Shown one piece after another: positions 1 through 64,000 of a DNA stretch of 64,000 nucleotides. Numbering within the stretch: the stretch's first letter is position 1; the number at the start of each line of letters is the position of its first letter. Below the pieces are notes generated by a model. It saw nothing but the letters and a program-made list of their open reading frames with translations. It did not search any database and had not been told where the DNA came from. The translations under genes and the position numbers were made by a program. Origin of the DNA: Escherichia coli O157 typing phage 14; the sequence record KP869112. One strand, written 5' to 3'.

Positions 1-1
1 T

Positions 2-124
2 GGTGACTCCTTGGCAGAGGAACTTCATGCCAAGAAACAGGCTGAAGATGAAACCAGAAAGAACTATCCTTTGATTGCAGATAGTTCAGTTGAAGATCCG
101 TATTGCGAAAGCTGTGCACTATAA
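2..124 (+). CDS. nrdA: ribonucleotide reductase class I alpha subunit, C-terminal fragment (5' end outside window)
   Basis: Frame open from window edge to TAA 122-124; tail ...SVEDPYCESCAL has the paired-cysteine C-terminus typical of NrdA; directly upstream of nrdB. Confidence 0.5.
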   Translation, partial: GDSLAEELHAKKQAEDETRKNYPLIADSSVEDPYCESCAL

Positions 125-131
125 TTTTAAA

Positions 132-149
132 GGGGCTTCGGCCCCATTT
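132..149 (+). terminator. hairpin GGGGC-TTCG-GCCCC followed by ATTTT between nrdA and nrdB (attenuator or weak terminator)
   Basis: Perfect 5 bp GC stem with TTCG tetraloop and short T tract seen in sequence. Confidence 0.3.
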
Positions 150-162
150 TAGAGGTAGAATA

Positions 163-1251
163 ATGGCTGTATTTAATGCTGAGAACACCGCTCATAAAAC
201 TGGTGACTATCCGCTGTTTCTGGGACAGCAAATGGGTATGTACGACTCTATCAACAAAAAATATCCACAACTGTTCGAACTGTACAAAAAACAAAAAGAA
301 CAAGACTGGGCAGAGGATGAAGTGGATTTGTCGCAATCTATTTCAGATTTTGTAACATGCTCAAAGTCAACTTATGACGTGATGGTGCAGACCTTGATGT
401 GGCAATGGGAGGCTGATAGCGTTGCGGCAAGATCAATCATCTGCCTCTTTTCACCATTCATCACTAATAGTGAGCTTTTCACTCTATTGATGAAACAGTC
501 AGAGATTGAAGTTCTTCACGCACTAACTTACTCAGAGATTGTTAGACAATGCCTCCCCAATGCCCGTGAGATTATAGAAGAGATTCAGGAAAACCAAAAC
601 GTTCTGAGCAGATCTGGCGTTATTGTAAAATACATGCAAGAGCTTGAGATTATTGGTGCAAAATACCGACTGGATCCTTCTAGTGTTGAAGAAGATATTG
701 TGCGGAAATGCATTCTTAGAGCGCTTTTTGCACTTTTAGCCCTGGAAAGTATTGAGTTTATTGCAAGTTTTGCATGCACTTTCGCAGTAGCTGAACAGGG
801 TATTTTTGTTCAGGTGGCGCAGCTTGTTCAAAAAATCATGCTTGACGAAATGCTACACTCGAAAGGTGATTTTGCCATCATTGATATCCTGCTTAATGAT
901 CCAGCATGGGAGAAAAGCTTCCTTGAGATAAAAGGGGAGTTAAAAGAGATTCTTGATGAAGTACGAACCAAAGAGTACGGTTGGAGTGACTATATTTTCA
1001 GCGAAGGAAGAGCGATTATAGGTCTTAACTCACCGTTGCTTAAAGAATGGGTTGACTATAACTGCTCACCGATTTATGATTACTACGGCATCGACAAAGA
1101 CTTTGTGCCGCCAACAAAGGACCCTCTACCGTTTATGCAGGTGTGGATGAAACCTTCATTGCAACAGACGGCGAACCAAGAAATGTCGAACACTGACTAC
1201 CGCGTCAACACAACTGTTAATGACGCTGAAGAAGAAATTTGGGAGTTTTAA
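163..1251 (+). CDS. nrdB: ribonucleotide reductase class I beta subunit (R2)
   Basis: ATG at 163 preceded by AGAGG; two ExxH iron-ligand motifs (EIEVLH, DEMLH) in the spacing expected for R2; ORF-track start 103 is an upstream extension overlapping the nrdA stop. Confidence 0.8.
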   Translation: MAVFNAENTAHKTGDYPLFLGQQMGMYDSINKKYPQLFELYKKQKEQDWAEDEVDLSQSISDFVTCSKSTYDVMVQTLMWQWEADSVAARSIICLFSPFITNSELFTLLMKQSEIEVLHALTYSEIVRQCLPNAREIIEEIQENQNVLSRSGVIVKYMQELEIIGAKYRLDPSSVEEDIVRKCILRALFALLALESIEFIASFACTFAVAEQGIFVQVAQLVQKIMLDEMLHSKGDFAIIDILLNDPAWEKSFLEIKGELKEILDEVRTKEYGWSDYIFSEGRAIIGLNSPLLKEWVDYNCSPIYDYYGIDKDFVPPTKDPLPFMQVWMKPSLQQTANQEMSNTDYRVNTTVNDAEEEIWEF

Positions 1252-1254
1252 TAC

Positions 1255-1533
1255 ATGAGCTGTGAAAAATCTTTTTTCTTTATTATTTACGGTAAAGATA
1301 ACTGCCCACATTGTGTAAGAGCAAAAGAATTTGCAGTCAGTAAGGGTCTGCCTTTTGTATATAAGACACTTGGCGAGGGTTACACAAAAGAAGAGCTTAT
1401 TGAGAAGTGCAGTCCAATCGTACCCAGAACGTTGCCGCAGATCTTCTTAGAAAGTAATCTTGAAAGTGTCCATATAGGCGGTGCCGACGATTTCATCTCT
1501 TTTGTTAAGAATGGTTTTGGAGAGAAAAAGTGA
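1255..1533 (+). CDS. glutaredoxin-like redoxin (NrdH/NrdC-type hydrogen donor)
   Basis: 92 aa, CPHC active-site motif near N-terminus, thioredoxin-fold length, sits between nrdB and nrdD. Confidence 0.65.
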   Translation: MSCEKSFFFIIYGKDNCPHCVRAKEFAVSKGLPFVYKTLGEGYTKEELIEKCSPIVPRTLPQIFLESNLESVHIGGADDFISFVKNGFGEKK

Positions 1534-3653
1534 AAGTTGTAAAACGGGACGGTAGAGAAGAGGTCTATAACGGAATTAAGGTGATCAAGGCGGCAGAGTC
1601 CGCCTTACTTGAGTCTGGACATACTGAAGAAGAAGCTTACCGGATCGCCTGCGCGGTTAATGAAGTTGTTGCTAACAATCTACCAACCGACCAGTGCACG
1701 ATCTCTGTAAAAAATATCCATATCCTTGTTGAAGACGCTCTTATGGATATGGGTTTAAAATGTGCAGCCAGAGAATACATCCAGTATAGGCAGACAAGAG
1801 ATAATAACAGAGAGGCAGGTGGAAAACTGCTTGCAGATATTAGTGGCTTCTTGGATCGCACTTGTGATGAATTTACAAAAGAAAACGCAAATAAGCCTAC
1901 CAATCATGTACACACTCATCGTGACCTGCTTGCAGGCATCCTTAGCAAACACCTTGCATCAACACAGATCCTGCCAGACCGTGTCTCAGAAGAGCACAAT
2001 AGAGGCTTCATCCATGTGCATGATCTTGACTACTTGATCAGTCCGTTAACAAACTGTTGTTTGGTAAATTATCCAGATATGTTGGAAAACGGATTCAACA
2101 TTGGTAACGCCCATGTCAGTAAGCCTAAGTCAATAGGGGTTGCAACAACAATCCTTAGCCAAATCTCTAGTGCAGTAGCTAGTGCTCAATATGGGGGTCA
2201 GACTATGAGCCATATTGATCATTATCTGGCACAGTATGCTGAAGCGACCTATGAGAAGAACCTTAAATTTTGCCAGGAACATTGGTTGCCAGATGCTGAG
2301 ACTGTTGCAATGCAAATGACAGATAAAGACGTATTTGACAGCATGCAGACTTTGCTCTATCAAATCAATACGTTAACTTCTGTCAACGGGCAAACTCCAT
2401 TCATCACATTAAGTTTAGGACTGGATACCTCGGTCTTTGGTAGAATGATTACCAAAAATTACTTGAAAGTCCACAAAATGGGTCTTGGTGAAGAACGTAT
2501 CACACCTGTGTTCCCTAAAGTGCTATTCTTCCTAGAAGAGGGTGTCAACATGAACCCTGGAGATCCTAACTATGATTTGAAACGATTAGCTCTGGAATGC
2601 TCTGCAGAGCGGATTTATCCTGACTTTGTTTCTGTTCCACTAAATCGTAAAGTGACAGGCTCGACAGATGGTAAAGTAACGAGCATGGGTTGCCGGAGTT
2701 TTCTTAGCAAATATAATGACTTGGAAACAGGCGAGGAGAAATACCTTGGCAGATTTAACTTAGGCGTTGTTAGCCTTAACCTACCAATGATTGCGGCAAA
2801 AGCTAAAACGGAAGGTGTTGATTTCTTTGCAGTTCTTGACGAATACCTGGATCTTGCATACGAGGCTCACCTTGTAAGGGTTAACCGTCTAAAAGGAACA
2901 AAGGCAGGGCAGAACCCTATCATGTGGTGTGAAGGCGCTCTTGCTCGCCTGGATCCTGAAGAGAGTATTGATAAACTCTTCTATGACGGGTACGCTTCCA
3001 TCAGTATTGGGTATATTGGTGTGTATGAAACCTGTCAGATTTTGGGCAGGGAGGGTGACAAGGCTTTAGCTCTTGGAATACTTCAGCACATGAGAGATGC
3101 TTGTGAGCGATACAAGAAGGAAAGTAGACTAGCGTTTAGCTTGTACGGCACCCCTTCTGAGAGTCTATGCTATAAAGCTGCAACCTGTCTGGATCGTGAA
3201 TATCCCGAAGTGTTGAAGCACGAGCATGAATATCTCACCAACAGTTTCCATCAGCCAGTATGGATCAATAGCTCTCCTTTTGATAAGTGGGAGTATGAGG
3301 AAGGTTTTGCTATGATCTCCTCTGGTGGCAACATCGGATATGTAGAGACACCAAATCTGAAAAACAACTTAGATGCTTTAGAGGCTCTTGTTGACTTCGG
3401 GTATAAACACATTATGTATTTTGGTATTAACCAACCTGTGGATAAATGTCTCAAGTGTGGTTTCTCTGGTGAGTTTAGTGCAACAGCTAAAGGCTTTGTA
3501 TGCCCAGAGTGTGGAAACCATGAAGAGGGAACGATCAGTGTAATTCGACGTGTGTCTGGATACCTTTCCAGTCCTAACTCCCGTCCTTATAATAAAGGTA
3601 AGCAAGCGGAAGTTATCGAGCGAGTTAAGCACTATGGAAGTTGTAGTTGCTGA
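1530..3653 (+). CDS. nrdD: anaerobic ribonucleoside-triphosphate reductase (class III)
   Basis: 707 aa; N-terminal ATP-cone (VVKRDGREEVYNGIKV); C-terminal zinc ribbon CLKCG...CPECG; glycyl radical motif RRVSGYL near C-terminus; GTG start overlapping upstream stop. Confidence 0.9.
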   Translation: MKVVKRDGREEVYNGIKVIKAAESALLESGHTEEEAYRIACAVNEVVANNLPTDQCTISVKNIHILVEDALMDMGLKCAAREYIQYRQTRDNNREAGGKLLADISGFLDRTCDEFTKENANKPTNHVHTHRDLLAGILSKHLASTQILPDRVSEEHNRGFIHVHDLDYLISPLTNCCLVNYPDMLENGFNIGNAHVSKPKSIGVATTILSQISSAVASAQYGGQTMSHIDHYLAQYAEATYEKNLKFCQEHWLPDAETVAMQMTDKDVFDSMQTLLYQINTLTSVNGQTPFITLSLGLDTSVFGRMITKNYLKVHKMGLGEERITPVFPKVLFFLEEGVNMNPGDPNYDLKRLALECSAERIYPDFVSVPLNRKVTGSTDGKVTSMGCRSFLSKYNDLETGEEKYLGRFNLGVVSLNLPMIAAKAKTEGVDFFAVLDEYLDLAYEAHLVRVNRLKGTKAGQNPIMWCEGALARLDPEESIDKLFYDGYASISIGYIGVYETCQILGREGDKALALGILQHMRDACERYKKESRLAFSLYGTPSESLCYKAATCLDREYPEVLKHEHEYLTNSFHQPVWINSSPFDKWEYEEGFAMISSGGNIGYVETPNLKNNLDALEALVDFGYKHIMYFGINQPVDKCLKCGFSGEFSATAKGFVCPECGNHEEGTISVIRRVSGYLSSPNSRPYNKGKQAEVIERVKHYGSCSC

Positions 3654-3719
3654 TACTTGACAAAAGCCACAAGGATGTGGCACCCTTAGTTCAAAGACGA
3701 GAACTAAGAGGATTCAGCA

Positions 3720-4880
3720 GTGAGAAAACTTACAACCGAAGATTTTATAGAGGGGGCGAAAGCAGTTCATGGTGATAAATATGATTATTCCAAAGTCAAA
3801 TATGTGGGTGCACACACCAAGGTTGTAATTATATGCCCTGAGCATGGAGAATTTAAGAAAACTCTTGGAGATCACCTCCGTAAAAAACAGGGTTGCCCAA
3901 AATGTCAGATTGAAGCAGAAAGAGCGGCTTCTGCTGAAAAATTTAAAGCGGAGGCCGAGGCTAAGTATAATTATAAATATGATTACTCTAAGGTAGAGTA
4001 TGTAAATGCTAAAACTAAAGTTGTGATTGTTTGTCCTGTTCACGGCGAGTTTGAGCAAAAGCCTTATAACCATCTCCGCGAGGGGGGTTGCCGTAAGTGT
4101 GGAGGGACTGAGAGAAAGACTACTGAAGAGTGGATCGCTGAGGCAAAAGCGCTTCATGGCGATAAGTATGATTACTCTCTTGTAAATTATAAAACCTGTA
4201 ATGATAAAGTGGAGATAATCTGTAATACATGTGGTGCTCACTTCCCACAAAGACCTCATGACCATGCACCAAGTGGAAACGGTTGCCCCGAGTGCGGGAA
4301 GAAGAAGGTGGCCGAGGTTAGTAGGAAGACGCAGAGAAAGAAAGCATCTGAGGTAGCTAAAAGGTTTGAGGCAAGAGCCAGAGCTATCCATAAAGATAAA
4401 TACGATTATTCCAGGGTGGAATATGTTAATAGGGAGACAGAGGTCACTATCATCTGTCCGATTCACGGGGAGTTCACACAAAAACCGTTTGTCCACATCA
4501 ACCAAAAAGCTGGCTGTCAAAAATGTGCTAAAGTCGGCTTCTTATCTCATGAACATGGTAGCCTTTATATCATGGTTGACGATCTGGAAGTACCAACTAT
4601 GATGAAAATTGGTGTGAGTGTCCGGGTAGATGAACGAAGAAAAGATGTGTTAAAAAGAGCTAAAAAAGCTGGTGCTAGATTCTCTGATCTACATGTTATA
4701 AAAACTTGGGAAGGAACAACAGACGACATGCAAACTTTAGAAAAAGCTATGCACCAAGCCTTGAGCCAATACAAAATCAACTTCACAGAGAAGTTTGATG
4801 GCTGTCGAGAGTTCTTCTACTACAGACCGGAGGTATTCGAGCTAGTAGAAGAACATTTGAAGAAATTTGCTAATAAATAA
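3720..4880 (+). CDS. homing-endonuclease-like protein: four tandem zinc-ribbon repeats plus C-terminal T5orf172/GIY-YIG-like domain
   Basis: Four ~60 aa repeats KYDYSxVxY...IICPxHGEFxQxPxxH...GCxxC; C-terminus SLYIMVDD...KIGVS...GCREFFY resembles T5orf172; inserted between nrdD and nrdG; GTG start with AAGAGGA RBS. Confidence 0.6.
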   Translation: MRKLTTEDFIEGAKAVHGDKYDYSKVKYVGAHTKVVIICPEHGEFKKTLGDHLRKKQGCPKCQIEAERAASAEKFKAEAEAKYNYKYDYSKVEYVNAKTKVVIVCPVHGEFEQKPYNHLREGGCRKCGGTERKTTEEWIAEAKALHGDKYDYSLVNYKTCNDKVEIICNTCGAHFPQRPHDHAPSGNGCPECGKKKVAEVSRKTQRKKASEVAKRFEARARAIHKDKYDYSRVEYVNRETEVTIICPIHGEFTQKPFVHINQKAGCQKCAKVGFLSHEHGSLYIMVDDLEVPTMMKIGVSVRVDERRKDVLKRAKKAGARFSDLHVIKTWEGTTDDMQTLEKAMHQALSQYKINFTEKFDGCREFFYYRPEVFELVEEHLKKFANK

Positions 4881-4941
4881 TAACACACAAAGGGCCAGCT
4901 TTATTCTAGCCCTTCAGTCCGTTGTAAATTAAGGAGTTGTT

Positions 4942-5067
4942 ATGTCATCTGGTGGCTTTAAAGTAAAAATTTGTAAACACTGCGGTTGTAAGTGCAACCT
5001 TCGTTGGTGCAAGTCACTAGACGATTTTATTTGGCATTGCCCTAAATGTGATGCGGAGTATCTATGA
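4942..5067 (+). CDS. small zinc-ribbon protein (41 aa)
   Basis: AAGGAG RBS 7 nt before ATG; CxxC...CxxC; stop overlaps nrdG start (ATGA). Confidence 0.4.
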   Translation: MSSGGFKVKICKHCGCKCNLRWCKSLDDFIWHCPKCDAEYL

Positions 5068-5537
5068 ACATTGTCGGATACACAGAAATATCTTACACCG
5101 AAGGGCCAGGTATTAGAACTGCCTTGTGGGTATCTGGGTGCCCACACGCTTGCCCTGGTTGCTTTAATCAGGCATTTTGGTCAAAAGATAAGGGGAGGGA
5201 GTTCACTGAAGAAGATTTGCAAAAAATCTTGTCAGATTTAGATAACCCGTCTGTGTGCGGTATCTCTCTGCTGGGTGGAGAACCCTTAGCCTACTATAAT
5301 GAGCCAGATATTATTAGCCTGATGGAGAAAATTAAGGAAAAATTTGGTGACAAGAAAACTATTCTTGTATATACTGGGTTCACATTTGATCATATCTCTA
5401 GTGATGTTCTTAAACTGGCTGATATCATCATTGACGGTAAGTATGTAAAAGATTTACCAACCAAGAAACCGTTCCGAGGTAGCGATAACCAAAGAATGTT
5501 TAAAAAAGTAGCAGGCGGTTGGGTTCAGGTAGACTAG
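5064..5537 (+). CDS. nrdG: anaerobic ribonucleotide reductase activating protein (radical SAM)
   Basis: 157 aa; CPHACPGC cluster (CxxxCxxC) near N-terminus; adjacent to nrdD. Confidence 0.85.
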   Translation: MNIVGYTEISYTEGPGIRTALWVSGCPHACPGCFNQAFWSKDKGREFTEEDLQKILSDLDNPSVCGISLLGGEPLAYYNEPDIISLMEKIKEKFGDKKTILVYTGFTFDHISSDVLKLADIIIDGKYVKDLPTKKPFRGSDNQRMFKKVAGGWVQVD

Positions 5538-5540
5538 TTG

Positions 5541-5570
5541 TTGACAAAGCTTTGTTTAGATAGGTATAAT
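5541..5570 (+). promoter_or_regulatory. sigma70-like promoter (TTGACA, 18 nt spacer, TATAAT)
   Basis: Perfect -35 and -10 hexamers upstream of the 5602 and 5712 genes. Confidence 0.5.
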
Positions 5571-5601
5571 TATCGTAAAATGAAAGCAGAGGAGGTGCCA
5601 A

Positions 5602-5715
5602 ATGGCTAAAAAAGCCTTGAAGAAGGCGTACAAAAAAGAGATTGCGCTTGAGCTTAAGAAAAAACACAAGCGTGAAAAGAAATATCATGAGGATGAAGAG
5701 GGGGTGCAACAGTGA
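5602..5715 (+). CDS. small highly basic protein (37 aa)
   Basis: GAGGAGG RBS before ATG; lysine-rich MAKKALKKAYKK...; below ORF-track size cutoff. Confidence 0.4.
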   Translation: MAKKALKKAYKKEIALELKKKHKREKKYHEDEEGVQQ

Positions 5716-6062
5716 CACAAGAACGTATCGATTTGGCTAATAAGTTTGTAGATCTCATTTTGCCACGGTTAGTTACTCAACATGCAGACGCTATTTCTAC
5801 TAATCTTGATGGCTTACGCCTAATGCTGAATCGCACAGATGATCCTCGTATTCGAGCTGATTTAGAAGCCTCTGCCAACAAACTGGAAAAGTTCTTGCAA
5901 GTAGATACGCAAGAAGCCTTACACAAGATTATGGTGGAAGGTTTCTCTAAAGAATTTACCATTAAAGAGCTTAAGGAGCTGATCCACCAAGAAGAGATGA
6001 ATATCCGAGTTCAGGCTGTTGCAAGCAGCATGGAAGCGGCTATTGAAAAACTGTTGCAGTAA
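5712..6062 (+). CDS. hypothetical protein
   Basis: ORF-track ORF, GTG start overlapping upstream stop; no recognisable motif. Confidence 0.45.
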   Translation: MTQERIDLANKFVDLILPRLVTQHADAISTNLDGLRLMLNRTDDPRIRADLEASANKLEKFLQVDTQEALHKIMVEGFSKEFTIKELKELIHQEEMNIRVQAVASSMEAAIEKLLQ

Positions 6063-6100
6063 AAGTACTTGGCACATCTCAATCTGAAAGGAGTCCCAAC

Positions 6101-6889
6101 ATGGGTCGAGCTAAAGAAACAAAACGCATGCGTGATGAAGCTAGAGAGGCTCGCAAATCTGATCGCCTGCGTAAGGCTGCTGAGAAATTTGCTGACGAAC
6201 GAGAGCACACCGCTCCAGCTCTCCGACCAATGAATAAAAAGCAGCAAAAGTATCTTGATTATCTAGGGTCACGTAAGATTATTATTGTAAACGGTGTGTT
6301 TGGATCCGGTAAGACATTCATGGCATCTGCATATGCAGGTGATCTTCTGCGTAAGAATGAGATTGATAAGATCATTGTTGCACGTCCTTATGTACAGACC
6401 GGAAAATCAAGCGGATACAAACCGGGAACGTCAATGCAGAAGCTTTGGCCTTACCTTCGTAGTATGATGGACACTATTTGTCGTCGTGTTGGCAAAGGTG
6501 CTTTTGCCGCAATGCTGGGAGATGGTCAGAACAGCCGTATCGAGATTTGTGAAGTTGAAAGCATTCGTGGTCGTAGTTTCGATGAGCGATGCTTTGTCCT
6601 GATTGACGAGGCACAGCAAACTAACCCTGAAGAAATGTTGTCAATTATTACAAGGATCTCTGATCAGGCCACCCTTGTAATTATGGGTGATAATAGTCAA
6701 CGTGACATCCCTGGTAAATCTGGCCTTGCATGGGTGACGGATTTCTTTACTCGTCATCCAGATCCTGAGGTTGGAATGATCAGCTTTGATAGTCCAGACG
6801 ATGTCGTTCGTTCCGGGTTGGGCCGTCAGATTGCTCTCAATCTTATAGAGGATCGTGCAAATCATATTTGGACCCCTGTTTCCGAGTAA
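6101..6889 (+). CDS. phoH: PhoH-like ATPase
   Basis: Walker A GVFGSGKT, Walker B VLIDEAQ, GDNSQRD motif; RBS AAAGGAG. Confidence 0.8.
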   Translation: MGRAKETKRMRDEAREARKSDRLRKAAEKFADEREHTAPALRPMNKKQQKYLDYLGSRKIIIVNGVFGSGKTFMASAYAGDLLRKNEIDKIIVARPYVQTGKSSGYKPGTSMQKLWPYLRSMMDTICRRVGKGAFAAMLGDGQNSRIEICEVESIRGRSFDERCFVLIDEAQQTNPEEMLSIITRISDQATLVIMGDNSQRDIPGKSGLAWVTDFFTRHPDPEVGMISFDSPDDVVRSGLGRQIALNLIEDRANHIWTPVSE

Positions 6890-6894
6890 TACAG

Positions 6895-6920
6895 AAGGGT
6901 GGTTATTCCACCCTTAAATA
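6895..6920 (+). terminator. stable hairpin AAGGGTGG-TTAT-CCACCCTT after phoH (weak terminator, no strong U tract)
   Basis: 8 bp inverted repeat seen immediately after stop. Confidence 0.3.
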
Positions 6921-6933
6921 TCTAAAACAGTTG

Positions 6934-6962
6934 TTGACAAACAGGTAAGCTTTAGATATTAT
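6934..6962 (+). promoter_or_regulatory. sigma70-like promoter (TTGACA, 17 nt, TATTAT)
   Basis: Hexamers at 6934-6939 and 6957-6962 upstream of gene at 6993. Confidence 0.45.
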
Positions 6963-6992
6963 TATCGGACAAGACAAGTAGAAGGAGATAGT

Positions 6993-7304
6993 ATGGCTAC
7001 AATACAAGAAAGACTGAATAAAATATACTGCCTGTTTGTCTATAAAGGCGAGACAATTTTGGCAAATAAAGGATACAAGAATGTGTGGATCAAGGACAGT
7101 GGTGGTAATATAATCAACTTAGCGTTGCTACGTGAGCGCCGACACAGATTCTTTATCGAGTCTCGGATTATTGAAAGCAGCACCTGCTACAGAACCGGCG
7201 ATAAAGTAATTGTTGACAATGATACGTGGTATGTGGTAGACTGGCAATCATTGAGCTGTGATGCTTCTGACAATCGTAAGTATTCCCTAGTGATTGCTAA
7301 ATAA
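6993..7304 (+). CDS. hypothetical protein
   Basis: RBS GAAGGAG before ATG; no recognisable motif. Confidence 0.5.
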   Translation: MATIQERLNKIYCLFVYKGETILANKGYKNVWIKDSGGNIINLALLRERRHRFFIESRIIESSTCYRTGDKVIVDNDTWYVVDWQSLSCDASDNRKYSLVIAK

Positions 7305-7364
7305 AGGTAAATGTGAATCAGGTTTAAATAAATAGCTTTCAACTTCCAATATTAAGGATTTCTC

Positions 7365-8414
7365 ATGAATTTAACACCTCGCAGCACCATGGTACACGGC
7401 ATGAAAGAAAAACAGAACGGTTTCGAACCTATGAGTAATAAAATGTTTGGTATGCCGGGTGGTATTATGGAAACATACAGCTACCCAACACCTGTTGTTG
7501 ACCACGTTCTTTATATCGACGATTTGGAAGACTTACAAGATCATATGTCTCGTCTGCAGACGATCCGTATGGCTCAGCCGGAAGAAAGCATTCGGGTGAT
7601 CATCAATAGCCCTGGGGGTTGCGTGCACATTGCAATGGCTTATCTGCAGGCATTCCGCGAGTCTCAGGCAAGCGTTGTTGCACATGCTGAAGGGATGTGC
7701 TGCTCTGCTGGAACAATCTTATGGCTTGGTTGTAAAGAACGTACTGTGGCTCCGGACACAGAATTTATGTTCCACTACTATCAAGGTGGCACTTATGGTA
7801 ACGGTGTGAACATGAATACTCAGGTCAGCTACTGGAAAAAACGTTTTGAACGCCTGATCGAAAAATACTACGGTGGGGTGCTGACAGAAGATGAGATCGC
7901 ATCCATCACAGCTGGTGGCGAAGTGTGGTTGGACGGAGAAGAGCTGGCAGCACGCACTGGAGCTATTATTCTGGATGAAGGCAACATACAACGCATCCAG
8001 AACGGACAAAAACCGAAAAAGCTTCTGGCAAAAGGTGATGAAGAGGGCGTGTTAGGTGAAGCAGGTCTTCCGGAGATTCACCAGTGCACATCTTTAGATG
8101 AGTTAGTTCATGCTGTTGAATCTGCAAAAGCGGGTGGTTCGAAAGGTGATGTTCACACTGTGTTCCTGAATCTGCAGATGGAAAGTGGCGAGACCGTCCG
8201 AATTGCCCTGGGTGAGATTACTTCAGAAGATCTGCAGAGATTCTCTGTCGTTGAACTTCAGGATATTCTGTCTCAATTGAAGACTACTCTGAACGGCGGT
8301 GAAGAGGTTAAGGTGAAAGATAAGACTCGCAAGCGTCTGGTGGATAATATTATTAAAACAGCAAAAGAGCTCAATGAAAAAATCCTGGGCGCAGGAATTG
8401 TCGAAGAAGTTTAA
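7365..8414 (+). CDS. ClpP/S14-family serine protease-like protein with ~140 aa C-terminal extension
   Basis: INSPGG motif, candidate catalytic Ser in GMCCSAGT and His in FMFHYYQGG, matching ClpP fold order; RBS AAGGA. Confidence 0.7.
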   Translation: MNLTPRSTMVHGMKEKQNGFEPMSNKMFGMPGGIMETYSYPTPVVDHVLYIDDLEDLQDHMSRLQTIRMAQPEESIRVIINSPGGCVHIAMAYLQAFRESQASVVAHAEGMCCSAGTILWLGCKERTVAPDTEFMFHYYQGGTYGNGVNMNTQVSYWKKRFERLIEKYYGGVLTEDEIASITAGGEVWLDGEELAARTGAIILDEGNIQRIQNGQKPKKLLAKGDEEGVLGEAGLPEIHQCTSLDELVHAVESAKAGGSKGDVHTVFLNLQMESGETVRIALGEITSEDLQRFSVVELQDILSQLKTTLNGGEEVKVKDKTRKRLVDNIIKTAKELNEKILGAGIVEEV

Positions 8415-8426
8415 ACATTAATTCTA

Positions 8427-8450
8427 AAGCCCTCTTCGGAGGGCTTTTAT
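8427..8450 (+). terminator. intrinsic terminator AAGCCCTC-TTCG-GAGGGCTT + TTAT
   Basis: 8 bp stem with TTCG loop and T tract right after the 7365 gene. Confidence 0.6.
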
Positions 8451-8465
8451 GATCTGGAGATTTGC

Positions 8466-8999
8466 ATGACTTGTGCTAGAAAACCTGATGAACAACGTAA
8501 CGCCTACGATGAGTATGTGACACCGGAGTGGTGTGCAGAAGGGCTGTATGACCTTATTCCGTTCCCAGAAGACTGGACCTACTTAGAGCCTTGCAGGAAT
8601 AGTGCCTCAGGTGTGTTCTACTCCCGTATGCCGTTAGGATCTGCATGGGGAGAAATCCAAGAAGGTGTTGACTATCTGAATACAGAATACAACCATGTTG
8701 ACTGTATTATCACCAACCCACCATACAGCTTGGCTCGTGAGTTTGTAGACAAGGCGTTGAAAGATGCTGACGTAGTTATTATGCTTTTACGTCTTAATTT
8801 TCTGGAAAGCAAAGCCAGATTTGAATGGTGGCTTGATAATGCACCTACCACTGTGATCACAATATCTAAGCGTCCGTCATTTCAATCAAATGGCAGAACT
8901 GACGGGCAAGCATATGCATATTTTGTGTGGGATAAGAAAAACCGTTTAGGCTTGCCGCCATTTATGTGGTTGGCACCCCCAGAGGTAGACCTGAAATGA
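8466..8999 (+). CDS. DNA N6-adenine methyltransferase, phage Dam-like
   Basis: 177 aa; YVTPEW and catalytic NPPYS motifs in the order typical of small phage Dam enzymes. Confidence 0.65.
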   Translation: MTCARKPDEQRNAYDEYVTPEWCAEGLYDLIPFPEDWTYLEPCRNSASGVFYSRMPLGSAWGEIQEGVDYLNTEYNHVDCIITNPPYSLAREFVDKALKDADVVIMLLRLNFLESKARFEWWLDNAPTTVITISKRPSFQSNGRTDGQAYAYFVWDKKNRLGLPPFMWLAPPEVDLK

Positions 9000-9280
9000 A
9001 AATGAGTGCTAAGGACAAATTACACCAGTTAGCGCTAAAATGTCCTGTAACGCTCCCTGACGAGCTTAACTCCATTTATGATGCGATTGTAGGGGAGATA
9101 CAAAATAAAGCGTTAGCAGGCTTTCTGGGATGCGGATTTTCGATAAATCTACCCTCGCATCTCTCAGATTACTTCCCGCATATTGTTGGGGATTTGAGGG
9201 CAGGAGGTCTGCAGGTAGATGTTGTTGGCATCTCTCCAGAGAAAAATAATACGGTTGCCTACTTGACAGTAACCTGGTAG
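8996..9280 (+). CDS. hypothetical protein
   Basis: ATG overlapping upstream stop, GAGG RBS; ORF-track start 8966 likely an extension. Confidence 0.45.
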   Translation: MKMSAKDKLHQLALKCPVTLPDELNSIYDAIVGEIQNKALAGFLGCGFSINLPSHLSDYFPHIVGDLRAGGLQVDVVGISPEKNNTVAYLTVTW

Positions 9281-9314
9281 TAGTGTATTGTTGTTCTCAA
9301 CAAGGGGGTCATTT

Positions 9315-9554
9315 ATGTACAAGTCATTTTCAATTTACTCAAGACAGGCGAAACACTACACAGAGATCCTGATTACTCAGAAAAAATCTGTAGAAGGTGA
9401 GTGGGAATATCACCATAAAATGTTGCGTCCAGATTGGGTTTTTGATAGACTTATTGCCATGATCCCTCTTGGGGAAGTATACCCTCTGACAGGTGGGAGG
9501 GATGCTTGGGATTTAATTGATTACATAGATTCATTTAAGGAGCCCAGTGTATGA
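9315..9554 (+). CDS. hypothetical protein
   Basis: ATG with AAGGGGG RBS; ORF-track start 9288 likely an extension. Confidence 0.45.
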   Translation: MYKSFSIYSRQAKHYTEILITQKKSVEGEWEYHHKMLRPDWVFDRLIAMIPLGEVYPLTGGRDAWDLIDYIDSFKEPSV

Positions 9555-9949
9555 AGATTGAGATCACTAAAGAAGGTAAGAAAGTGTCTGGAGACTATGC
9601 AACAGTAATTCGAGATTTAATGTTTGAAACCACCAAGTTCGGCACATCTAAAGTTGGTCAAACTGTTAGTGTGCAAGGCAATATCACCACAGGGGAGAAG
9701 ATAATCATTGTAATCAAAGGGCAGGATCCTGTGGAAGGAACAGTGGGCCGAGGAGGATACCTGTGCATTTCTGAAGAGCCACGTATGCTGGTGGCTGACC
9801 ACACTACAGGTGGGAAACGTGTGTGCGAGGCGAATGAGGTAATGATTATTCAACCTGTTGATCCAGATGATCCAGCAACTTGGGTGGTAGGAAATGAAAT
9901 CTTCTCCTTAGAAGAGTTATCCTTCCCAGCCCCACGCTCTGTTCAGTAA
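9551..9949 (+). CDS. small acidic protein, MKIEI-type paralog family
   Basis: AAGGAG RBS; N-terminus MKIEIT and acidic C-terminus shared with other family members. Confidence 0.5.
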   Translation: MKIEITKEGKKVSGDYATVIRDLMFETTKFGTSKVGQTVSVQGNITTGEKIIIVIKGQDPVEGTVGRGGYLCISEEPRMLVADHTTGGKRVCEANEVMIIQPVDPDDPATWVVGNEIFSLEELSFPAPRSVQ

Positions 9950-9988
9950 TAATTTATCTTACCATGGACGGTAGAAGCAGGAGGTAGC

Positions 9989-10222
9989 ATGAAAGTTAAA
10001 TTTCTTACAGATTTAGGGTACCCTTCCTTGGTTGACTGCATTGGTAAAATTGTGGAAGCAAAACGGCTATCTGCAAACGATAATGTTGTCATGGTTAAGG
10101 GAAAAGATTTATTAGCTGCAGGTGCAGAGTCTGGCAGGATCTCTCCTGACTATACATATTACTTATCTTTAAGTAATCTACCAGAACGAGGCGGCAAAGG
10201 CCTTGAAGTTGTGGAGGAGTGA
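9989..10222 (+). CDS. small acidic protein, MKVK...EVVEE paralog family
   Basis: GGAGG RBS; MKVKFL N-terminus, ends LEVVEE. Confidence 0.5.
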   Translation: MKVKFLTDLGYPSLVDCIGKIVEAKRLSANDNVVMVKGKDLLAAGAESGRISPDYTYYLSLSNLPERGGKGLEVVEE

Positions 10223-10227
10223 CAGGT

Positions 10228-10764
10228 ATGCTTCTGATTAACTGGGAAGACCTCTATGGGGACAAAGACCCTGTTGCGTTTGTTGATCGTAGATGGAGAT
10301 ACACTGAAGAACAACTGGCTGCAAAAAATTTAACTGCGAAACGCAGAAAGATCATCCAGTGCAAGTACAAATACGCACAATTTGCTGCAAAAGTGTCTCC
10401 ACAAATCGAGAGTTTTGTACTTAAATTGTATGACGAATACCTCAAGTTCAAATTGGATTTTGTACAGGTGTACCGTGCACAGGTACGCCCAGATACCAAC
10501 ATATGTAGATGGAAGGTTGTTTGTGACGGTAAAGATTTGCCGCTCAGCTTGACAATTGAGTGGCGTTATGGGTATCATGAGTGTGGTCTGTATGATATTT
10601 GGGATGTCATTGTAGATCCTGCTAAGTACCTGAACACAGAGGAGCTGGAATATATCAATAAGGTTATTCTCGATATGTTTTTCAGATACACCCGTGAAAA
10701 CTCTGAGAAAGAACGGGATGATTTTCTTGACACCATCAGCAACCATCTGCAGTATACAATTTAA
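10228..10764 (+). CDS. hypothetical protein
   Basis: ATG with GGAGGAG RBS; ORF-track start 10219 is a short extension. Confidence 0.5.
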   Translation: MLLINWEDLYGDKDPVAFVDRRWRYTEEQLAAKNLTAKRRKIIQCKYKYAQFAAKVSPQIESFVLKLYDEYLKFKLDFVQVYRAQVRPDTNICRWKVVCDGKDLPLSLTIEWRYGYHECGLYDIWDVIVDPAKYLNTEELEYINKVILDMFFRYTRENSEKERDDFLDTISNHLQYTI

Positions 10765-10782
10765 CCTACAAAGGGAGGGCTA

Positions 10783-11019
10783 ATGAGTATAAATGTTGTG
10801 CTAATAGGCTACCTGGTAATAGCCGTTATAACAGCGGTATTCTTGACAGGTATATGCATCGTGTCTAGACGAAAGGTGAAGTTTGATGATTTTATCACCA
10901 TCATCACTGCTGCACCTTTTTGGCCTATTGTTATCTTCATCGTAATAATGTGCCTAGTTGATTACTACAAGAATATTCGTAAGGAGAAAAAGGAGAGTAG
11001 GGATGGAGACCGCACCTAA
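10783..11019 (+). CDS. small membrane protein
   Basis: AAGGGAGGG RBS; two hydrophobic helices followed by basic tail. Confidence 0.45.
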   Translation: MSINVVLIGYLVIAVITAVFLTGICIVSRRKVKFDDFITIITAAPFWPIVIFIVIMCLVDYYKNIRKEKKESRDGDRT

Positions 11020-11132
11020 AGCTGTTTATACTGTTCTTAAAGAGATTGCGTTCTACGCAGATCTTAGCCAGGCACCTTTATGGGAAAAGAGCATGTATTT
11101 AAAATGGTGCGTTAATTTAGGGAGACCTTCCA

Positions 11133-11621
11133 GTGTTTCAAGCCATGTTTATTGAGATGCTATCTGGGGTATTGTTACTGGTAGCCATCTTAGGTGGTGC
11201 AGTTCTGATGTATAACTATCTTGAAAAAGGAGAAATTTTAACAAAATCTGGAAAGATAACTTTGATACCTCTTGATAGTAAAGGTAAAGACCCGTCACGA
11301 CTTGTTATAGATGATTACGTTACAGGTGTGACGTTCGAGGTCTCTGTGGAGAGGTTAATACGCAGAGCTGGCGGCCCTTATGACCGAAGAGAGTATGTTT
11401 TCGATTCCGTTACAGAGATGGGGGAGCATCCGTCTTTAATGTTCAGGATGGTAATCAGGGATATGAGGTCATCTATAGATAGGATCGTAAAGGACATTAA
11501 GGAACCTTTTAGGGTAAAAGTTAAGAAGTTTTTTGATTCTAAGATTAACATACTTGCTGTTGTGCTAGGCGTAATTCAACTTCTGTTAATTTTGCACTAT
11601 TTTGAACTGTTGTTTAAGTAG
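11133..11621 (+). CDS. membrane protein
   Basis: GTG start with AGGGAG RBS; N-terminal and C-terminal hydrophobic segments. Confidence 0.45.
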   Translation: MFQAMFIEMLSGVLLLVAILGGAVLMYNYLEKGEILTKSGKITLIPLDSKGKDPSRLVIDDYVTGVTFEVSVERLIRRAGGPYDRREYVFDSVTEMGEHPSLMFRMVIRDMRSSIDRIVKDIKEPFRVKVKKFFDSKINILAVVLGVIQLLLILHYFELLFK

Positions 11622-11681
11622 TGTGCAACAAGGCACAAAGGATGTGCCATAATTAAACAAATTAAGAAAGAGGTAGAGAGA

Positions 11682-12029
11682 ATGTCAAAGATTAAATCGA
11701 TATTAATGTGGGTAGCTGTTGTGGCTTTTGTAGGATACTGGACTTGGGAAACTGAATTAAAAGATATCGGATATACCAGTCTTGAGAGCAAGGCATGCAT
11801 TGGCATAACCGATGCATTCAGGCAAAATGCTATGGATCACGAATGTGTCGATGCAGATATAGATGAGAAACTATCTAAGGACAAGGATTTTTACCATGGT
11901 CATGCCTTGCTTGATAGTGGTGACACTGTAGAATTCTGGTCGTGGTTCCGTGAAGATGGAACAATAAAGACAGCAGTAAAGATTTCCAACAAAGAGTTAA
12001 TGCTGTTGCAGCAGAAGGAGGCTCAATGA
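11682..12029 (+). CDS. hypothetical protein with N-terminal transmembrane segment
   Basis: RBS AAGAAAGAGG; hydrophobic N-terminus. Confidence 0.5.
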   Translation: MSKIKSILMWVAVVAFVGYWTWETELKDIGYTSLESKACIGITDAFRQNAMDHECVDADIDEKLSKDKDFYHGHALLDSGDTVEFWSWFREDGTIKTAVKISNKELMLLQQKEAQ

Positions 12030-12313
12030 TCTGGATATCTTATACTGATGGCACCATGCTGTATACTGCAGGTACCAGATATGAAGTTCAGGAGAACGAT
12101 AAAAAATTTATCGTAAGAACATTTGACAAGGACGACAACCTTTTGCTAGAATTGACTTACAAGGTTGGAGAGGTATCCAATATCCAATTGGATTGTGGTC
12201 ATAAAGATAATCCACTCAAAAAACCTGGAATAGGCAAGGCTTCAGAAGAACGTTTGTCTCGTATTGCAGAAAGCGTTTCTCCCCAAAAATCCAAGAAGAG
12301 GATTAGAAAATGA
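12026..12313 (+). CDS. hypothetical protein
   Basis: ATGA overlap with upstream gene; no motif. Confidence 0.5.
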   Translation: MIWISYTDGTMLYTAGTRYEVQENDKKFIVRTFDKDDNLLLELTYKVGEVSNIQLDCGHKDNPLKKPGIGKASEERLSRIAESVSPQKSKKRIRK

Positions 12314-12510
12314 GTGACAAAATTCTTAAATTTAATACCTACTATGAGAATGATTTGAACGATCTGTATTATATAGTGCGTAGCGAAAACCCAAATGTAG
12401 TTCTGTTTTGCCGAGAACCTTTCAAAAAAGAGGAGATTGAATCTACCATGAATGTGGATCAGATTTCACACCTGCTGCTCCTTGGATCATTAAAAGAGGC
12501 AGTATTCTAA
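12310..12510 (+). CDS. hypothetical protein
   Basis: ATGA overlap with upstream gene; no motif. Confidence 0.45.
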   Translation: MSDKILKFNTYYENDLNDLYYIVRSENPNVVLFCREPFKKEEIESTMNVDQISHLLLLGSLKEAVF

Positions 12511-12529
12511 ACCAGGGTGGAGGGTTTTT

Positions 12530-12715
12530 ATGAAGCATTATTGTCTGTCTGGTAGATTGGGTGCAGATTGTGATTGGGTTTTCTTAAAACTTGTCAGCAT
12601 TCGAGAGTCCATCTCAGAAGAAGAGCAAGAAAGTGAGCTGATGTCATGGATCAACCATTACGGTAACACTTTTCGGCATGTTAAGGTAGAAGAGTTGCCA
12701 AGCGAGGCTGATTGA
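12530..12715 (+). CDS. hypothetical protein
   Basis: RBS GGTGGAGGG; no motif. Confidence 0.4.
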   Translation: MKHYCLSGRLGADCDWVFLKLVSIRESISEEEQESELMSWINHYGNTFRHVKVEELPSEAD

Positions 12716-12717
12716 CT

Positions 12718-12807
12718 ATGATTGCATCAATATTAACGTTTATGGGTGGCGTGGCATTCGGATTCATTGTTTGCCTGTTTATAGTGATTATGTCTATGCG
12801 AGGCTGA
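12718..12807 (+). CDS. small hydrophobic peptide (29 aa)
   Basis: ATG right after upstream stop; single predicted TM helix; below ORF-track cutoff. Confidence 0.3.
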   Translation: MIASILTFMGGVAFGFIVCLFIVIMSMRG

Positions 12808-12810
12808 ATT

Positions 12811-13107
12811 ATGAAACTTTTTGAGTGGTTTAAAAAGTTTAAATATAAAGCTGTAGCCATCGTGCCGTGGTCCATTCAGTGGGTTGATGAAGGTGGTCTA
12901 CCAATACCTGGTGACAAAGATACTGGGTACTGGATTATGATGGAGAACGGGTTTGGAAAGCGAAAGTATACGTGCACAAACTCTACTCGATCTGCGCTTA
13001 ATAGAGTGCCTGGTTACAAACTTATGGTTGTGTGGAAAATGTCAGGCGTGCCTCCAGCTAATGCTCAATTTCTTACTGACAATCCGACCACGGTAGAGGG
13101 AGATTGA
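12811..13107 (+). CDS. hypothetical protein
   Basis: ORF-track ORF in operon-like packing; no motif. Confidence 0.5.
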   Translation: MKLFEWFKKFKYKAVAIVPWSIQWVDEGGLPIPGDKDTGYWIMMENGFGKRKYTCTNSTRSALNRVPGYKLMVVWKMSGVPPANAQFLTDNPTTVEGD

Positions 13108-13391
13108 TAATGAAAAAGATTAACAGTGGTGAAGTTGAGTTTAAACTTGTCGGGAAAGGCACTTACTGGGAAGTTCGTCAAAAGGTATATTTGTTCGGTC
13201 TTATTCCCTATTGGTCTAAATTCTACTGGGGAGCTAACGAGTGGGGAAGATACGCCACCAAATCAATGGCACTTATTGGTATAGCAGAGTACATTGCAGC
13301 CAGAGATAGGGTTGGAGACACTTATTACTATACTGCGGACGATATTCGTAACAGTGTTTACGTCCCACAACCACCTGATGGAGACCGTTGA
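13104..13391 (+). CDS. hypothetical protein
   Basis: Overlapping start/stop; no motif. Confidence 0.5.
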   Translation: MIMKKINSGEVEFKLVGKGTYWEVRQKVYLFGLIPYWSKFYWGANEWGRYATKSMALIGIAEYIAARDRVGDTYYYTADDIRNSVYVPQPPDGDR

Positions 13392-13615
13392 TGAAAGTTA
13401 AAGTTTTAGATTCAAGCTTCTATATTGGTCAGGAGCCTTTAGTAGGAAAAGTGTTTACTGCTGTCCCTAACGAAGATTACCCTGACCTTTTAAAAATAAA
13501 AGGAGCAGATCTTATTGCCGCTGGTGCATCTCAGGAATGCTTTGACAGTCAGTGGACCTACAACTTTGCCCTAGGTGAGGATGTAGAGGTAGTGGAGGAC
13601 GATCATGAAGGTTAA
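13388..13615 (+). CDS. small acidic protein, MKVK paralog family (cassette copy 1, gene a)
   Basis: MKVKVL N-terminus, ends EVVEDD; paralog of 15477-15740. Confidence 0.5.
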   Translation: MMKVKVLDSSFYIGQEPLVGKVFTAVPNEDYPDLLKIKGADLIAAGASQECFDSQWTYNFALGEDVEVVEDDHEG

Positions 13616-13859
13616 AATTCTTGATTCTAACGTCTACTTGGGACAATCCTTCCTGAATGGAAAGGTCGTTCCTGCGGTATACTTTGAAGGGTTGCCGTGG
13701 GATGATCCTGTGCGGCAACATCACAGTTATGTAGGCCACAACGTGGTGTTTATCTTGGGATCAGACCTGATCACCGCTGGTGCACCTGAATATTATTTCG
13801 GGGAAGAGTCCTACTATGCCTTTGGGGTAGGGTCAGATGCAGATATTGTAGAGCTGTGA
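13605..13859 (+). CDS. small acidic protein, MKVK paralog family (cassette copy 1, gene b)
   Basis: MKVKIL N-terminus; AFGVGSDADIVEL tail matches AFVVGSDVEVIEE of 15745-16077. Confidence 0.5.
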   Translation: MKVKILDSNVYLGQSFLNGKVVPAVYFEGLPWDDPVRQHHSYVGHNVVFILGSDLITAGAPEYYFGEESYYAFGVGSDADIVEL

Positions 13860-13871
13860 TGGGTAACCGTT

Positions 13872-14270
13872 GTGAAAAATAAACTGTTTAAAGTTACAAT
13901 GAAAATTCGCGGGGCTTGGAGCGTAAAGCAAGGGCGTATTCCAGAATTTGAGAAAGACTTCTACGTAGTCTCCACCTCGGAGGAGGCTGCATGCTGGCAG
14001 GCTGGCTATGCCTATGCAAGAACCTGGTACGAAGGATACCAGACTGGGGGCTATGACGGAGAAATTATCAGCAAGGGTGTAGAAGAAATTAATGTGTTGA
14101 CAAGTGAAAAAGTTTTTGTTATAGTGCATCCAGATTCCAGAGTGAAGCATTACTGGAATGCCAGAACAAAAACTTGGACACCGTTTGCAGATTCTGCTAC
14201 GCCACTTTTAAACCAGAAAGCTCTTGACTCTGCCCCAAGTTATGGGGTTGTTGAAGAAAAGCTAAACTGA
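13872..14270 (+). CDS. hypothetical protein (cassette copy 1, gene c)
   Basis: HPDSRVKHYWNARTKTWTPF matches HPHSNIAYYWDVLNNEWTPDL of 16077-16472. Confidence 0.5.
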   Translation: MKNKLFKVTMKIRGAWSVKQGRIPEFEKDFYVVSTSEEAACWQAGYAYARTWYEGYQTGGYDGEIISKGVEEINVLTSEKVFVIVHPDSRVKHYWNARTKTWTPFADSATPLLNQKALDSAPSYGVVEEKLN

Positions 14271-14287
14271 AACAGTGAGGTGTCACC

Positions 14288-14578
14288 ATGATGGATTTAA
14301 TTCTAAATATTGATAACGCAGGAGAGTTTAAAGACGAGGGTGTAACAAGCATGGACAAACCCTGCTCTGCTAAGGTTGACTCAAAATGGACCTACAAGTT
14401 TGACGGAGAGATCTTCGCAAATGATGAGAAGGTTGTAGATGCTGCAGCCATTTTAAACGCTCTAGGGTACGACCCTGTGAATTCTTTGATCAAGGATCCT
14501 GTTGAGTTTGCAGAGTATGTTCGAAAAATGGCAGATCTTGCTGTGGATATTTTAAAAACTATCGACAACAAGCTGTAA
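14288..14578 (+). CDS. hypothetical acidic protein
   Basis: RBS GTGAGG; no motif. Confidence 0.5.
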   Translation: MMDLILNIDNAGEFKDEGVTSMDKPCSAKVDSKWTYKFDGEIFANDEKVVDAAAILNALGYDPVNSLIKDPVEFAEYVRKMADLAVDILKTIDNKL

Positions 14579-14584
14579 AAACTG

Positions 14585-14613
14585 TTGACACAACGCTTCA
14601 GATTTAGTATCAT
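14585..14613 (+). promoter_or_regulatory. sigma70-like promoter (TTGACA, 17 nt, TATCAT)
   Basis: Upstream of hpf-like gene. Confidence 0.35.
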
Positions 14614-14660
14614 TGTTTTCAAAGATGGTTTGGTTCCCTCTTCTTTAAAAGGAACACGTT

Positions 14661-14978
14661 ATGCAAATTGAAATCACTGGCAACGTAGAAATCACTGAAG
14701 GTATGGTGTCTTTCATTTCCCACAAAATGTCTAAGCTGGAGCGTTTGCACCCCTCTGCCAACTATGCACGTGTGAGTGTAAAAGTTGAAAATGATCACCA
14801 GGAAGTTATGGCGCTCATTTTTGACAATTCTGGAAAAGAAGTTATTGCCAAGGCTAAAGGTAGTGATGCTTACGAGGCAACTGACCGTATGGTAGATGTT
14901 GCAGCACGTCAGCTGGCTAAATGCGGTGGAAAGAAAGGTAAGGGGAAAGGCAAAGTAAAGATTGACTTTGGAGAATGA
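14661..14978 (+). CDS. hpf: ribosome hibernation promoting factor / RaiA (YfiA) family protein
   Basis: N-terminus MQIEITGNVEITEGM... and ...AYEATDRMVDVAARQLAK closely track bacterial HPF (MQLNITG..VEITEAL ... ARQL); lysine-rich tail. Confidence 0.75.
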   Translation: MQIEITGNVEITEGMVSFISHKMSKLERLHPSANYARVSVKVENDHQEVMALIFDNSGKEVIAKAKGSDAYEATDRMVDVAARQLAKCGGKKGKGKGKVKIDFGE

Positions 14979-15115
14979 GGTGCTACAATGGGCGTGATTA
15001 AGAAACTAGTCCCAAATGTAGAGATTGCATGCTTTGAAATTATGTTTGCAATCGCAGTTGTAGTTAATGTGTTAGGTTACGGCTATTAATATCAAATAAT
15101 TGAGGAGACCTCTAA

Positions 15116-15385
15116 ATGAAAATTAAATTATTCAAAACTGAGCTGGCAGACAAAAACTGTGGACTGGTTGAAGGCATGATTGTCGAAGCACAACCAGTTG
15201 ACTATATGAAGGTGGTTCGTGATGCCCTGGGTGAAGGTTTTGATCTGATGGAGCCAGCTCTGCGAGAAGATGTTATCGAGATGGCTAAAAAGCACACACC
15301 TGAAGGAATGGTGGTGTTTGTTGCACCAGGTAACGGAGAAGAGTTGATTGTAACTCCGGATGTGTATGAGATTGTAGAGGAATAA
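15116..15385 (+). CDS. small acidic protein, MKIK...EIVEE paralog family
   Basis: RBS GAGGAGA; ends YEIVEE. Confidence 0.5.
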   Translation: MKIKLFKTELADKNCGLVEGMIVEAQPVDYMKVVRDALGEGFDLMEPALREDVIEMAKKHTPEGMVVFVAPGNGEELIVTPDVYEIVEE

Positions 15386-15476
15386 TCCTGCTTGGATTAG
15401 CATACTTCCTCGACAAGGAAGGTTTGTAATTATTTGTGGGAAAGGAATCCCAATCTCTTACCATAGGTGATACTAT

Positions 15477-15740
15477 ATGATTGTTTATTTTAAAACTTCA
15501 GGTGGATACCCTGATTCTCAAAGCTTGATCGGAAAAACGTGCACAGCATACTCACCTCTTGATGAGGAGGTAGGCGATATTCTACGAAATATGTATCGGA
15601 TTGATCCCCAAGAAGCCTTTGATCAAAACCTTGTATTTGTCAAGGGCTCAGACATGAAGTCTTTGGGAGCATTCCCTGAAGCAGATGATGATGCCGTTTA
15701 TTCGTTCATGACCCCTTTTGAAGCTATGGTTGTCGGGTGA
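15477..15740 (+). CDS. small acidic protein (cassette copy 2, gene a)
   Basis: Paralog of 13388-13615 (GYP...LIGK..TA...KGSD motifs). Confidence 0.5.
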   Translation: MIVYFKTSGGYPDSQSLIGKTCTAYSPLDEEVGDILRNMYRIDPQEAFDQNLVFVKGSDMKSLGAFPEADDDAVYSFMTPFEAMVVG

Positions 15741-15744
15741 TAAT

Positions 15745-16077
15745 ATGAAAGTACGCTTTATTGGTGAAACAATTCCTGTGCATCTCCGGTCGCCTGAGGA
15801 TTCTGCAGATCTTGCATCTCAGAAAGCGAGAGGCTATGATAAGAAAGTAACCTCAACCGGTGTAGTGCTTGAGGCTACTAGTCTACCTGACCCTGCTGCA
15901 TTCTTTAATCATTATGGGTACTATTTCAGCAATCTTATGAATATCGGTGAGCTTGTGTTTATTAGTGGTGGAGAGATTGTTAGCAAGCTTGGCGGCGATC
16001 CGGATGTCTTTCATGAAACCTGTCCTTTTGCATTTGTGGTAGGTTCAGATGTGGAAGTTATTGAGGAGGTGCGGTAA
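15745..16077 (+). CDS. small acidic protein, MKVR paralog family (cassette copy 2, gene b)
   Basis: ATG with GGGTGA RBS; ends VGSDVEVIEEVR. Confidence 0.5.
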   Translation: MKVRFIGETIPVHLRSPEDSADLASQKARGYDKKVTSTGVVLEATSLPDPAAFFNHYGYYFSNLMNIGELVFISGGEIVSKLGGDPDVFHETCPFAFVVGSDVEVIEEVR

Positions 16078-16472
16078 TGGTAAGCCTATACCGTGTTGAG
16101 TATAGCTCAGATACTGTATACAACGTAAGAAGCAAAGATCGCAGCAACAGAGTGCAAGAAATGTATGTTCTTGCCGACAGTCCGTTATCTGCAGCGTTCA
16201 AGGCAGGGGCTCTTGCATCTCGTTGGAAATTTGAAGGCGGATCTTTCTATGAAGAAACCCTTGAAGATTCTGTTGTTATTTCTTCTGTAGAGGTTTCAGA
16301 TGACTACGAAGGGAAAAAGTTCGTAATGCGGCACCCACACAGCAACATTGCGTACTACTGGGATGTTCTGAACAACGAGTGGACCCCAGATCTTCAGAAG
16401 GCCACTGTGCTAACACCGTTTTTGGCAGATAAGTTCCCACCAGAAGGTAATTTATCCGCACTGTTTCAGTAA
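16077..16472 (+). CDS. hypothetical protein (cassette copy 2, gene c)
   Basis: RBS GAGGAGG; paralog of 13872-14270. Confidence 0.5.
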   Translation: MVSLYRVEYSSDTVYNVRSKDRSNRVQEMYVLADSPLSAAFKAGALASRWKFEGGSFYEETLEDSVVISSVEVSDDYEGKKFVMRHPHSNIAYYWDVLNNEWTPDLQKATVLTPFLADKFPPEGNLSALFQ

Positions 16473-16490
16473 TTTTCTTGCACACAGGTG

Positions 16491-16519
16491 TTGACAACAC
16501 CAACCCTGTGTGAAATAAT
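16491..16519 (+). promoter_or_regulatory. sigma70-like promoter (TTGACA, 17 nt, AATAAT)
   Basis: Upstream of 16552 gene. Confidence 0.4.
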
Positions 16520-16551
16520 ACCTTCATCTTAACAAGACGGGAGACTGATTG

Positions 16552-16809
16552 ATGAAGATTAAACTGAAAAACCTTGAAATGGCAGAGATTCAGGATGGTG
16601 TTGATTTCCGCTCTAAAGATGGTGACATCTTAGAGGTAAATCTTCCAACCTACGAGCTGATTAAAGGTTTTGGCAACGTTCAGGAAGAGGATATTCCAGA
16701 AATTCTTATGATGTTGATTCTTGACGGAACTGTGTTTGTAGGTGAAGGTGAGAACGCTATTGCAATCCCAGGCCATTTTTATGAAGTAGTTGACGAAGAG
16801 GTGCTGTAA
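16552..16809 (+). CDS. small acidic protein, MKIK...EVVDEEVL paralog family
   Basis: RBS GGGAGA. Confidence 0.5.
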   Translation: MKIKLKNLEMAEIQDGVDFRSKDGDILEVNLPTYELIKGFGNVQEEDIPEILMMLILDGTVFVGEGENAIAIPGHFYEVVDEEVL

Positions 16810-17160
16810 ATGAAAGTAGAAATTACTGGTTTTGATGTTAGTGTGGTTCCGGAAGATATTTTAGCTAACTTACCGGAAGGTTTTGGTAACGGTGTTGTGG
16901 TGGATGCTGTTCCTCCTACCAAAGACATTCTGCTGCAGTATGGTGTAGCAGAGGAAGATGTCGATAAAGTTCTTACAATGATGGCAATCGATCGTGTTGT
17001 CGTTGTTAAAGGTCTCGATAATTTTGAGAGTGATCCTCTGATTATTCGCGGAGATGACTACAAAATCATCGATAATGAAGGCCAAGAGTTCTATGAGCCT
17101 TGTGCAGAAGATATTCTTAACTTATTACTGGAAGCAGGCACCGAAGAGGAGGACGAATAA
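16810..17160 (+). CDS. small acidic protein, MKVEI paralog family
   Basis: ATGA-type overlap; very acidic C-terminus. Confidence 0.5.
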   Translation: MKVEITGFDVSVVPEDILANLPEGFGNGVVVDAVPPTKDILLQYGVAEEDVDKVLTMMAIDRVVVVKGLDNFESDPLIIRGDDYKIIDNEGQEFYEPCAEDILNLLLEAGTEEEDE

Positions 17161-17489
17161 TGAAGATTGACCAGTTACTGAAGGCTCGTGCAGAAAAAGC
17201 GTACACCATTAAGCTGACCAACCTGGTTCCTACTTGTCATCCGGATGTAGGTTGGCCCGAAGGTCTGGTAGAGGGAACTGTAACAGCTGCATACCTTCCT
17301 AACATCAAGTACCTTATGGAGATCTTAGAGATGGATGAGGAAACTGCAGAACAGTTCCAGTTAGATATGAAACAGAGTGGGACTCTGGTTATTCACGGGT
17401 GGTATAATACTAAAGATGCAGAAGACCCTCTGGTAACTTCTAATCTGGCATATGAAATCTTAGGGCCTTTGAACCTGGAGGAAGACTAA
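17160..17489 (+). CDS. small acidic protein
   Basis: Overlapping start; no motif. Confidence 0.5.
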   Translation: MKIDQLLKARAEKAYTIKLTNLVPTCHPDVGWPEGLVEGTVTAAYLPNIKYLMEILEMDEETAEQFQLDMKQSGTLVIHGWYNTKDAEDPLVTSNLAYEILGPLNLEED

Positions 17490-17776
17490 TGAAAGATCTG
17501 GTTAAGATTAAGATTAAAGATACCAATGGAGAACTCAGCCATTTTGGAATTAATGATGGTGACGAGCTGATCGCACACCTGCCTACTAAGGAGGTTGTAA
17601 GCAAAGCAGTTGCAGGAGAAGAAGCTGCAATGCAGGCTGCAGGTGTGGATGAAAACTATGTAGCTATGTGCATGTGCCGAGATCAGGTTGTTCTGTATAA
17701 AGCGTATCGACCAAACGGAGCCACGGAGTGGCTTGTATTCCGACCCGAAGGATATGAAATCTTAGAGGCACTATGA
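17489..17776 (+). CDS. small acidic protein
   Basis: Overlapping start; no motif. Confidence 0.5.
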   Translation: MKDLVKIKIKDTNGELSHFGINDGDELIAHLPTKEVVSKAVAGEEAAMQAAGVDENYVAMCMCRDQVVLYKAYRPNGATEWLVFRPEGYEILEAL

Positions 17777-17865
17777 TAAATCTTGCCAAGGTTGCAACGG
17801 CACTGCTAATTATTTGCTGGTCAGTAACCTTAACACTGTGTCTTGTATTTCAGTGAGGTGCTTGT

Positions 17866-18129
17866 ATGAACATCCTGATGTGGGTTATAGCAGTGGCGTT
17901 TGTTGCATGTTTTTGCTGCTGGGTTGCGGTGAGGATTTCTGTAGCTACCCTTCGGAAGTTGGGGTTCTCAGAATGGGATATTAATATCCTTTCTTTTCGC
18001 AATGAAACAATCTCAGCCGCCCTGCTTTGTAAGAAATTCAAGTGGGAACCTTGTGAGGTCATGAGCTATCTAAGAACAGGCGATATCCCTGAAAGATTTA
18101 AAAAAGTTCTTGACGGCAAGGATAAATGA
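17866..18129 (+). CDS. small membrane protein
   Basis: RBS GTGAGG; hydrophobic N-terminal helix. Confidence 0.45.
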   Translation: MNILMWVIAVAFVACFCCWVAVRISVATLRKLGFSEWDINILSFRNETISAALLCKKFKWEPCEVMSYLRTGDIPERFKKVLDGKDK

Positions 18130-18284
18130 CAGTATAGTGACTAACAAGAGGTGAGGAGTGACTGATTTTACTGAAGCTTTAATGATGGCCTTGTCTGTTT
18201 TAGCGCTATCGGTGTGTTTTGGGGCGTTATTCACATCTCTGGTTAAAGTTTTACATACAATATTATTACCCAAGGAGCGCAGTA

Positions 18285-18536
18285 ATGACGAAGATTGACT
18301 TGAATGCTGGCGATCATGTTGTTGTCAAATGCATTGGAGATTATCTTGGATTCACAATCGGCAATACTTACGAGGCGGTAGTGGCGAAGGTTTATCATGA
18401 TAAAGTCCTCAGTCTTGTATTTGACTGCGATGATGATGGGGATGACCGATACGTCTGTGAGGTGCTGGCACGAGACGATAGTGAAGACCAGAAATTTCTG
18501 GTTATTGAACTGAACGGTATTTTTGTAGAACGTTAA
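18285..18536 (+). CDS. hypothetical protein
   Basis: ATG with AAGGAG RBS; ORF-track start 18219 is an extension. Confidence 0.5.
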   Translation: MTKIDLNAGDHVVVKCIGDYLGFTIGNTYEAVVAKVYHDKVLSLVFDCDDDGDDRYVCEVLARDDSEDQKFLVIELNGIFVER

Positions 18537-18564
18537 TTTAAAACAACATAAGGAGACTCTTACT

Positions 18565-18870
18565 ATGGCTAAATCTAAAGTTGAACTGTTCACCTCTCTT
18601 CCTTCTGACACTGCAGAGCGTGATCGCCTTCGCAAAACAATCGAAGAACTGGTGGAACTCCAACTTCAGATTAAAGATCTGAAAGATGCCATTAAGGATA
18701 TCATTCTTGTTGAGAAGCAGGATCATTTGTATTCTCCTAAATTCATCAAATCTCTGGTGGCTACCGAGTTCGATATTCGATATGAGGCTGAAAAACGTCG
18801 AGCTAAAATCGAAGAAGAGGTTGAGCACATGTCTGAGGCAGACATTCTGTTCAAACGCTCTGTAGAATAA
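18565..18870 (+). CDS. hypothetical protein (coiled-coil-like)
   Basis: RBS AAGGAGA. Confidence 0.5.
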   Translation: MAKSKVELFTSLPSDTAERDRLRKTIEELVELQLQIKDLKDAIKDIILVEKQDHLYSPKFIKSLVATEFDIRYEAEKRRAKIEEEVEHMSEADILFKRSVE

Positions 18871-18876
18871 TGACAA

Positions 18877-18905
18877 AGAGGGGGGGCTTAGGCCCCTCTT
18901 TTTAC
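18877..18905 (+). terminator. intrinsic terminator AGAGGGGGGGC-TTAG-GCCCCTCT + TTTTT
   Basis: Strong GC stem plus T run immediately after stop of 18565 gene. Confidence 0.7.
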
Positions 18906-18926
18906 TATCTATGAAGGAGATTTGAG

Positions 18927-19259
18927 ATGGGCATGCCGATCACTGTAAAAGAATTGAATGAACGTGATGCAGGTGGTCTATGGCCTGCACGAAAAATCCG
19001 TTGCATCCGTATGAAAGAGAACCTTGAACATCTTGAGCAACAGAAACGGATTGAGGTTGGTGATATTTTCGAAGTATTTTATTCTGATCGCCGTAACTGG
19101 GAAACCATTCAACCTTCCGGTCTTGTTCTTGCTAAGCTTGACACTGGAGAAGTGATTGTTCCTGGGTTGGATATTGTCTTCGAAATTATCCAGGAGTGGG
19201 ATCCGGACAAGATTAGATACGAAGAGTTATTCGGTAAAGGTATTATCAAACCTGTGTGA
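18927..19259 (+). CDS. hypothetical protein
   Basis: RBS GAAGGAGA. Confidence 0.5.
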   Translation: MGMPITVKELNERDAGGLWPARKIRCIRMKENLEHLEQQKRIEVGDIFEVFYSDRRNWETIQPSGLVLAKLDTGEVIVPGLDIVFEIIQEWDPDKIRYEELFGKGIIKPV

Positions 19260-19267
19260 GGTGGATT

Positions 19268-19567
19268 ATGTCTACAAAGGCGGCTAAATACTCCTACATA
19301 CCATCAACCTCTGCAGAGGTAGACTTTAGTTTCGATGTGTTTCCACTGTTTGAGGTGGTTCTGGCATACCCAACAATACTATCTACTCCTGAGTCACTTG
19401 TGCCTGTTAAGTTGCAGAACGCTATGCATTCTATGCACTACAACAATAAATGTAGGCACAGATGGTGTCAGGACGAGGAAAAAGATCTGGATAGTTTGAG
19501 AGATTTTGACAATCACCTTTTGACACCTTTCAGCTACTCCAACCTTGATAAGCCCTCATGGGTATAG
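19268..19567 (+). CDS. hypothetical protein
   Basis: ATG with GAGGTGG RBS; ORF-track start 19256 is a short extension. Confidence 0.5.
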   Translation: MSTKAAKYSYIPSTSAEVDFSFDVFPLFEVVLAYPTILSTPESLVPVKLQNAMHSMHYNNKCRHRWCQDEEKDLDSLRDFDNHLLTPFSYSNLDKPSWV

Positions 19568-19592
19568 CAAAATATCAAATTTAAGACACCTA

Positions 19593-19620
19593 GGACGCTC
19601 TGTGGCGTCCTTTTCTTTAT
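19593..19620 (+). terminator. intrinsic terminator GGACGC-TCTGTG-GCGTCC + TTTTCTTTAT
   Basis: 6 bp stem and T-rich tail after 19268 gene. Confidence 0.65.
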
Positions 19621-19780
19621 CTGGTGCACGATTGCATACCTTTGACAGATAATCTCATTACAGAGCGTTTAAGAGCTTCCTACAAACAAATCTCTCTTTC
19701 GAGCGTAGCGAGAACGCACGTCCGTTTTGACCCAAATCACCATACGCTCGGATTTTAACCAAACCCTCGCGGCGTTTCTA

Positions 19781-19809
19781 TTGACACATTACCGCTCCAG
19801 TGATAATAT
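19781..19809 (+). promoter_or_regulatory. sigma70-like promoter (TTGACA, 17 nt, TAATAT)
   Basis: Upstream of small peptide gene at 19842. Confidence 0.5.
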
Positions 19810-19841
19810 CCACACATAGTTTGTAGAATATGGGGTACACT

Positions 19842-19931
19842 ATGAGAACATTGTCCGAAGTTTTGGTGGTGATCCTGATGATCATTACGTCCATAGCGGC
19901 TGTTGCCGGAATACTCACGGGTGGAACATGA
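19842..19931 (+). CDS. small hydrophobic peptide (29 aa)
   Basis: ATG 33 nt downstream of promoter -10; single TM helix; stop overlaps next ATG. Confidence 0.35.
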   Translation: MRTLSEVLVVILMIITSIAAVAGILTGGT

Positions 19932-20140
19932 TAAACACACATGCATCTGAAGAGACATCCAAAGGAGTGACTATATGTCCCTTGGCTGAGCCAGTGAAAG
20001 AGGAAAACTTCGATTCTGAAGATTCTCCATCTTCGCTCCAGGTAGATCCTGAGGCTGATGACCTAACGTGGGAAGACATCGTAGATATCTGGTTCTCTAT
20101 TATGCCTGAGCACGAAGAGTTCAGGGGTGGTAGACTATGA
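19928..20140 (+). CDS. small acidic protein
   Basis: ATGA overlap with upstream peptide gene. Confidence 0.4.
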   Translation: MINTHASEETSKGVTICPLAEPVKEENFDSEDSPSSLQVDPEADDLTWEDIVDIWFSIMPEHEEFRGGRL

Positions 20141-20261
20141 AGCACCGAGCCCACACAGGTTCCTCATGCTAAAGCATGGCCTGAAGAGGCAAACGTGCAT
20201 AATTCCTGTACATTGGGACGTATAAAACCCTGTTCACATTCTCATTTCCAGAGGAGATTTC

Positions 20262-20477
20262 ATGAAGATAGAAATATTTGGTGGAGCTGACAATACTCGT
20301 GGCCTGATTTACCTTGAATTCGATGAATCATACCTGCCAGAGGTGTTAAATATGGACTCTGTTGCTGATGCTTTGGGAGTAAGTCCTAAAGATCTCTACT
20401 CTGGTGCTGAGATTGATGGTTGGGAGGAGACCATGAACATTGATTTCAGTGAAGTAGGTGATGAACCACTGGACTGA
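20262..20477 (+). CDS. small acidic protein, MKIEI paralog family
   Basis: RBS GAGGAGA; MKIEIFGG N-terminus. Confidence 0.5.
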   Translation: MKIEIFGGADNTRGLIYLEFDESYLPEVLNMDSVADALGVSPKDLYSGAEIDGWEETMNIDFSEVGDEPLD

Positions 20478-22085
20478 CACACAATTAGCTACCCGGCTAA
20501 AGTGCTGGGAGCACCTATAACACATCTTTCAACTAAATTTCCTACCACCACAATCACTTACCTCCCACACATGACTGTTTGCTTGTTTAGTGAGCAGTCA
20601 TGCCTTGACATTCTTGCCTATCCTGATAAAATTAAGTTCTTCTCTTTTCTTTTACCGAGTAATTCGGGTTTTCTGTTCTCTTCGGTTTGAAGGGGTATGG
20701 AGATACACCTGAGTGAACAGGGTGAACAACCGAACCATTGGCTATGGCATTAGCATGGCGAAGCGGACGGGTGACGAAAGAGGGGCCGGAGGACACCAGT
20801 CACTGCCATATGATATATAGGTGATAACCTGAAGAGTCTGAATAAGTGTTTAAGTACCAGTCAGAGGAAAAGGTGAATGGTAGCCGAAGGGGGAGGGGGG
20901 TTTCTTGTATCTTTAATTTGTATATTATGTATACACTTGTAAACCAACACCATCTGAATTTGCTTACCACACAAAGCGGATAGAGACAAATATTACCTAT
21001 TAAACTTGAATTATTTATAGAAAATACCACAACACCACTTAAGTCTTTGATTTTACACATAAATCCTACAGATATTCACCCTCCATATTTAACATACTTG
21101 TAACATATCTATACCCAACCTGTCTGATCAACTCACCCAACTACATCCTCCATATTTCCCCTGTCTGTACTACCCCTGCCCAGCCGGGAGTCCCGTCATA
21201 TCTGGCTTTCCAGCAAATATCACACCCACAAATATCATTGCCTGAAGAGGGTTTCATCCCATAATACATGCCTTACCTGAAGAGCGCTTCATACACCACG
21301 TAAATTTTTTAATTGACCTGCAATTTTCCCGTCATGACCCCCTGCCCCGCCAGAGAGGTTGACTTTTCCCACACAGACCTGAAGAGCCAGCCAGAAATAT
21401 CTGAACAGGTCCAGTTATACCACGATTTTGACCTGACCGACAGGAGTGCCTCCCTGTCAGGAGCCGGTAGCGACTGGAGTGCTGCCAGGCGGACGAAATG
21501 GGAATACTTCTCATTCTTATAATAATTCTCAAATATCGAGGCAGTGAGGCAAATTAATAGGTGAGGCCGTTCACACAGTGGCACAACATTTGCAACCTAT
21601 CTTGTGGGGTGAATGAGAATACCTATCATTGTGAGAATAGTTATCATTACGGGCAATTTAACATAATACCCATTATGCGCACCACTGGCGATACATACAG
21701 GGGTTGATAACATGAGTTACTGTTTACGCACATAACAATTATATTTCTTACTATTTGTGTGGGATATAGTTAGCAGCCGATAGATTAGATATTGACCTGT
21801 AGACTTCCAACCGTCTAGACGTCTAAACGCCCACACAACAAGGCTTATACATACATCACTGAATGTAAACAGGACCGCAAAAATGCTACCATACAAGCTT
21901 GTAAATTTTTCATGCAGCACTTGACAAAGAGGAGGAAAACTTGTCTGACACACTGGGCACAACATAACATACTGCAGCACAATATGACACAATAACGACT
22001 GTTATTATTTCATGTTTCACTGTTCACGTATAGATTGTTCCCGCATAGACTGTTTACGCCTGGATAGTTCACGCATAGATGATAA

Positions 22086-22317
22086 GCCATGCCATTCGTT
22101 TGCATGACAATAATTAACTTGTTTACAATAGATGACATAATATAAAAGCAGGGCAACTATTAGAAGATCATAGTTGCCTTGCTTGTTATGTCATGATTAA
22201 CTAAATACAAGGCAACTATGATCTGATTAATAGATTGCAGACAAACTATCACGGGGGTGATTGTTACTGCTTTTATATTATGTCGCGACTCCGTCGCGCC
22301 ATGCCATTCGTTTGCAT
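22086..22317. repeat. repeat cluster: 20 bp direct repeat GCCATGCCATTCGTTTGCAT (x2), inverted repeat CATAATATAAAAGCAG/CTGCTTTTATATTATG, ATAGTTGCC motif x3
   Basis: Exact repeats read in sequence within the gene-free region. Confidence 0.6.
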
Positions 22318-22930
22318 AGTTGCCTTATTGTTACAGATAAAATAATTGTATTGTTAATTATTTCTTATCTTTCTATTAGTCATCTAATGATTTCAGTTAG
22401 TATAGTAACGTACAGTAAACATTAGACGACTAAAGATTTCTCTGCTTATAATAACCTAACGTGACAATTCCGGACTGTTTACGAAAAATGTTGACACCTG
22501 AGCTGATTTATGTTATGCAGTTTACACGAATAATTATTTTATGCAGGTATTGACTATTCTGTTATTCTATGGTTGGAATAAATACTTAGCAGGCTATAGA
22601 ATGGTGAGCGTACGTAAATTCTAAGATCTGGCGGCTATAGTTATGCCCGATTTTTCACGTAGAAAACGCTTTTATGAGTGTGTAAGTGTATGACTTATAA
22701 AGATTTTTAGTTGTTGACAAGATACTGAAGATGTGCATCAGGTTAAATTTTGTGCAATAGCGGCATTACGTGCAATTTTGGAAGGAAAAACGTGTAAAAA
22801 ATGGCGCTGCTACCACACAATGAAAGATTATGCAATAGCTATTTTACATGTATGTTTGTACAGTGGTGGTAATTGATGGCTTGTCGATTATTCCACTTGC
22901 CAGGCTGGGCCGTTTGTGGTAGGGGAAATA

Positions 22931-22963
22931 CAGACAAAAAGAAAGGGGCCTTTTAAAGCCCCT
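22931..22963 (-). terminator. intrinsic terminator for leftward block (AGGGGC stem, U tract on minus strand)
   Basis: Hairpin AGGGGC/GCCCCT followed on the minus strand by TTTCTTTTTGTCTG, just 3' of the 22982 gene stop. Confidence 0.55.
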
Positions 22964-22981
22964 GATAGTTTAGTTAATAAA

Positions 22982-23401
22982 TTATAATGATTCGTATATT
23001 TCAAAAATCCGATTTGCCAGGTCGTTACGGTACCGGAATTTTTCTTCACGTTTGATCATTAGATCTTTGAAGCCGTATTCTTTAAGCACTTCATTAACTT
23101 TATAGCGGCATACCCTCATATTGTCTTGCGCGTCACCGATAAACTTGTTGCTATGGTGCATGGCTTTAATTTCTTCTTCCAGGACCAGGGCAACTATGCG
23201 GACCGGATCAAGCTGATAGGCGGTAACATCCATGCGGCATTGTAAACGGCTTTTTACGTCTGCCACCGGGTATACTGCAACCTCTTCCCCGTCAACATTG
23301 ACAATAATTAGTTTACCATCGATTTCGAATCCTTTCGCCGCCGGACCGTGACAAAAAGCGTTATCAAAGCTATATGCCGGATTATTAGATTTGATGTTCA
23401 T
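22982..23401 (-). CDS. hypothetical protein
   Basis: RBS AAGAGG before ATG. Confidence 0.5.
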   Translation of the reverse strand: MNIKSNNPAYSFDNAFCHGPAAKGFEIDGKLIIVNVDGEEVAVYPVADVKSRLQCRMDVTAYQLDPVRIVALVLEEEIKAMHHSNKFIGDAQDNMRVCRYKVNEVLKEYGFKDLMIKREEKFRYRNDLANRIFEIYESL

Positions 23402-23548
23402 GGTGTTTTTACCTCTTAGTTAATTTTCTTACAACTTCCCTTCAAAAAAGAATATAGCAAAACTGCCGATCCTTGTCAACCAAGGATAGCATAATTTTTA
23501 TGTGATCAAGGGGCTTTATTGCCCCCTCTGATCGTGCAACTTGTTGTA

Positions 23549-23812
23549 TTATTTGTTGCTCATCCAGTTTTCCCAGGCTGCCTGATAATCTGCCTCACTG
23601 CGGCGGATCTCTTCTTGCTCTTCAAGTCGGATCTCTTCTTCCAGGTACCCCAAGATGTCAGCCTTTTTGGTCTGGCGTAGCATCCAGTCATCTTTTTTGC
23701 GGGTAAAGATCTTATAAGCTTTCTCGCAAACCTCTTTTTTGCTACCTTTTTGGACTTCAAGAATTCTGTAGGCCATGTACTGAACTAATTTAAGCTGATC
23801 CAGACGTTTCAT
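23549..23812 (-). CDS. hypothetical protein
   Basis: RBS AAAGAGGAAA before ATG. Confidence 0.5.
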   Translation of the reverse strand: MKRLDQLKLVQYMAYRILEVQKGSKKEVCEKAYKIFTRKKDDWMLRQTKKADILGYLEEEIRLEEQEEIRRSEADYQAAWENWMSNK

Positions 23813-23889
23813 GATGTTTCCTCTTTATGTGGTTCGTTTTGATTAGTTGATAATACAGCAGTTCGCAGATCAGTCTTTAGCAATTCATG

Positions 23890-24108
23890 CTATTTACTCA
23901 CAAGGGTGTCGAAAACAAATTTTTCTTTATTGTCTAAACTCACGTATCCGATTCGACCACGCAAGCCGCAAGTAGTGCCGTACTCGTAACCATTAAGGCC
24001 TTTAACCTTCCAATCCGTACCCATTAAAACCGCATTATATTCCTGACCAACTACAAAAGCGCCCCCAGTCGATTCAATGCAAACAACTTTAATTTTACGG
24101 GTTGTCAT
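23890..24108 (-). CDS. hypothetical protein
   Basis: RBS AAAGAGAGAAAG before ATG. Confidence 0.5.
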   Translation of the reverse strand: MTTRKIKVVCIESTGGAFVVGQEYNAVLMGTDWKVKGLNGYEYGTTCGLRGRIGYVSLDNKEKFVFDTLVSK

Positions 24109-24168
24109 TTTCTTTCTCTCTTTGTGTGGTTCTGATTAGTGGGCCTTTTGGCCCGTGTCATTATCTTA

Positions 24169-24441
24169 TTACTTGCGGCGGCAGAATTCAAGCGTTTTTA
24201 ATTGATAATCTTCCTCAGCCTGGAGTACGACCGCCTCGATCATTTCGTTGGCATTGTTAAAGCCATAACCTTTAGCGAACTCATCCGCGCCACCTTCGTG
24301 ATCATGTTCTGCGTTCATCGCTTCCACAAAATGGAATTCCAAATTGTTGAGGTAGGGGCTTGATGTTCCGTCCTCTTTTTCGATGAGATCCCAAATAGCA
24401 TTAAAACGTGATTCGACTTCTTGATTAATCCAGCTTGACAT
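24169..24441 (-). CDS. hypothetical acidic protein
   Basis: RBS AGAGAGGAAAAC before ATG. Confidence 0.5.
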   Translation of the reverse strand: MSSWINQEVESRFNAIWDLIEKEDGTSSPYLNNLEFHFVEAMNAEHDHEGGADEFAKGYGFNNANEMIEAVVLQAEEDYQLKTLEFCRRK

Positions 24442-24547
24442 AATGTTTTCCTCTCTTCTGGTTGTTGTGTGGGCACTTTTGCCCCTTCAAGATAAATGTT
24501 ACCCCACCCCCTGGCAGATGTCAACGGTTTTTATAGTTCTTATATGA

Positions 24548-24593
24548 CAGGCACCCCCGGTGATTGTCTCCCCCCGTCGCCAGGTGCCTGCCG
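24548..24593 (-). repeat. copy 1 of conserved GGCAGGCACC...GACGGGGGGAGACAATCACCGGGG element (minus orientation), with flanking 8 bp stem
   Basis: Reverse complement nearly identical to 33654-33690. Confidence 0.6.
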
Positions 24594-24600
24594 TGGAATA

Positions 24601-24629
24601 AGTATAACAAAAAACAGGACCATTGCAAG
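24601..24629 (-). promoter_or_regulatory. candidate sigma70-like promoter (CTTGCA, 17 nt, TATACT) upstream of the conserved element
   Basis: Hexamers on minus strand. Confidence 0.35.
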
Positions 24630-24652
24630 CCCTGTTTTGTAGTTTATAAATA

Positions 24653-24844
24653 TTATATTTTTTCGCCTATGTAGTCCGGTCGGTTTTTCTCTGTCATGCG
24701 CTTTAGCAATTCTTGAATAATCCATATTGCGGTCAATGTCTCATCTTCACGCTTTGAGTCAACATAATCAGGATCGTTTATAACCTTTGTTTGATTATGA
24801 TATCTCAATACCGCCAACACTTTTACAGCTTCATCAGTGGTCAT
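24653..24844 (-). CDS. hypothetical protein
   Basis: ORF-track ORF; weak RBS. Confidence 0.4.
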   Translation of the reverse strand: MTTDEAVKVLAVLRYHNQTKVINDPDYVDSKREDETLTAIWIIQELLKRMTEKNRPDYIGEKI

Positions 24845-24989
24845 TATCGCACCTAAAACAATGAGTTAATATATAACACCAGATCGCTGACCACTAGAAT
24901 AACACTGATCAGCACATACCTAACCATAAGGGGAAAGAGCGCCAATATTGCCACCACAATCCCCAAGGTGATGATTATCTTTTTCATGG

Positions 24990-25274
24990 TTAACGGTTCA
25001 CGTAAGTTTTCCCGTTCACGGTTATGGGCAGATCCTCCAGGTCTGGGTCTTCCTTAAGGTCGCGAGCAAGCTCACCGCACCGGATACCCTCGAATCCGTA
25101 GTACTCTGTTGTACCGTCATTAAAAGTTTTAGCGGCAAGGCATAAGCGATAAGTAACCCCGATTTGATTGACGGCATGGATATCCGTTAGATCAACCTCT
25201 TTTGCCAGCTCTTTAGCCATTACAGGCGCATTAAGTCCAACAACCAGGGCAACCACTGCGATCATCTTTTTCAT
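24990..25274 (-). CDS. secreted/periplasmic small protein (signal peptide)
   Basis: N-terminus MKKMIAVVALVVGLNAPVMA looks like a cleavable signal peptide; RBS AAAGAGGA. Confidence 0.5.
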   Translation of the reverse strand: MKKMIAVVALVVGLNAPVMAKELAKEVDLTDIHAVNQIGVTYRLCLAAKTFNDGTTEYYGFEGIRCGELARDLKEDPDLEDLPITVNGKTYVNR

Positions 25275-25365
25275 TGTGTCTATCCTCTTTCTGCTACGTT
25301 TAAGGCGGCGGTAACCGCCTGTTTATGCTTTGTTGGTTAATTTTCAGGTATCTGTATAAATTAAA

Positions 25366-25581
25366 CTATGCTGTACGCTCAACTATAACAACGGTTTGGG
25401 GGATCTCACCTTCCACCACTAGTAAGGCCTTTTTCTGCGTGATGGATATCTTTACCCGTTGCAGCGTGGCGGTGAAGTCTTTCATTTCGTCACGTGGTGT
25501 TTTAGTGCAATGCCAGATCTCAGGCTTACCTATTTGCAAGCCGCGTAAAAATTCTGTTTTACCTGTCTTATTCGTGATCAT
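25366..25581 (-). CDS. hypothetical protein
   Basis: ATG with AAGGTGA RBS; ORF-track start 25590 is an extension. Confidence 0.45.
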   Translation of the reverse strand: MITNKTGKTEFLRGLQIGKPEIWHCTKTPRDEMKDFTATLQRVKISITQKKALLVVEGEIPQTVVIVERTA

Positions 25582-25591
25582 TTTATTCACC

Positions 25592-25696
25592 TTAACCGAT
25601 ACCGTGGGAAGATAGGATCATGTTAGCCATAGTTGCAACCACTCCAACCGATAATGCCAGGCCAACTACTACAACCGTGAAAATTTTCTCTAACAT
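25592..25696 (-). CDS. small hydrophobic peptide (34 aa)
   Basis: RBS GAGGG before ATG; single TM helix; below ORF-track cutoff. Confidence 0.35.
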   Translation of the reverse strand: MLEKIFTVVVVGLALSVGVVATMANMILSSHGIG

Positions 25697-25748
25697 GATT
25701 CTACCCTCATTAATGGGCGTTGCCTTATTGCCCCGCCCTACGAAATAC

Positions 25749-25776
25749 ATTCTACCCGATTTGTAATTGTTGTCAA
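25749..25776 (-). promoter_or_regulatory. candidate sigma70-like promoter (TTGACA, 16 nt, TAGAAT) on minus strand
   Basis: Hexamers on minus strand upstream of the 25696 peptide gene. Confidence 0.4.
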
Positions 25777-25782
25777 ACTATT

Positions 25783-25962
25783 TTAACGATAATCATCATA
25801 TGCTTTATTTACCTGGCGAATATAACATTCAAAAGCCAGATCAATAGATTTATATTCACGAATATACTCACCATAGGAAACCACATACATTTCTATAGCT
25901 TCCTCATATGCGAGGAGAATAGAATCTAAGCCTACGATCTCAGTCTTTGCAATAATAGCCAT
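25783..25962 (-). CDS. hypothetical protein (59 aa)
   Basis: RBS AAAGAGGATAAA before ATG; below ORF-track cutoff. Confidence 0.4.
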   Translation of the reverse strand: MAIIAKTEIVGLDSILLAYEEAIEMYVVSYGEYIREYKSIDLAFECYIRQVNKAYDDYR

Positions 25963-26038
25963 GATTTTTATCCTCTTTGTGGTTGGTGGGGCTTGTTGCC
26001 CCCCTTTGATTTATATATTACAGTCTTATATGGTCATG

Positions 26039-26272
26039 TCAACTATTTTCAAAAAATTTTTCTGCTGTGATATTTTTCCCGGTCGGATTCGCTACTTTCA
26101 AAATTTTATCATGTACTGGACGCCCAAAAGAATAAGATCCGTATACAGTAAACCAATAATCGCCGTCAGGCTGTACTATTACCGCCGCATATGGTACGCC
26201 TTTTTCGTTTTTGCTGACAAAATAGATCACATTGCCATTAATAGCCTCAGCGCGTTTAATTTGTTCCATCAT
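26039..26272 (-). CDS. hypothetical protein
   Basis: RBS AAAGAGAGG; preceded by GGGGCC-hairpin. Confidence 0.5.
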   Translation of the reverse strand: MMEQIKRAEAINGNVIYFVSKNEKGVPYAAVIVQPDGDYWFTVYGSYSFGRPVHDKILKVANPTGKNITAEKFFENS

Positions 26273-26326
26273 GATGATTTACCTCTCTTTATTTTCATAA
26301 TTGGGGCCTTTTCGGCCCCGCCAGGT

Positions 26327-26611
26327 TTATTTATTGATAGCGTGCAGCGGGAAAGGTACGCCAGGTTGATAGATAACTTTTACAACCTCATCAGGGCAAA
26401 AGAAATTGCAGAATTCCCCCTGATAAGCCTCATCCTCTTTCAATTCTTCATCAACATACTCAAAAAAGTAGTCAACACTTGGATAATCTTGCCCTGGGTT
26501 ATAGTCAACCATTGTCAGGACCAGTTCAAGATCGTTGCGTAGGATATGCATACCCGCTTTTAAGTATTTTGCTTCCATTTCTACTACATCGCCAGCGGTA
26601 ACAATAGCCAT
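26327..26611 (-). CDS. hypothetical acidic protein
   Basis: RBS AGGAG before ATG. Confidence 0.5.
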   Translation of the reverse strand: MAIVTAGDVVEMEAKYLKAGMHILRNDLELVLTMVDYNPGQDYPSVDYFFEYVDEELKEDEAYQGEFCNFFCPDEVVKVIYQPGVPFPLHAINK

Positions 26612-26813
26612 GGTTTTAACTCCTATCTATCCGGTTAATGATTGGGGGGCCTCCCCCCTGACACGTCCTATTATCCATATTGTAGGGCTTGATGCAAGTA
26701 CTTCTTTAAAAAATTTTTAAGCGCCTTGGGGCCGCTGTAACGCTAAAATAATAAAGGCCATGCAACCGCATAGCCTTTATGTGATTATATCACTGCAGGA
26801 CCTGCTAGAGGCC

Positions 26814-27164
26814 TTATTTTGCATTCTTGCCTGTATTGCCGCCACGGTACCAGCGTTTGCGGTGAAAATGGTAATAATCACCCTCGGCATTAAACATCAG
26901 ATGATTTTCAATAACCAGCTTACGAAGGTGGGCCGGATCTTGTTCCATTCTTGCCAGATTCCGGCGGCTGTTACGTAAGCGTATAAATTCCATATTCAGG
27001 CCGTTGATTGCAGCATGGATGTCAAAGTAACCACCTTTGAGACGTTCACGCATGGCGTTAAGCTCAACACAATATACAGATTTCTCACAAATCAAGGTAT
27101 TAGCTAGGGCGCGGACCTGGGCAAGGGGGTTAAGCTCATTAAGGTAATATAGTTTGACTTTCAT
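26814..27164 (-). CDS. hypothetical protein
   Basis: ORF-track ORF. Confidence 0.45.
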   Translation of the reverse strand: MKVKLYYLNELNPLAQVRALANTLICEKSVYCVELNAMRERLKGGYFDIHAAINGLNMEFIRLRNSRRNLARMEQDPAHLRKLVIENHLMFNAEGDYYHFHRKRWYRGGNTGKNAK

Positions 27165-27181
27165 AAAATCGCCTGCTGAAA

Positions 27182-27490
27182 TTAGTTTGAGAAAACATCG
27201 TTCACAATAGCGATCACAATGCCGCCCACCTTGTCACGGTCAACAATGCACAAATCACCATGGATCATGCGGTAGTCTGGATGATCTTTCACAGAATAGT
27301 CAATAAGTGTTTTCTTGTCGTCCAGCTTCGTAACTTCCATTCTCATAACGATATGAGAATCATCAAAGGCATTATTCCGAAAAGTCATAGCCTGACCGCC
27401 AGGGCACCCGGTGATCTCCACTTCCACACCATCTACGATCTGACCATCAAAGAAATAAAGATTATTAGCCTGGATAAACATGTCTATCAC
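27182..27490 (-). CDS. hypothetical protein
   Basis: RBS AAGGAGTGA before ATG. Confidence 0.5.
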   Translation of the reverse strand: MIDMFIQANNLYFFDGQIVDGVEVEITGCPGGQAMTFRNNAFDDSHIVMRMEVTKLDDKKTLIDYSVKDHPDYRMIHGDLCIVDRDKVGGIVIAIVNDVFSN

Positions 27491-27527
27491 TCCTTGTTAA
27501 CTGCGTGGTATTTTAACAGGGTTTAAA

Positions 27528-27572
27528 TTTACTTTATTGATGGCCCTGGAGTCAAGGCCATCTAAAAATAAA
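27528..27572. repeat. 45 bp conserved intergenic repeat, copy 1 (TTTACTTTATTGATGGCCCTGGAGTCAAGGCCATCTAAAAATAAA)
   Basis: Near-identical to copies at 31399 and 32019; 7 bp hairpin GATGGCC/GGCCATC; lies immediately 3' of the stop codon of a minus-strand gene. Confidence 0.65.
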
Positions 27573-27574
27573 TT

Positions 27575-27775
27575 TTACAGGCCTACAATCTCTTTGATTC
27601 GTTTAACCGCTGCCTCAGCGCCTTGGGGGTAAAAATTATGGTAACCAATCACGCGAGTGATACTAATCGCCGTTTGATGATCTTCATAGTCGCCCTTGAA
27701 GATTTCTTGACCGTCAATCAGCACGGCAATTTTTTCTTCTTTTTTGAAGTTAATAACGCGGATATTGTTGCTCAT
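27575..27775 (-). CDS. hypothetical protein
   Basis: RBS GAAAGGAGAAAC. Confidence 0.5.
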   Translation of the reverse strand: MSNNIRVINFKKEEKIAVLIDGQEIFKGDYEDHQTAISITRVIGYHNFYPQGAEAAVKRIKEIVGL

Positions 27776-27914
27776 TTTGTTTCTCCTTTCTGGTTTTTGT
27801 GTTGGTGGGGATGTTTCCCCGTTGATTGTTATTATCCATATTGCGGACCAGATTGCAACACCCTGGAAGAAAAATTTTTTGAAAAAGTTAAGCCCCCCAT
27901 GATCGGGGGCGTTA

Positions 27915-28034
27915 TCAGTTACTTATAGCAATAAAGTACATTCCTACCCCTAACAATATTTCAAGGGCGATGATCTCAAGCCATACCATAACCTGGCGCA
28001 CCTTATCGGTGCGGGGCTTATCCTTGGTTGTCAT
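27915..28034 (-). CDS. small membrane peptide (39 aa, MTT start)
   Basis: RBS GGAGGAAAGGGGGAG before ATG; hydrophobic C-terminal half. Confidence 0.4.
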   Translation of the reverse strand: MTTKDKPRTDKVRQVMVWLEIIALEILLGVGMYFIAISN

Positions 28035-28276
28035 CGTCTCCCCCTTTCCTCCTGGTAGTAGTGACGTAGTTTACAATGGCCCCCAGGAGTACCATCACCA
28101 CGCACATCATAAGAAAAATTATCTCTGTCGTTGTTCGATCCATTGTTATAAAATTCCTCAAGATCAGGCCTGAAAATAAAGCGTTCGTTATTGAATCCAT
28201 CACGCCAGGCGGCTGGCTTCAAATCTTCATTAAAGGGATTAATTAACGTGGTATTATTTAAACGGCTGGCCCACAT
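28031..28276 (-). CDS. hypothetical protein
   Basis: RBS GAGAGGAATAG before ATG; overlaps alternative ORF 28018-28203 in another frame, so call is uncertain. Confidence 0.35.
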   Translation of the reverse strand: MWASRLNNTTLINPFNEDLKPAAWRDGFNNERFIFRPDLEEFYNNGSNNDRDNFSYDVRGDGTPGGHCKLRHYYQEERGRR

Positions 28277-28625
28277 ATTTTCTATTCCTCTCAAATAGGC
28301 GATCCGCCTCAGTTAAACATATCTCATGGGCTTGATCTCTGGTTTTAGCCTCATCAAAAACTTGTTGTGCCAGGCTGCAGCGCAAGGAGACCGGAAGATC
28401 ACTATAATAGGCGTTAACAAAAGTTTGGGCGTCATACAGGTCGGAAAATACTTTACCCTTCTTATTATTATCCTTGTCAACAATTGCAAGGATAACTAGT
28501 ACAATGGTTGCAACCACCCCCAAGAAAATAGATATAATAAACCATAAAAAGGCGGATCTACCCATCTTGCCAGCTATCCAGGCGTTGAACAAGGCAACTA
28601 CTACAGCCAAAATAATAAATTCCAT
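28254..28625 (-). CDS. membrane protein
   Basis: ATG with AAAGAGG RBS at internal Met; two TM helices; ORF-track start 28763 is an extension. Confidence 0.5.
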   Translation of the reverse strand: MEFIILAVVVALFNAWIAGKMGRSAFLWFIISIFLGVVATIVLVILAIVDKDNNKKGKVFSDLYDAQTFVNAYYSDLPVSLRCSLAQQVFDEAKTRDQAHEICLTEADRLFERNRKYVGQPFK

Positions 28626-28692
28626 TCTATGTACCTCTTTTGCAGTTCTGTTTAACAATAAGGCGGCAAATATGCCGCCGCCTGTTACCTGA

Positions 28693-29073
28693 TTAAAAAC
28701 TATCGCCGTAAATCTTCCCGCTTTCTGCCCACACCACCACGCGGGGCATACTATCCCACACATCTTGTTTTAGATTGAGCGCGTGCAATTCTTCGATGGT
28801 GCCCATACCGGGCACGGGCTGATTGTATACTGCAAAACGACCACCCGCATAATCATAGGCTAGAATTAAATCACACTGGATCATCTTTTTGATCATGGCA
28901 TTAAGCATGGCGTTAGCCGCATACTGATCACGTTTTAAAGGCAACTCTTTGATTAGTTTGCGATAGTTTTCGATATGGTCGCACACTGTTTCACGCGGAA
29001 GATCTTTCATATCCTCGCGAAAGGTAACCAGGTTAAACATAACGGTGTAAATAGCTTTGGTAGTGTTTTTCAT
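28693..29073 (-). CDS. hypothetical protein
   Basis: RBS AAAGAGGAAAAC. Confidence 0.5.
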   Translation of the reverse strand: MKNTTKAIYTVMFNLVTFREDMKDLPRETVCDHIENYRKLIKELPLKRDQYAANAMLNAMIKKMIQCDLILAYDYAGGRFAVYNQPVPGMGTIEELHALNLKQDVWDSMPRVVVWAESGKIYGDSF

Positions 29074-29162
29074 GATGTTTTCCTCTTTGTTTTGTGTGGG
29101 GGCAAACGTCTTGCCCCTTGAGTTTTAATATAGCAGGTTTTTAGGTTATTGCAACACTTTAT

Positions 29163-29786
29163 TTATGAAAAAGTCATCTCGCCATATTCATCCACATCAA
29201 ACCGCCAATCATTGGCCTCGATAAGGCCGATCAGGTTTTCGGTGGTGAATTGTTCAAGATAGGCTTGCTCCAGGTCTACGTAAACCTTGCGGGATAACTC
29301 CCGTACCGTCTCGGTGATCAGCTCTTCCAGCTCTTCAACTTTATCCTCTTGCTTGGTGGTCAGGTCTAGCCAATTGGTATCGATGCACCCGCCTATTGTG
29401 TTTTCGTGATGATAATGGCTAAACGGGATACGTTCAACGCTGGCTGACAGTTCGCCATCATGCATTGTGCCGAACAAGTGTCTAATTAAGCGGAATTTTG
29501 TAAGCGCTTTAACCTTACGCAAGAATTTTTCTAAGTTTACATTTTCAGCGCTAATTGATGCGCCGTCGCCTTGACACCAAAAGCCGGACCAATGTATTTC
29601 GGTATCTTCAAGGCCATACTCTGGAAAAACATATTCTTTATAGTACTCAATTACACTTTCTGCAAAAAAGTTATCCCCGCTGTGTTCTTCTCTTTCGCGG
29701 ACCATTTCAACAGCTTTTTCTTTTTGTTCGTCGGTCAGCACGTCGAAAGATAAATTGTAACCTGTAGTAATGTTAACGGTGGTCAT
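29163..29786 (-). CDS. hypothetical acidic protein
   Basis: RBS AATAGGAGAAAAT; no confident motif. Confidence 0.5.
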   Translation of the reverse strand: MTTVNITTGYNLSFDVLTDEQKEKAVEMVREREEHSGDNFFAESVIEYYKEYVFPEYGLEDTEIHWSGFWCQGDGASISAENVNLEKFLRKVKALTKFRLIRHLFGTMHDGELSASVERIPFSHYHHENTIGGCIDTNWLDLTTKQEDKVEELEELITETVRELSRKVYVDLEQAYLEQFTTENLIGLIEANDWRFDVDEYGEMTFS

Positions 29787-29820
29787 GATATTTTCTCCTA
29801 TTTTCTTTGTTAGTGGCGGG

Positions 29821-30094
29821 NNNNNNNNNNNNNNNNNNNNNNNNNNNNNNNNNNNNNNNNNNNNNNNNNNNNNNNNNNNNNNNNNNNNNNNNNNNNNNNN
29901 NNNNNNNNNNNNNNNNNNNNNNNNNNNNNNNNNNNNNNNNNNNNNNNNNNNNNNNNNNNNNNNNNNNNNNNNNNNNNNNNNNNNNNNNNNNNNNNNNNNN
30001 NNNNNNNNNNNNNNNNNNNNNNNNNNNNNNNNNNNNNNNNNNNNNNNNNNNNNNNNNNNNNNNNNNNNNNNNNNNNNNNNNNNNNNNNNNNNNN
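29821..30094. other. assembly gap (run of N)
   Basis: 274 consecutive n characters. Confidence 1.
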
Positions 30095-30247
30095 TTTAAT
30101 CACTGGACGGCCTTGCCAGTGCCCTTGGAGAAAGCGCGCTTTAACTTTATCGGTGGAACTATCACGCCACCAAACGGCTTTATTATTGCAGTAGTAAAAA
30201 TTATTCAGGACAACATCGACTTTATCAAAATTTTTTAATTTACGCAT
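30095..30247 (-). CDS. hypothetical protein, 3' end lost in assembly gap
   Basis: RBS GGAAGGAG before ATG at 30247; ORF runs into N gap. Confidence 0.4.
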
Positions 30248-30282
30248 GGCGTTTACTCCTTCCTTCTTGCTTTGATGTGGTT

Positions 30283-30311
30283 AGTATATCCGGACTATCC
30301 CAAGGTGTCAA
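30283..30311 (-). promoter_or_regulatory. sigma70-like promoter on minus strand (TTGACA, 17 nt, TATACT)
   Basis: Hexamers on minus strand ~35 nt upstream of the 30247 start. Confidence 0.5.
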
Positions 30312-30492
30312 GCTTTAAATAGAATCACTGTCAATAATATTTTTAACGCCATAAAACGGCCCTAGACGCTGTTTTCAGGTTAAGAAAGGGGATTGCATAG
30401 GTAGGGGCCTTTATGGCGCTTGTAGGGCCAACCAGGGGCGCTATCGGCGGGATAGAAATAAAAAGCCCCGCACAATGGCGGGGCGTTGGTTG

Positions 30493-30690
30493 CTATTTGT
30501 CTTTGTGGCGGTATCGTTCCGCCTGTCGTTCACGTTCCAAAAGCAGGCCCGGTAATTTGCGATCATAGTGATTTCTCCAGATCTTCCCGAACCTTTTCGG
30601 TTTATTCGGTTTATTGTTACGCTGGCGGCGTTCCGGCAGCTCTTCGGAATCGTGGGGGCGCTTTACAATTTTTTCGAAATTAATTTTCAT
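30493..30690 (-). CDS. small basic protein
   Basis: ATG with AAGGGGG RBS; arginine/lysine-rich. Confidence 0.4.
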   Translation of the reverse strand: MKINFEKIVKRPHDSEELPERRQRNNKPNKPKRFGKIWRNHYDRKLPGLLLERERQAERYRHKDK

Positions 30691-31033
30691 AAACGCCCCC
30701 TTTACTGATCTCAATATTTGCCTGAATCGCCCGGATACGACGTTTTATAGTCTCCTGATCCTTGCAATCATATCCCCAAAAGTCTACGATTTTTGCGCCG
30801 CCAGCCTTTAAGCGGTATAATGTTTCTTGCATCTTGTAAGCTGGGATCGGTCTCGGTGTTACCTGGTCCCCTTTCTCATCCTTGTACTTGATAATGTAGT
30901 CTTCATTGTCGTTGAATACCCAAAATGGGTATTCTGTAAGCGCGTTGCTCTCTTTTTCGTTTTTGGATTGGATCTTGTTTACAATTAAAGCCGTAGCAAT
31001 AGCGCCAATAATAAAACTTGCCCCGCTGATCAT
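30680..31033 (-). CDS. membrane-anchored protein
   Basis: ATG with AAAGGAGAAAG RBS; N-terminal TM helix. Confidence 0.45.
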   Translation of the reverse strand: MISGASFIIGAIATALIVNKIQSKNEKESNALTEYPFWVFNDNEDYIIKYKDEKGDQVTPRPIPAYKMQETLYRLKAGGAKIVDFWGYDCKDQETIKRRIRAIQANIEISKGGVYEN

Positions 31034-31109
31034 GTTACTTTCTCCTTTCATTGTGCTGATAAACTATCTTTATAGATGGCCCTGCTACCAGGACCACCGA
31101 AAAAACAGT

Positions 31110-31355
31110 TTATTTGACGATACCGACAAAACAGATCCCGCCTTCCCCTATATAGGCAACATCGGTAATTTTATAATTTGTCAAGATCCGCGTGTTCAGA
31201 TCATTAATAAAATCGGTCATCGCGTTGGTGTAGTTGTCTTCCGTGTCTAAGGCATAATCCCAGGTGTAAACCTTTTTACGTCCGAAGCCTTTTACCATGA
31301 TACGGGCGCTTTTGGTGTTGGTAGGGGCATAATATTTGGTGATTAGTGCTGCCAT
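31110..31355 (-). CDS. hypothetical protein
   Basis: RBS AGAGGAG. Confidence 0.5.
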   Translation of the reverse strand: MAALITKYYAPTNTKSARIMVKGFGRKKVYTWDYALDTEDNYTNAMTDFINDLNTRILTNYKITDVAYIGEGGICFVGIVK

Positions 31356-31398
31356 GGTTTTAACTCCTCTGAATTAGTTCAGTGTTAACAGTATAAAG

Positions 31399-31442
31399 TT
31401 TACTTTATTGATGGCCCTGAAGTCAAGGCCATCTAAAAATAA
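31399..31442. repeat. 45 bp conserved intergenic repeat, copy 2
   Basis: Near-identical to 27528 and 32019 copies; directly abuts stop of 31445 gene. Confidence 0.65.
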
Positions 31443-31444
31443 TC

Positions 31445-31786
31445 TTACTCGTTTTCTTCCAGCTCTGCAAGCTCTTCTTTTGCTTCTTCTAACTCTGTCT
31501 GTAGTTCCTGGTATTCTTCATCGTCCTCAATATCCAGGCTGTCGATGTAGTCGCTAAATCCGCAGCGGTAAGCGATAGGATCTAGCTCCTCGAGGATACG
31601 CGACGGAAGAAAAGAAATGTTTCCGATCATAATTTCGCCGTAGATCTCGTCTAACCATTCATCATAGTTTTCGTCGTACTTGTCCTCGTCGATTTCAAAG
31701 TTATCGATCTTATTCTCAAGGTCTGCGATCTGTTTTTTCAGCGCGGCGATCTGCATGGCTTTTTCTGCGGCGGTCATAGTAGTCAT
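31445..31786 (-). CDS. hypothetical acidic coiled-coil protein
   Basis: RBS AAAAGGAGAAAAAC. Confidence 0.5.
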   Translation of the reverse strand: MTTMTAAEKAMQIAALKKQIADLENKIDNFEIDEDKYDENYDEWLDEIYGEIMIGNISFLPSRILEELDPIAYRCGFSDYIDSLDIEDDEEYQELQTELEEAKEELAELEENE

Positions 31787-31865
31787 GGTGTTTTTCTCCT
31801 TTTGTGTGTTCTGGGAAGTTTTCCCGTCTATGTGTTTAGTATACTGATCTAAGTTAGCTTGTCAA

Positions 31866-31985
31866 TTAAAAGTTTAAGAAAAATTTTGCGATACCGTTGG
31901 CGCTACCCATCAACATTTGCGCCAGGATGTAACCAATGATGCAAACGATAATAGTTACCTTTGTGTGCTGGCGTGTAGTACTCAT
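31866..31985 (-). CDS. small hydrophobic peptide (39 aa)
   Basis: RBS AAGGGGG before ATG; TM helix. Confidence 0.4.
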   Translation of the reverse strand: MSTTRQHTKVTIIVCIIGYILAQMLMGSANGIAKFFLNF

Positions 31986-32018
31986 CTTTAAGCCCCCTTT
32001 CCGCTCAACTGTGGTTAG

Positions 32019-32063
32019 TTTACTTTATTGATGGCCCTGAAGTCAAGGCCATCTAAAAATAAA
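32019..32063. repeat. 45 bp conserved intergenic repeat, copy 3
   Basis: Near-identical to copies 1 and 2; directly abuts stop of 32065 gene. Confidence 0.65.
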
Positions 32064-32064
32064 C

Positions 32065-32469
32065 TCAGTAAGTTTTCAGTACTTTACCGTCCAACCTGTC
32101 AAGCTGGATCTCGATAGCTGCAGAAAACCTATTGTAAACCACATCGCCCATAGAATCCAACCAGTCTATGACATTATACACTTGCTCTTTGTTCTTGCAG
32201 GTCCGGATCCGTTTCATGATGTAAGCCGGATCAATATTGGTACTCTCGTTGGTGTTCCCCTGTACCTGGTTTGCCGTATTAGTTACATCTTTAATGGCCT
32301 TTACCACCACCTGGAATGGCTTTAAGGTGCCTTTTGCGTTCATCTCACGCGCTTTTGCGGCGCGGTTGTTATATGTTACACAACGGCGGCAAATGTTGAC
32401 CAAATGCATATCAATAATTTTTTCATCGTTTGCCAGTTCGTTCATGATGCGGCGTACGTTCTTATTCAT
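32065..32469 (-). CDS. hypothetical protein
   Basis: RBS AAAGGAAAAAG. Confidence 0.5.
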   Translation of the reverse strand: MNKNVRRIMNELANDEKIIDMHLVNICRRCVTYNNRAAKAREMNAKGTLKPFQVVVKAIKDVTNTANQVQGNTNESTNIDPAYIMKRIRTCKNKEQVYNVIDWLDSMGDVVYNRFSAAIEIQLDRLDGKVLKTY

Positions 32470-32552
32470 GATCTTTTTCCTTTGTGTTGGCGGGAAACAT
32501 TCCCGCCTTTTGTGCCTAGTTTACTTTAATTTTGCAGCGTGTCAATAATTTT

Positions 32553-32951
32553 TTATTCATGGGCGCATGTTACAATGTGCTTTTTATAGCCCAGGTGGTC
32601 AGCAAGTGCCGACAAAAACTCTTCTTCGTAGATCCAGCCGTCGGCAGTGATCCCCATAGCATTTAATGCGCTCTCAAGTGCTGCGTTAGCTTTATCATAA
32701 CCGTGACCGCTCGCCTTGCCGCCAGTATAGCCGTACTTATTGTTCTTGTTGTCGTGTATCCAAAAAACGCAGTAGTAAGTGTTCCCGCTGGCGGCGGCAT
32801 AATACCGGATCTCAGCTACTTCGTGCAAATTATTGTCATCGTCCAGGCCCACCAGATTATAAGCCTTGTAAAATCCACGATCACGGCGGCAGTTCTTGAC
32901 ATCAGAAAAAGAAAAGTCTGCATTATCAAAATTAAAGGTAGTGGTTTTCAT
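32553..32951 (-). CDS. hypothetical protein
   Basis: ORF-track ORF with purine-rich upstream region. Confidence 0.5.
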   Translation of the reverse strand: MKTTTFNFDNADFSFSDVKNCRRDRGFYKAYNLVGLDDDNNLHEVAEIRYYAAASGNTYYCVFWIHDNKNNKYGYTGGKASGHGYDKANAALESALNAMGITADGWIYEEEFLSALADHLGYKKHIVTCAHE

Positions 32952-33015
32952 GATTTTATCCTCTTAGTGTCTTTTGTGCTTTTAGTGTATTTGGTGTCGG
33001 ACTATATGTCAATAC

Positions 33016-33213
33016 TTATTTTTTATTAAACCAGTGGTTGATCTGACCTTTTGTCAGGGCGCAACGATTAAGCTGTTGCAGGGTATAGCTATGACCGCGA
33101 CGAAATTTATAAAGGCCTTGCCCGTTGTTGATGGTTACATCCACCCGGCAAATCACTTGATTGGTGACCACCTGGCGAGTGTTGCGACGTACTTTGATCC
33201 CGTATGCGTTCAT
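33016..33213 (-). CDS. hypothetical basic protein
   Basis: ATG with AAAGAGGATAAA RBS; ORF-track start 33291 is a TTG lying inside the promoter -35. Confidence 0.45.
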   Translation of the reverse strand: MNAYGIKVRRNTRQVVTNQVICRVDVTINNGQGLYKFRRGHSYTLQQLNRCALTKGQINHWFNKK

Positions 33214-33262
33214 AAATTTATCCTCTTTACTGGTTAGTGCGGTGTTGTTCACCTTGTAGGGT

Positions 33263-33291
33263 AATAATACCATGATTAACCTTGTTGTCAA
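33263..33291 (-). promoter_or_regulatory. sigma70-like promoter on minus strand (TTGACA, 17 nt, ATTATT)
   Basis: Hexamers on minus strand at the head of the 23-33 kb small-gene block. Confidence 0.5.
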
Positions 33292-33557
33292 CGACTATTT
33301 TAAATTATTTTTATGATAGAATCCACCTGCCGCCCCCGCCAGGTTAACCACCATTTTTTCGTACTCTTCTTTATGTTCCAACGCTCCCGCCATAGCCTTT
33401 TCAACCAGGGCGATAGCCTCAGCGTCATTAATCGCTACATTTTCCAGGGGATCATATTACCTTTCATTTTTGTACCTCCTCTCCAGTTGTTGCCTACCCT
33501 ATAGCATAGCCCTACCAGGTTTGCAAGCTTTCACTCTCCCCTGCCAGGCTGGCCCCG

Positions 33558-33600
33558 CCAGGTCCTGGCAGTGGGCGCACCTGGTTATAATTTTTTTTTT
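33558..33600 (+). terminator. hairpin (CCAGGT/ACCTGG and CTGCCAGG/CCTGGCAG) followed by T10 run
   Basis: Inverted repeats and ten consecutive T seen in sequence. Confidence 0.35.
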
Positions 33601-33607
33601 GAAAGGT

Positions 33608-33636
33608 GTTGACAGCGGCCCCGCCAGGTGGCACAA
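33608..33636 (+). promoter_or_regulatory. candidate promoter (TTGACA, 17 nt, TGgCACAAT)
   Basis: Perfect -35, TG-extended weak -10, immediately upstream of conserved element copy 2. Confidence 0.35.
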
Positions 33637-33653
33637 TATACCTATCGAAAGGA

Positions 33654-33690
33654 CGGCAGGCACCGGTGACGGGGGAGACAACCACCGGGG
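33654..33690 (+). ncRNA. candidate small RNA / regulatory element, copy 2 (CGGCAGGCACCGGTGACGGGGGAGACAACCACCGGGG)
   Basis: Promoter-proximal, no ORF, paralogous to 24548 and 33791 elements. Confidence 0.25.
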
Positions 33691-33754
33691 ATGGGCGCTG
33701 CATAAAATGAGAACGGTTATCATTATCATTTAAAAATTTATGCAAAAAATCCTT

Positions 33755-33783
33755 GCTTTCTTTGTCCTGTGTGATACTATAAT
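33755..33783 (+). promoter_or_regulatory. candidate promoter with perfect TATAAT -10 and weak -35
   Basis: TATAAT at 33778-33783 upstream of element copy 3. Confidence 0.3.
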
Positions 33784-33790
33784 AACAAGC

Positions 33791-33830
33791 CGGGGCAACA
33801 GGGGCCGGGAGACAATCACCGGGCCTGCCC
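33791..33830 (+). ncRNA. candidate small RNA / regulatory element, copy 3 (diverged)
   Basis: Shares GGGAGACAATCACCGGG core and downstream GAGAATGATTATCATT block with copy 2. Confidence 0.2.
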
Positions 33831-33959
33831 GTTATTCTGCAAACGAGAATGATTATCATTCAAAATTCTAAATGAGAACTCCTCACATTTAATAAATTTA
33901 ATTAGCATGCTAATTACCCTCCGTAACAATTTCCTATAAAACAGTATCCCATAAAATAT

Positions 33960-34440
33960 TCCCATATAGAAATTTTAAAAATCCATTTCTGAAAACGAAA
34001 AATCGATTTCGTCCCCAAAAATTTCAGGTCGAGATCCGGAACGATTTCCAGAAAATCCGATTCAGAAAACGAAAAACAGATCGAGTACTGAGAAATTTAT
34101 CGAGAAAAATTTTCAGAAAATCCAAGCCCTGAAATGAAAAGTAGATCGAGTACCTGGAAAGCTGCACCGCAACTTCAAGATAGTGGTTAGATTGTTACCA
34201 TAGAAGGTCAAGGGTAAGTGGAGGAAGTTCTGGTAGAGGGAGGTTAGCATGTGTGGGAAATCTATAATGGTGGCCTGGAATATGGTGCAAACGATAGGAT
34301 GAGTTATTCAGCTTGTCGCGCCTACTCTGAAAAATCCATTTTAGTTTTCGATCCATTTTCTGATTTTCTAAGAATTTTAAAATATCCAGCCTGGTGAAAT
34401 ATCAAAAGGAGGAAATCCATTTTAGAAATCCCCCTTATAC
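33960..34440. repeat. AT-rich repeat tract: AAATCCATTTT (x4), TTCAGAAAACGAAAAA-like (x2), GATCGAGTAC (x2), CAGAAAATCC (x2)
   Basis: Short direct repeats read in a ~0.5 kb ORF-free stretch. Confidence 0.5.
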
Positions 34441-34465
34441 TTGATATGCCAGGAATTTTCAAGTA

Positions 34466-34795
34466 TCAGTTGTCTTTGTTTTTAGGTTTGTACATGCGCA
34501 GAGGTATGGTCTTTGTAACATTCCATTTCCTCAACCCTTCCCAGCTCCAGTTGTGGGCGTGGTATCCGGTTATGCATGCACTACTGGGGTGATCGTAAGC
34601 ATAAGAGAACGCTAAGCGCACCAGGTGGGGCCAGTCCTTCCATGGTTGTGGACCGTAAGCTTTTCTCCAACACCGACACAAACTAAATGTCTCAAGGATA
34701 GGAAGGATAACAAACCCATACACTGTCACCAAAATAGCCAGCGCAATGATTGTCAGGAATACATACCCTGCAGTTGAAACGATGATCTCTGTCAT
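34466..34795 (-). CDS. membrane protein
   Basis: RBS AAAGGGGA; N-terminal TM helices. Confidence 0.5.
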   Translation of the reverse strand: MTEIIVSTAGYVFLTIIALAILVTVYGFVILPILETFSLCRCWRKAYGPQPWKDWPHLVRLAFSYAYDHPSSACITGYHAHNWSWEGLRKWNVTKTIPLRMYKPKNKDN

Positions 34796-34995
34796 TTGTC
34801 GTCCCCTTTCTTACGAATATAGATGTGAGAGCCTGCCTGTATATAAATTTCTCGACCATCCTCTGCAAAGATATGAAATACACGATCACCTTCGTACTCG
34901 ATACGAGATATCTTCATAATGGTCTTTCCACCTGGGATACGGATCTCGTCTCCCACAGCGATGTTCCATGCAGATTTAAGCTTAAACATCTGCAC
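34792..34995 (-). CDS. hypothetical protein
   Basis: RBS AAAGGAGGG. Confidence 0.5.
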   Translation of the reverse strand: MQMFKLKSAWNIAVGDEIRIPGGKTIMKISRIEYEGDRVFHIFAEDGREIYIQAGSHIYIRKKGDDK

Positions 34996-35227
34996 CCTCC
35001 TTTGGGAACTTAAACTCTGGCATAGCCATATACGCTACAACAGGGTTGTGATCAAAGTAGAACTGACCGTTAATTATCCCGGTTTTGTCCACATAGTTAC
35101 CAGATCCTGCAAGAACAACCTCGCAAGCTCCGAAATCCACCTTGCCATTCTCATCTGCCATGGCTACAATATACTTTCCTAGAGGCATGTTTTTAACGCC
35201 GTCTACAAATGTCCACCCTTTGTTCAT
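34982..35227 (-). CDS. hypothetical protein
   Basis: RBS GCAGGAGATAAAG. Confidence 0.5.
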   Translation of the reverse strand: MNKGWTFVDGVKNMPLGKYIVAMADENGKVDFGACEVVLAGSGNYVDKTGIINGQFYFDHNPVVAYMAMPEFKFPKEGADV

Positions 35228-35248
35228 AACTTTATCTCCTGCATTCTC

Positions 35249-35581
35249 TTAAGGTAACCAGTAAACAATCTCACCTTTCAGCTTCATGTCGTTTCCAACA
35301 TAAATTTGCCAGCCATCCATCTTAGCAACTGTAGGCCCAAAGTCATCCGCACCTCTTACCTCTTTCCAGGCTCCGTAGTCAGGTTGCCAGATATAGAATC
35401 CACCTTCTTTGTCCCATGCTCCGTACACTACGTTTAACAGGTTTCCCATTGCAACAATGGTGGGCCGTGGGAATAATACATCTACAGATGCGCCACAATT
35501 TCGGGTATCTTTTAAGTTGCAATCCCAAAAGATGTCTGCCAGTGTGGCAGCGATAGCTTTACGTCTTTCTAATGTTACCAT
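35249..35581 (-). CDS. hypothetical protein
   Basis: ORF-track ORF; moderate RBS. Confidence 0.5.
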   Translation of the reverse strand: MVTLERRKAIAATLADIFWDCNLKDTRNCGASVDVLFPRPTIVAMGNLLNVVYGAWDKEGGFYIWQPDYGAWKEVRGADDFGPTVAKMDGWQIYVGNDMKLKGEIVYWLP

Positions 35582-35590
35582 ATATCATAC

Positions 35591-35782
35591 TCACTTGTTG
35601 TTAATAAGTTCTAAAACTTTCTGTCTTACTTTGTCAAGGTCTGTTGATTCAAAAACTGTACGATATCCCCAACTTTGCCCATAGGAGTGACTGCAATCCC
35701 CGTAGCACCATTGCTCAATTTGATAGTATTCAAGGAACGGGTGCTGTCTAACTATGATACCATCCCGGTTAAAAATTACCAT
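35591..35782 (-). CDS. hypothetical protein
   Basis: ORF-track ORF. Confidence 0.45.
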   Translation of the reverse strand: MVIFNRDGIIVRQHPFLEYYQIEQWCYGDCSHSYGQSWGYRTVFESTDLDKVRQKVLELINNK

Positions 35783-35845
35783 AATACATCACTCTCTGTT
35801 AGTTTATGCGTATATTATACACTGCAGTTTTCAGATGTCAACCTC

Positions 35846-36040
35846 TTACAGATTGCTCCAGTACAATCGGCATTTACATTTTGGGCAATGAGGTTCTTTT
35901 ATGTAATAACCGTCAGTCTTTGGAACACTTTTTGGTGCAGTTTTAAGATTGTACCTGGTAAAACATCGGAAGCAGGTTACCTCTCCCACCTGTTGATCGT
36001 TGATCCACTCACCGGAGTAAAGTTCTTTCTTGTTTCTCAT
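35846..36040 (-). CDS. small zinc-ribbon protein
   Basis: ATG with GGGAGAG RBS; CxxC...CxxC; ORF-track start 36097 is an extension. Confidence 0.45.
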   Translation of the reverse strand: MRNKKELYSGEWINDQQVGEVTCFRCFTRYNLKTAPKSVPKTDGYYIKEPHCPKCKCRLYWSNL

Positions 36041-36291
36041 AATTCTCTCCCAAATCCTCTGCAATCTTATACCAAAATCTCCAGCCAGAAAGCACACGGG
36101 AACACTTTGAGGATTGAATCTTTACCTGGTTCAGCAGTTCTTTTTCCGTAGGGTAGGTAGAAATACCCTCCTGCAGATTCGAACACAGCCCCTTCGGTTG
36201 TATCTATCACAGCTAGAATTAAGATTTTAGTCTCCACAGTGCTCTCCTCTCTTAGTTGTCGTGGAAACTATATCACCTCAGAAGATGGCCG

Positions 36292-36750
36292 TCAACACTT
36301 TTTGTACTCCACCACGACAATATCTATGTCGAAAGTGGCAAGGTTAATAACGTCCTCTACGTGTTCCCACTTCAAACCGCCTATGCCGCACCCGATCTTA
36401 GGGATGTAGAATGGTAAAGTCGATCCGCTGAATACTTCATTGACTAGCTCAAAGCCTTTCAGGATTGAGAAATACTCAGCATTAGGTCCTGGGTAGAACT
36501 GGGTATATAGATTGATTCCGTAGACAATACCTATCGGAGATAAGTGCTCCCATCGGGAGAACGCACCCAGTTTACTTAGGCAACCGTATCTAGTCTCTTT
36601 GTCGGCTGACAGTGCTTGAGGAAACTCACGGGCAATCTGTTTTGCTATACCCTTGCCCATTGTGTGGAAGCAGTTACAACCGTGGATCAGGTGACCAGCA
36701 CCGCTCTTAAAAAGGGAGATTAAATCTCCCTCTACAGTATCAATAATCAC
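36292..36750 (-). CDS. macro domain protein (ADP-ribose binding/processing)
   Basis: GTG start with GAGGAG RBS; VIIDTVEGDLISL...AGHLIHGCNCFHTMGKGIAKQI and FYIPKIGCGIGGL match macro-domain glycine-rich motifs; ORF-track start 36831 overlaps upstream gene. Confidence 0.65.
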   Translation of the reverse strand: MIIDTVEGDLISLFKSGAGHLIHGCNCFHTMGKGIAKQIAREFPQALSADKETRYGCLSKLGAFSRWEHLSPIGIVYGINLYTQFYPGPNAEYFSILKGFELVNEVFSGSTLPFYIPKIGCGIGGLKWEHVEDVINLATFDIDIVVVEYKKC

Positions 36751-37165
36751 GGTAAGCCAGCTCCTCTTCCGCAATTTCAAAAAACTCAGTCCAGCACTGT
36801 GGCATATTGGAGTTACCGAAGTGGCTTTCATAGTAAAGGTTCTTACCGCTAGGAAGGTAGAAATCTGTTACCTCATAAAATCCACAATCGTCGCACTCAC
36901 CTTCTTCAAACTTGGCCTTAACCTTAATACCGAGGAAGGTGAAAAGTTTATGGACATCTTCAGTTTCGAACTCCCAGGGAATGTTGTTTTCCGCATCGGT
37001 GTAGAACTGGATCAGCAGACCATTGTCCAGTTTACCAAAATACTCTGTGAAGTAACTTCCTTCCCAGAAATCTTTATGACAAATAATATCCATGCGTTTG
37101 CCCATAATAATGGTGTGAGCGTTTTGGGCATCGTCACGAATCAGTTTTGGCATTTCATAGATCAT
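36740..37165 (-). CDS. hypothetical protein
   Basis: RBS GGAGAA. Confidence 0.5.
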   Translation of the reverse strand: MIYEMPKLIRDDAQNAHTIIMGKRMDIICHKDFWEGSYFTEYFGKLDNGLLIQFYTDAENNIPWEFETEDVHKLFTFLGIKVKAKFEEGECDDCGFYEVTDFYLPSGKNLYYESHFGNSNMPQCWTEFFEIAEEELAYRDY

Positions 37166-37233
37166 CTTAGTTCTCCGGGTTCAACAGGTGGTGGCGCTAC
37201 AGGAAGATCATAAAACATAGCTATCACAGTCTC

Positions 37234-37431
37234 TTACACAGGAATTGCTTCAAACAGGCCGTTATCTATACCGTCCTTCAGATAGAGATTATATTCTATG
37301 TCGGTATCTGTGTAAAGGGCAGCATCCAGCATTCTATCTGTGAGTCCATCCATTGGGTGGAGAAACCACCACCCACGCCAGTCAAAGTAACAGCCTGGTG
37401 CATCTTCTCTTACACGGATTCGATAAATCAT
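37234..37431 (-). CDS. hypothetical protein
   Basis: RBS CAGGAGG. Confidence 0.45.
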   Translation of the reverse strand: MIYRIRVREDAPGCYFDWRGWWFLHPMDGLTDRMLDAALYTDTDIEYNLYLKDGIDNGLFEAIPV

Positions 37432-37502
37432 GGGCAGTGGCCTCCTGTCAGTTATACATCCCAGTTTTCTTCGTTCATCACGTCCTCCCGTTCTATGAAG
37501 TT

Positions 37503-37531
37503 ATAATTGCACACCTTTCAACCTGTGTCAA
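37503..37531 (-). promoter_or_regulatory. candidate promoter on minus strand (TTGACA, 17 nt, AATTAT)
   Basis: Hexamers on minus strand. Confidence 0.3.
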
Positions 37532-37944
37532 CAGAAAACTTCAACAAATTCTTCCACAGTTTTAATGTCGTGGGAAAAAGGTTTACGGCTATAACGGGCA
37601 ATAGCACTATCAACCACCGCCCGGTACTCTAAATCTTCAGAGTATTTCATGAAGCATTGTAGCGTCTCTGGACAGATAGCTAAATAGCTCCACCACCCCT
37701 CTTCAGATTGGTAGTCGAATCCCATACTCTCCAACCATGAAGCGTACACACCTGCACCCTCTAGCCAGTGGGTATTTTCATCAAGAAATTTATTCACCGA
37801 CATGTGTGCTTCCAGGCACTCGTCAAGCTCTTTTCCGTTAACCAGCCATGCACTGACTGTGGCGCATCCGAGGTCTACAGATTGAGTTGACAGGTTATAT
37901 TGGTCATAGTTCTCAGGTTTAACAATGATATCTTCTAATGTCAT
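37528..37944 (-). CDS. hypothetical protein
   Basis: RBS TAAGGAGA. Confidence 0.5.
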   Translation of the reverse strand: MTLEDIIVKPENYDQYNLSTQSVDLGCATVSAWLVNGKELDECLEAHMSVNKFLDENTHWLEGAGVYASWLESMGFDYQSEEGWWSYLAICPETLQCFMKYSEDLEYRAVVDSAIARYSRKPFSHDIKTVEEFVEVFC

Positions 37945-37962
37945 TTTTCAGATCTCCTTATA

Positions 37963-37991
37963 CAAAAATGCCCCACCCTTTCGGGCAGGGC
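37963..37991 (-). terminator. intrinsic terminator (GCCCTGCCC-GAAA-GGGTGGGGC + UUUUUG on minus strand)
   Basis: Hairpin with GAAA tetraloop and U tract 3' of the 38007 gene; identical hairpin recurs at 48099. Confidence 0.65.
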
Positions 37992-38006
37992 TATGTTAAC
38001 TAGATG

Positions 38007-39233
38007 TTAAAACGGTATGTCATCATCAAAGGCGTACTGTGCTGGATTCTGATCCATCGGGTCATCTTCCTCATCATTTACAGGAGGAGCGTCTACAGTG
38101 TTTTGCTGTGGAGCTGCTTCCTGTTTGGCAGCCTGAGGTTCTTGATGGTCAGTTGACCCAGCACCGTTCTTGATCCAATCGTACAACGGCTCAGCCAGAT
38201 TAGTCAAGACATCTTTTGCTTCTGCAGTAATTGCCACTGCAAAATCATCAACTTTCGTTTTCTTGTCAATACGGCGACAAGCGTTCAACACCGCATTACC
38301 GACACTGGCACCTACTTCATCTTCAGTTCGGTTGGTGGCTTGAGCATACTCTTTCTTAAGCTCAATAGTGACTACGTGTAGTGTTTTAGCCACTCCTAGT
38401 GGGTCGTCTACCTTAAACCCGCGATCCAGGATGATTTGCAACGCATTGATGCTATGCCCCGTTTCCACACCGATAGGGTCGTAAGAGGATTTACGCTTGC
38501 CACCAGAGCCTTGAGTGCCGTTCTCTGCCTTAGGAGGATAGGCCTTGAAACCACTGATAATGTTTCCGGTGTCTTTGTCAACAATGGCTGCAACACGACC
38601 ACCTACCACCAGGTCTTTAAGCTGCTCATCAGTTACAACCATAGCACCTTCGCCAATCTTGTGGTCATTAACAGTAACCACGTTGCCAACAATCTGAGTC
38701 ACATCACCATAGATGCGTAAAACGTCCTGATTGGCATTCTGCTGAGGTTTCTGCTTCTGGCCTTGTGATTGTGCACCTTGTTGCTGTTTTTGCTGCTGAG
38801 TCGCTGCTGGAGCCTCTCCTGCACCCAGCTTAACCATCTTAGCCAGTGAGCCCTTGTAATAGGTCTTACCGTTATGCTCGTTTGCCTTCAAAGGGATATT
38901 TACGATCCATCCTGGCGTTACGGTTTCCCACTTGTCATCAATCTTAACAGAGACAGAGTCTTGATGACCTGGTTTAAGCAGCTTATCACCCATGCTGATC
39001 CAGACTTCTTCACCACCTTGAAGCAGGTTATCAGAGGAATCCAGTTCAGAAATCAGTAAAGAGATGGTGTGGCTGGATTCAATTTTCTTACCTTGCCACA
39101 CAGTGGTTTTAATACCTGTTGTAGGATCAGCACCTTTGATAGGCTTGATGCTAACACGTTTAATCATGCCGTGAGCCAGTAAAACAGTTTCACGCGGATT
39201 CATTGGGTTAGCGAATTGTTGAATAACGCTCAT
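38007..39233 (-). CDS. putative ssDNA-binding protein (SSB-like acidic C-terminal tail)
   Basis: C-terminus ends DDDIPF, the hallmark tail of bacterial SSB; Gln/Gly-rich linker; RBS AAGGAGA; N-terminal fold not verified. Confidence 0.45.
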   Translation of the reverse strand: MSVIQQFANPMNPRETVLLAHGMIKRVSIKPIKGADPTTGIKTTVWQGKKIESSHTISLLISELDSSDNLLQGGEEVWISMGDKLLKPGHQDSVSVKIDDKWETVTPGWIVNIPLKANEHNGKTYYKGSLAKMVKLGAGEAPAATQQQKQQQGAQSQGQKQKPQQNANQDVLRIYGDVTQIVGNVVTVNDHKIGEGAMVVTDEQLKDLVVGGRVAAIVDKDTGNIISGFKAYPPKAENGTQGSGGKRKSSYDPIGVETGHSINALQIILDRGFKVDDPLGVAKTLHVVTIELKKEYAQATNRTEDEVGASVGNAVLNACRRIDKKTKVDDFAVAITAEAKDVLTNLAEPLYDWIKNGAGSTDHQEPQAAKQEAAPQQNTVDAPPVNDEEDDPMDQNPAQYAFDDDIPF

Positions 39234-39598
39234 TATTTGTCTCCTTGTTCTTCGTTAGTGCTTGCCGTGTGTGCGAACCCTGCTTGAATTAATTTGTCCT
39301 GAACTTGAGCCAACAGGCCCATTGCAAAACTTGTGGTCCCAGAGAGGGCCATCAGCATATCCCGTTGTTGAGCTACCCAACCTAAGGCATAGTCCAAACG
39401 ACGATATTTTTCTTCTTCACGCAAAGCTTGGAATAATTGTTCAGCCTCTGGCTGTTGTGTGAGCTCCTGAAGTCTTCCCATGAAAGAAGAAAGCACTAGC
39501 AGAAGAGACACTTGATCTTTACTTAACCCTAAGAAAAATTCTTGAGGTTGTTCTTGCTCGTTCATCGCAACCGACGCTTGATCGTTCATTTGTTCCAT
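39233..39598 (-). CDS. hypothetical protein
   Basis: RBS CGGAGA. Confidence 0.5.
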   Translation of the reverse strand: MEQMNDQASVAMNEQEQPQEFFLGLSKDQVSLLLVLSSFMGRLQELTQQPEAEQLFQALREEEKYRRLDYALGWVAQQRDMLMALSGTTSFAMGLLAQVQDKLIQAGFAHTASTNEEQGDK

Positions 39599-39681
39599 TA
39601 TGGAATCTCCGATTTTATTTGAACAACATAGAAGGAGACACTATTTTAGCATCCCCTTCTGTAAATTACAATAGGTATTTG

Positions 39682-39927
39682 TTAGCCAATCACTTCGAAA
39701 GTTCCCCAATTCCCGTCCAGCAGGCAGGTGATCGGATCTCCATCGTCGTCAAAGATTTCAAAGTTTTCAGCATCCAGGATGTGGCCCTCGAACACAATAC
39801 TCTCGTCGCCACCACCAGAAATAACAGCGTATTCCTTACCTTGAGTCAAGTTTTGACACCCTTTGCCACCAAAACCTACTTCCACACAACGTACTTTCTG
39901 TCCTGCGCGAGCAACTACTTCAGCCAT
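39682..39927 (-). CDS. hypothetical protein
   Basis: RBS CAGGAGA. Confidence 0.5.
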   Translation of the reverse strand: MAEVVARAGQKVRCVEVGFGGKGCQNLTQGKEYAVISGGGDESIVFEGHILDAENFEIFDDDGDPITCLLDGNWGTFEVIG

Positions 39928-39944
39928 CTTAAGGTCTCCTGATA

Positions 39945-40247
39945 TTAATCGTCAAGTTCAAAATAGATTTTAACAGCTTCATCAAAGATTGGAATCCCGA
40001 TGTTGTTGATAAGCTGCCAAACTACCATATCTTTACCTGGGTCTGGGAGAATGTCAACCTTTCTCCATGCGCTGTATATCCAGTTCGGACCACCTTCTGC
40101 ACTAACTGGCAGATTTTCACCAGCCTCCTGCAGATACTTATACAGCAAAAGATATTCTGGATACTCTAGAACACTGTCCTCTGTAGTGTATAGCAGTTCA
40201 CGGTATACTTTTAAGAACCCTGCGGGGGTGATGTTTTCAGTCTTCAT
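39945..40247 (-). CDS. hypothetical protein
   Basis: ATG with AGGAGAGG RBS; ORF-track start 40265 is an extension. Confidence 0.45.
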   Translation of the reverse strand: MKTENITPAGFLKVYRELLYTTEDSVLEYPEYLLLYKYLQEAGENLPVSAEGGPNWIYSAWRKVDILPDPGKDMVVWQLINNIGIPIFDEAVKIYFELDD

Positions 40248-40626
40248 TTGCTGCCTCTCCTGCATTCATCAGATCTGCCATAGCGTCACCAACGAAGAGA
40301 ACAACCACATCGTTGACAGCGTCAGTATCATCTTTGTTGACGTTGCTGAATTTAGGACACACAGCAATGATCATATAGACACCGTTACCCACCTGAACTG
40401 TCCGTGTGGTGCACATCATGGCGGTATTTGTGCCTTCTTTGAAGGCGAAGCCTTGAAGACGCTCCTCTAAAGTGTTACCGGTAGATTTCAGAAGCGCCAG
40501 CTCGTCCAAGGCATAGATGATGTCTCCGGAAGTTAGTGTTGCCTTGCCATCAGACACCATAATCACTCCATCAGCACCGTCAAGCTTAGAGGCTTCAAAG
40601 ATATCAATATCCCAAATATTTTTCAT
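40237..40626 (-). CDS. hypothetical protein
   Basis: ATG with GAGGAAG RBS. Confidence 0.5.
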   Translation of the reverse strand: MKNIWDIDIFEASKLDGADGVIMVSDGKATLTSGDIIYALDELALLKSTGNTLEERLQGFAFKEGTNTAMMCTTRTVQVGNGVYMIIAVCPKFSNVNKDDTDAVNDVVVLFVGDAMADLMNAGEAANED

Positions 40627-40886
40627 CACGCTTCCTCGTCGTCTAAGGAGTTGAAGATTTCACCGAAGTATTCTAAGACTTCTAGCTCCCGTGTGGTGCA
40701 GAAAACACAGTCACCGTTGTCATCCTCGATAACGGCCTCTTTACCCAGAATATCTACTTCAAGTTCATCGTTCAACAGGACGGCCCCTGTGTAAACTTTG
40801 TCAGCTGTGCAGTCCCGAAAAGCAAAGTCCTTCTCCAGATAGTCTGGCTTAACCTTGGCTTTAATTCGTTGGTATTGTTTGGTCAT
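40626..40886 (-). CDS. hypothetical protein (paralog of 40950-41204)
   Basis: ATG with AAAGGGGA RBS; FRDCT / DDNGDCVFCT motifs shared with neighbour. Confidence 0.45.
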   Translation of the reverse strand: MTKQYQRIKAKVKPDYLEKDFAFRDCTADKVYTGAVLLNDELEVDILGKEAVIEDDNGDCVFCTTRELEVLEYFGEIFNSLDDEEA

Positions 40887-40938
40887 TGCTGTGGTCCCCT
40901 TTCGTTTTGATAGGGCCATTATATTAGGCCCTATCACT

Positions 40939-40967
40939 GTTGTCAAGTATTAATGTTCAGGTTTTAC
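40939..40967 (-). promoter_or_regulatory. sigma70-like promoter on minus strand (TTGACA, 17 nt, TATAAT)
   Basis: Perfect hexamers on minus strand; -10 lies in loop of 9 bp hairpin GATAGGGCC/GGCCCTATC. Confidence 0.5.
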
Positions 40968-41204
40968 AAAAACGACTTCATTAACAGTGCACCAGACAGA
41001 GTCTCCTTCATCATCTTTAAAGGTAAGGCACTGTGCCGAGTTTTCCAGCTCATCGATCTCTTCTTGTGATAAAGGGGCCCCTTCTTCCAGAAGGGCTTTT
41101 ACCAGAGGGTTCTCACAAAACTCTGCTTCATAAATTGCACCGACTGTGCAATCTTTAAAAGCTCGGTCATTTGCAACGCATTCTGGCTTCAAAGTAATTT
41201 TCAT
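40950..41204 (-). CDS. hypothetical protein (paralog of 40626-40886)
   Basis: RBS AAGGAGA. Confidence 0.5.
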   Translation of the reverse strand: MKITLKPECVANDRAFKDCTVGAIYEAEFCENPLVKALLEEGAPLSQEEIDELENSAQCLTFKDDEGDSVWCTVNEVVFVKPEH

Positions 41205-41280
41205 CTTGGCAGTCTCCTTAGTTATTTAAAAATCAACGCTCTGTTTGTGTGAAGCATCTTATATCTAATCTTACTTCTTG

Positions 41281-41652
41281 TCAATGGCTATTTTCAATCA
41301 GCCACACAGGGTCGAGGTAAATTTGTTGGCGTGTTGCCCAATGACAAACTTCATTGTACATCTGAATCTCTTTGTCCGTCAGTTCACGAATAGGCTCATC
41401 TATACCCTCATTTTTGTGGTAATCCCAGTCGGCATCGATTTCCCACAACCATGACTTGTTGTCACCACGCTTACGCACACAGAAGTCACCAGGACGGCCT
41501 GCCAGTGCATTTAAGAACTCGTTCTCCGCTCGCTCCTGGAGAATACTAAGGAGCAAAACGTTGGAGCATGACCGTAAAATATGCTTCAGCTCACAATCAT
41601 CAATCTCAACTTCAATACGTTGTTTGACTGTGTGGGTACCTTTTACTAACAT
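41281..41652 (-). CDS. hypothetical protein
   Basis: ATG with AGAGGAGG RBS. Confidence 0.5.
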   Translation of the reverse strand: MLVKGTHTVKQRIEVEIDDCELKHILRSCSNVLLLSILQERAENEFLNALAGRPGDFCVRKRGDNKSWLWEIDADWDYHKNEGIDEPIRELTDKEIQMYNEVCHWATRQQIYLDPVWLIENSH

Positions 41653-41662
41653 CCTACCTCCT

Positions 41663-41857
41663 CTAAACGAACTCTGCAAGAGTTGTGTTGTTCACTGCAC
41701 CGCAGTAAATGGAATATCCCAGCCCATTATAGTGTAAAAACCACGGCGTGCCGAAATTATCTTTCACGTAGACATCGCCGTTGTTTGTAAAGGGCCAATA
41801 TTCTTCACCAAGGGTAAAATACCTATTCATACCCTCAGCCAGATACTTTACTTTCAT
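41663..41857 (-). CDS. hypothetical protein (paralog of 41854-42081)
   Basis: Shared ...WF..H...G.Y.IYG...LA.FV pattern. Confidence 0.5.
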   Translation of the reverse strand: MKVKYLAEGMNRYFTLGEEYWPFTNNGDVYVKDNFGTPWFLHYNGLGYSIYCGAVNNTTLAEFV

Positions 41858-42081
41858 AGGCCCTCTTCAACAGCTACAAACTTGGCAAGCAGGCTGGTTC
41901 CGTAGATATGATACTCACCGTTTGCCAGATGGGAGATAAACCAGGCAATCCCTTCCTCGTCTTTAATCATCTTGTTTGCACGATTTTTATCGTAATAAAC
42001 CTCGTAGGTCTCTCCTTCTTTAAAGAAGGACAGGTCTGTCATCTTTTCTTCTACAAAAGTAGCTTTAACCAAAGTTGTCAT
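41854..42081 (-). CDS. hypothetical protein
   Basis: RBS AAGAAGGAGA. Confidence 0.5.
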   Translation of the reverse strand: MTTLVKATFVEEKMTDLSFFKEGETYEVYYDKNRANKMIKDEEGIAWFISHLANGEYHIYGTSLLAKFVAVEEGL

Positions 42082-42362
42082 TGATCGGTCTCCTTCTTGT
42101 TAAGTCTGAATACTGCAATAATAGCATTCCCAAGGTGCAGTGTCAAGTCATTTCCAAGATACCACAGCATCCCACGGTCATCTTTAATGAAAGGGTAACA
42201 ATCTGGTGCCTTCCAGACATTGTACACTTTCCCAACCTGAAAGAAATCAGGACCTGTTGGGATTTTGGTGCCAGGCCACACTTGAGATACCTGAACACAC
42301 TCCACCTGCATAATAACAGGAATGGTCATGGATGTAAATGTTTTTGTTGGCTCTACTACCAT
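42078..42362 (-). CDS. hypothetical protein
   Basis: ATG with AAAGAGGAGA RBS; ORF-track start 42452 would overlap the polymerase gene. Confidence 0.45.
   Translation of the reverse strand: MVVEPTKTFTSMTIPVIMQVECVQVSQVWPGTKIPTGPDFFQVGKVYNVWKAPDCYPFIKDDRGMLWYLGNDLTLHLGNAIIAVFRLNKKETDQ
42118..42146 (-). promoter_or_regulatory. candidate internal promoter on minus strand (TTGACA, 17 nt, TATTAT)
   Basis: Hexamers on minus strand ~40 nt upstream of 42081 start. Confidence 0.4.
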
Positions 42363-42411
42363 AAAAGTCTCCTCTTTGCTCAACAGCACCTCCCTGTGCT
42401 GATAGTTTACA

Positions 42412-45189
42412 TTAGTGACAATCACCCCAGTTACGACCACACAAGTATTCACCTGTGATCTGGAACGGGACTCCCATCATTTTAGAAGCTTGCCAGAAGC
42501 AATGCACCACCATTTCACCTACAGGGCTCCAGATAAGTTCAAGCTTTCCGTCATCGTTCAGGATAGGATCGTACACCGTGTTTCCGTCTCTGTCAACCAC
42601 TTCGTTTCCGTCCTCATCCTTGCGTGCCTTTTTGTACTTATGACCGTCGAACACATGAAGTTTGGCCTCCTGCTCTGCCTTAAATGCTTCCAGTTCTTCA
42701 ATTGTGTCGAAGGTGTACACAGTCTTATACTTCGGTGTGTCAGGCACTTGAAGCTGATATTCGTCATGGTAATAGATAATACGACGGACACCTTCATCGT
42801 ACCACCCACGCTTCACCATTTGGTGGTGCATGAGTATCCCAACTAAGTCACACAGCGATGCACCACCATTCTGTTGGTATGCATTAAGTAAAGAGTGTTT
42901 AGATCGGGTCCAGATAGCATGACCATCAAAAGAGTAGATAAACTTCTTACCTGTTGCTTCCCAGAATTTCTCCAGATCCTCTTTGCGCCCCTTAAGACCA
43001 GGGTTGGCATCCCAGAGTGCATCGATTACCCTTTGTCCCAACTCTGGAGAGATGTCCAGCATATCTGCAACTTTATCTTTTTGTGCCCCGTACATAACCC
43101 CATACGTGATAGGTTTACCGTCGTTACGAGACACCTCTCTGCCTGCTACTTTTGTATATGCCTCAGCATTGTTTTGGTGTGCGTCCCCGTTACTTACAAC
43201 ATCATAATACAAGCCGTTGTCGAACTCAAAGGCACCCCAAGCCCCGATAAGCTGCTCTAAGTTGGACCCGTCAATACCGATCTCAAAGTATCCAGGAGGA
43301 ACACCCCACAAGCTACGCATCTCCTTACCCATAACCACTTTAGGAGAGGGTTTAGGCATGTTTGCACAAATGCTGTGTTTCTGTCTGGAAGTGTTTGTTA
43401 ATCCGGAGCTTTTAGCAGGAAGCTTATGGTCAATCTTCAAGCGTGGGTGATTAAGAAGACCAGTATCAACCTTATCCTCCTTGATTGGATCAAGGACCGA
43501 TCTGCGGTTTCGCAATGATAACCACAAGACGATATCCTTAGCCATCTCTCCGTTCAATTTTTCAAGATTCGGACATAGGTGTCCAAACGTATCTTTCAGT
43601 TGCGGAGAAGTAATAAGTGCCCTAGCTTTTCTACGTATTTTCCCGAATACTTCCTTTTTAATCCTTTCGGAGTTAGGAAAGCTTCGGAACTTGTGCACTG
43701 TTGTCTGAAACTTAGCATCAGTTTTGTTCCAGAAGTTGATAATTAGGTCACAATACTCTGACTCTAAAAGCTCGTCCATGTATGCATATACTCGTGCATC
43801 AACATCTGCATCAGGTAGAGCTTTCTTCTTGCTGTCTTTAGTTACATCCTTAGTTCTCCACATTGTCGGAAGCCAACCAGCACTGATCAGGTATCGCTTA
43901 ATGTCGTCCTGATTGCTGATTTTCATAGGTATCTTGCAGTCCGGCATTCGCTTCTGCTGTAGATCACTTATTGCCTGATCCATCAGCTCTTTAGGTAAAG
44001 GTTGTGGTGTGGAAGTGCCCTTAATATAGCCTCTCAAGAAATCAGCCATCTTATCAGGGTCTTTGCAGCCCATCTCTTCACACCATTTTATCCCCATCTT
44101 ACTGACATCTCCTGTGGAGGTAAATGCTCGCTTAGGCTGGGCTTTGAACTCTAAAGCGCTCATGTCTACAGGATAGCCAAGCTTATCTTTTAACCATTTC
44201 CAACCATTATTGGAGATTGTCCCATCTTGGTTAAACGGCTTTTCAGGGAACTTGGGCCGCTGAGACATTGACAGCTCTTTTAAAGGTAGTTGTGGTTCAA
44301 CACGATCAGCTATTTCTTTCATCCACGCATCACAACGGTCACGTAAAGCAATAGCTCCATCTATGTCAAAATACACACCCTGACGGGCCTGCAGCTCCAT
44401 CAGGAAGTGCTGCAGCATGCCTCGGCGTAGTGCGTTCTTCCAGGTGATCTTCTTGAACCCTTTCGGCTTCTCTTTGGCAGGATCGTACATAAAGTTCTGC
44501 ATGTCAGATTTGCCGTAGAATACACCTTTTGATTCCGCTACCAGCTCTTTCCAGAGCAGCTCCTGGATGATAACGTCCTCGAATACACGATCCACATACT
44601 TCCACAATGGAAGATCGCGCCAGTCATCAATTTGAACTTTCTGGTTACCAAGGGCGTAGCCCCATGCCATAAGGCCGTGAGGACCAACAGGCTGCATTTT
44701 CTTAGTAACCGGGTTGAATACGGAGTCCGGACAACCTTTTGGTAAAGGGCGATCAGGCCACAAGATTCGGCTCATCGCCAACGTATCAAACAGGTTAACC
44801 TGGTGGTCGTTGATAGTCCCCATACATTTAGGATCACGGAACATATCAAAATGAATACCGGATAATCTCTCCATCAGCATAAAGTCATAACTGTAGCAGT
44901 TATGGCAGTTCAAAGCTGTTGGTGACCAGTCGGAATTTCCTGTAAGCCAACCTTCCAACTCCGAAAAATCTGCTATGCGAACTTCAAAATCCTTATAAAG
45001 AGTTTTCTTTGCCAGAATAAAGTTCTTGGCCTTCTCTATATCCTCCTCGGAGTAGTGTGTGCGGTCATTCAGAGGAAGGAACAGCATAAAACGGTTCTTA
45101 TTCAGCTCTTTAAACAGGCCGCAGTGATAATAAAGATCTGGGTCTTCCAGCAAACCGGATGACTCAAAATCGAACGACCACATGCTCAT
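42412..45189 (-). CDS. DNA polymerase, family A (Pol I-like) with 3'-5' exonuclease domain
   Basis: 925 aa; N-terminal exo motif FDFESSG; motif B KPITYGVMYGAQ; motif C YYHDEYQL; RBS AAGGAGAA. Confidence 0.9.
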   Translation of the reverse strand: MSMWSFDFESSGLLEDPDLYYHCGLFKELNKNRFMLFLPLNDRTHYSEEDIEKAKNFILAKKTLYKDFEVRIADFSELEGWLTGNSDWSPTALNCHNCYSYDFMLMERLSGIHFDMFRDPKCMGTINDHQVNLFDTLAMSRILWPDRPLPKGCPDSVFNPVTKKMQPVGPHGLMAWGYALGNQKVQIDDWRDLPLWKYVDRVFEDVIIQELLWKELVAESKGVFYGKSDMQNFMYDPAKEKPKGFKKITWKNALRRGMLQHFLMELQARQGVYFDIDGAIALRDRCDAWMKEIADRVEPQLPLKELSMSQRPKFPEKPFNQDGTISNNGWKWLKDKLGYPVDMSALEFKAQPKRAFTSTGDVSKMGIKWCEEMGCKDPDKMADFLRGYIKGTSTPQPLPKELMDQAISDLQQKRMPDCKIPMKISNQDDIKRYLISAGWLPTMWRTKDVTKDSKKKALPDADVDARVYAYMDELLESEYCDLIINFWNKTDAKFQTTVHKFRSFPNSERIKKEVFGKIRRKARALITSPQLKDTFGHLCPNLEKLNGEMAKDIVLWLSLRNRRSVLDPIKEDKVDTGLLNHPRLKIDHKLPAKSSGLTNTSRQKHSICANMPKPSPKVVMGKEMRSLWGVPPGYFEIGIDGSNLEQLIGAWGAFEFDNGLYYDVVSNGDAHQNNAEAYTKVAGREVSRNDGKPITYGVMYGAQKDKVADMLDISPELGQRVIDALWDANPGLKGRKEDLEKFWEATGKKFIYSFDGHAIWTRSKHSLLNAYQQNGGASLCDLVGILMHHQMVKRGWYDEGVRRIIYYHDEYQLQVPDTPKYKTVYTFDTIEELEAFKAEQEAKLHVFDGHKYKKARKDEDGNEVVDRDGNTVYDPILNDDGKLELIWSPVGEMVVHCFWQASKMMGVPFQITGEYLCGRNWGDCH

Positions 45190-45247
45190 ATACAGTTCTC
45201 CTTAAAGGGGAGGCAGTTGTACTACCCCTCCCACTCTTTGTTAAACA

Positions 45248-47326
45248 TTAAAAAGGTGTTTCATCATCCTCAAAACCAGGAACATGGTCAGAGGACGGAT
45301 CATCGTACTGGAGGTCTTCCTGCGTGTCAACAGGCTTAACAGTAGGAGTTACAACCTTATCAGCCACAACCTTGCCCATAGGTGTTTCTACAACTGCATG
45401 CTCCTGATCCTCAAACATAGCCTGAGGTCTCCAAACAACCTCCCCACCTTCTCCATCTGTAAACATTTGCATTTCTTTGTCCCAGTACCAATTACTGGCA
45501 TCATGGAACTTACCTGTATGTGGGTCCATAACCAAAGTGTCTGCAATACCCAATGTTTTTGCTGGACGGTTTTTAAGACCTACTAAACGGACACGCCCAC
45601 GAGAACGATCCACCATTTCTTCGGCCTCGACACCTATGACTACCCAACTCAACTGTTCAAGCCCAGCCGATCCTCGCAAATTCTCTTTTCGCACAGGATA
45701 CCAGAAAGGTAACGGGTTACCATCCTTGTCTTTAGGAGGCACAATCTCTGTACGTTTGAGGTGAGCGATCACCAAGATAAACACATTAAACTGCTTACAA
45801 AACGCAGCCAGTTGGGTCATAGCTATGTCCAGTTCTTTTCGCTCATCCTTAACATTAAGACCTGAAATTACCATGGACAGGTGATCCAGCACAATATAAC
45901 GACAATGGTACAGGCAAACCATTTGCTTAAGCTTGGTAATCAACTCGTCCACCGGAATAGATCCGAAATGTTTGAACACTTTGATTTTTCCAGCTTTTGC
46001 CCATGATTGGTGAATCTCTGCGTGTTCTTGATCAGTTAAAAACTGGCTAGGATCTTCAACAAACTCTTTAACATCAAACCCTAACTGGTTTGCATACAAG
46101 GAGTTAATTGCTTCCTCTGGGTCCTCCTCAAGATGGATCATGCATAGACGATCATCCTCTTCGTAGTCATCGGCCTTCGGGCATGTCGGGTCCATCAAGT
46201 ATCTTGCAATACAATGTTCCAGTTTTTTAGCTACAGTTGTTTTACCGCCCCCTGATGGCCCTGTAAGCATTACGAGTGTCCCTTTGTGCAAGCCTTTTAG
46301 CATTTTTTGCAGTTTTGGGAACTCTGCACTGATATCTACCCCGTTGGAAGTCTTTTTCCGCAAAGACTCGATAGAGAAGTCTTCTAAATCCGACACAGCA
46401 TCAGGCACATATTTAACAGGGTGCCGGAACATGTTGACAATATCTTCCAGCTTTTTAGCCTTCAGCATGTCTCGGATATCTTTTACACCGTCAGGGTCAT
46501 TTACTTCACCAGGGTATTCTACGTGGTAAACGTTATCAGCCATCAAAAATGCTGCGATATTGTGCGTGGCCTCAACACCTTTAATGACGTGTTTTTGCTT
46601 CTCTACCTCGTTAGCTGCATCGTTATCCATTGCCAGCACAACTGTTCCATAGCTACGGATAAACTTCTCATTGTTTGCAAAAGTATCTACTGCGTTTGCA
46701 CATCCACAGTTAATTCCAACAAAAGGCAGGCAGGGTTTTCCTGCCAGATCACCACCGTTGATAACTGCGTCGATCCCGTCCTGGACCTCTTTAGCCCACT
46801 GCTTCACCTTTGCCGGGGCTTTAGCGTTGGTGAGAATCCCTTTTACTTGTATCTGATATGCAGCCTGCCATGCTGCAATAACATCACCTTCTCCCTCACA
46901 AACGTTAATCTGCTTACGGTTGTTGGAAGATGCACACAGCTTTTGACCAAACATCTGGGAGTTGGCCTTTACGATGCCAACAACGGAGAAATGGCCCCTT
47001 TGCTCTTTAGGAATAGTCCAGTCACGCTTTTTGAAACCAGACAGATTTCCATAGCGGTCGTAATATGGGAAATATGTTGCAGTGACTGTCACACCGTCTT
47101 CTTGGGACAATGCTGATCGCACACCAAAATATTGTGCAGCCATAAGACCGATATTTTGTTGTGGGACAGGGACAATTTTAGTATTTTCTAAAACAGTCTC
47201 TACAGTTTCAACTTCTTTTTCATCACGATAGTCTCGTTTCACACTTCCCCCACTTTTATACTTAGTTGCTTTCGGGTTTGGCTCACCGAAACGGTTGTAT
47301 GCAGATGCCATAAATTTACTTCCCAT
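45248..47326 (-). CDS. DNA primase-helicase (TOPRIM primase fused to DnaB-like helicase, T7 gp4-like)
   Basis: TOPRIM motifs CEGEGD and MDNDAANE; helicase Walker A LTGPSGGGKTT and Walker B IVLDHLS. Confidence 0.85.
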   Translation of the reverse strand: MGSKFMASAYNRFGEPNPKATKYKSGGSVKRDYRDEKEVETVETVLENTKIVPVPQQNIGLMAAQYFGVRSALSQEDGVTVTATYFPYYDRYGNLSGFKKRDWTIPKEQRGHFSVVGIVKANSQMFGQKLCASSNNRKQINVCEGEGDVIAAWQAAYQIQVKGILTNAKAPAKVKQWAKEVQDGIDAVINGGDLAGKPCLPFVGINCGCANAVDTFANNEKFIRSYGTVVLAMDNDAANEVEKQKHVIKGVEATHNIAAFLMADNVYHVEYPGEVNDPDGVKDIRDMLKAKKLEDIVNMFRHPVKYVPDAVSDLEDFSIESLRKKTSNGVDISAEFPKLQKMLKGLHKGTLVMLTGPSGGGKTTVAKKLEHCIARYLMDPTCPKADDYEEDDRLCMIHLEEDPEEAINSLYANQLGFDVKEFVEDPSQFLTDQEHAEIHQSWAKAGKIKVFKHFGSIPVDELITKLKQMVCLYHCRYIVLDHLSMVISGLNVKDERKELDIAMTQLAAFCKQFNVFILVIAHLKRTEIVPPKDKDGNPLPFWYPVRKENLRGSAGLEQLSWVVIGVEAEEMVDRSRGRVRLVGLKNRPAKTLGIADTLVMDPHTGKFHDASNWYWDKEMQMFTDGEGGEVVWRPQAMFEDQEHAVVETPMGKVVADKVVTPTVKPVDTQEDLQYDDPSSDHVPGFEDDETPF

Positions 47327-48080
47327 TAATTCTGCTCCTTACTACAGGCTCGTTTGCTAAGAATACGGCTTTTGCCCAGCCACGTGGTGTGAGGCTTCGG
47401 ATCATCTTCGTTCTTGCACTCTTTCCACCCAGCTTGGCGTGTTGCATGGAATACCCGCTAACCGCGTCAACTATTTGCGGGACAGGTTTTGTGGCCGGGA
47501 TTATAAATCCATTACCTATCCAGCCGCAAGTTATTTTTGGATAGGCATCACGTGGAGCTATAAATTCAGGAAACCAAGGGTTTACATCATCCTCCGGTAA
47601 ATACCCGCCATAGTCAGAAGGATGAAAACGGTAATCAGGTTTGCGCCACAGTGTGGACATAACACCAACAGGATTCTCTACATGCCACGGGCAATCGTAA
47701 ATCTCTCCCAGCTCTTCCGCAACCCGAGCATCCTTTACAGCATTAATTTGGATCATGGGGTCCTTAGCCAGCTTTTTCTTAAAATGTGCAGCACCTGATA
47801 CCGCTAAATGCGTGCACGGAGGAAATGCAAGAATAAAGTCTGGGGCTGGGTACATGCAAAAAGTTTCCTGAGGGAACCATGGGTCAATCCAATAATCCAC
47901 ATAGTGGATGTTGGGATGATCGGTTATCACCTCTGCATAACTGCCGTGATCAGCACCTTCTGCATTGAAGCATAGGCACAGGTACCCAGCTTTTGCCCAG
48001 TCAATGACTGCACCACCAGACCCGTCAAATAGACTCCACACAACACCTTTGTGGTGGTGTTCTTTGTAGATAAATTTCAA
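47316..48080 (-). CDS. putative DNA cytosine-C5 methyltransferase-like protein
   Basis: FDGSGG (motif I-like), FPPCTHLAVSG (Pro-Cys motif IV-like), HVENPVG (motif VI-like) in canonical order; TTG start with AGGAGA RBS; ORF-track start 48110 lies inside a terminator hairpin. Confidence 0.35.
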   Translation of the reverse strand: MKFIYKEHHHKGVVWSLFDGSGGAVIDWAKAGYLCLCFNAEGADHGSYAEVITDHPNIHYVDYWIDPWFPQETFCMYPAPDFILAFPPCTHLAVSGAAHFKKKLAKDPMIQINAVKDARVAEELGEIYDCPWHVENPVGVMSTLWRKPDYRFHPSDYGGYLPEDDVNPWFPEFIAPRDAYPKITCGWIGNGFIIPATKPVPQIVDAVSGYSMQHAKLGGKSARTKMIRSLTPRGWAKAVFLANEPVVRSRINGK

Positions 48081-48098
48081 TTTGCTGTCTCCTAATGC

Positions 48099-48125
48099 AA
48101 AAAGCCCCACCCTTTCGGGCAGGGC
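48099..48125 (-). terminator. intrinsic terminator (same GCCCTGCCC-GAAA-GGGTGGGGC hairpin as 37963)
   Basis: Identical hairpin plus U tract 3' of the 48132 gene. Confidence 0.65.
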
Positions 48126-48131
48126 CTAGTG

Positions 48132-48614
48132 TTAAACCCGGATACCTATTGTATACTCGGTGGATACCAATGTCAAATCTAAATTTAAAATTTCTTGCAT
48201 CTCATAGTATGCGTCCAGGGTGAGATACATTTCCCCATCCTTTTCTACATACTTGTCCAAGTGCTTGAGGCATTTCGGATAACTATCGAGTGCAGCTTTC
48301 AGACACTCAAACTCTGTGCTGTTGATGAGTCCTTCCATCTTGGCTACCCGTTCTGGGGTAACGATAGCACTGTAGTGAGATTTAGCTTCCTGAATGCAAT
48401 GGGTCCAAGCATCAACTTTCTCTTCGAAAAGTCCGAAGAATTTCTTTTTGGTGAGCTTCAGATTCTTTAAGTGCTTAAGCACTCGGTTGCCGATCACAGC
48501 CACATCACGAAACTTAAGGATCACTTTGTCGATATCCTCGCGGCCTATTTTCACAAAGCAAGCCTCACACATTTCAGGAGCTGCGTAACCTACTTTCCAC
48601 ATAAAATCTGACAT
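48132..48614 (-). CDS. hypothetical protein
   Basis: RBS TAAGGAGA. Confidence 0.5.
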   Translation of the reverse strand: MSDFMWKVGYAAPEMCEACFVKIGREDIDKVILKFRDVAVIGNRVLKHLKNLKLTKKKFFGLFEEKVDAWTHCIQEAKSHYSAIVTPERVAKMEGLINSTEFECLKAALDSYPKCLKHLDKYVEKDGEMYLTLDAYYEMQEILNLDLTLVSTEYTIGIRV

Positions 48615-48626
48615 AACACTATCTCC

Positions 48627-49025
48627 TTATTCTTCCTGAAAAGCAACGATATCATATGAACTTGCAGACGATCCTGGTGAAGAATGACTCCAGTCTAGGT
48701 CATCAGAGTAGTCAGCGTACTGTGCACCACTACGTAGTTTATATTTTACCCACTTACCTGGTGCAGGGTTTTCACCACCTTCCCATACTTCCCAGCCTTC
48801 TGGCAGGCCGTCCTGGGGATAGTCATCCACCTCACTAATAATCTTAGGGTTTGGCACCAAGATCCCTGCAGGCTCTTCCTTACGGATAAGTGTCCACACA
48901 ACGTAGGTGTCTGAGCAGGCGCATGATAGCAAAGTATATCCACTATTCAGAACTTCTGCAAGCTCTTTTTCAGCATCTTCCAATTTGGTTAAGTGGTATT
49001 GGATAACCTTCACACCTGTAATCAT
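48627..49025 (-). CDS. hypothetical protein
   Basis: RBS GGGAGG. Confidence 0.5.
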   Translation of the reverse strand: MITGVKVIQYHLTKLEDAEKELAEVLNSGYTLLSCACSDTYVVWTLIRKEEPAGILVPNPKIISEVDDYPQDGLPEGWEVWEGGENPAPGKWVKYKLRSGAQYADYSDDLDWSHSSPGSSASSYDIVAFQEE

Positions 49026-49330
49026 CAGAAACCTCCCACTTCTTCAGCAAATGCAGCTGCTGTCGTCGCTGCATCCAGATAGGACTCTAGTTCACGGGCT
49101 GCACGTTTGTAAATTGAGTGTCGCAAATCGTTTGGCAGTTGGTGGAAGTCCACCTCTTCACCGTTGTGGTAAACATGCACATCGGTGATTTGTCTAAATC
49201 CGTAACAGTCAACATCAGAATCCCGGCACTCCGGATCTGGCAACTGAACAACTGCCTGAGCTTCCACAGTAAACATATCGTCAAGTTCGAAATCGATTTC
49301 AAAAGTGTATGGTTTATAACGTTTCATCAT
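49025..49330 (-). CDS. hypothetical protein
   Basis: ORF-track ORF. Confidence 0.45.
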   Translation of the reverse strand: MMKRYKPYTFEIDFELDDMFTVEAQAVVQLPDPECRDSDVDCYGFRQITDVHVYHNGEEVDFHQLPNDLRHSIYKRAARELESYLDAATTAAAFAEEVGGF

Positions 49331-49343
49331 TTGATTGTACTCT

Positions 49344-50668
49344 TTATTGATCAGAATTATCTTTCGTAATTAAGGTCTGGGTAAGTTTGTAATAGCGGAA
49401 GCCACCGCCACCTTGCCAGCTTGCAGACTTAGAAATACCACCTTGATCTTCACCATCAATCACTTTTTGCAAGCGAGGGATAATATGGGTATGACAATGA
49501 TCACCCAGTTCGATCAAGATCCAACGTCTTTTCATCTTGTGGGCTACAGCAGCAGTAGTTCCCGAACCGCCGAATGAATCCAATACCAAATCACCTTCTC
49601 GCGTACACATTTCGAGAATCCGCTTCAAAAGCGCTTCTGGTTTTTTCCATTTTTGAAACTAACGCCGCCTTCATTTGCTATTCCATTCCAACTAATGTCT
49701 GTCCAAACATCAGTTATTAGTTCCGCAGGTCGCATCTCACCGTCAATTTCCAAAAGCCTGTTGGAGTAAAAGACCATTTGCCTACCATTTGCGATATAAA
49801 ATCCTTCAACATCCTCATTCGGATGTACATAAACCTTATCCCTATCTTTCTTTGACTTCTCGATAGTTTCTTTTCTCTTTATTTTAGCGCCACCACCAAT
49901 TGCAACAGATTGAAATACACGTTCTGCATTATCAATTGCGAATTGTGCTAATTCATCATCGAATGTGTCAGGCAGTTTTTTCTTAGCTTCTTTTGCATCT
50001 TTATAGCCATTGGCCTTTGCAAACGCATCGGCAATACCGCACCACGTCCAATTTTTATAATGGTCATCCGGGTTTAATAGGTATTTGTTATATCCTGTAT
50101 CATACCCTTTAGGTATATAGATTTTGTTAAGCGGTTTCTGGGTGCGATCTTTTGCATATACAAGCAAAAAGTTTGCTGTGGAGAAAACTGTGGCTCCTGT
50201 TGCCTTAAATCCCGAAGGGAAATTTGTGGTCATCGATATGGTATTTAACTGATTTGCACGACCAAAAATCTCGTCCATCAAAACTTTTAAATACGCCATT
50301 TCGCAATCATCTAAGTGAACGAATATTACCCCATCATCACTTAGAAGATTACGAATTATTTCTAACCTATCCCTCATTAAGCCCAGCCAAACGGAATGCT
50401 CCAGGCTATCATCGTAGTGCTCAAAAGCCCTCCCGGTATTGAATGGTGGGTCTATGTAAACACACTTCACTTTGCCTGCATACTCTTGCTCTAGCGCCTT
50501 CAATGCTAATAAGTTATCTCCAAAAATCAGTTTATTATCAAAAATATCGTTTTCGGTCACTTTCTGGCTGTGGTAAGACTTGCTAGAATCTTCTAACAAA
50601 ATGTGCTGCTCTAACTTTTTGCGCTCGTTTTTACCTATCCAGGTAAGTTCTAATTTGGTTTTACTCAT
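49344..50668 (-). pseudogene. beta-class DNA N6-adenine/N4-cytosine methyltransferase split by a frameshift
   Basis: Upstream ORF (49625-50668) carries DPPF (VYIDPPFNTG); downstream ORF (49344-49628) carries AdoMet motif FGGSGTT; reading frames overlap across 49628-49658 around a homopolymer (GGAAAAAACC on coding strand). Confidence 0.55.
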
Positions 50669-50726
50669 CGTTTGGTGCTCTCCTTAGTTTTTGTGGGGAG
50701 GAGTGCCTCCCCTTTATACTCACATC

Positions 50727-51071
50727 TTACTGCTCAAGGTCTTCAGAGTCAAGCTCAAAAAGAATCAAACTGTGCATGCCTGCAGAGAGATCAACACACC
50801 CTGCAACAATAAGGGTTTGATAGTAAGGTTCAGCACCCTCAATGTCTTCGTTAAAATCCACAACAAGGTAGTCACCTTTGTTAAAGGTGTATTTGTCCGA
50901 TGTAAACGCAAAACCTGCCCAGTCCCCTACTGCAGGATCTTTATCAGTCACCTTTGTTAGCAGTAGATCTTTTTCACGAGATCTTTTAGTAAAATCGTGA
51001 ATCACAACATCCTTCTCTTCAGGAGTTGGATTGCCGCACACGTAGTTAACGATATTTCTCCACAAACTCAT
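50727..51071 (-). CDS. hypothetical protein
   Basis: RBS AGAGGGGGA; start overlaps helicase stop. Confidence 0.45.
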   Translation of the reverse strand: MSLWRNIVNYVCGNPTPEEKDVVIHDFTKRSREKDLLLTKVTDKDPAVGDWAGFAFTSDKYTFNKGDYLVVDFNEDIEGAEPYYQTLIVAGCVDLSAGMHSLILFELDSEDLEQ

Positions 51072-52438
51072 ACGTCCCCCTCTTCTGCTCTGGTTTCAAA
51101 ATCTTTCCTGACAATTTTGTCTAAGTCAGGGAATGTTGTATTGTAAAACTCTACGACTCGCGGGTCAACAATAATGTCAACCTCTCTTAGTGGACGCAAC
51201 AAGTTTATTCCTTGTATTGTCTTAACTCTACTCAAAGCGACATACGTCATCCCAGGAGAGAAAGCTCCGTTCTTTCCAAGGTCTAGGTTGTAACAATCTA
51301 GTGTAAGTCCTTGACTTTTATGAGATGTTACGGCGTACCCAGATTTCAGAGGAAGTTGCTTGTATGACCCAATCACTACCCTCTCTATAAACTTCTCCAT
51401 CTTCCTTTCTGCAATGTTGTATCTCTGAGATGGCTTATACTCGTTATTCTCCCACAACCTCTGCTCTATGTCAACCTGTGTTCCATCTTCAAGCTCTACC
51501 ACCACCGCCTTGTTCTTAAATTTAACAATTGTAGCACGTGTTCCGTTAACATAATAAGGTACTTTGTGCGTCGGGTCAACATCGTTGGCGGTTATCATAA
51601 CTTTCATGCCAATTTTCAACTTCATCTCCTGCTCAACTGGCAGGGTGGAGGGAAACTTACCCTTCATTTCACCAGTGTATACCTTCTCTGGGGCGTTGAT
51701 GGCATCATAGAACCTTCTGTTCACTTCCTCTGCTTGTTTGTTGGTGGCGCAAATTGTGAGAGCGTCTGTTGGTACACCTCCTTTGTAACAGCGAGCATTA
51801 AGTTCTGCTACAACCTCTTTTATGCGACGACCCTCACGAACACAGTTGAGCATTGTAGCAAATCGAACAGACTCCTGTCGGAACTGATCTATTAGGGCTA
51901 TGTTGTGGAGGTCAAGCTCTTTCCAAGATTCGGTATAGCAACACAGGTCCGTATGGTAGAAGTTGAAGTAGGCTTCCTTCTCCATAGAAGAGACAACAGG
52001 AGGTGCCTGGTAAAAATCGCCAAACAATATGACCTGTATGCCTCCGAAAGGTTTGTCATTTTTTCGAAGGAAGCGGAGTTTCCTATCCATCTCTATAAAC
52101 TTATCAGCACGGATCATAGAGATTTCATCGATAATTAGGATGGTAAATGCCTTGCTTTTCAAAGGCTTTGCTGTTTTTGCCCTTATTGCGGTCCAGTCCG
52201 ACTCCATGCTCACACCTGCTGCAAGATCGAAGGTTCGGTGTGCTGTTGCTCCATTAACGTTTAAAGCGGCTACCCCTGTCGGGGCAACCGTTATGCAAGA
52301 GTCTCCATACATTGACTGGATCATGTTGATGAGGTACGTCTTCCCACAACCTGCGGGTCCTGAAACGAAGACATTCTCACCGCTCATGATTGCAACGAGG
52401 GCAGCATCTGTGCCTACATCATACTGCCCTTTTTCCAT
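51068..52438 (-). CDS. Dda/Pif1/RecD-like SF1 DNA helicase
   Basis: Walker A GPAGCGKT, Walker B LIIDEISMI, C-terminal SHKSQGLT motif; RBS GAGGAGG. Confidence 0.8.
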   Translation of the reverse strand: MEKGQYDVGTDAALVAIMSGENVFVSGPAGCGKTYLINMIQSMYGDSCITVAPTGVAALNVNGATAHRTFDLAAGVSMESDWTAIRAKTAKPLKSKAFTILIIDEISMIRADKFIEMDRKLRFLRKNDKPFGGIQVILFGDFYQAPPVVSSMEKEAYFNFYHTDLCCYTESWKELDLHNIALIDQFRQESVRFATMLNCVREGRRIKEVVAELNARCYKGGVPTDALTICATNKQAEEVNRRFYDAINAPEKVYTGEMKGKFPSTLPVEQEMKLKIGMKVMITANDVDPTHKVPYYVNGTRATIVKFKNKAVVVELEDGTQVDIEQRLWENNEYKPSQRYNIAERKMEKFIERVVIGSYKQLPLKSGYAVTSHKSQGLTLDCYNLDLGKNGAFSPGMTYVALSRVKTIQGINLLRPLREVDIIVDPRVVEFYNTTFPDLDKIVRKDFETRAEEGDV

Positions 52439-53643
52439 TACGCCTCCTCGTAAAGAATGTCGATAGTGTTACCGTCACGATCAACTACATATTCAATAGG
52501 GTCTCCATCTTTGCGTGCTTCCGGAGCTACCACAATCTCATAGCGGCATGCACGGCACTTAGCGCTATTGTGTTGGTATGGCACACTAACCACATCTGCA
52601 GGATCAACCATAACAGTCATTACAGTGCCGTAGCTCTTTGCATACTCTTTGCTGGCGCAGTGTAAGCCATAGGAGCACGCAGCTTCCGGATCATCCTCTA
52701 CAAAGTTACGAGGCATGGATACAAAAGCACCCTGGTATTGTGGAACTTTACCACTGTGCCAATCCACCCACTTGCTGCCGTTAAACTGAACCCCTTTGTA
52801 GCAAATTATTCGACCATCTTCTGCAATCTGGATATCGTTGGCCTGCATAAAATCGTAGAGCATGTTTACAGATTTTGCAGAAGGATTGCGTAGCAGGCGA
52901 ACGAGGAATTTCACATAGCGGTCATCCAGCGTTCCGTCTGCATAATCTTTCTCAATTTTCTTTGCAATGGTGGATCGCATCTCTACACCGTAGTAGTAGA
53001 GCTTACCATCTTTCATGATCAGGTTGTCTGCAAGTGTGGTGAACTCATTCTTGCGTTCCAGCCAGACAAGGATTTCACCAATTGCCTCATCATATTCCTG
53101 AACAGAGATATGGTCGAAGACTTTCTGGTAAACTTCCTCACTTTCGCTGCGGCGAATTTCAAAAATGCCTTCGTTGCAGGTGATCTGGAGGAGTTCCCCA
53201 CAAATAACTACCAAAGGCTCGATGCTTCGAGTCTGTTGCTGAGACACACTGCTCACCACCTCCAGCACCGGATCTTTGACTTCTACTAAAGGTTCTTCTG
53301 ACTTGATTGCTACCCCAGTGAACCCCACACCGTGAACAACACACAGTGGGTATACCACGCCCCAACGTTTAACGGAACCTTCGCCTAAATCTAAGATCAT
53401 AGCGTACTTACCGTTATCTTCCAGACCGTATCGAAATAAACGGGCCTCTTCGCGGGTTTCAAAATCCTCACGGGTGTAGCAGACGCTGTCACGGTCAGGA
53501 TCGAACAACTCTGGGGCACCAACTGCCAGTGTCCAGGTTGTGTCGCCTTTCTCAATGGCACATGTGAAACCCTTCTTCTCAAGTTCTGCACGGCGGTCTC
53601 GTGCTTCTTTACGGGTTTTGAAATGTTCGTAGATGAAAATCAT
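52438..53643 (-). CDS. rIIB: rIIB-like protein
   Basis: Immediately downstream of rIIA-like gene; C-terminal blocks LYDFMQANDIQIAEDG, CSYGLHCASKEY, VDPADVVSVPYQHNSAKCRACRYEIV match the remembered T4 rIIB C-terminus. Confidence 0.65.
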   Translation of the reverse strand: MIFIYEHFKTRKEARDRRAELEKKGFTCAIEKGDTTWTLAVGAPELFDPDRDSVCYTREDFETREEARLFRYGLEDNGKYAMILDLGEGSVKRWGVVYPLCVVHGVGFTGVAIKSEEPLVEVKDPVLEVVSSVSQQQTRSIEPLVVICGELLQITCNEGIFEIRRSESEEVYQKVFDHISVQEYDEAIGEILVWLERKNEFTTLADNLIMKDGKLYYYGVEMRSTIAKKIEKDYADGTLDDRYVKFLVRLLRNPSAKSVNMLYDFMQANDIQIAEDGRIICYKGVQFNGSKWVDWHSGKVPQYQGAFVSMPRNFVEDDPEAACSYGLHCASKEYAKSYGTVMTVMVDPADVVSVPYQHNSAKCRACRYEIVVAPEARKDGDPIEYVVDRDGNTIDILYEEA

Positions 53644-53653
53644 CTTGGTCTCC

Positions 53654-55636
53654 TTATTTGATGTTATTCTTTGTATCGATCAGTTCACGGTATTCAATCA
53701 TAGCAGGAGTGTCCCAATATTTCAAGCCCACATGCTTCAAAAGTGGATATTTCTTTTCCAATCTTGCAATATAGGCCTTCCCGCACTTAACCCGGTTGGC
53801 GATTAAGATTTTGGCACGATGATTTAGCTCACTGTGCTTCCACGCGGTGTTACCTTCCCACTTGTGGAAATGTGGCCGATAATTTCCAAAATCCTGCATG
53901 GGGATAATTTTCCCTAATTGTCTATACAGGCTGTCATATGAAGTTTCATTTGCTGCGCGAGTCAGTAAGAATTTCCAAGCATCCTCTTTCAACAAATGTT
54001 CCACATTCTTCTCTGTAACATACTGGCAATCAGGATCAGTCCAAAGCAGACGAGATTCTGATACCAGGTACAGATCTTCACCTTCAGGAATCTGGAGTGC
54101 AGCACGCACACGGTCATAATTTTGCTGGTAGATGTTACTCATCTGGCCCAGCCAGCAGCTTCCCCGTTGGATATCCCCCTCATAAGGGATGCAATGCTTA
54201 ATCTTCTTGAACTCTGCCTTCGTGAGGCGCTCACGATGGAAGTAGCCATCCTCTCTAAGCTTCTTAACCCAGTAGCCTGGCTCGTAACGAGTTTTGGTTT
54301 CACCTTTCTTCGCAGGTCGGCGTGGAAGCTCCGATAACAATTTGACCGTATCTGCAAAGAACGGATGGTGTGCCGCCTCTTTAAACTCTTTCACCAGATC
54401 CTTGTTCCGGCAATAGAAAACGTTGCGTCCGGTGATCTCGCTTAAGTAGTTACACTTATTCCGGTTATATTTGCCGTCTCCGTCGTTAAATACAAGGTAT
54501 ACACCTCGTAAGAACTCCGACTTTCCGTAACGAGCATAGCCTATGCGGCCTTTATTTAAGCCGCCAGCGAAAATTTCACAATCGCCTAAGTCGCCAAGCC
54601 CTGTTTCTTCCCAACGGTTCCACATAAAGTTTTTGCCGAAGATGTGTCCGAACACTCCACTGTTCTTCATCATCTCACGTGCTTCTGAGGATGTTTTTGC
54701 TGTCTCCAATTCCGCAACAACTTCTGCCCCACGAAGACGTATACCTTCTTTGACAAAGGCCTCCAGGCGATCCTGGAATCCACCATCGTCGTGCCCCTCT
54801 ATGGTCCATTCGCGCCCAGGGTTAATATTGCAATCCCCGATAGGGATCTCTACACAGATTGCAGGGTAGTCTGTCAATGTTTCCAGAAACTTAGAGCGGT
54901 AAGGTTGGTGTCCCATCACCACACGGCTCTCATCAGAGCTGGTATAACCTTTCAGGATGGTCATTTTCCAACCATCTTTCTCGTAGTGATACTGCGCCTC
55001 AACCTTGTCACCTTCCAGCATCTTACTGGTCATAGGGTCGGTAACGGTAAACGGAAACTTTGCATAGCGTAGGCATGACGCAATAGCAGTGCGATATTTC
55101 AGAACATGCTCTTTCTTAACATGGAACTGAACTTTTACCCCGTTGTGCTCTTCAGTCTTCCGCTCGCGGATCTTGGTAACGTTTGGGATACCCTGATCCA
55201 AGAACAACAGATATGTGCTTTCAACACCGTTGTGCACACTGATCACATCGAAAGTGTCCACCATGCTGAACGGGGCCTTTGAACCTACACCTTTATTACC
55301 TACCAGAGCGTTGCTGTTGCGCTTGGTTGACTCCCCGAGGTTCATGAAAGTGTTGCGGACCATCTCTTCCGACATGCCCAATCCAACGTCCTGCACAAAG
55401 AAGTATGGTTCAAGGTCTGTAGGAGAGTGAATGATGATCGGTACATCACCCCGTCCAGACTCAACATGGGAGTCCACAGCATTGAAGATTGGTTCACGGC
55501 AGCTTGCCAGCACCTTATCTTCGTAAATCCCTTTAATGATTAGCCCAAAAGTCTCTTTGTTCAGAGAAATTGAGCCCCTGGTGACCTCCATATTTCCGGT
55601 TAGTACTGCTTTAGTTTCATTACTGTTTACAATCAT
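53654..55636 (-). CDS. rIIA: rIIA-like protein (N-terminal GHKL-type ATPase fold)
   Basis: Bergerat-fold motifs EPIFNAVDSH, VQDVGLGMS, GNKGVGSKAPFSMVDTF matching remembered T4 rIIA motifs; 660 aa. Confidence 0.7.
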   Translation of the reverse strand: MIVNSNETKAVLTGNMEVTRGSISLNKETFGLIIKGIYEDKVLASCREPIFNAVDSHVESGRGDVPIIIHSPTDLEPYFFVQDVGLGMSEEMVRNTFMNLGESTKRNSNALVGNKGVGSKAPFSMVDTFDVISVHNGVESTYLLFLDQGIPNVTKIRERKTEEHNGVKVQFHVKKEHVLKYRTAIASCLRYAKFPFTVTDPMTSKMLEGDKVEAQYHYEKDGWKMTILKGYTSSDESRVVMGHQPYRSKFLETLTDYPAICVEIPIGDCNINPGREWTIEGHDDGGFQDRLEAFVKEGIRLRGAEVVAELETAKTSSEAREMMKNSGVFGHIFGKNFMWNRWEETGLGDLGDCEIFAGGLNKGRIGYARYGKSEFLRGVYLVFNDGDGKYNRNKCNYLSEITGRNVFYCRNKDLVKEFKEAAHHPFFADTVKLLSELPRRPAKKGETKTRYEPGYWVKKLREDGYFHRERLTKAEFKKIKHCIPYEGDIQRGSCWLGQMSNIYQQNYDRVRAALQIPEGEDLYLVSESRLLWTDPDCQYVTEKNVEHLLKEDAWKFLLTRAANETSYDSLYRQLGKIIPMQDFGNYRPHFHKWEGNTAWKHSELNHRAKILIANRVKCGKAYIARLEKKYPLLKHVGLKYWDTPAMIEYRELIDTKNNIK

Positions 55637-56133
55637 TTATTGCGCTCCTTGTAGTAGATATGACTCCCGAATTGAGCTGTCCTCTGCATCTTTTTTGCCC
55701 ATTTCGGTCGTACTTTGGTTGTATGGTAGTGTGTTGCTCCACCTGTTATGTCCATAGCCATGTATGCAACATGGTTGTTATTATAGACCTTTAGAAGCAT
55801 CTTTGCAAGACTTTTAGCGTGATCCCATGAATCTTTTTCTGTCACCTTAAAAGTTTTGCCGTGGTTTGTCCACGAAAACTGGTTAGGTTGGTAGACAATC
55901 TTTCTTATAGTGTCTGGGTATTTGGGGTGAGATTTCCTGTTTAGTGTGGCAAACCCTGATGCCAGCATACCCATCGTGCCATCCCCTCTAGCCTCCCTGT
56001 AGATATTGCATGCCAGAATGTTTTCCTTAGTAGCTGAGGGCTTGCAAGTATGATATACTTTTTGTTTTGGTGCTGCAACAACAGGCAGCGATAAAAATGC
56101 GCTCAAAATAATAGCAAAGATCTTAATTTTCAC
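55633..56133 (-). CDS. secreted cell-wall hydrolase, SleB/Hydrolase_2-like
   Basis: GTG start with GGAG RBS; signal-peptide-like MKIKIFAIILSAFLSLPVVAAP; NIYREARGDG...ATLNR...IVYQPNQFS pattern typical of SleB-family hydrolases. Confidence 0.55.
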   Translation of the reverse strand: MKIKIFAIILSAFLSLPVVAAPKQKVYHTCKPSATKENILACNIYREARGDGTMGMLASGFATLNRKSHPKYPDTIRKIVYQPNQFSWTNHGKTFKVTEKDSWDHAKSLAKMLLKVYNNNHVAYMAMDITGGATHYHTTKVRPKWAKKMQRTAQFGSHIYYKERNK

Positions 56134-56142
56134 AATAACTCC

Positions 56143-56169
56143 AAATAGAAAATCCCCGCCGAAGCGGGG
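56143..56169 (-). terminator. intrinsic terminator (CCCCGC-TTCG-GCGGGG + AUUUUCUAUUU on minus strand)
   Basis: Hairpin and U tract 3' of the 56183 gene. Confidence 0.6.
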
Positions 56170-56182
56170 GAGGTCTTAGAAA

Positions 56183-56563
56183 TTAATCGTAGTGTGCCAA
56201 AATCTCTCCATCGTTGCAAGTTCCCTCTACAAAGTTATGAAGATTCATGCACTCATCTTGATAGAAGAATTTACCGCTTTTCAGCCGTAAGCCAAACAAC
56301 TCCGCATCTCCACGATGGCAAGCCTCTACAAGTTCATAGATTTCATACGGCAACTCTCCGTCGTCATGGAAGAACCCAGCCTTATCGTTGACATAGATGA
56401 AGAAATAATCACTGCTGTCGCAAGCGTCCAATATTTTAAACCAGATTTCATCTACATCTTTTTCTCGGATATCGATCACGCAAGTGGAGCTGCATTCGTA
56501 CTCCTTCTCCGGCTCCTCGGTCAATACCACCAGGTAGTTTCCCCGCTTACCTACTTTAGCCAT
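56183..56563 (-). CDS. hypothetical acidic protein
   Basis: RBS TAAGGAGG. Confidence 0.5.
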   Translation of the reverse strand: MAKVGKRGNYLVVLTEEPEKEYECSSTCVIDIREKDVDEIWFKILDACDSSDYFFIYVNDKAGFFHDDGELPYEIYELVEACHRGDAELFGLRLKSGKFFYQDECMNLHNFVEGTCNDGEILAHYD

Positions 56564-56572
56564 ACAACCTCC

Positions 56573-57757
56573 TTAAGCTTTAGCCAAAATGGCGCTAAAC
56601 TCTTCACCAAACTCTTTTACAATCTTCATCAGGTTTGGGTATGCTTTGATCAGCTGAGCAACGATCTTGTCACGACCTTTACCGATAAGCAAGGCATTTC
56701 CTAAGGCATTAGGTTTCATCATCGCCATAAAGACTGAAAATACAAAATCTCGGTTCTCGTCCTTGAAGTTTTCCCAAAGGAAATCGAGAAAGTTTGCCAC
56801 ACAGCTAACAAGATCTTCGTCGGAGATACTTGCATTTTCCATCATATTACGAATAGCGATGCAACCTTCAGATCCAAGAATCCACAAGATGTCTGGCTGT
56901 TTAGGACCTACGTATTCTTTGCAACCTCCTGCCATAATCCGACCGATTTCCGGTAAGTTGCGTTTCTTGGTGTGGTAAGTCCAGATCTCTACCGCTGCAG
57001 TGTGACCAATAGCACCTTGCAGAAGAACACGGGCCATAGCGTCAGAAATAATACCGCTGTCAAAATCGTGCAAGATATCAGATGCAGCAACCCAAGATCG
57101 CGGTGTGGCAAAAGATGGACAATTAATCTCAGCCATGGCCTCATAATTATCGATAGCTGATGGAACTCTTTTCAGATATCCAATTACAGAGGAGTGCACC
57201 CCATTAAGGAATGCGTAGTCCTCAATAAACACCTCTGCATTGCTTGTAACCTCTACAATGATAAAACGGTTAGCCAGAGGGGCTTCGAGCGCCGAAAGAA
57301 CCGCACCATCTGTAGAACGGTTACCAGCAGCCACAAAAACAGAACCCTTAGGGAATGCATAGGTACCGCACTTGTGGTCAAGCATAATTTGCATTGCAAC
57401 CTTTTGCAGGTAGTTATCTGCATGAGTGAGCTCATCCAGAAAGATAATTCCGCTCCAGTCAGGATCCGCAGGCCAAAATTCTGGAATTGCAAACACTGTA
57501 CGTGTAGTTCCATCCGCTTCTACAGGGATAGGTAGCCCAGATAAGTCGGCAGGATCTTTATCTGACAGTCGCACGTCAACAAGGTTGTCATCTCGCTCAC
57601 CGAACATATTATCAGCGATCTGCTTCATCACCTGGCTTTTACCCACACCCATTGGTCCCAAAATTAGGACAGATCGGCTATGACGTTGGGCAAACTGAAT
57701 AATAGCTGGCAACTCACGGACAGTGATTTGACCACTTTCGAATACGTTTCTTGACAT
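56573..57757 (-). CDS. MoxR-like AAA+ ATPase
   Basis: Walker A GPMGVGKS, Walker B IIFLDELTHAD, single AAA module of ~390 aa; RBS GTAGAGGA. Confidence 0.7.
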   Translation of the reverse strand: MSRNVFESGQITVRELPAIIQFAQRHSRSVLILGPMGVGKSQVMKQIADNMFGERDDNLVDVRLSDKDPADLSGLPIPVEADGTTRTVFAIPEFWPADPDWSGIIFLDELTHADNYLQKVAMQIMLDHKCGTYAFPKGSVFVAAGNRSTDGAVLSALEAPLANRFIIVEVTSNAEVFIEDYAFLNGVHSSVIGYLKRVPSAIDNYEAMAEINCPSFATPRSWVAASDILHDFDSGIISDAMARVLLQGAIGHTAAVEIWTYHTKKRNLPEIGRIMAGGCKEYVGPKQPDILWILGSEGCIAIRNMMENASISDEDLVSCVANFLDFLWENFKDENRDFVFSVFMAMMKPNALGNALLIGKGRDKIVAQLIKAYPNLMKIVKEFGEEFSAILAKA

Positions 57758-58026
57758 TAGTAAAAGTCCTCTACTTGTGTGTAAGTGTTTTCAAAGTTTT
57801 CCAAAACAGATATCACATCGGATCTGTCAATATCATACGTGACTCTCCAGTTGTACGCAACCCTTTCTGCTGTTGCCTCTTCTGGCGCTAGTCGTCTGCT
57901 GGCATAAAAGAGTGTTGGAGTACACTTTCTTGCTTGCCCTCTAACTTTCCCATAATAATATCTGTGAATATCTTTGTCAAAATTTAACTCTTTTTCTGCA
58001 CGAAGTTCATATTGCTGGTATAACAT
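57757..58026 (-). CDS. hypothetical protein
   Basis: RBS TAAGGAG. Confidence 0.5.
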   Translation of the reverse strand: MLYQQYELRAEKELNFDKDIHRYYYGKVRGQARKCTPTLFYASRRLAPEEATAERVAYNWRVTYDIDRSDVISVLENFENTYTQVEDFY

Positions 58027-58070
58027 CTCTACTACTCCTTAAGCAGCATCCTTGCCGCCATTCCTGCCCA

Positions 58071-58451
58071 CTAAAATGCAGTCCGAATCCAGACAAGGTT
58101 CTTATCTGCCCAATCATAGAGGCAAGTCATTGCACTATTGAATTGCTCACACGGAGGATAATCTTCTTCCATCTGACGCATAGCAGAGCCTTGTGGGTAA
58201 AGCTCCCGTGCTGCAAACCACGCGTCGTAGTCATCAACGGTGTCGAAGTAGTATACAACATCCTCCAACTCAGGATCGAACTTTGAACTATCAGGATCCA
58301 GTTGTTCAGGGAACTTGGAGCGTAACTTGCCAGCCACAATACTTGCCAACTCGCTAACATGCTTATTGTCCCACTCCACTAGCTTCCCGTCTTCAGTGAT
58401 GCGTCCTAACCACTGATCATGAAGGTCAACTGTTGTCTTCCACAGGGCCAT
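58071..58451 (-). CDS. hypothetical protein
   Basis: RBS GAAGAGGTGG. Confidence 0.5.
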   Translation of the reverse strand: MALWKTTVDLHDQWLGRITEDGKLVEWDNKHVSELASIVAGKLRSKFPEQLDPDSSKFDPELEDVVYYFDTVDDYDAWFAARELYPQGSAMRQMEEDYPPCEQFNSAMTCLYDWADKNLVWIRTAF

Positions 58452-58453
58452 TA

Positions 58454-58711
58454 TCAGTCCACCTCTTCTTCTCGTTGTAGTTCAAGATACCCGTAGGTCT
58501 GGACATCTTCAAGGGTGTGGAACTCCCCATCTGCCGCTAATGCACGAACAACTTGGCACAAAACCTTATGAGGAACTTCATCCAGACCAAGATTCAGTGC
58601 AGGGAACACCTTATCTAAGTCAACAAAATAAATGAACTGTAGCTCACCAGCTTCAAAAGGTGTATCTTCAATAAACATCTTCTCGGCATTAGTCAAGATC
58701 TGCACTTTCAT
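58454..58711 (-). CDS. hypothetical acidic protein
   Basis: Start overlaps upstream stop. Confidence 0.5.
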   Translation of the reverse strand: MKVQILTNAEKMFIEDTPFEAGELQFIYFVDLDKVFPALNLGLDEVPHKVLCQVVRALAADGEFHTLEDVQTYGYLELQREEEVD

Positions 58712-59067
58712 TATTCTACCTCCTCTTCTTTTTCTTCGGCATTAGTTTCATGGCTACCCCACTCTGGAGTTTCCACCTCGATAGTAAACTCACGCACTAC
58801 ACGGTAATTGCCCATGAAGCGCTCCACTTCGTCAAGGCTTATGGAGAAGCCATTGGCAACCAGGTCTGCAGCACCCTCTTCTACCAGGTAGTCCAGATTG
58901 GCTTCCAGAGCTTCAGGTTCAAACCCTGTCAATGCAATCAGATAACCTTTCCCTTCATCAGGGAGGACAATACAGCCCAACTGATTTTCTTTAAAAAGGC
59001 AGTGACCATCATTATTGATTGGGTGTTCATTGCAGTAAATAGCTGCACGATAAGTAACTTTAGACAT
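58711..59067 (-). CDS. hypothetical acidic protein
   Basis: ATG with TAAGGAGA RBS; ORF-track start 59088 has no RBS. Confidence 0.5.
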   Translation of the reverse strand: MSKVTYRAAIYCNEHPINNDGHCLFKENQLGCIVLPDEGKGYLIALTGFEPEALEANLDYLVEEGAADLVANGFSISLDEVERFMGNYRVVREFTIEVETPEWGSHETNAEEKEEEVE

Positions 59068-59080
59068 CGGTAAGGTCTCC

Positions 59081-59353
59081 TTAGGCAATTGTCATTTTAC
59101 ATTCTTGAAATTTTAACACAAGACGGTGATTGTGTCTAGTGTCTAAAAAGATTTTTTCAACCATCAGGTACACGGTATAACCGTCCATCTTGTTGACAAC
59201 AAAATCTCCAGGGTAAGGGAGAGTGTCCCCTGGGCTGGGAAAACATAACCCGCTCAGAAAGGCATCGTCAGTGGTGGACTTAATAGATTTCCACACACTG
59301 TCTGCCTGAACATGCTCACCGACGTAATATACATTACCACATGCCTTCATCAT
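59081..59353 (-). CDS. hypothetical protein
   Basis: ATG with GGGGA RBS. Confidence 0.45.
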   Translation of the reverse strand: MMKACGNVYYVGEHVQADSVWKSIKSTTDDAFLSGLCFPSPGDTLPYPGDFVVNKMDGYTVYLMVEKIFLDTRHNHRLVLKFQECKMTIA

Positions 59354-59355
59354 AG

Positions 59356-60255
59356 TCAAATCCCCGCATAAATTAAACTTGTATCAGTATACTTCTTTAA
59401 CGGGTAAATATCCTGTCCGTAAATGTAGTCATTAAACACCTCATCTACCCAAAGACTGCATTTATACCCCATCATTTCTAAAACGCCCATCTCTTCATCA
59501 GTGAATTTATCACCACTCTTGCAGGATGTCAATACCTCATTTTGTACTCTTGCCAGTTCAAAAATGTTGTTAGCAATGTCACTATTAACGATCAGGTATT
59601 CACCCAAAGGGTGTGCGGCATTAAAGATGCACAGTGGGAGGTTGACGTAATAGTCCCCAGGTGTATAGAAATTGTTGAGGTCCTTCACCAGAACATTCTT
59701 ATCAGTCACTTCATTTATAACATCGTGCATATCGCACATCTTTATATGCTTGAGGATTCCATCTCCCATCACAAAATAAAAACTTGCTGAGATACTCTCG
59801 GCATAGATCTTACTGGACCCGTTGTAGTTGTATTTTACGCGAATACTCACGGGAGTTTTTCCTGTCGCGTTAGCCATCATCCAAAGGAACGGAAGTTCAA
59901 ACTTCTCTTCTGAGGAAACAAAAGGTGAAGTTGCCAGAGATCGGAAACCTCCAGAAAAGTTGAAAGTCACAGAACCGCTCCGGCGGTATGATACCGCGTA
60001 TTCTACTTTTATATCGACATACCCGTTGGAATAGGTGTGTCCTTCATTATCTAAATATGTCCACTTATCAGACCCAGATACCAATCTACGCTCAATAACC
60101 TTCATCACTATAGGAATTAGTGGGTTGGTACAAACCGCTTTTGAAGTAGCTTTAGCATCTAAAGCCTCGTAAATTGCAGAAAGGATGTCTCCAGCTGAGA
60201 GATTGGTTGTTATATCCTGTTGCCACCGAGTACTAAAACTGTTAAGATTTGCCAT
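59356..60255 (-). CDS. hypothetical protein
   Basis: RBS TAGGAG. Confidence 0.5.
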   Translation of the reverse strand: MANLNSFSTRWQQDITTNLSAGDILSAIYEALDAKATSKAVCTNPLIPIVMKVIERRLVSGSDKWTYLDNEGHTYSNGYVDIKVEYAVSYRRSGSVTFNFSGGFRSLATSPFVSSEEKFELPFLWMMANATGKTPVSIRVKYNYNGSSKIYAESISASFYFVMGDGILKHIKMCDMHDVINEVTDKNVLVKDLNNFYTPGDYYVNLPLCIFNAAHPLGEYLIVNSDIANNIFELARVQNEVLTSCKSGDKFTDEEMGVLEMMGYKCSLWVDEVFNDYIYGQDIYPLKKYTDTSLIYAGI

Positions 60256-60319
60256 GAGTGAGTGCTCCTATGTTGGTTTTCTTTTGAATGGGTGCACTAT
60301 ATCGGAGATTTAGAGTAAA

Positions 60320-60342
60320 GTCAACACGTTTTTGATGTTGAC
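60320..60342. promoter_or_regulatory. operator-like inverted repeat GTCAACA-N9-TGTTGAC overlapping promoter -35
   Basis: 7 bp perfect arms in divergent intergenic region. Confidence 0.35.
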
Positions 60343-60366
60343 ATCTGTTGAGACAATTGATACGAT
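60338..60366 (+). promoter_or_regulatory. sigma70-like promoter (TTGACA, 17 nt, TACGAT)
   Basis: Hexamers upstream of 60398 gene. Confidence 0.4.
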
Positions 60367-60397
60367 TTCTTCACTTACAGAGCACGAGAGACAACTC

Positions 60398-61375
60398 ATG
60401 AATCTTGAAAAATATTATACACCAGAAGAGTTAGAGCGCTTGCTCAAAAAATATAGACGCAAACAGAATAACGCACGGAAACGAGATATAGAGTTCGACC
60501 TGTCGTGGGAAGAATACCTCCTATTTGGTAAAAAACTTTTAGGGGAGGGGGTATGCGACTACACCCTTATACCTTTCGACATGCACACAGATGAGAACGG
60601 ACTGGGAAATCCTTTCTACCCATCTTTGGAGCGTATAGATGATGAAGGTCCTTACGCAATTGACAATTGTTGTGTGGTAGGGTTGAGGTGCAATGCTCTG
60701 AAAGACTGTCTGGTAGATAAAAAGACTGCAATCCTGATTAAAGACAAAACTGATCGAAAAATTGTCCAGCAGATGATGCTCCACCTGAGCGAAGAGCGTA
60801 TGGAGAAATTGAAAGGTGATTATACTTTTGAAGATTTCATCTTGCAATACGGGACAGAAGAAGATAAACTAGCACTATTTGACGAAGAGGAAGAAGATAT
60901 GTCACCGATGCAGGATTTTAAAAATTTCATGGCTGATCGTGCAGCCAACAAACACATTTCAGACATCGTAAACGAGACTGTGACAGAAGAAATTGAAGAA
61001 CAGACCTCTGAAGAAGAAAAAGAGCCTCAGGAGGTTGAAGAGGAGATTGCAGAAGAGGTTCCTGCACTGCCTGATGATGTTGAGATTGCTAAGGCTTACA
61101 CTTTCTATTGTCAAACGTTCTACGATGCAGGTATGAAAGTTGATCTGTCGTTCAGCCAATTTAAGAGTTCGTATATTCGCAAATGCTGTGCTTTAACTGG
61201 TGAACGTCTCGGAGCTGGACTTAAACCACTGTTGGTGACCGACTGGAATAAAGGTTTCACTAAAGGAAACTTTATGGTAGTATCTCCAATTATGGAGAAA
61301 GCTATGACAGATCTTATGAAGACCACCCGCATGACAATGACCGAGTTGGCAGGTATTTTCAAACACGTTAAATAA
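60398..61375 (+). CDS. hypothetical acidic protein
   Basis: ATG with GAGAGA RBS downstream of promoter; ORF-track start 60332 would lie upstream of the promoter. Confidence 0.5.
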   Translation: MNLEKYYTPEELERLLKKYRRKQNNARKRDIEFDLSWEEYLLFGKKLLGEGVCDYTLIPFDMHTDENGLGNPFYPSLERIDDEGPYAIDNCCVVGLRCNALKDCLVDKKTAILIKDKTDRKIVQQMMLHLSEERMEKLKGDYTFEDFILQYGTEEDKLALFDEEEEDMSPMQDFKNFMADRAANKHISDIVNETVTEEIEEQTSEEEKEPQEVEEEIAEEVPALPDDVEIAKAYTFYCQTFYDAGMKVDLSFSQFKSSYIRKCCALTGERLGAGLKPLLVTDWNKGFTKGNFMVVSPIMEKAMTDLMKTTRMTMTELAGIFKHVK

Positions 61376-61380
61376 TGACA

Positions 61381-61395
61381 GGGGCCAATGGCCCC
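61381..61395 (+). terminator. hairpin GGGGCC-AAT-GGCCCC followed by TTCTGGAGTTTT (attenuator-like)
   Basis: 6 bp GC stem between 60398 gene and 61409 gene. Confidence 0.3.
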
Positions 61396-61408
61396 TTCTG
61401 GAGTTTTA

Positions 61409-62869
61409 ATGGATAGCAGAAGTTCAGAAATCATTGCCTCACAGAAAGATGATGCCCTGAGAATGTTGCAGGCTGCACGTATGTATCTCCTTGAAAAGCT
61501 GCCGTTTTATGGCACACTACTGTCAGGGTTGCAGTTCGTAGAAAACCACACATGGTGCTCCACCATGGCAACCGACCATAAACGCATCTATTACAGTCCT
61601 GAGTTCATTATGGGATTGGCTGATGAACGCAAGGCTATTCTTAAGGCTTCTCTAACTGACGAGCAGTTTGAGATGGCTGAAGTTTTCTATTCCCCAAAAT
61701 CTGTGAAAGAGGTGGCCTTCCTTCTGTCACATGAGGTGGGACATATTATCTGTGATCACCTGGTCCGTGGTAAAAGCTTTGAGCCGGAACTGTTCAATAT
61801 TGCTTGTGATCACGTTATCAACACAGGTCTTGTGGTTGACTTTAGCAAGCCCCCTTGTGTTTTCTTCCCGAAGGGGAAAAGCACTACGTTCGTGAAAGGT
61901 AAGCCTTTTGGATTCTTAGCCAGCTGCTACTGCGACATGAAGTTTCATGGATGGATTGCTGAGAACGTCTATGCAGTTCTTGATAAGCAAAGAGATCAGA
62001 ATAACGGTAAAAGTAAGAGCGGTAAAGGTGAGAACTCTCAAGGAGATAAGCGACAAACCGATGATCACATGAGTGGTAACGGTGGCACCAGTGATGATCT
62101 TGGAAAGGCTATGGGGTATGATCAGCCACAACCTGTAATCAGTCAATCTGATAAAGATCAGGCCATGCAGGACTCTGGCGATATGCTGGAGGCAGCAATG
62201 CAAGCTTCCGGAGGCCGTTGCCCTGAGGCGGTTCGTGAGTTTGTCAAGAATAGAGGTAAGCCTGTAATCAATTATATAGACATCATCAAGCAACGCATGT
62301 TGTCTAAACGAAAGGCTGAACTGACCTACAGAAAACCTGGTCGCCGATCTGGGTCTTTGACCAGCACAATGCGAAAAGTTGGGGCTATAAACAAGAACCA
62401 GCACGTTATTGTTCCTGGTCGTAATCCGGAAAACACCATAGATATTGTGGTAGCTTTAGACGTTTCTGGCTCGATCTCTCAAAGAACTTTAAAGAAAATG
62501 TTCAATGAAATCACCGGATTGTGCAATCTGTATAAAGAGTTTAAGGTTACAATGTTCTGTTGGTCAACCGAGATTGGAGAGGTCAAAGTATACACTCGCG
62601 GCAACATAGACGAGATGATCAACTATGAGGTCCACTCAACATGGGGCACAACAGCTGCTTGCGTGTTCGAGTATCTGGATGCCAACATACCAAATGCAAA
62701 AGATGTCATCGTCCTGACCGACCTATACTTTGAGCATAACTTTGAACAAAAGGCTGTTGACAACAAGTGGAAAAAGTACGATACTTTATGGGTTCTCACC
62801 GAAGGGTATAATAAAAATTATATCCCGAGCTTTGGGAAAACTGTGGAATTAATCGAGTACGCCAAGTAA
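61409..62869 (+). CDS. VWA-domain protein with N-terminal HExxH metallopeptidase-like region
   Basis: HEVGHIICDH zinc-binding-like motif in N-terminal half; MIDAS motif VVALDVSGSIS in C-terminal half; ATG with GGAG RBS. Confidence 0.65.
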   Translation: MDSRSSEIIASQKDDALRMLQAARMYLLEKLPFYGTLLSGLQFVENHTWCSTMATDHKRIYYSPEFIMGLADERKAILKASLTDEQFEMAEVFYSPKSVKEVAFLLSHEVGHIICDHLVRGKSFEPELFNIACDHVINTGLVVDFSKPPCVFFPKGKSTTFVKGKPFGFLASCYCDMKFHGWIAENVYAVLDKQRDQNNGKSKSGKGENSQGDKRQTDDHMSGNGGTSDDLGKAMGYDQPQPVISQSDKDQAMQDSGDMLEAAMQASGGRCPEAVREFVKNRGKPVINYIDIIKQRMLSKRKAELTYRKPGRRSGSLTSTMRKVGAINKNQHVIVPGRNPENTIDIVVALDVSGSISQRTLKKMFNEITGLCNLYKEFKVTMFCWSTEIGEVKVYTRGNIDEMINYEVHSTWGTTAACVFEYLDANIPNAKDVIVLTDLYFEHNFEQKAVDNKWKKYDTLWVLTEGYNKNYIPSFGKTVELIEYAK

Positions 62870-62884
62870 GAGAGGATGTTATTT

Positions 62885-63142
62885 ATGGCAACAGAGGTAG
62901 TAATCAAAGCTGAACGCCCAGTTAAAAAAGCTATCAACACGTTCCCTGTAGGAACAATTGTGAGCATGATCACAGAGTCAGGCCGTATATCTACACTGCT
63001 GATTGTGAAATCTGCATGTTCTTCTTGTGTGTGGGCTTACGATCTGGACGAGAAAGAACTAAAAGATTTTGTTGGGGAGCTGAAAGCAACCGAGCTCGAT
63101 GCTCGTATCGAAGTATTTGGTGAAACTATGGAGGAGGAGTAA
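62885..63142 (+). CDS. hypothetical protein
   Basis: ATG 9 nt after AGAGAGG. Confidence 0.5.
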   Translation: MATEVVIKAERPVKKAINTFPVGTIVSMITESGRISTLLIVKSACSSCVWAYDLDEKELKDFVGELKATELDARIEVFGETMEEE

Positions 63143-63405
63143 TGACCACGAAAATCACTATTGCAGAACCGAAAGCTAACACGCAACCTATCGAAAAATT
63201 TAAATGTGGTGAGGTGGTAACATTTACACCAGACAATGAAGATGCTAAGATTTTCGCCATGGTCACAGCTGAGTGGATGTGCGACAATACCACACAGGTT
63301 CTGCGTTTTGACACCTATCTTACCGATGAAATCAGGAACGACAAGATCGTGACTGGTGTTGATACTGAGATTGTTTTCTACAAGAGCTTTTTAGAGGGTT
63401 TCTAA
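63142..63405 (+). CDS. hypothetical protein
   Basis: ATGA overlap with upstream gene. Confidence 0.5.
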   Translation: MTTKITIAEPKANTQPIEKFKCGEVVTFTPDNEDAKIFAMVTAEWMCDNTTQVLRFDTYLTDEIRNDKIVTGVDTEIVFYKSFLEGF

Positions 63406-63406
63406 T

Positions 63407-63640
63407 ATGGCGAAAATTCGTAAATTATCCAACAATCAGGTTGTGAAAGACTTTGAATCTGGAGAGATTCTATATGTTCGTGATGCAGATGACGAAGGTG
63501 AAGATCTTGTTATGTTGGTGGGGCACGCTGAGGACGGATGCATCCAAGCTGTTTTTCTTGAAACAGCTATGGTGCACTGGATAGAGCTGGACTTGAAAGC
63601 ACGAAAACCTAAAGCAGAAATCCTGATTTACGAAGATTAA
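63407..63640 (+). CDS. hypothetical acidic protein
   Basis: Tight packing after upstream gene. Confidence 0.5.
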   Translation: MAKIRKLSNNQVVKDFESGEILYVRDADDEGEDLVMLVGHAEDGCIQAVFLETAMVHWIELDLKARKPKAEILIYED

Positions 63641-63655
63641 CAAAAAGGAGATAGC

Positions 63656-64000
63656 CGTGTTGAGCAAGCGTGAATGCGACAGCATTAGCCTGAATTCTTA
63701 TAAGAAACAATGGTTTGGGGTAGAAGTTTGCCGACTGCGGCTAGGCTCCTACCTGAACTTCGTTTATTATGAGAGCGATAGTCGTATCGTTTCTTATGAA
63801 GTGTTCTACACTAAGAACACCTTCGAACTGCGCCGTAAAGTGGAGGGTGGGAGAACTACCCCCCAGAATAATTGGGAAACTATCCTACCTACAGATGTTA
63901 TAGGAAGTCCCCTGAATGTATCTGAAGATGAAAATCTTATGGTTCATGCTATGATGGGACTTGACAGCTTAGAGCTGGCGATCTATGATATGTCCATCGA
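63656..64000 (+). CDS. hypothetical protein, 3' end outside window
   Basis: GTG with AAAAGGAGA RBS; frame open to window end; absent from ORF track because no stop within window. Confidence 0.4.

Follow-up and report, generated by a model that had tools for sequence, protein, structure and literature searches.

The window analyzed here is the whole 64,000-nucleotide stretch of DNA from Escherichia coli O157 typing phage 14 (KP869112), an rV5-like coliphage (Vequintavirus). All features described below are given on the plus strand. An intact nrdD gene, encoding the anaerobic ribonucleotide reductase, occupies positions 1530..3653 (Pfam NRDD, 6.3e-161, together with the Gly_radical and ATP-cone domains), and nrdG, encoding the activating radical-SAM enzyme, is found at 5064..5537 (Pfam Fer4_12, 9.4e-43). 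Between the 5' flank formed by nrdD and the 3' flank formed by nrdG there is an open reading frame (ORF) of 386 amino acids with a GTG start codon at 3720..4880, exactly where a preliminary description of this DNA had placed it inside the nrdD-nrdG module. The same description stated that the ORF parts nrdD from nrdG, which is correct as far as its position is concerned, but the ORF is not in direct contact with nrdG: a small cysteine-rich ORF of 41 amino acids (4942..5067) intervenes and overlaps the nrdG start. A PHROGs search assigned the 386-aa protein to phrog_681, annotated as an endonuclease (1e-80), and NCBIfam gave no match above cut-offs. Within the 64-kb window neither paralogs of the protein nor tRNA genes were found.

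The C-terminal part of the protein (4527..4877) carries a nuclease domain of the GIY-YIG superfamily, which is recognized by two Pfam models: MUG113 (3.4e-7, 31.2 bits against a cut-off of 22.3, aa 296-384) and T5orf172 (8.5e-6, 26.6 bits against a cut-off of 20, aa 282-372). The domain is modeled confidently as a GIY-YIG fold with a beta-beta-alpha-beta-alpha core. The earlier view of the gene as homing-endonuclease-like, with a T5orf172/GIY-YIG-like C-terminus, is thus borne out by an HMM domain search that returns nuclease-domain matches above cut-offs and by the modeled fold; we refer to it below as the candidate homing endonuclease gene (HEG). The key residues of the domain are Y283, K296-I-G298, R306, E341, H345 and E364. 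Across diverse T5orf172 homologs K296, G298, E341, G361, E364 and F366 are invariant, with E364 located within a G-x-x-E-F-F motif, and R306 is invariant among close homologs; the K-I-G triplet (K296-G298) is found in place of Y-I-G. In the modeled fold R306 and E364 sit where the catalytic arginine of helix 1 and the catalytic glutamate of GIY-YIG nucleases are expected, so that by position they would match the GIY-YIG catalytic pair, with E364 as the putative counterpart of I-TevI E75 and Odn E180. Sequence searches of the PDB with the complete protein and with a nuclease-domain profile yielded chance-level matches only. Odn, a T5orf172 nuclease, cuts DNA in vitro and is inactivated by the substitution E180A (PMC8263062). 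DNA cleavage by the protein described here, the place of its target and present-day activity are inferences.

The array of zinc fingers preceding the nuclease domain accounts for 70% of the protein, which corrects the N-terminal three quarters given previously. As had been noted, it consists of four tandem units of ~60 amino acids (aa 3-62, 69-127, 132-192 and 210-269), each with a KYDYS motif (at aa 20, 86, 149 and 227). The repeats share 18 invariant columns and are 40-54% identical to each other in protein and 47-62% in DNA; their pairwise local alignment scores range from 110 to 187, compared to 23.5 +/- 5.1 for shuffled sequences. Scores of this size cannot be explained by chance, and the duplications that gave rise to the repeats are ancient. 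Recent tandem duplication as their origin is ruled out because the nucleotide identity between repeats is so low. Pfam recognizes DUF723 (2.4e-15, 56.6 bits against a gathering cut-off of 20.9) and DUF4379, named "probable treble clef zinc finger" (8.5e-12, 45.5 bits against a cut-off of 24.5). Four zinc ligands are present in every one of the four modules (CxxH or CxxC followed by CxxC), and all 16 are intact. Fingers 1 (3726..3905; C39, H42, C59, C62; DUF723-like), 2 (3924..4100; C105, H108, C124, C127) and 4 (4347..4526; C246, H249, C266, C269) belong to a type that we designate A (KYDYS...CPxHG...CxxC), with the ligand pattern C-P-x-H-G...C-x-x-C. Finger 3 (4113..4295; C168, C171, C189, C192) is of type B (KYDYS...CNTCG.HF...CPxC), in which KYDYS is combined with CxxC...CxxC; it shows the variant pattern C-N-T-C-G...C-P-E-C and is the finger that matches DUF4379. 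The CPxHG pattern ascribed earlier to all four repeats is therefore restricted to fingers 1, 2 and 4.

In a full-length AF2 model all four finger modules, finger 1 included, are confident (pLDDT ~85-91). A modeled finger comprises an N-terminal helix, a beta-hairpin bearing the first ligand pair, and a helix starting at the second pair; the second pairs C59/C62, C189/C192 and C266/C269 appear to be placed at the helix start. With the first ligand pair on a knuckle formed by the beta-hairpin and the second where a helix begins, the fingers probably adopt a treble-clef arrangement. The Pfam entry for DUF4379 likewise describes a probable treble clef, and the label "zinc ribbon" used in the preliminary description is probably wrong for this fold. 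A Foldseek search of the PDB with the full-length model was uninformative (TM ~0.12), which is not surprising for a flexible model of several domains whose nuclease part came out poorly in this run, and the same search found no solved relative of the fingers. CapR-type fingers bind DNA in a cysteine-dependent manner, as demonstrated by EMSA and Cys mutants (PMC8096241). The CapR profile is related to the fingers described here, not identical to them, and by this analogy these fingers would be expected to bind DNA as well.

We examined the variability of 729 unique A-type fingers. Their scaffold is nearly invariant (F9, I10, H17, Y21-D-Y-S24, Y28, I37, C39, H42, G43, F45, Q47, H52, C59 and C62), and the zinc ligands C, H, C, C are 100% conserved. 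Hypervariable positions are 29-32, 36, 46, 48, 50-51 and 54-57. Two database entries represent the same gene as the HEG of this phage, both by automated annotation only: gp117 of phage SophiaRose (QXN68891.1, "putative GIY-YIG nuclease family protein"), which is encoded at the same site and differs by 4 amino acids, and P0001, listed at NCBI as "GIY-YIG nuclease family protein [Escherichia coli]", with 97% protein identity. The differences with respect to P0001 and SophiaRose include residues 116, 117, 120 and 121 in finger 2, which correspond to finger positions 50, 51, 54 and 55, and residue 262 in finger 4, which corresponds to position 55. Several of the few differences among these near-identical alleles are thus located at hypervariable positions, and no ligand is affected. 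Judged from the sequences, their placement is compatible with selection on putative DNA-contacting residues, but is not proof of it. Four of the five substitutions that distinguish the HEG from its SophiaRose counterpart are nonsynonymous, which could be due to relaxed constraint instead of diversifying selection.

The nrdD-nrdG region matches 122 phage records, mostly at 95-99% identity, and SophiaRose alone covers the full query. Insert-free relatives, whose existence the preliminary description had left to be checked, turned out to be the majority: in ~98 of the 122 (~80%), as established by sequence for YN3 and FFH2 and by match span for most other records, nrdD is followed by a small ORF of 38 amino acids and then by nrdG. 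YN3, FFH2 and Murica are examples of such empty alleles, and the gene is accordingly far from universal at this position. Homology to YN3 and FFH2 stops at 3682 and restarts at 4981 inside the small ORF, and these boundaries (3682/3683 on the left and 4980/4981 on the right) define a cassette of 1298 bp (3683..4980) that stands in place of 64 bp of the empty allele. The whole cassette was found only in SophiaRose. It contains the HEG, flanking hairpins, and a replacement ribosome-binding site (RBS) and 5' end of the small ORF.

The last sequence in common with empty alleles is a hairpin just 3' of the nrdD stop codon (3666..3681, GCCACA-AGGA-TGTGGC). The cassette itself begins with a second hairpin (3683..3711), the 3' arm of which lies over the Shine-Dalgarno sequence AAGAGGA of the HEG (fold z = -4.2 for 3650-3740). 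This hairpin is kept in SophiaRose and ECML-10, is weaker in JEP1 and is absent in L012, a 128-kb metagenomic contig, and no compensatory changes (covariation) were seen in it across the compared alleles. Translational control of the HEG by this hairpin is possible, although it is a weak observation. A third hairpin (4888..4916) is located 3' of the HEG stop codon and appears terminator-like on the minus strand in a scan. At the right end of the cassette, the RBS and the first ~13 codons of the small ORF (to 4980) are cassette-derived and recoded; the small ORF has 3 extra codons compared to other vequintaviruses and starts MSSGGFKVKICKHCGCKC... instead of MSTGIYKICKCGCRC...

Comparison with SophiaRose provides evidence of mobility. 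The cassette region (3646-4997) shows 5 differences in 1352 bp (~0.4%, or 99.6% identity), in contrast to ~2.5-3% divergence in the flanks. SophiaRose differs further in its upstream nrdD haplotype, which is the variant one described below, and in an insertion that splits nrdD; therefore, the cassette resides in two different backgrounds. Additional evidence comes from L012, whose nrdD is just 72% identical to that of this phage. In the same gap L012 encodes a 404-aa HEG homolog with the finger order A-A-C-A and a nuclease domain that is 71% identical, and positions 4396-5072 align with the contig without interruption, from finger 4 across the nuclease domain and the intergenic stretch to a point inside the small ORF, which in L012 has the same unusual "...GFKVKVCKDCGCEC..." form as in this phage. 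To judge from these alignments, the cassette evidently came into vequintaviruses from a more distant lineage along with flanking sequence. Because the cassette is more similar than its flanks and its 3' end appears to derive from a distant lineage, these comparisons support recent lateral transfer with co-conversion, as homing predicts. Recombination without involvement of the nuclease could likewise spread a cassette, and T5orf172 genes with a DUF723 array are not known from experiment to home. We also identified degraded copies: a frameshifted allele of 327 amino acids (P0002), in which 304 of the first 316 residues match the HEG protein before truncation at aa 316, and split copies in PMBT16 (two ORFs) and L015. 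Such copies fit the cycle of invasion and decay that is usual for HEGs.

The nrdD-nrdG gap is a hotspot for T5orf172 HEGs: in 24 of the ~122 relatives it is occupied by a T5orf172 gene. Among these, sequence comparison distinguished at least six intact alleles that have the nuclease domain in common and differ by shuffling of their finger arrays, in which a third finger type, C (HxEW...CRCKxC.HEW...GHGCPxC), is found in addition to A and B. The finger order is A-A-B-A in this phage and SophiaRose, A-A-B in phiWec189, A-C-C-C in ECML-10, A-A-C in the I29 group, B-C-A in JEP1 and A-B-C-A in Mangalyan. Many fingers resemble a finger from a different position of another allele more than they resemble the adjacent fingers of the same array. 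For example, Mangalyan fingers 3-4 correspond to JEP1 fingers 2-3 at 92-95% identity, and the B finger is located at position 1, 2 or 3 depending on the allele; the nearest relatives of finger 3 of this phage are JEP1 finger 1, phiWec189 finger 3 and Mangalyan finger 2. The nuclease domain of the HEG is only 54-63% identical to its counterparts in the remaining alleles of this site. A version of the same nuclease with a single finger is encoded by the lambdoid phages mEp021 and mEp013 (~70% nucleotide identity), and the gap of L012 contains a second HEG in which a DUF723 finger is joined to an HNH_3 nuclease. The allelic series at nrdD-nrdG is a modestly interesting by-product of this analysis.

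All alleles retain the nrdD stop codon and the adjacent hairpin and replace a spacer of ~25 bp, TATTATTGACACACAGTGAGCT, upstream of the small-ORF RBS; the allele of this phage and SophiaRose has a recoded small-ORF start as well. On the simplest reading of these sequences, the target would overlap the spacer and the start of the small ORF. A polymorphic patch is present at the 3' end of nrdD, in the Zn-ribbon region just before the glycyl-radical motif (3476..3551), where this phage and SophiaRose show 25 differences in 76 bp. This phage has the common haplotype, GFVCPECGNHEEGT, and the variant is GFCCPACGCHDEQY; the amino acids of the C-terminal Zn ribbon differ between the two. Of the 24 HEG-bearing relatives, 21 have the variant haplotype, as do 15 of the ~98 HEG-less ones, an association (Fisher p = 3e-11) that is confounded by shared ancestry. 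The patch is ruled out as the target of this allele because the HEG co-occurs with the common haplotype in this phage and because Murica combines the variant with an empty gap. Possibly, the patch is a scar left by co-conversion, or else an escape variant connected with other alleles.

We consider it probable, at roughly 80%, that the ORF is a free-standing HEG of the T5orf172 branch of GIY-YIG nucleases and that it reached the Vequintavirus nrdD-nrdG site as part of an invading 1.3-kb cassette. The four treble-clef-like fingers (A-A-B-A), arranged as "beads on a string", would bind a long asymmetric site in cassette-free genomes, in or near the spacer that separates the nrdD hairpin from the small ORF. 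Connected to them through a short linker, the C-terminal GIY-YIG-type domain would then cut nearby, with R306 and E364 as the putative catalytic Arg/Glu pair. During mixed infection, repair of the cleaved genome would use the cassette-bearing genome as a template, whereby the cassette and short flanking tracts are copied. The carrier genome would be immune to cleavage, because it has another sequence in place of the ~25-bp spacer and a recoded small-ORF start.

The same observations were weighed against three other explanations. The gene could have arrived by homing and now be an inactive relic, a decaying passenger that no longer cuts and that is kept since precise deletion is rare. The degraded copies in P0002, PMBT16 and L015 and the predominance of nonsynonymous substitutions relative to SophiaRose (4 of 5) would agree with this scenario. 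We regard it as unlikely, given that the ORF is full length with all 16 zinc ligands and Y283, K296, G298, R306, E341 and E364 intact, that the near-identity of the cassette in two backgrounds argues for recent spread, and that several of the allele differences affect hypervariable positions (50, 51, 54 and 55) and not the scaffold. According to another explanation, the protein is a domesticated nuclease or DNA binder that cuts competitors or satellites, excludes the markers of co-infecting phages, or represses transcription in the manner of CapR and I-TevI. There are precedents for such a change of function: Odn is a T5orf172 nuclease turned on a satellite (PMC8263062), CapR is a finger domain turned repressor (PMC8096241), and Barth et al. 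consider homing and domestication inseparable by bioinformatics (PMC10448857). Competition between phages would also agree with the presence of such varied finger arrays at a single locus. Nevertheless, the gene is found patchily, in ~20% of relatives, and this allele in 1 of the 122 records, whereas one would expect a fixed, useful function to be distributed more widely. Moreover, the protein has the position and anatomy of a classic free-standing HEG and no satellite-derived DNA-binding domain, which makes domestication quite improbable.

The location beside nrdD and nrdG also raises the possibility of an accessory zinc-binding part of the anaerobic ribonucleotide reductase system. Position is all that speaks for it, together with the annotation of the neighboring small ORF as "anaerobic NTP reductase protein" in SophiaRose. 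Since insert-free alleles exist, such a role is effectively refuted: the gene is absent from ~80% of close relatives with intact nrdD and nrdG. The same domains are also joined to other nucleases and found in unrelated contexts, including lambdoid phages, and the fold is that of a nuclease.

Returning to the homing endonuclease, the finger arrays permit a further and rather doubtful reading, in which the fingers act as modular recognition units with a rigid scaffold of ~58 amino acids and about a dozen hypervariable positions, and the allelic series, including the distant A-A-C-A allele, records an arms race. HEGs would retarget by swapping or mutating fingers, and genomes would escape through a recoded small-ORF start and the variant nrdD haplotype. 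If this were true, the locus would offer naturally occurring training data from which to derive a finger-to-DNA code and, possibly, to build programmable nucleases.

T4 Seg proteins and I-TevI share with the HEG a GIY-YIG nuclease, a modular tethered DNA-binding region and a position among nucleotide-metabolism genes (free-standing or in an intron), and they also resemble it in the co-conversion of flanks and in having a hairpin over the RBS that may control translation. They differ in that their nuclease domain is N-terminal, whereas it is C-terminal in the HEG, which belongs to the T5orf172 subfamily with K-I-G for Y-I-G and has a zinc-finger array as opposed to NUMOD/HTH modules. Odn (ICP1 Gp88; PMC8263062), the only T5orf172 member with in vitro cleavage data that we found in the literature, similarly has a C-terminal T5orf172 nuclease, with a catalytic glutamate of which E364 is the putative counterpart. 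Unlike the HEG, it is origin-directed, owes its DNA-binding domain (RepA_N) to a satellite and serves defence rather than homing.

The closest described systems are the HEGs reported by Barth, Dunham and Seed in 2023 (ICP1 gp174 and gp165, and phage Helene; PMC10448857), which have the same N-terminal tandem fingers and C-terminal T5orf172 domain. They are also free-standing beside RNR genes, show signs of shuffling and deletion of fingers by recombination, and are found at boundaries of genetic exchange. In that work, fingers of the types CapR, DUF723 or DUF4379 (the last also spelled "DUF4397" in the text) are present in 200 of 229 T5orf172 HEGs, often in several copies and as "beads on a string", the finger repeats recombine, and RNR genes are found in 33% of T5orf172 HEG neighborhoods (PMC10448857). 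ICP1 is a phage of Vibrio, in contrast to the E. coli Vequintavirus studied here, and the likeness of our fingers to those of the described HEGs was judged by their DUF723/DUF4379 matches. The nrdD-nrdG locus and its allelic series are absent from the text of PMC10448857, where "rV5", "Vequintavir" and "nrdD" each occur 0 times. Database searches with the HEG protein matched at least 8000 proteins with DUF723/DUF4379-type arrays. The best 120 of these matches, a ranking that favors long arrays, have 3-8 fingers, and the nucleases attached to these are of at least three kinds (Vsr/PD-(D/E)xK-like, canonical GIY-YIG and T5orf172), with 4-8 fingers in those bearing T5orf172. The preliminary description regarded a four-fold array as unusual, which does not hold: arrays of 3-8 fingers are common in the database, and the repeats have been described (PMC10448857).

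The HEG is an ordinary representative of its class, which was described in 2023, and sequence comparison offers good evidence of its recent mobility. As a single gene it matters little, being one more T5orf172 HEG beside RNR genes, which is a documented pattern. The useful part is the site, a single locus in well-sampled coliphages with many empty alleles, at least six intact alleles and linked flanking polymorphisms. With E. coli as a host and many isolates at hand, it constitutes a tractable system for asking whether homing by array-bearing T5orf172 HEGs takes place, what position their cleavage sites have with respect to the insertion site, and how the number and order of fingers set target specificity.

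The nrdD-nrdG interval contains a small Cys-rich ORF in the vequintavirus loci examined, at window positions 4942-5067 in this phage, where it encodes 41 aa with seven Cys, as against 38 aa in other vequintaviruses. It overlaps the start of nrdG (ATGA), is annotated in SophiaRose as 'anaerobic NTP reductase protein', and has a recoded 5' end in the cassette-bearing genomes. At the other end of the cassette, the Shine-Dalgarno sequence of the homing endonuclease gene (HEG) is overlapped by the 3' arm of a hairpin at 3683-3711 (CCUUAGUUC...GAACUAAG.GG). This hairpin is kept in SophiaRose and ECML-10, is weaker in JEP1 and is absent in the metagenomic contig L012, and compensatory changes were not seen. 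Its position recalls the translational control of T4 HEGs.

Upstream, the 3' end of nrdD carries a patch with two haplotypes over the C-terminal Zn ribbon (3476-3551). The haplotypes, GFVCPECGNHEEGT and GFCCPACGCHDEQY, differ at 25 of 76 nt, and the variant form encodes two additional Cys. This form is over-represented among genomes whose downstream gap holds an HEG (21/24 versus 15/~98 genomes), and Murica combines it with an empty gap. About 19 'Campylobacter phage' records (MG0656xx, stated host Campylobacter jejuni) share 97-98% identity with rV5-like coliphages in the nrdD-nrdG region; they seem to be vequintavirus sequences that were mislabelled or arose from contamination.

Many relatives have a split nrdD; the nrdD of the window (1530-3653) is intact and free of any such insertion. 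The insertions lie at 2364-3247 in record L005, 2364-~3120 in L003, 650-2504 in L007, 614-1463 in L009 and 2364-2673 in SophiaRose (L001). Those of FFH2, ECML-10, Mangalyan and JEP1, the last with two insertions in its nrdD, harbor HNH homing endonucleases, and that of SophiaRose (~300 bp) has no annotated ORF. SophiaRose also encodes a further 'GIY-YIG nuclease family protein' directly downstream of phoH (L001, 7167 onward), a position matched in the window by a short intergenic region only (~6889-6993), and this nearby locus is apparently another polymorphic HEG site, the second in this region. ARAGORN detected neither tRNA nor tmRNA genes across the entire window (1-64000).

In L012, a distant relative, the nrdD-nrdG gap contains a second HEG (5504-6190), in which a DUF723 finger is joined to an HNH_3 nuclease; the same type of finger is thus combined with nucleases of different families at a single site. 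A ~178-aa version, consisting of one type-C finger and the same nuclease domain as the HEG of the window, is carried by the lambdoid phages mEp021 (L008, 2399-2872) and mEp013 (P0125) and by an E. coli genome record (P0131) that may represent a prophage. Because this one-finger version is about 70% identical at the nucleotide level and about 60% at the protein level, its sequence indicates exchange across unrelated phage groups.

Follow-up and report, generated by a model that had tools for sequence, protein, structure and literature searches.

Small proteins from the non-structural region of a coliphage related to rV5: three ancient paralogous families, two with predicted SH3-like barrels

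Among the commonest coliphages are the vequintaviruses, which are also candidate therapeutic phages; about a third of their genes are without known function. The window analyzed here, a 64,000-nucleotide stretch of the genome of Escherichia coli O157 typing phage 14 (KP869112), is from a Vequintavirus (an rV5-like coliphage) and is 97.8% identical to phage FFH2. The block under study, in the rightward and tightly packed non-structural arm, corresponds to rV5 ORF126-163, which in the scheme of the rV5 authors lies distally in a long unit, genes 82-163. A first-pass annotation had described there at least 12 amplified small acidic proteins with similar ends and a duplicated three-gene unit, noting that such arrays often reflect arms-race diversification of host-takeover or anti-defense factors. 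Its coordinates and quoted peptides are correct. The questions are whether these proteins are related beyond composition bias, how old the relationship is, and what role they may have.

All-against-all Smith-Waterman scores were compared with 300 shuffles (561 pairs, Bonferroni threshold of 8.9e-5). The z values are 23 for 13388 and 13605, 16 for 13872 and 16077, 14 for 9989 and 13388, 8.8 for 13605 and 15718, and 7.9 for 16549 and 16810, where 13388, 15718, and 16549 are the ORF starts of the genes beginning at 13391, 15745, and 16552 (Table 1). When HMM searches are iterated over the full set of 463 six-frame ORFs in the window, five A and two B members are gathered, 15477 being found at E = 1.2e-6 in round 1. 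With leave-one-out HMMs, each of the five A and five C genes ranks first (E = 3.6e-20 to 3.5e-4), and the E value of the next best ORF is at least 0.055. PHROGs independently groups 9989, 13388, and 13605 as phrog_5009 and 13872 and 16077 as phrog_7379. The similarity thus exceeds composition bias. Judging from these comparisons, the twelve small genes are not one family but three ancient paralogous families: A (9989, 13391, 13605, 15477, and 15745), B (13872 and 16077), and C (15116, 16552, 16810, 17160, and 17489). Sequence does not establish that A and C are homologous (hhalign, 14%).

The picture of at least 12 amplified small acidic proteins is confirmed: these are genuine genes, amplified and for the most part acidic, although they fall into three families and B1 has a pI of 7.8. 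The pI is 4.0-4.8 in most A and C members, which are as strongly acidic as Ocr/ArdA-type mimics should be, and 5.4 in 9989. The N-terminal motif M[KQ][IV][KERD][IVLF] is enriched in the block (9/31 genes versus 2/92 elsewhere, Fisher p = 6e-5), but genes outside the families carry it too: 14661, the unrelated RaiA/HPF gene, and 9551 and 20262, neither of which has a family match.

Table 1. Positions of the family genes and neighboring features in the window.
Feature	Coordinates	Strand	Evidence or remark
Family A member 1, 77 aa, pI 5.4	9989..10222	+	phrog_5009; leave-one-out E = 1.6e-10; dN/dS 0.10
Family A member 2, 74 aa from ATG	13391..13615	+	ORF opens at TTG 13388
30-nt patch, 80% identical to 13758-13787	13502..13531	+	repeat comparison
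Family A member 3, 84 aa	13605..13859	+	z = 23 vs 13388; leave-one-out E = 3.6e-20; dN/dS 0.19
Family B member 1 (B1), 132 aa, pI 7.8	13872..14270	+	z = 16 vs 16077; phrog_7379; dN/dS 0.05
Near-consensus sigma-70 promoter, 11/12 positions	14585..14613	+	promoter match; annotated as P144 in rV5
RaiA/HPF (ribosome hibernation factor) homologue	14661..14978	+	PF02482, E = 8.8e-13; existing annotation
Family C member 1, 89 aa	15116..15385	+	leave-one-out rank 1, E = 3.5e-4; alignment; dN/dS 0.05
Family A member 4, 87 aa	15477..15740	+	leave-one-out E = 5.2e-6; phrog_5009 E = 1.2e-4; dN/dS 0.08
Family A member 5, 110 aa from ATG 15745	15745..16077	+	z = 8.8 vs 13605; leave-one-out E = 1.5e-5; dN/dS 0.08
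Family B member 2 (B2), 131 aa, pI 4.9	16077..16472	+	z = 16 vs 13872; phrog_7379; dN/dS 0.07
Near-consensus sigma-70 promoter, 11/12, extended -10	16491..16519	+	promoter match; annotated as P150 in rV5
Family C member 2, 85 aa from ATG	16552..16809	+	listed also by ORF start 16549
Family C member 3, 116 aa, pI 4.05	16810..17160	+	z = 7.9 vs 16549; leave-one-out E = 5.2e-9; dN/dS 0.18
Family C member 4, 109 aa	17160..17489	+	leave-one-out E = 4.9e-6; dN/dS 0.07
Family C member 5, 95 aa	17489..17776	+	leave-one-out E = 5.4e-6; dN/dS 0.06

The main PHROGs matches of the window proteins have E values of 1e-32 to 1e-76, and every matched family is listed as of unknown function. Family A matches phrog_5009, 13367, 7345, and 8603 (9989, 13388, and 13605 match phrog_5009 at 6e-36 to 4e-32, and 15477 matches it weakly), family B matches phrog_7379 (13872 at 4e-74 and 16077 at 6e-66), and the three scanned C genes match three singleton families, phrog_11868, 12359, and 12155. 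PHROGs splits family A into three families and has no record of A and C as five-member families, of a predicted fold, or of the cassettes. No Pfam match is found at E up to 0.1 for the five A proteins, both B proteins, the C proteins 15116, 16549, and 16810, or 12 remote A relatives, and the family proteins have no match among PDB sequences. The remote relatives of family A again form tandem arrays, in a T7-like module (L017) and in siphovirus mEp554, within small-ORF non-structural regions of unrelated phages. They fall in phrog_5009 and phrog_13367 and bridge the two.

The gene order A-A-B occurs twice, at 13388-14270 (cassette 1; 13391, 13605, and 13872) and 15477-16472 (cassette 2; 15477, 15745, and 16077). 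The B proteins are 28% identical over their full length. The A genes of different cassettes are only 27-31% identical, no closer than any other A pair, their one-to-one pairing is not recovered by a bootstrapped tree, and no DNA-level repeat of the duplication survives. A short likeness in DNA is found within cassette 1, where the 30-nt patch encodes the peptide G-x-D-L-I-x-A-G-A. In natural 13388/13605 hybrid genes (P0005 and P0010), the alignment places the crossover within this peptide. Such hybrids occur in a few metagenome assemblies only and in 0/117 isolate genomes.

The genes of cassette 1 overlap by 11 nt (13391 and 13605). In cassette 2, the start codon of 16077 overlaps the preceding stop codon by 1 nt, and the start of 15745 agrees with rV5 gp143, whereas the mechanical ORF begins at 15718. 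The RaiA/HPF gene sits between the cassettes and is no family member despite its N-terminus, MQIEITG. Solitary 15116 lies directly upstream of cassette 2, and 16552 heads a four-gene tandem C array, in which 16810 carries an additional acidic C-terminal extension; in the rV5 reference, two 1-nt insertions break the counterpart of 17489 into two parts. Junctions between the genes overlap or abut. Six sigma-70-like promoters matching 11/12 positions are found on the coding strand, and two of them are also annotated in rV5; one occupies the intergenic gap upstream of the RaiA gene and cassette 2, and the other lies in the gap upstream of the C array.

Structure prediction was carried out for one representative each of families A (13391) and C (16552), the latter model being built on an alignment that assumes homology of the five C genes. 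Both AlphaFold models (pLDDT 92.5 and 89.6, respectively) are five-stranded barrels with the SH3-type strand order, that is, SH3-like small β-barrels. The common MKVK/MKIK N-terminus and EVVEE tail are thereby explained as the N-terminal and C-terminal strands, A and C both being predicted barrels of this type. Paralogues differ mostly by loop inserts, chiefly between strands 2 and 3: 13605 and 15477 have an insert there, 15745 has a long one after strand 1, and 9989 is a short form lacking any loop insert, its nearest relatives lying outside the genus (P0095 and P0100). A Foldseek search of the C model against viral models does not retrieve A. In view of this result and the missing sequence link, the fold likeness of the two models could be convergent.

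The duplications are ancient, as shown by the 27-46% amino acid identity among A paralogues, the lack of DNA repeats, and deep 1:1 orthologues. All five A paralogues, all five C paralogues, and B2 have positional 1:1 orthologues in a divergent lineage (L010) with 29-74% amino acid identity (40% for 16077), and the orthologue pairs have 97-100% bootstrap. Only 13872 is missing from this lineage. In 115/122 phage records the whole block is present, with 90-98% nucleotide identity. One natural deletion is found, that of cassette 1, including 13872, in phage Bas59. All twelve genes are truly coding and under purifying selection: against nine relatives, the gene-wide dN/dS is 0.05-0.20, which is the range of ClpP (0.05) and the methyltransferase (0.03). 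The most variable A gene, 13605, has 76-79% nucleotide identity in four relatives, yet its dN/dS is 0.19.

We give a probability of roughly 0.5 to the reading that these ancient duplicates became conserved, sigma-70-transcribed accessory protein-binding modules, the A and C proteins being SH3-like barrels. The five A and five C proteins would be stand-alone, mostly acidic barrels of 75-116 residues, with the MKVK/MKIK N-terminus as the first strand and the E-V-V-E-E tail as the last. The two B genes (about 131 residues) would have been duplicated together with two A genes, giving A-A-B twice, and after these old duplications each copy may have taken its own conserved role by subfunctionalization. 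The packed genes are probably coupled in translation. Because they lie behind host-type sigma-70 promoters, they are probably expressed by host RNA polymerase, perhaps before or alongside the replication genes. Each barrel may dock on a different host or phage protein and tune that protein while infection proceeds; the putative binding face would include two tyrosines, one invariant in a loop and one in strand 4, together with the G-x-D-L-I-x-A-G-A turn. These functions would be accessory and dispensable in laboratory culture. Cassette 1 is dispensable in a permissive host, since Bas59 is a natural deletion that plates normally on K-12 and every tested strain, and this fits an accessory host-interaction class.

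A role as anti-defense factors, each paralogue neutralizing a different defense system and an arms race with host immunity driving their amplification and diversification, is possible but unlikely. The small size, acidity, and accessory character of these non-structural genes, a cassette that can be lost, hybrids indicating that recombination can remodel the array, and the deep paralogue divergence expected after old specialization are all consistent with it. However, raised dN/dS between close relatives is seen in no member, copy number is almost invariant (one deletion, and no hybrids among the isolates), and 1:1 orthologues are kept across deep divergence. Vequintavirinae are moreover described as exceptionally susceptible to restriction-modification (PMC8594841), and the group is blocked by Druantia III and ARMADA II. 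Bas59 plates like Bas57 and Bas58 on six restriction-modification and five abortive-infection systems and equals Bas58 on EcoKI and EcoCFT_I, with its remaining paralogues still present; protection of the Ocr/ArdA type against type I systems is not seen. The dN/dS, synteny, and plating comparisons do not support ongoing arms-race diversification. What agrees with the first interpretation is the amplified, mostly acidic, non-structural block with its sigma-70 promoters and dispensable cassette 1, and an anti-defense role against systems other than these eleven is possible.

A wider and rather doubtful version of the module reading unites families A and C with the relatives found in T7-like phages, siphoviruses, and gut metagenomes. 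They would make up one large, unrecognized superfamily of stand-alone SH3-like effectors, repeatedly amplified in tandem, each paralogue docking on a different host machine. If so, the paralogues might act jointly with the phage-encoded ribosome hibernation factor, and their targets might include those transcription or translation factors whose normal partners are barrels of the KOW or L24 type.

The C gene 17160, equivalent to rV5 ORF152, should be noted for its weak virion mass-spectrometry evidence, which counts against our best explanation. We regard as improbable that the proteins, instead of acting as intracellular effectors, belong to the virion (associated with it or ejected from its interior) or are small helpers in assembly. 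Table S3 of the rV5 paper flags ORF133, ORF137, and ORF152 as structural from mass spectrometry, and gp133 is named there among the predominant proteins of trypsin-digested virions. However, only 1/12 family genes is flagged, the two ORF152 peptides are poor (XCorr about 1.8-1.9, one non-tryptic), the morphogenesis module is distant from these genes, which have sigma-70 promoters ahead of them, and remote relatives occur among replication and recombination genes.

Acidic nucleic acid mimics of the Ocr, ArdA, Ugi, or Arn type, blocking host enzymes that bind DNA or RNA, are also a long shot. The resemblance to KOW and L24 barrels would make the transcription or translation apparatus a possible target, alongside the phage HPF.

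It is very improbable that the likeness is an artifact of composition and gene packing (a lysine at codon 2 that favors initiation, and Glu/Val tail codons serving also as the ribosome-binding site of the gene that follows) without homology: the downstream Shine-Dalgarno sequence does lie within the acidic tail codons in six of the ten A/C genes and RaiA/HPF shares the N-terminal motif, but as a full explanation it is refuted by full-length similarity above the shuffles, the HMM iteration, and the leave-one-out HMMs that pick out each A/C member, and 15116 and 17489 retain the tail although the next gene is about 90 nt away. Packing can explain part of the A-C tail likeness, not the families.

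The finding of these families is real but modest, and unless a target comes to light it is chiefly of descriptive significance. Grouping twelve function-unknown genes into three families offers entry points for testing: a fold predicted with confidence for ten genes, motifs conserved on the surface, and a mutant in which cassette 1 is naturally deleted. The predicted fold is that of SH3, KOW, and PsaE barrels. The window proteins share no sequence similarity with these, match neither an SH3 nor a KOW profile of Pfam, and are stand-alone and acidic, with the family-specific G-x-D-L-I-x-A-G-A turn and loop inserts. The 26-gene host-takeover module of SPO1 is likewise a run of small non-structural genes, many of unknown function (PMC6873191), and Gp2 and Gp5.7 of T7 are likewise encoded by small genes in a non-structural region (bioRxiv 10.1101/262279). 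Such clusters have no homology to the rV5 genes, and many of the genes studied here are paralogous to one another. Ocr and ArdA are also small and strongly acidic. They are elongated and largely helical, whereas a β-barrel is predicted here; vequintaviruses are, moreover, restriction-sensitive, and loss of cassette 1 has no effect on the six restriction-modification systems. In large DNA viruses, small accessory genes likewise form tandem arrays of paralogues, as multigene families and "genomic accordions." In contrast to these, the window array is old and frozen under purifying selection, with no recent copy-number change and no raised dN/dS. It shows that an array of accessory paralogues in a phage need not indicate an arms race in progress.

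By sequence comparison, twelve genes of the block belong to three families: A (9989, 13388, 13605, 15477, and 15718, named by gene start), B (13872 and 16077, called B1 and B2), and C (15116, 16549, 16810, 17160, and 17489). The order A-A-B occurs twice, in cassette 1 (13388–14270) and cassette 2 (15477–16472). The first-pass annotation had described amplified families of small acidic proteins with a doubled three-gene unit at these coordinates. The doubling is as described, and the families are borne out and refined to three by shuffle-controlled pairs, HMM iteration, and leave-one-out HMMs. In the all-against-all comparison of 34 plus-strand proteins, each pair was scored against 300 shuffles of one partner, with a Bonferroni threshold over 561 pairs. 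Shuffling keeps composition fixed, so that the comparison addresses composition bias, which the annotation itself had named as the point against its claim. Six within-family pairs exceed shuffled composition at this threshold (table), and the B peptides quoted as similar do align. The pair of the methyltransferase 8466 with 16549 (z = 7.7) also passes; its sole support is a 51-residue BLASTP alignment, and it was treated as chance.

Within-family protein pairs passing the Bonferroni threshold, and the gene lying between the two cassettes
Feature	Position in window	Setting	Evidence
Protein pair	13388 and 13605	family A	z = 23
Protein pair	13872 and 16077	family B	z = 16
Protein pair	9989 and 13388	family A	z = 14
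Protein pair	13605 and 15718	family A	z = 8.8
Protein pair	16549 and 16810	family C	z = 7.9
Protein pair	13388 and 15718	family A	z = 7.7
RaiA/HPF ribosome hibernation factor homologue	14661–14978	between the two cassettes	PF02482, E = 8.8e-13

When HMMs are iterated over the 463 six-frame ORFs in the window, families A (9989, 13388, 13605, 15477, and 15718, with its ATG at 15745) and B (13872 and 16077) emerge, with no false match below E = 0.03. Family C was initially firm for 16549 and 16810 only. In the leave-one-paralogue-out HMMs for C, the training of which included orthologues from a divergent lineage, 15116, 16549, 16810, 17160, and 17489 are each the top non-training ORF (E = 4e-9 to 3.5e-4; next, at least 0.14), and the test likewise holds for all five A genes. 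PHROGs independently places 9989, 13388, and 13605 in one group and 13872 and 16077 in another. The candidates 9551, 20262, 14288, and 10219 are not significant as extra members. The 14288–14578 protein contains DSKWTYKF, comparable to the family A motif DSQWTYNF (a 27-nt patch, 78% identical), and its C-terminal half weakly resembles that of the 10219–10764 protein (z = 6.3; hhalign, 27%); this likeness may be fortuitous or the trace of another repeat unit. Pfam gives no match for the scanned members, 12 remote relatives, or most context genes, the PDB sequence search gives none for B or C, and B likewise lacks any remote match. ORF142 is noted in rV5 as similar to a Listeria phage A118 protein; at E up to 0.01, its matches are confined to Vequintavirus.

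Structure prediction of representatives gives confident models for A and C, and the two families are predicted to share an SH3-like fold. The 13388 protein, modelled by AlphaFold2 with a 34-sequence family alignment (pLDDT 92.5, pTM 0.80), consists of five strands and a single short helix. In the model of the 16549 protein (family C alignment; pLDDT 89.6), the five strands follow the same order, and two helices are inserted between strands 2 and 3. The inserts of 13605 and 15477 lie in this loop too, as does part of the 15745 insert. In both models, strand 1 is the MKVK/MKIK N terminus and strand 5 is the E-V-V-E-E tail, which explains why the termini looked alike across families in the first-pass annotation. 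The N-terminal motif is indeed enriched (9/31 genes in the block versus 2/92, p = 6e-5), but it also catches the unrelated HPF gene and 9551 and 20262, which have no family match. The likeness of the acidic tails is retained as strand 5, though part of it is owed to the Shine-Dalgarno sequence of the next gene. In six of the ten A and C genes, the Glu/Val tail codons (GAG GTN GTG GAG GA...) hold that of the abutting downstream gene (junctions 13391–13615, 15745–16077, and 16552–17489). Such tails are thus under a dual constraint, which may help to keep them alike.

A single superfamily comprising A and C is plausible. In sequence, hhalign gives 14% for A versus C and 4% when the remote A group is set against C, over the first two strands only, and the leave-one-out HMMs give no cross-family matches. 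A Foldseek search of viral predicted structures with the C model retrieves a single C-like protein, from Vibrio phage Vc1, and no member of A.

The duplications are ancient. DNA repeats in the window do not exceed about 30 nt, the A paralogues share 27–46% identity, and B1 shares 28% with B2. The divergent lineage (L010–L012, contigs of 39–126 kb) has the same gene order, with orthologues 29–95% identical, and one positional orthologue for each gene of families A and C as well as for B2; in L010, an unrelated 96-aa ORF occupies the position of B1. L010 also has an extra 98-aa gene (16859–17155) between B2 and the C array, which matches Phage_P22_Y8K6 (PF27050). In a bootstrapped tree, the orthologue pairs of the window and the divergent lineage have 97–100% support, while the deep nodes have at most 53%, so that the A genes cannot be paired one to one across the cassettes. 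En-bloc duplication of the cassette would be consistent with the order of the genes and with the B pair; for the A genes, it is indistinguishable from separate tandem duplications or gene conversion between neighbours.

The arms-race diversification proposed in the first-pass annotation finds no support in dN/dS, synteny, or the phenotypes of phage Bas59 EduardKellenberger. Gene-wide dN/dS against nine relatives is 0.05–0.20 in all twelve genes (ClpP, 0.05; methyltransferase, 0.03), and of 122 phage records, 115 have the block in full, at 90–98% nucleotide identity. Changes in copy number are infrequent. In a single isolate, Bas59, an in-frame deletion has taken out 3,560 bp (window 10625–14184) at a 15-nt microhomology (L003, the Bas59 record, 2563–2577; window 10610–10624 and 14185–14199). 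Eleven genes, cassette 1 and eight others, are gone, and the 10219 protein is fused to B1's final ~30 residues. In the BASEL raw data, this natural experiment on cassette 1 loss has no phenotype in the assays: Bas59 plates as Bas57 and Bas58 do on six restriction-modification and five abortive-infection systems, and the lysis host range is likewise unchanged. Under laboratory conditions the phage can thus do without cassette 1; roles against other defence systems, or redundancy with cassette 2, are possible. A 13388/13605 hybrid is found in a few metagenome assemblies and in no isolate genome; its crossover lies within the G-x-D-L-I-x-A-G-A stretch, encoded by the sole 80%-identical patch. Compared with the window, Bas48, and YP-6, rV5 has single-base insertions at two points (L001, the rV5 record, 10701–10990; window 17489–17776), which split the family C gene 17489 into annotated gp148 and gp149, by either sequencing error or genuine disruption.

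The window is Vequintavirus, and the 10.9-kb region is 97.8% identical to Escherichia phage FFH2 and 96.6% to rV5 over its full length. The rV5 equivalent, ORF126–163, is annotated as hypothetical throughout except for the RaiA/HPF homologue and a putative transcriptional regulator. The rV5 genome paper assigns these genes to the distal part of a transcription unit spanning genes 82–163 and makes no mention of paralogues or duplication. The context is non-structural, and no tRNA is found in the window. The coding strand has six sigma-70-like promoters (11/12), of which two are also annotated in rV5, and the A and C genes are tightly coupled at their junctions. The RaiA/HPF gene is under purifying selection (dN/dS 0.08), and relatives already carry the annotation. 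Constraint in the block is strongest in the genes 18285–18536 and 18565–18870 (dN/dS 0.01); one encodes an 83-aa protein of unassigned function and the other phrog_639, 'transcriptional regulator', with a terminator-like hairpin (18880–18897) on its 3′ side that is annotated in rV5 as a Rho-independent terminator.

Three adjacent genes (12310–12510 and 12811–13391) form the most divergent part of the block among close relatives, with 68–77% nucleotide identity in several genomes and dS up to 1.6. Yet they have 80–95% amino-acid identity to the otherwise more distant L010, which suggests mosaic exchange of this segment. The window also lacks 257 bp present in rV5 (L001 4185–4440; junction near window 11220–11233), which joins the N terminus of a small membrane ORF (phrog_15251) to the homologue of rV5 ORF133 (window 11133–11621), a product reported as predominant in virions. 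The best 25 relatives each align in at least two pieces, consistent with a deletion specific to this phage; the break itself is mapped against rV5 alone. Eighteen MG0656xx records labelled 'Campylobacter phage' with host C. jejuni share 94–97% identity with this E. coli Vequintavirus throughout the region, and these host labels are probably wrong.

Index-based searches place A, B, and C matches mostly on phage-genome-sized contigs and in E. coli assemblies, and tblastn against 50,697 phage records finds B1 and 13605 in the genus only. An exhaustive HMM search with family A gives 46 matches among 1.84 billion representatives. By our count, about 30 are full-length (63–87 aa), with the motif MKVKLLNDGGY...VGKVV.A...I.G.DLI.AGA...Y.F..G.E.EVIEE. 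The large proteins P0105, P0107, P0134, and P0136 were rejected as spurious, being repetitive and having unrelated or no Pfam content. The remote relatives belong to phrog_5009, 13367, and 7345, and to no Pfam family. They occur in the siphoviruses mEp554 and mEp010, within a small-ORF run between recombination and lysis genes, in a gut-metagenome lineage (125–140-kb contigs), and in viral contigs. One such contig, with a T7-like replication module judged by ORF inspection, has five A-like ORFs in two tandem runs on either side of the DNA polymerase gene. With A-like tandem arrays in this contig and in siphovirus mEp554, tandem amplification is a recurrent habit of family A.

No functional or transcriptomic study of the A, B, and C genes was found in the literature; ORF152 (17160) is flagged as virion-associated in rV5 Table S3, on two weak peptides. 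Of the host-takeover or anti-defence roles first proposed, a class of accessory host-interaction factors is our best guess, whereas an anti-restriction mimic is argued against by the unchanged behaviour of Bas59 in the BASEL assays and the exceptional susceptibility to restriction-modification described for Vequintavirinae (PMC8594841). We infer with moderate confidence that the products would be small, subfunctionalised protein-binding barrels expressed from host-type promoters. The array is an uncharacterised case of a familiar kind, the paralogous small-ORF clusters in phage non-structural regions.

What the first reader, a model, noticed from the sequence alone, without database searches (positions are those of the whole stretch)
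14661..14978. Phage-encoded ribosome hibernation factor (HPF/RaiA) homolog
The 105 aa product aligns by eye along its length with bacterial HPF/YfiA (MQ.xITG..VEIT... and the ...A.D.mvD..ARQLaK block) and ends in a lysine/glycine-rich tail. A phage copy in an early block behind its own promoter suggests manipulation of host translation, either silencing host ribosomes or preserving them.
Basis: partly seen in the sequence, partly recalled or inferred. Interest (0 to 1): 0.65.

Follow-up and report, generated by a model that had tools for sequence, protein, structure and literature searches.

The report
Known phage copy of ribosome-hibernation factor
This gene of an rV5-like E. coli phage really is a diverged copy of the bacterial ribosome hibernation factor HPF, but it has been annotated since 2006 and was published and partly tested in 2019, and what it does during infection is still unknown.

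Summary
A 105-aa ORF at 14661-14978 (+) follows a near-consensus sigma70 promoter and an SD. It passes the curated HPF/YfiA thresholds (Pfam 49.2 vs 23.7 bits; TIGR00741 46.6 vs 40.9). [quoted passage not shown] A disordered Lys/Gly tail follows. The finding is not new. The window is a Vequintavirus and the gene is rV5 ORF144, annotated "sigma 54 modulation factor" in 2006. Mizuno et al. 2019 listed it as a viral HPF and expressed it in E. coli. What I add:
- The gene is core to the genus (about 118 of 118 records). It sits at the same position in two uncultured sister clades (64% and 56% identity) and is under strong purifying selection (omega about 0.04).
- It is a narrow, fast-diverged offshoot of enterobacterial short HPF (about 43% identity). 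It is an equivalog of neither HPF nor RaiA.
- Contact residues K23, K26, R83 and K87 are kept, while K80, T53, H55 and H62 are replaced.
- The published failure to find it on ribosomes carries little weight. The host's own HPF and RMF were also missing from those 500 mM NH4Cl-washed preparations.
Most likely it still docks in the 30S decoding channel of idle host ribosomes. Its role in infection is untested.

The parts
14585..14613 (+). Sigma70-type promoter (TTGACA, 17 nt, TATCAT), equivalent to rV5 promoter P144
   Evidence: The consensus scan matches 11 of 12 positions. The site is annotated as promoter P144 in DQ832317. The -35 box and its flank AAACTGTTGACACA are conserved in phage clades A and B but absent in clade C. 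It is one of 8 near-consensus + strand promoters between 5.5 and 20.6 kb. No transcription data were found.
14649..14653 (+). Shine-Dalgarno sequence AAGGA, 7 nt upstream of the ATG
   Evidence: Read directly from the sequence. A possible hairpin over it (GGTTCC...GGAAC) is no more stable than shuffled sequence, z = +0.85.
14661..14978 (+). CDS of the phage HPF-family protein, 105 aa plus stop; orthologue of rV5 ORF144 (ABI79209), 99% identical
14661..14927 (+). Core S30AE/HPF domain, residues 1-89: beta1 2-7, alpha1 13-29, beta2 33-43, beta3 46-55, beta4 60-67, alpha2 70-89
   Evidence: The AlphaFold2 model has pLDDT 87-96 over residues 1-80. Foldseek gives 4hei at rmsd 1.0 A and 6h4n_x at 1.1 A. 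Pfam covers residues 3-88.
14928..14975 (+). Lys/Gly-rich basic C-terminal tail, residues 90-105 (GKKGKGKGKVKIDFGE), predicted disordered
   Evidence: pLDDT is below 50 for residues 90-105. Net charge is +4, against +2 for the 7-residue E. coli HPF tail. The tail sequence is not conserved between clades (pN 0.46-0.56, against 0.21-0.24 for the core), but it is basic (+3) in all of them. Natural +/-1-nt frameshift variants keep only the proximal KKGKG part.

Best explanation
The gene encodes a phage-adapted member of the HPF/YfiA (Ribosomal_S30AE) family. It derives from a gammaproteobacterial short HPF. It is fixed as a core gene of Vequintavirus and is transcribed by host RNA polymerase from a sigma70 promoter. 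These points are shown here or rest on strong inference. I infer that the protein still docks in the channel between head and body of the host 30S subunit, over the mRNA path and the A- and P-site tRNA positions. It would use the alpha1 basic pair (K25 and R28, equal to E. coli K26 and Q29), the alpha2 residues R83 and K87, two lysines gained on beta4 (K64 and K66), and the flexible Lys-rich tail. Binding would be restricted to vacant ribosomes and would be salt-labile and reversible. The most likely benefit to the phage is preservation. Ribosomes that fall idle after host mRNA is lost would be shielded from the RNases that attack the 16S 3' minor domain, and so kept for phage protein synthesis. 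Rough probabilities: family membership 0.97, binding at the canonical site 0.6, protective role 0.35.
For: Family membership: Pfam PF02482 scores 49.2 bits against a cut-off of 23.7, and TIGR00741 scores 46.6 against 40.9; clades B and C also pass. [quoted passage not shown] Origin: the best non-phage relatives are Enterobacterales short HPFs at 38-46% identity, and the HPF equivalog model scores 55.8 bits against 17.7 for the RaiA model. Function is retained: omega is 0.03-0.04 within clade A, and between clades the core is conserved although dS is saturated. The gene is present in every Vequintavirus record, 117-118 against 118 with DNA polymerase at 90% identity or more, and is syntenic in two uncultured sister clades. 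Interface: published contact residues K23, K26, R83 (contacts m4C1402), K87 and E44 are invariant in all three phage clades. Q29 is replaced by Arg, which is the family-typical basic residue and equals S. aureus R30. In S. aureus HPF, binding was lost only when all four helix basic residues were mutated, and the phage protein keeps three of those four. Protective role of hibernation factors: Prossliner 2021. The protein is not toxic, since continuous expression allowed growth to OD 1 with normal ribosome profiles.
Against: The only experiment on this protein detected it in crude extract but not in purified 70S or 100S ribosomes, and saw no effect on 100S. I judge that result weak, because host HPF and RMF were also in the extract but in none of the three ribosome preparations washed in 500 mM NH4Cl. 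Several contact residues that are invariant in Enterobacterales are replaced in every phage clade: K80 to V/T/I, T53 to L/F/R, H55 to F, H62 to I/M/L, and R33 to S/T. Affinity or geometry may therefore differ. No transcript timing, infection phenotype or binding data exist for this phage group. The protective role is inferred only by analogy with host factors.
Confidence: 0.55

Rival explanations
1. Anti-hibernation competitor. The protein occupies the HPF/RaiA site only weakly and reversibly, and its extended basic tail reaches the RMF and anti-SD region, as the RaiA tail does. This would block RMF-dependent 100S formation and displace host RaiA or HPF. Ribosomes of starved or defence-arrested hosts would then stay available, or become available, for phage mRNAs.
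For: Mizuno et al. proposed this idea. The tail is 10 residues longer than in E. coli HPF and is basic in all three clades. The RaiA tail is reported to run toward the RMF site, while the short HPF tail does not clearly do so. Host RaiA was detected on ribosomes of both control strains (1 and 6 spectra). It was not detected on ribosomes of the strain expressing the viral HPF, although it was present in that strain's extract. RMF rises during DRT2-mediated antiphage dormancy.
Against: The RaiA difference rests on n = 1 with very low spectral counts and uneven sample depth, so it is not significant. No effect on the small 100S peak was seen. P. aeruginosa HPF is 102 aa and still an HPF, so length alone does not predict antagonism of RMF. 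The tail sequence is unconstrained and partly dispensable.
Confidence: 0.2
2. Loss of ribosome binding with a new function. The HPF fold is kept, but the protein now binds another RNA or a protein partner, whether from phage or host.
For: It was absent from purified ribosomes. Five contact positions that are invariant in Enterobacterales are replaced in all phage clades. It scores far below the equivalog cut-off, 55.8 against 125. There is precedent for an HPF with a second, protein partner: S. aureus HPF binds YwlG (PMC9522360, listed).
Against: The substitutions mostly fall within what the wider family tolerates. At position 80, five of 24 diverse family members are non-basic (V2, T1, Q1, A1); F at position 55 occurs in 4 of 24; and a hydrophobic residue at position 62 is common. 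R83, K87, K26 and K23 are strictly kept under saturated dS. The negative binding test lacked a working positive control.
Confidence: 0.15
3. Host shut-off factor. Early, abundant expression blocks the decoding centre of host ribosomes and silences host translation.
For: The gene has a near-consensus sigma70 promoter within a block of small early-type genes. The family's mode of action is translation inhibition.
Against: The binding site cannot tell host mRNAs from phage mRNAs. Cells expressing the protein continuously from pBAD24 (1 mM arabinose) grew to OD 1 with normal 70S profiles. HPF-family proteins bind vacant ribosomes, not translating ones (established knowledge of the family).
Confidence: 0.07

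Closest known systems
rV5 ORF144 / ABI79209, the 'viral HPF' of Mizuno et al. 2019 (PMC6375957)
   Same: It is the same gene: 99% identical with one substitution (L52 in the window, F52 in rV5), in the same position behind promoter P144.
   Different: Nothing of substance differs. The window is simply another Vequintavirus isolate, closest to phiWec191 and FFH2 at 99.7-99.8% over 1.5 kb.
E. coli / Enterobacterales short HPF (YhbH; NF007780; PDB 2rql, 6h4n, 6y69)
   Same: The fold is the same (rmsd 1.1 A to 6h4n_x). Identity is about 43% over residues 1-89. The N-terminal MQ-ITG-VEITE block, K23, K26, E44, the D-Y-A-D helix cap, R83, Q84 and K87 are shared.
   Different: It scores 55.8 bits against an equivalog cut-off of 125, where a true HPF scores 202. 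It is 105 aa rather than 95, with a 16-residue Lys/Gly tail. K80, T53, H55, H62, R33 and D/E51 are replaced, and there is a 1-aa deletion in the beta1-alpha1 loop. It does not lie in the rpoN-hpf operon. No stimulation of 100S was seen.
RaiA / YfiA / protein Y (NF007654; PDB 4v8i, 1n3g)
   Same: The fold and presumably the binding site are the same. Both have a C-terminal extension beyond alpha2 that is disordered. RefSeq names the phage protein RaiA.
   Different: It scores only 17.7 bits against a cut-off of 158. The core is clearly closer to HPF. The tail is basic and Gly/Lys-rich and shows no similarity to the RaiA tail, whose end is acidic (my recollection of the E. coli sequence, not checked here). 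'HPF-like' is therefore a better name than RaiA.
Other HPF-family genes in phages (Cronobacter phage GAP32 AFC21633; PHROG 8990)
   Same: These are also phage-borne S30AE-domain proteins.
   Different: They are independent acquisitions. The window protein matches its own PHROG 12469 at E = 2e-70 but PHROG 8990 only at 1.5e-6. tblastn against 50,697 phage records finds it only in Vequintavirus.
Long HPF of Firmicutes and others (N-terminal S30AE domain plus C-terminal dimerisation domain)
   Same: The N-terminal domain fold is shared (8uu4, 5njt, 5ngm).
   Different: There is no C-terminal dimerisation domain. The protein ends 16 residues after alpha2, and PF02482 is its only Pfam match above threshold.

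Membership tests
HPF/YfiA family (Pfam PF02482 Ribosomal_S30AE; TIGR00741) | Profile-HMM score above the curated family threshold | tested here: met
   PF02482 scores 49.2 against 23.7. TIGR00741 scores 46.6 against 40.9. Clades B and C score 47.2 and 43.0.
HPF/YfiA family (Pfam PF02482 Ribosomal_S30AE; TIGR00741) | [quoted passage not shown] | tested here: met
   The AF2 model gives E2-7, H13-29, E33-43, E46-55, E60-67, H70-89. The top 35 Foldseek PDB hits are all HPF, YfiA or pY, with a best rmsd of 1.0 A and a target-normalised TM-score of 0.94.
HPF/YfiA family (Pfam PF02482 Ribosomal_S30AE; TIGR00741) | Basic patch on helix alpha1 (E. coli K26/Q29, S. aureus K27/R30) | tested here: met
   Phage K25 and R28 are invariant in clades A, B and C.
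HPF/YfiA family (Pfam PF02482 Ribosomal_S30AE; TIGR00741) | Basic residues of helix alpha2 that contact 16S rRNA (K80, R83, K87, K91) | tested here: inconclusive
   R83 and K87 are invariant. K80 is V, T or I in the three clades. K91 is present in clade A only, or else depends on gap placement. Position 80 is non-basic in 5 of 24 diverse family members.
HPF/YfiA family (Pfam PF02482 Ribosomal_S30AE; TIGR00741) | Binds the 30S decoding channel of vacant ribosomes | not testable with these tools
   The published attempt was negative. It carries little weight, because host HPF and RMF were also absent from the same high-salt preparations.
Short HPF equivalog (E. coli YhbH; NF007780) | Score above the equivalog cut-off | tested here: not met
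   It scores 55.8 against 125, while enterobacterial HPF P0010 scores 201.9.
Short HPF equivalog (E. coli YhbH; NF007780) | Converts RMF-induced 90S dimers to 100S, that is, promotes 100S | not testable with these tools
   The literature reports no discernible effect on 100S in cells at OD 1. No in vitro test exists.
Short HPF equivalog (E. coli YhbH; NF007780) | About 95 aa with only a short tail after alpha2 | tested here: not met
   It is 105 aa with a 16-residue tail.
RaiA/YfiA equivalog (NF007654) | Score above the equivalog cut-off | tested here: not met
   It scores 17.7 against 158. Clade B scores 20.7 and clade C gives no hit.
RaiA/YfiA equivalog (NF007654) | C-terminal tail that occludes the RMF site | tested here: inconclusive
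   An extended disordered tail exists, but its sequence is unrelated to the RaiA tail and poorly conserved. Its path on the ribosome cannot be modelled with these tools.
Long HPF | C-terminal dimerisation domain | tested here: not met
   Pfam finds only PF02482, over residues 3-88, and the protein ends at residue 105.

The most novel reading that the evidence does not exclude
The phage protein is an anti-hibernation factor. It takes over the HPF/RaiA site on host ribosomes with fast, salt-labile kinetics, and its Lys-rich tail occludes the RMF site. This would prevent or reverse 100S and RaiA-70S dormancy, including dormancy triggered by starvation or by RMF-inducing defence systems such as DRT2. 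A lytic phage could then translate in non-growing gut E. coli.
Probability: 0.15. Interest if true: 0.7.

Novelty: already known. Interest (0 to 1): 0.3.

Why it matters
How lytic phages handle the ribosomes of slow-growing or dormant hosts is an open question, and phages that carry their own hibernation-family factor are a natural way into it. This gene is a good test case. It is core to an abundant, easily cultured coliphage genus, which includes the BASEL collection phages. It is under strong purifying selection. The one published functional test does not settle the matter, because the host's own HPF and RMF were also missing from those ribosome preparations. As a discovery, though, the gene is not new.

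Tried and rejected
1. A hairpin over the SD in the 5' leader (GGTTCC...GGAAC) is no more stable than shuffled sequence (z = +0.85), so I rejected it as a regulatory element.
2. The word-seeded homologue search with the single protein returned only the phage clade. A seed alignment that included E. coli HPF was needed to reach bacterial homologues.
3. I tried to read Polikanov 2012 and Franklin 2020 for contact and mutagenesis data, but neither paper is held. I used Basu & Yap 2016 and a 2025 cryo-EM preprint instead.
4. Searches for transcriptomics of rV5-like phages, or for any follow-up on the viral HPF, found nothing.
5. I considered a recent transfer from E. coli. blastn finds no match in 5,426 complete E. 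coli genomes and protein identity is only about 43%, so the transfer is not recent and the gene is not prophage-borne.
6. The 'hibernation factor' of Azotobacter phage TayeBlu is Balon-like, not HPF, and is not comparable.
7. I considered treating the absence of RaiA from ribosomes of cells expressing the viral HPF as evidence of displacement. Spectral counts are too low and n = 1, so I keep it only as a hint.
8. No tRNA genes occur in the window.

Full report
**What is there.** It starts with ATG at 14661, ends with the stop codon at 14976-14978 on the + strand, and encodes 105 aa. An AAGGA Shine-Dalgarno sequence lies 7 nt upstream. A TTGACA-17-TATCAT promoter-like site lies at 14585-14613. 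The protein ends in GGKKGKGKGKVKIDFGE.

**Identity of the window.** The 1.5 kb around the gene is 99.7-99.8% identical to Escherichia phages phiWec191 and FFH2, and 97.9% identical to rV5, the type Vequintavirus. In the rV5 GenBank record the gene is ORF144. It is annotated 'sigma 54 modulation factor' and preceded by the annotated sigma70 promoter P144. Other records call it HPF, RaiA or 'ribosome hibernation factor'. A few call it 'ATP-dependent protease La', which is wrong.

**Homology.**
- Pfam PF02482 (Ribosomal_S30AE) scores 49.2 bits against a gathering score of 23.7, covering model positions 1-83 of 88.
- NCBIfam TIGR00741 (HPF/YfiA family) scores 46.6 against a cut-off of 40.9.
- The short-HPF equivalog model scores 55.8 against 125, and the RaiA equivalog 17.7 against 158. 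A genuine enterobacterial HPF scores 201.9 on the HPF model.
- phmmer against PDB sequences aligns residues 1-89 to residues 1-89 of E. coli HPF at E = 4e-12.
- An AlphaFold2 model built on a 32-sequence alignment has mean pLDDT 84. Its elements are E2-7, H13-29, E33-43, E46-55, E60-67 and H70-89, followed by a tail (residues 90-105) with pLDDT below 50.
- Foldseek against the PDB returns HPF, YfiA or pY proteins as its 35 best hits. V. cholerae HPF superposes at rmsd 1.0 A (target-normalised TM-score 0.91-0.94). E. coli HPF inside the 100S ribosome superposes at rmsd 1.1 A (TM-score 0.87).

**It is already known.** Mizuno et al. 2019 (PMC6375957) list rV5 ABI79209 and five sister phages as carrying an HPF. 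They place these proteins among gammaproteobacterial sequences in a phylogeny. They expressed the rV5 protein from pBAD24 in E. coli NM522. The protein was detected by mass spectrometry in crude extract but not in purified 70S or 100S ribosomes, and 100S levels did not change. Mathieu et al. 2020 mention it again as an auxiliary gene of rV5-like coliphages. Searches for any later functional work, or for rV5 transcriptomics, found nothing.

**Distribution and evolution (new here).**
- tblastn against 50,697 phage records finds the protein only in Vequintavirus: 117 phage records at 93% identity or more, plus one bacterial record that carries a cellular HPF.
- The DNA polymerase of the window occurs at 90% identity or more in 118 records. 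The gene is therefore effectively core to the genus.
- Sister genera whose polymerase is 52-59% identical (relatives infecting Klebsiella, Salmonella, Serratia and Pectobacterium) lack it.
- Large protein collections hold two further clades. Clade B is P0004, 103 aa and 64% identical. Clade C is P0011, 104 aa and 56% identical. Both sit on contigs of up to 137 kb from metagenomic or read-archive assemblies, at the same position in a colinear block of small genes. Neither clade is in the phage reference collection.
- An exhaustive phmmer scan of 1.84 billion cluster representatives finds only 27 hits at E of 1e-3 or better. Only clade B is close, and the next best hit is an enterobacterial HPF at 45% identity and E = 2.8e-7.
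- Enterobacterial HPFs share most positions with one another, with 74% mean column identity across the 32-sequence alignment. The phage proteins are only 38-46% identical to them.
- blastn finds no similarity in 5,426 complete E. coli genomes.

The phage gene is thus an old, fast-diverged offshoot of short HPF, not a recent capture. It is nonetheless under strong constraint. Within clade A, dS is 0.70 and dN is 0.029, so omega is 0.04. Between clades dS is saturated, while pN is 0.21-0.24 in the core and 0.46-0.56 in the tail.

**The ribosome-binding surface.** I took contact residues from two sources. One is the cryo-EM comparison of HPF and YfiA on four Gram-negative ribosomes (bioRxiv 2025.10.07.680626). 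The other is mutagenesis of S. aureus HPF (PMC4889938). I mapped them onto the alignments, using E. coli numbering.
- Kept in all three phage clades: K23, K26, E44, R83 (the contact to m4C1402) and K87.
- Q29 becomes Arg, which is the majority state in the wider family and equals S. aureus R30.
- Replaced in every phage clade, although invariant in 28 Enterobacterales: K80 to V/T/I, T53 to L/F/R (the m2G966 contact), H55 to F (a uS9 contact), H62 to I/M/L, R33 to S/T, and D/E51 to M/S.
- Two lysines are gained on beta4: S64 to K and E66 to K.

Most of these replacements lie within the range seen in 24 diverse family members. Position 80 is non-basic in 5 of 24, F at position 55 occurs in 4 of 24, and position 62 is often hydrophobic. 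In S. aureus, ribosome binding was abolished only when all four helix basic residues were mutated, and the phage protein keeps three of those four. I conclude that canonical binding is plausible, probably with altered affinity or detail.

**The tail.** Residues 90-105 are predicted to be disordered. Net charge is +4 in clade A and +3 in clades B and C, against +2 for the 7-residue tail of E. coli HPF. The three clade sequences are unrelated. Two isolates carry +/-1-nt frameshifts in the purine run. APECc02 ends in CGRKKGKGERQSKD and Murica in CGGKKGKGKAK. Only the proximal basic stretch is always present. The feature under selection seems to be a short flexible basic extension, not a motif. 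The RaiA tail is reported to head toward the RMF site. Whether the phage tail does the same cannot be determined here.

**The published negative result re-read.** Ribosomes were taken from cells at OD600 of about 1 and pelleted through 500 mM NH4Cl.
- The crude-extract table lists host RMF (9 spectra), HPF (4) and RaiA (6).
- The table for ribosomes from cells expressing the viral HPF has 71 proteins, and I read it in full. It contains none of these three.
- The two other ribosome tables contain RaiA (1 and 6 spectra) but neither HPF nor RMF.

The host's own short HPF therefore did not survive this procedure either, or was not ribosome-bound at that growth stage. The absence of the viral protein says little about its ability to bind. 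RaiA is absent only from the viral-HPF ribosomes, which is a hint of competition for the shared site. With n = 1 and such low counts it is no more than a hint.

**Expression.** The promoter is one of eight near-consensus sigma70 sites on the + strand between 5.5 and 20.6 kb. They lie in a block of small same-strand genes that diverges from a - strand block holding the replication genes. This fits early transcription by host RNA polymerase, but timing has not been measured. The -35 region is conserved in clade B. In clade C the gene follows the upstream stop codon by about 30 nt, with only an SD between them. A dedicated promoter is therefore not a universal feature.

**Mechanism.** I commit to canonical docking in the 30S decoding channel of vacant ribosomes (probability about 0.6). 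The most likely benefit is preservation of idle ribosomes from RNase attack during infection (about 0.35). That role follows the one shown for host hibernation factors by Prossliner et al. 2021. The rivals are these:
- An anti-hibernation competitor that blocks RMF and displaces RaiA or HPF (0.2). This is Mizuno's hypothesis, and it links to the RMF induction seen with the DRT2 defence system.
- Loss of ribosome binding with a new partner (0.15).
- Host shut-off (0.07). This is disfavoured because continuous expression was not toxic.

**Verdict.** What remains of interest is the unresolved function and the weakness of the one published negative test.

Noticed in passing
window 9989-10222, 13388-13615, 13605-13859, 15718-16077; and 13872-14270, 16077-16472: The small ORFs around the HPF gene fall into two paralogous families. 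Family a members are 30-40% identical (E from 2e-14 to 1e-3) and have acidic V-E-E/D C-termini. Family b members are 28% identical over 119 aa (E = 5.5e-8). A two-gene module [a][b] is duplicated on either side of the HPF gene. Neither family has any Pfam match on record.
   Followed up: partly
window 14988-15089 (+), with a promoter-like site at 14962-14989: A 33-aa hydrophobic ORF (MGVIKKLVPNVEIACFEIMFAIAVVVNVLGYGY, equal to rV5 ORF145) follows the HPF gene directly. A TTGACT-16-TACAAT site overlaps the HPF 3' end. The ORF is present only in clade A. Clades B and C have an 84-nt spacer carrying a different promoter-like site instead.
   Followed up: partly
GenBank MG0656xx records: About 18-21 unannotated records named 'Campylobacter phage' (host given as C. 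jejuni) are 96-99.8% identical to this E. coli Vequintavirus in the HPF region and the DNA polymerase. They are probably mislabelled or contaminating coliphages.
   Followed up: no
Orthologues of window 14661-14978 in OR062525, OR062530, MT884008 and MT884010: The same 105-aa protein is annotated 'ATP-dependent protease La Type I' in several records, which is an annotation error. PHROG 12469, the protein's own family, is still labelled 'unknown function'.
   Followed up: no
L002-L005 (clade B) and L006-L008 (clade C), gene at 4001-4312/4315: Two uncultured Vequintavirus-like lineages carry syntenic HPF genes at 64% and 56% identity. Their contigs reach 137 kb and come from metagenomes or read-archive assemblies, and some are labelled E. 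coli at NCBI. They are only about 72-76% identical to known Vequintaviruses at the DNA level, over a quarter of the region. Neither lineage is in the 50,697-record phage collection.
   Followed up: partly
L012 (phage Murica) 301-600; L011 (APECc02) 301-606: The purine-rich run that encodes the Lys/Gly tail carries +/-1-nt indels in some isolates, giving proteins of 99 and 101 aa. These are either real slippage variants or homopolymer sequencing errors. Murica also has an extra Asn (GNNVEIT) that restores the loop length of E. coli HPF.
   Followed up: partly
window 42412-45189 (-), DNA polymerase: The polymerase gene is uninterrupted in the window (2,778 nt). In several close relatives it matches in 2-3 pieces spread over 3.0-4.0 kb (MG065674, phiWec196, YP-6). 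In a Klebsiella relative the pieces are annotated 'DNA polymerase (x3) | HNH endonuclease (x3)'. This suggests mobile intron, intein or homing-endonuclease insertions.
   Followed up: no
window 5541-20605 (+) and 23479-57980 (-): Near-consensus sigma70 promoters (11 of 12 matches or better) split cleanly by strand: 8 on the + strand between 5.5 and 20.6 kb, and 11 on the - strand between 23.5 and 58 kb. This indicates two divergent blocks transcribed by host RNA polymerase.
   Followed up: no
Mizuno et al. 2019, Supplementary Data 2-5: Host RaiA is detected on ribosomes from the bS21- and bL12-expressing control strains. It is not detected on ribosomes from the strain expressing the viral HPF, although it is present in that strain's crude extract. 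Host HPF and RMF are absent from all three ribosome preparations.
   Followed up: partly
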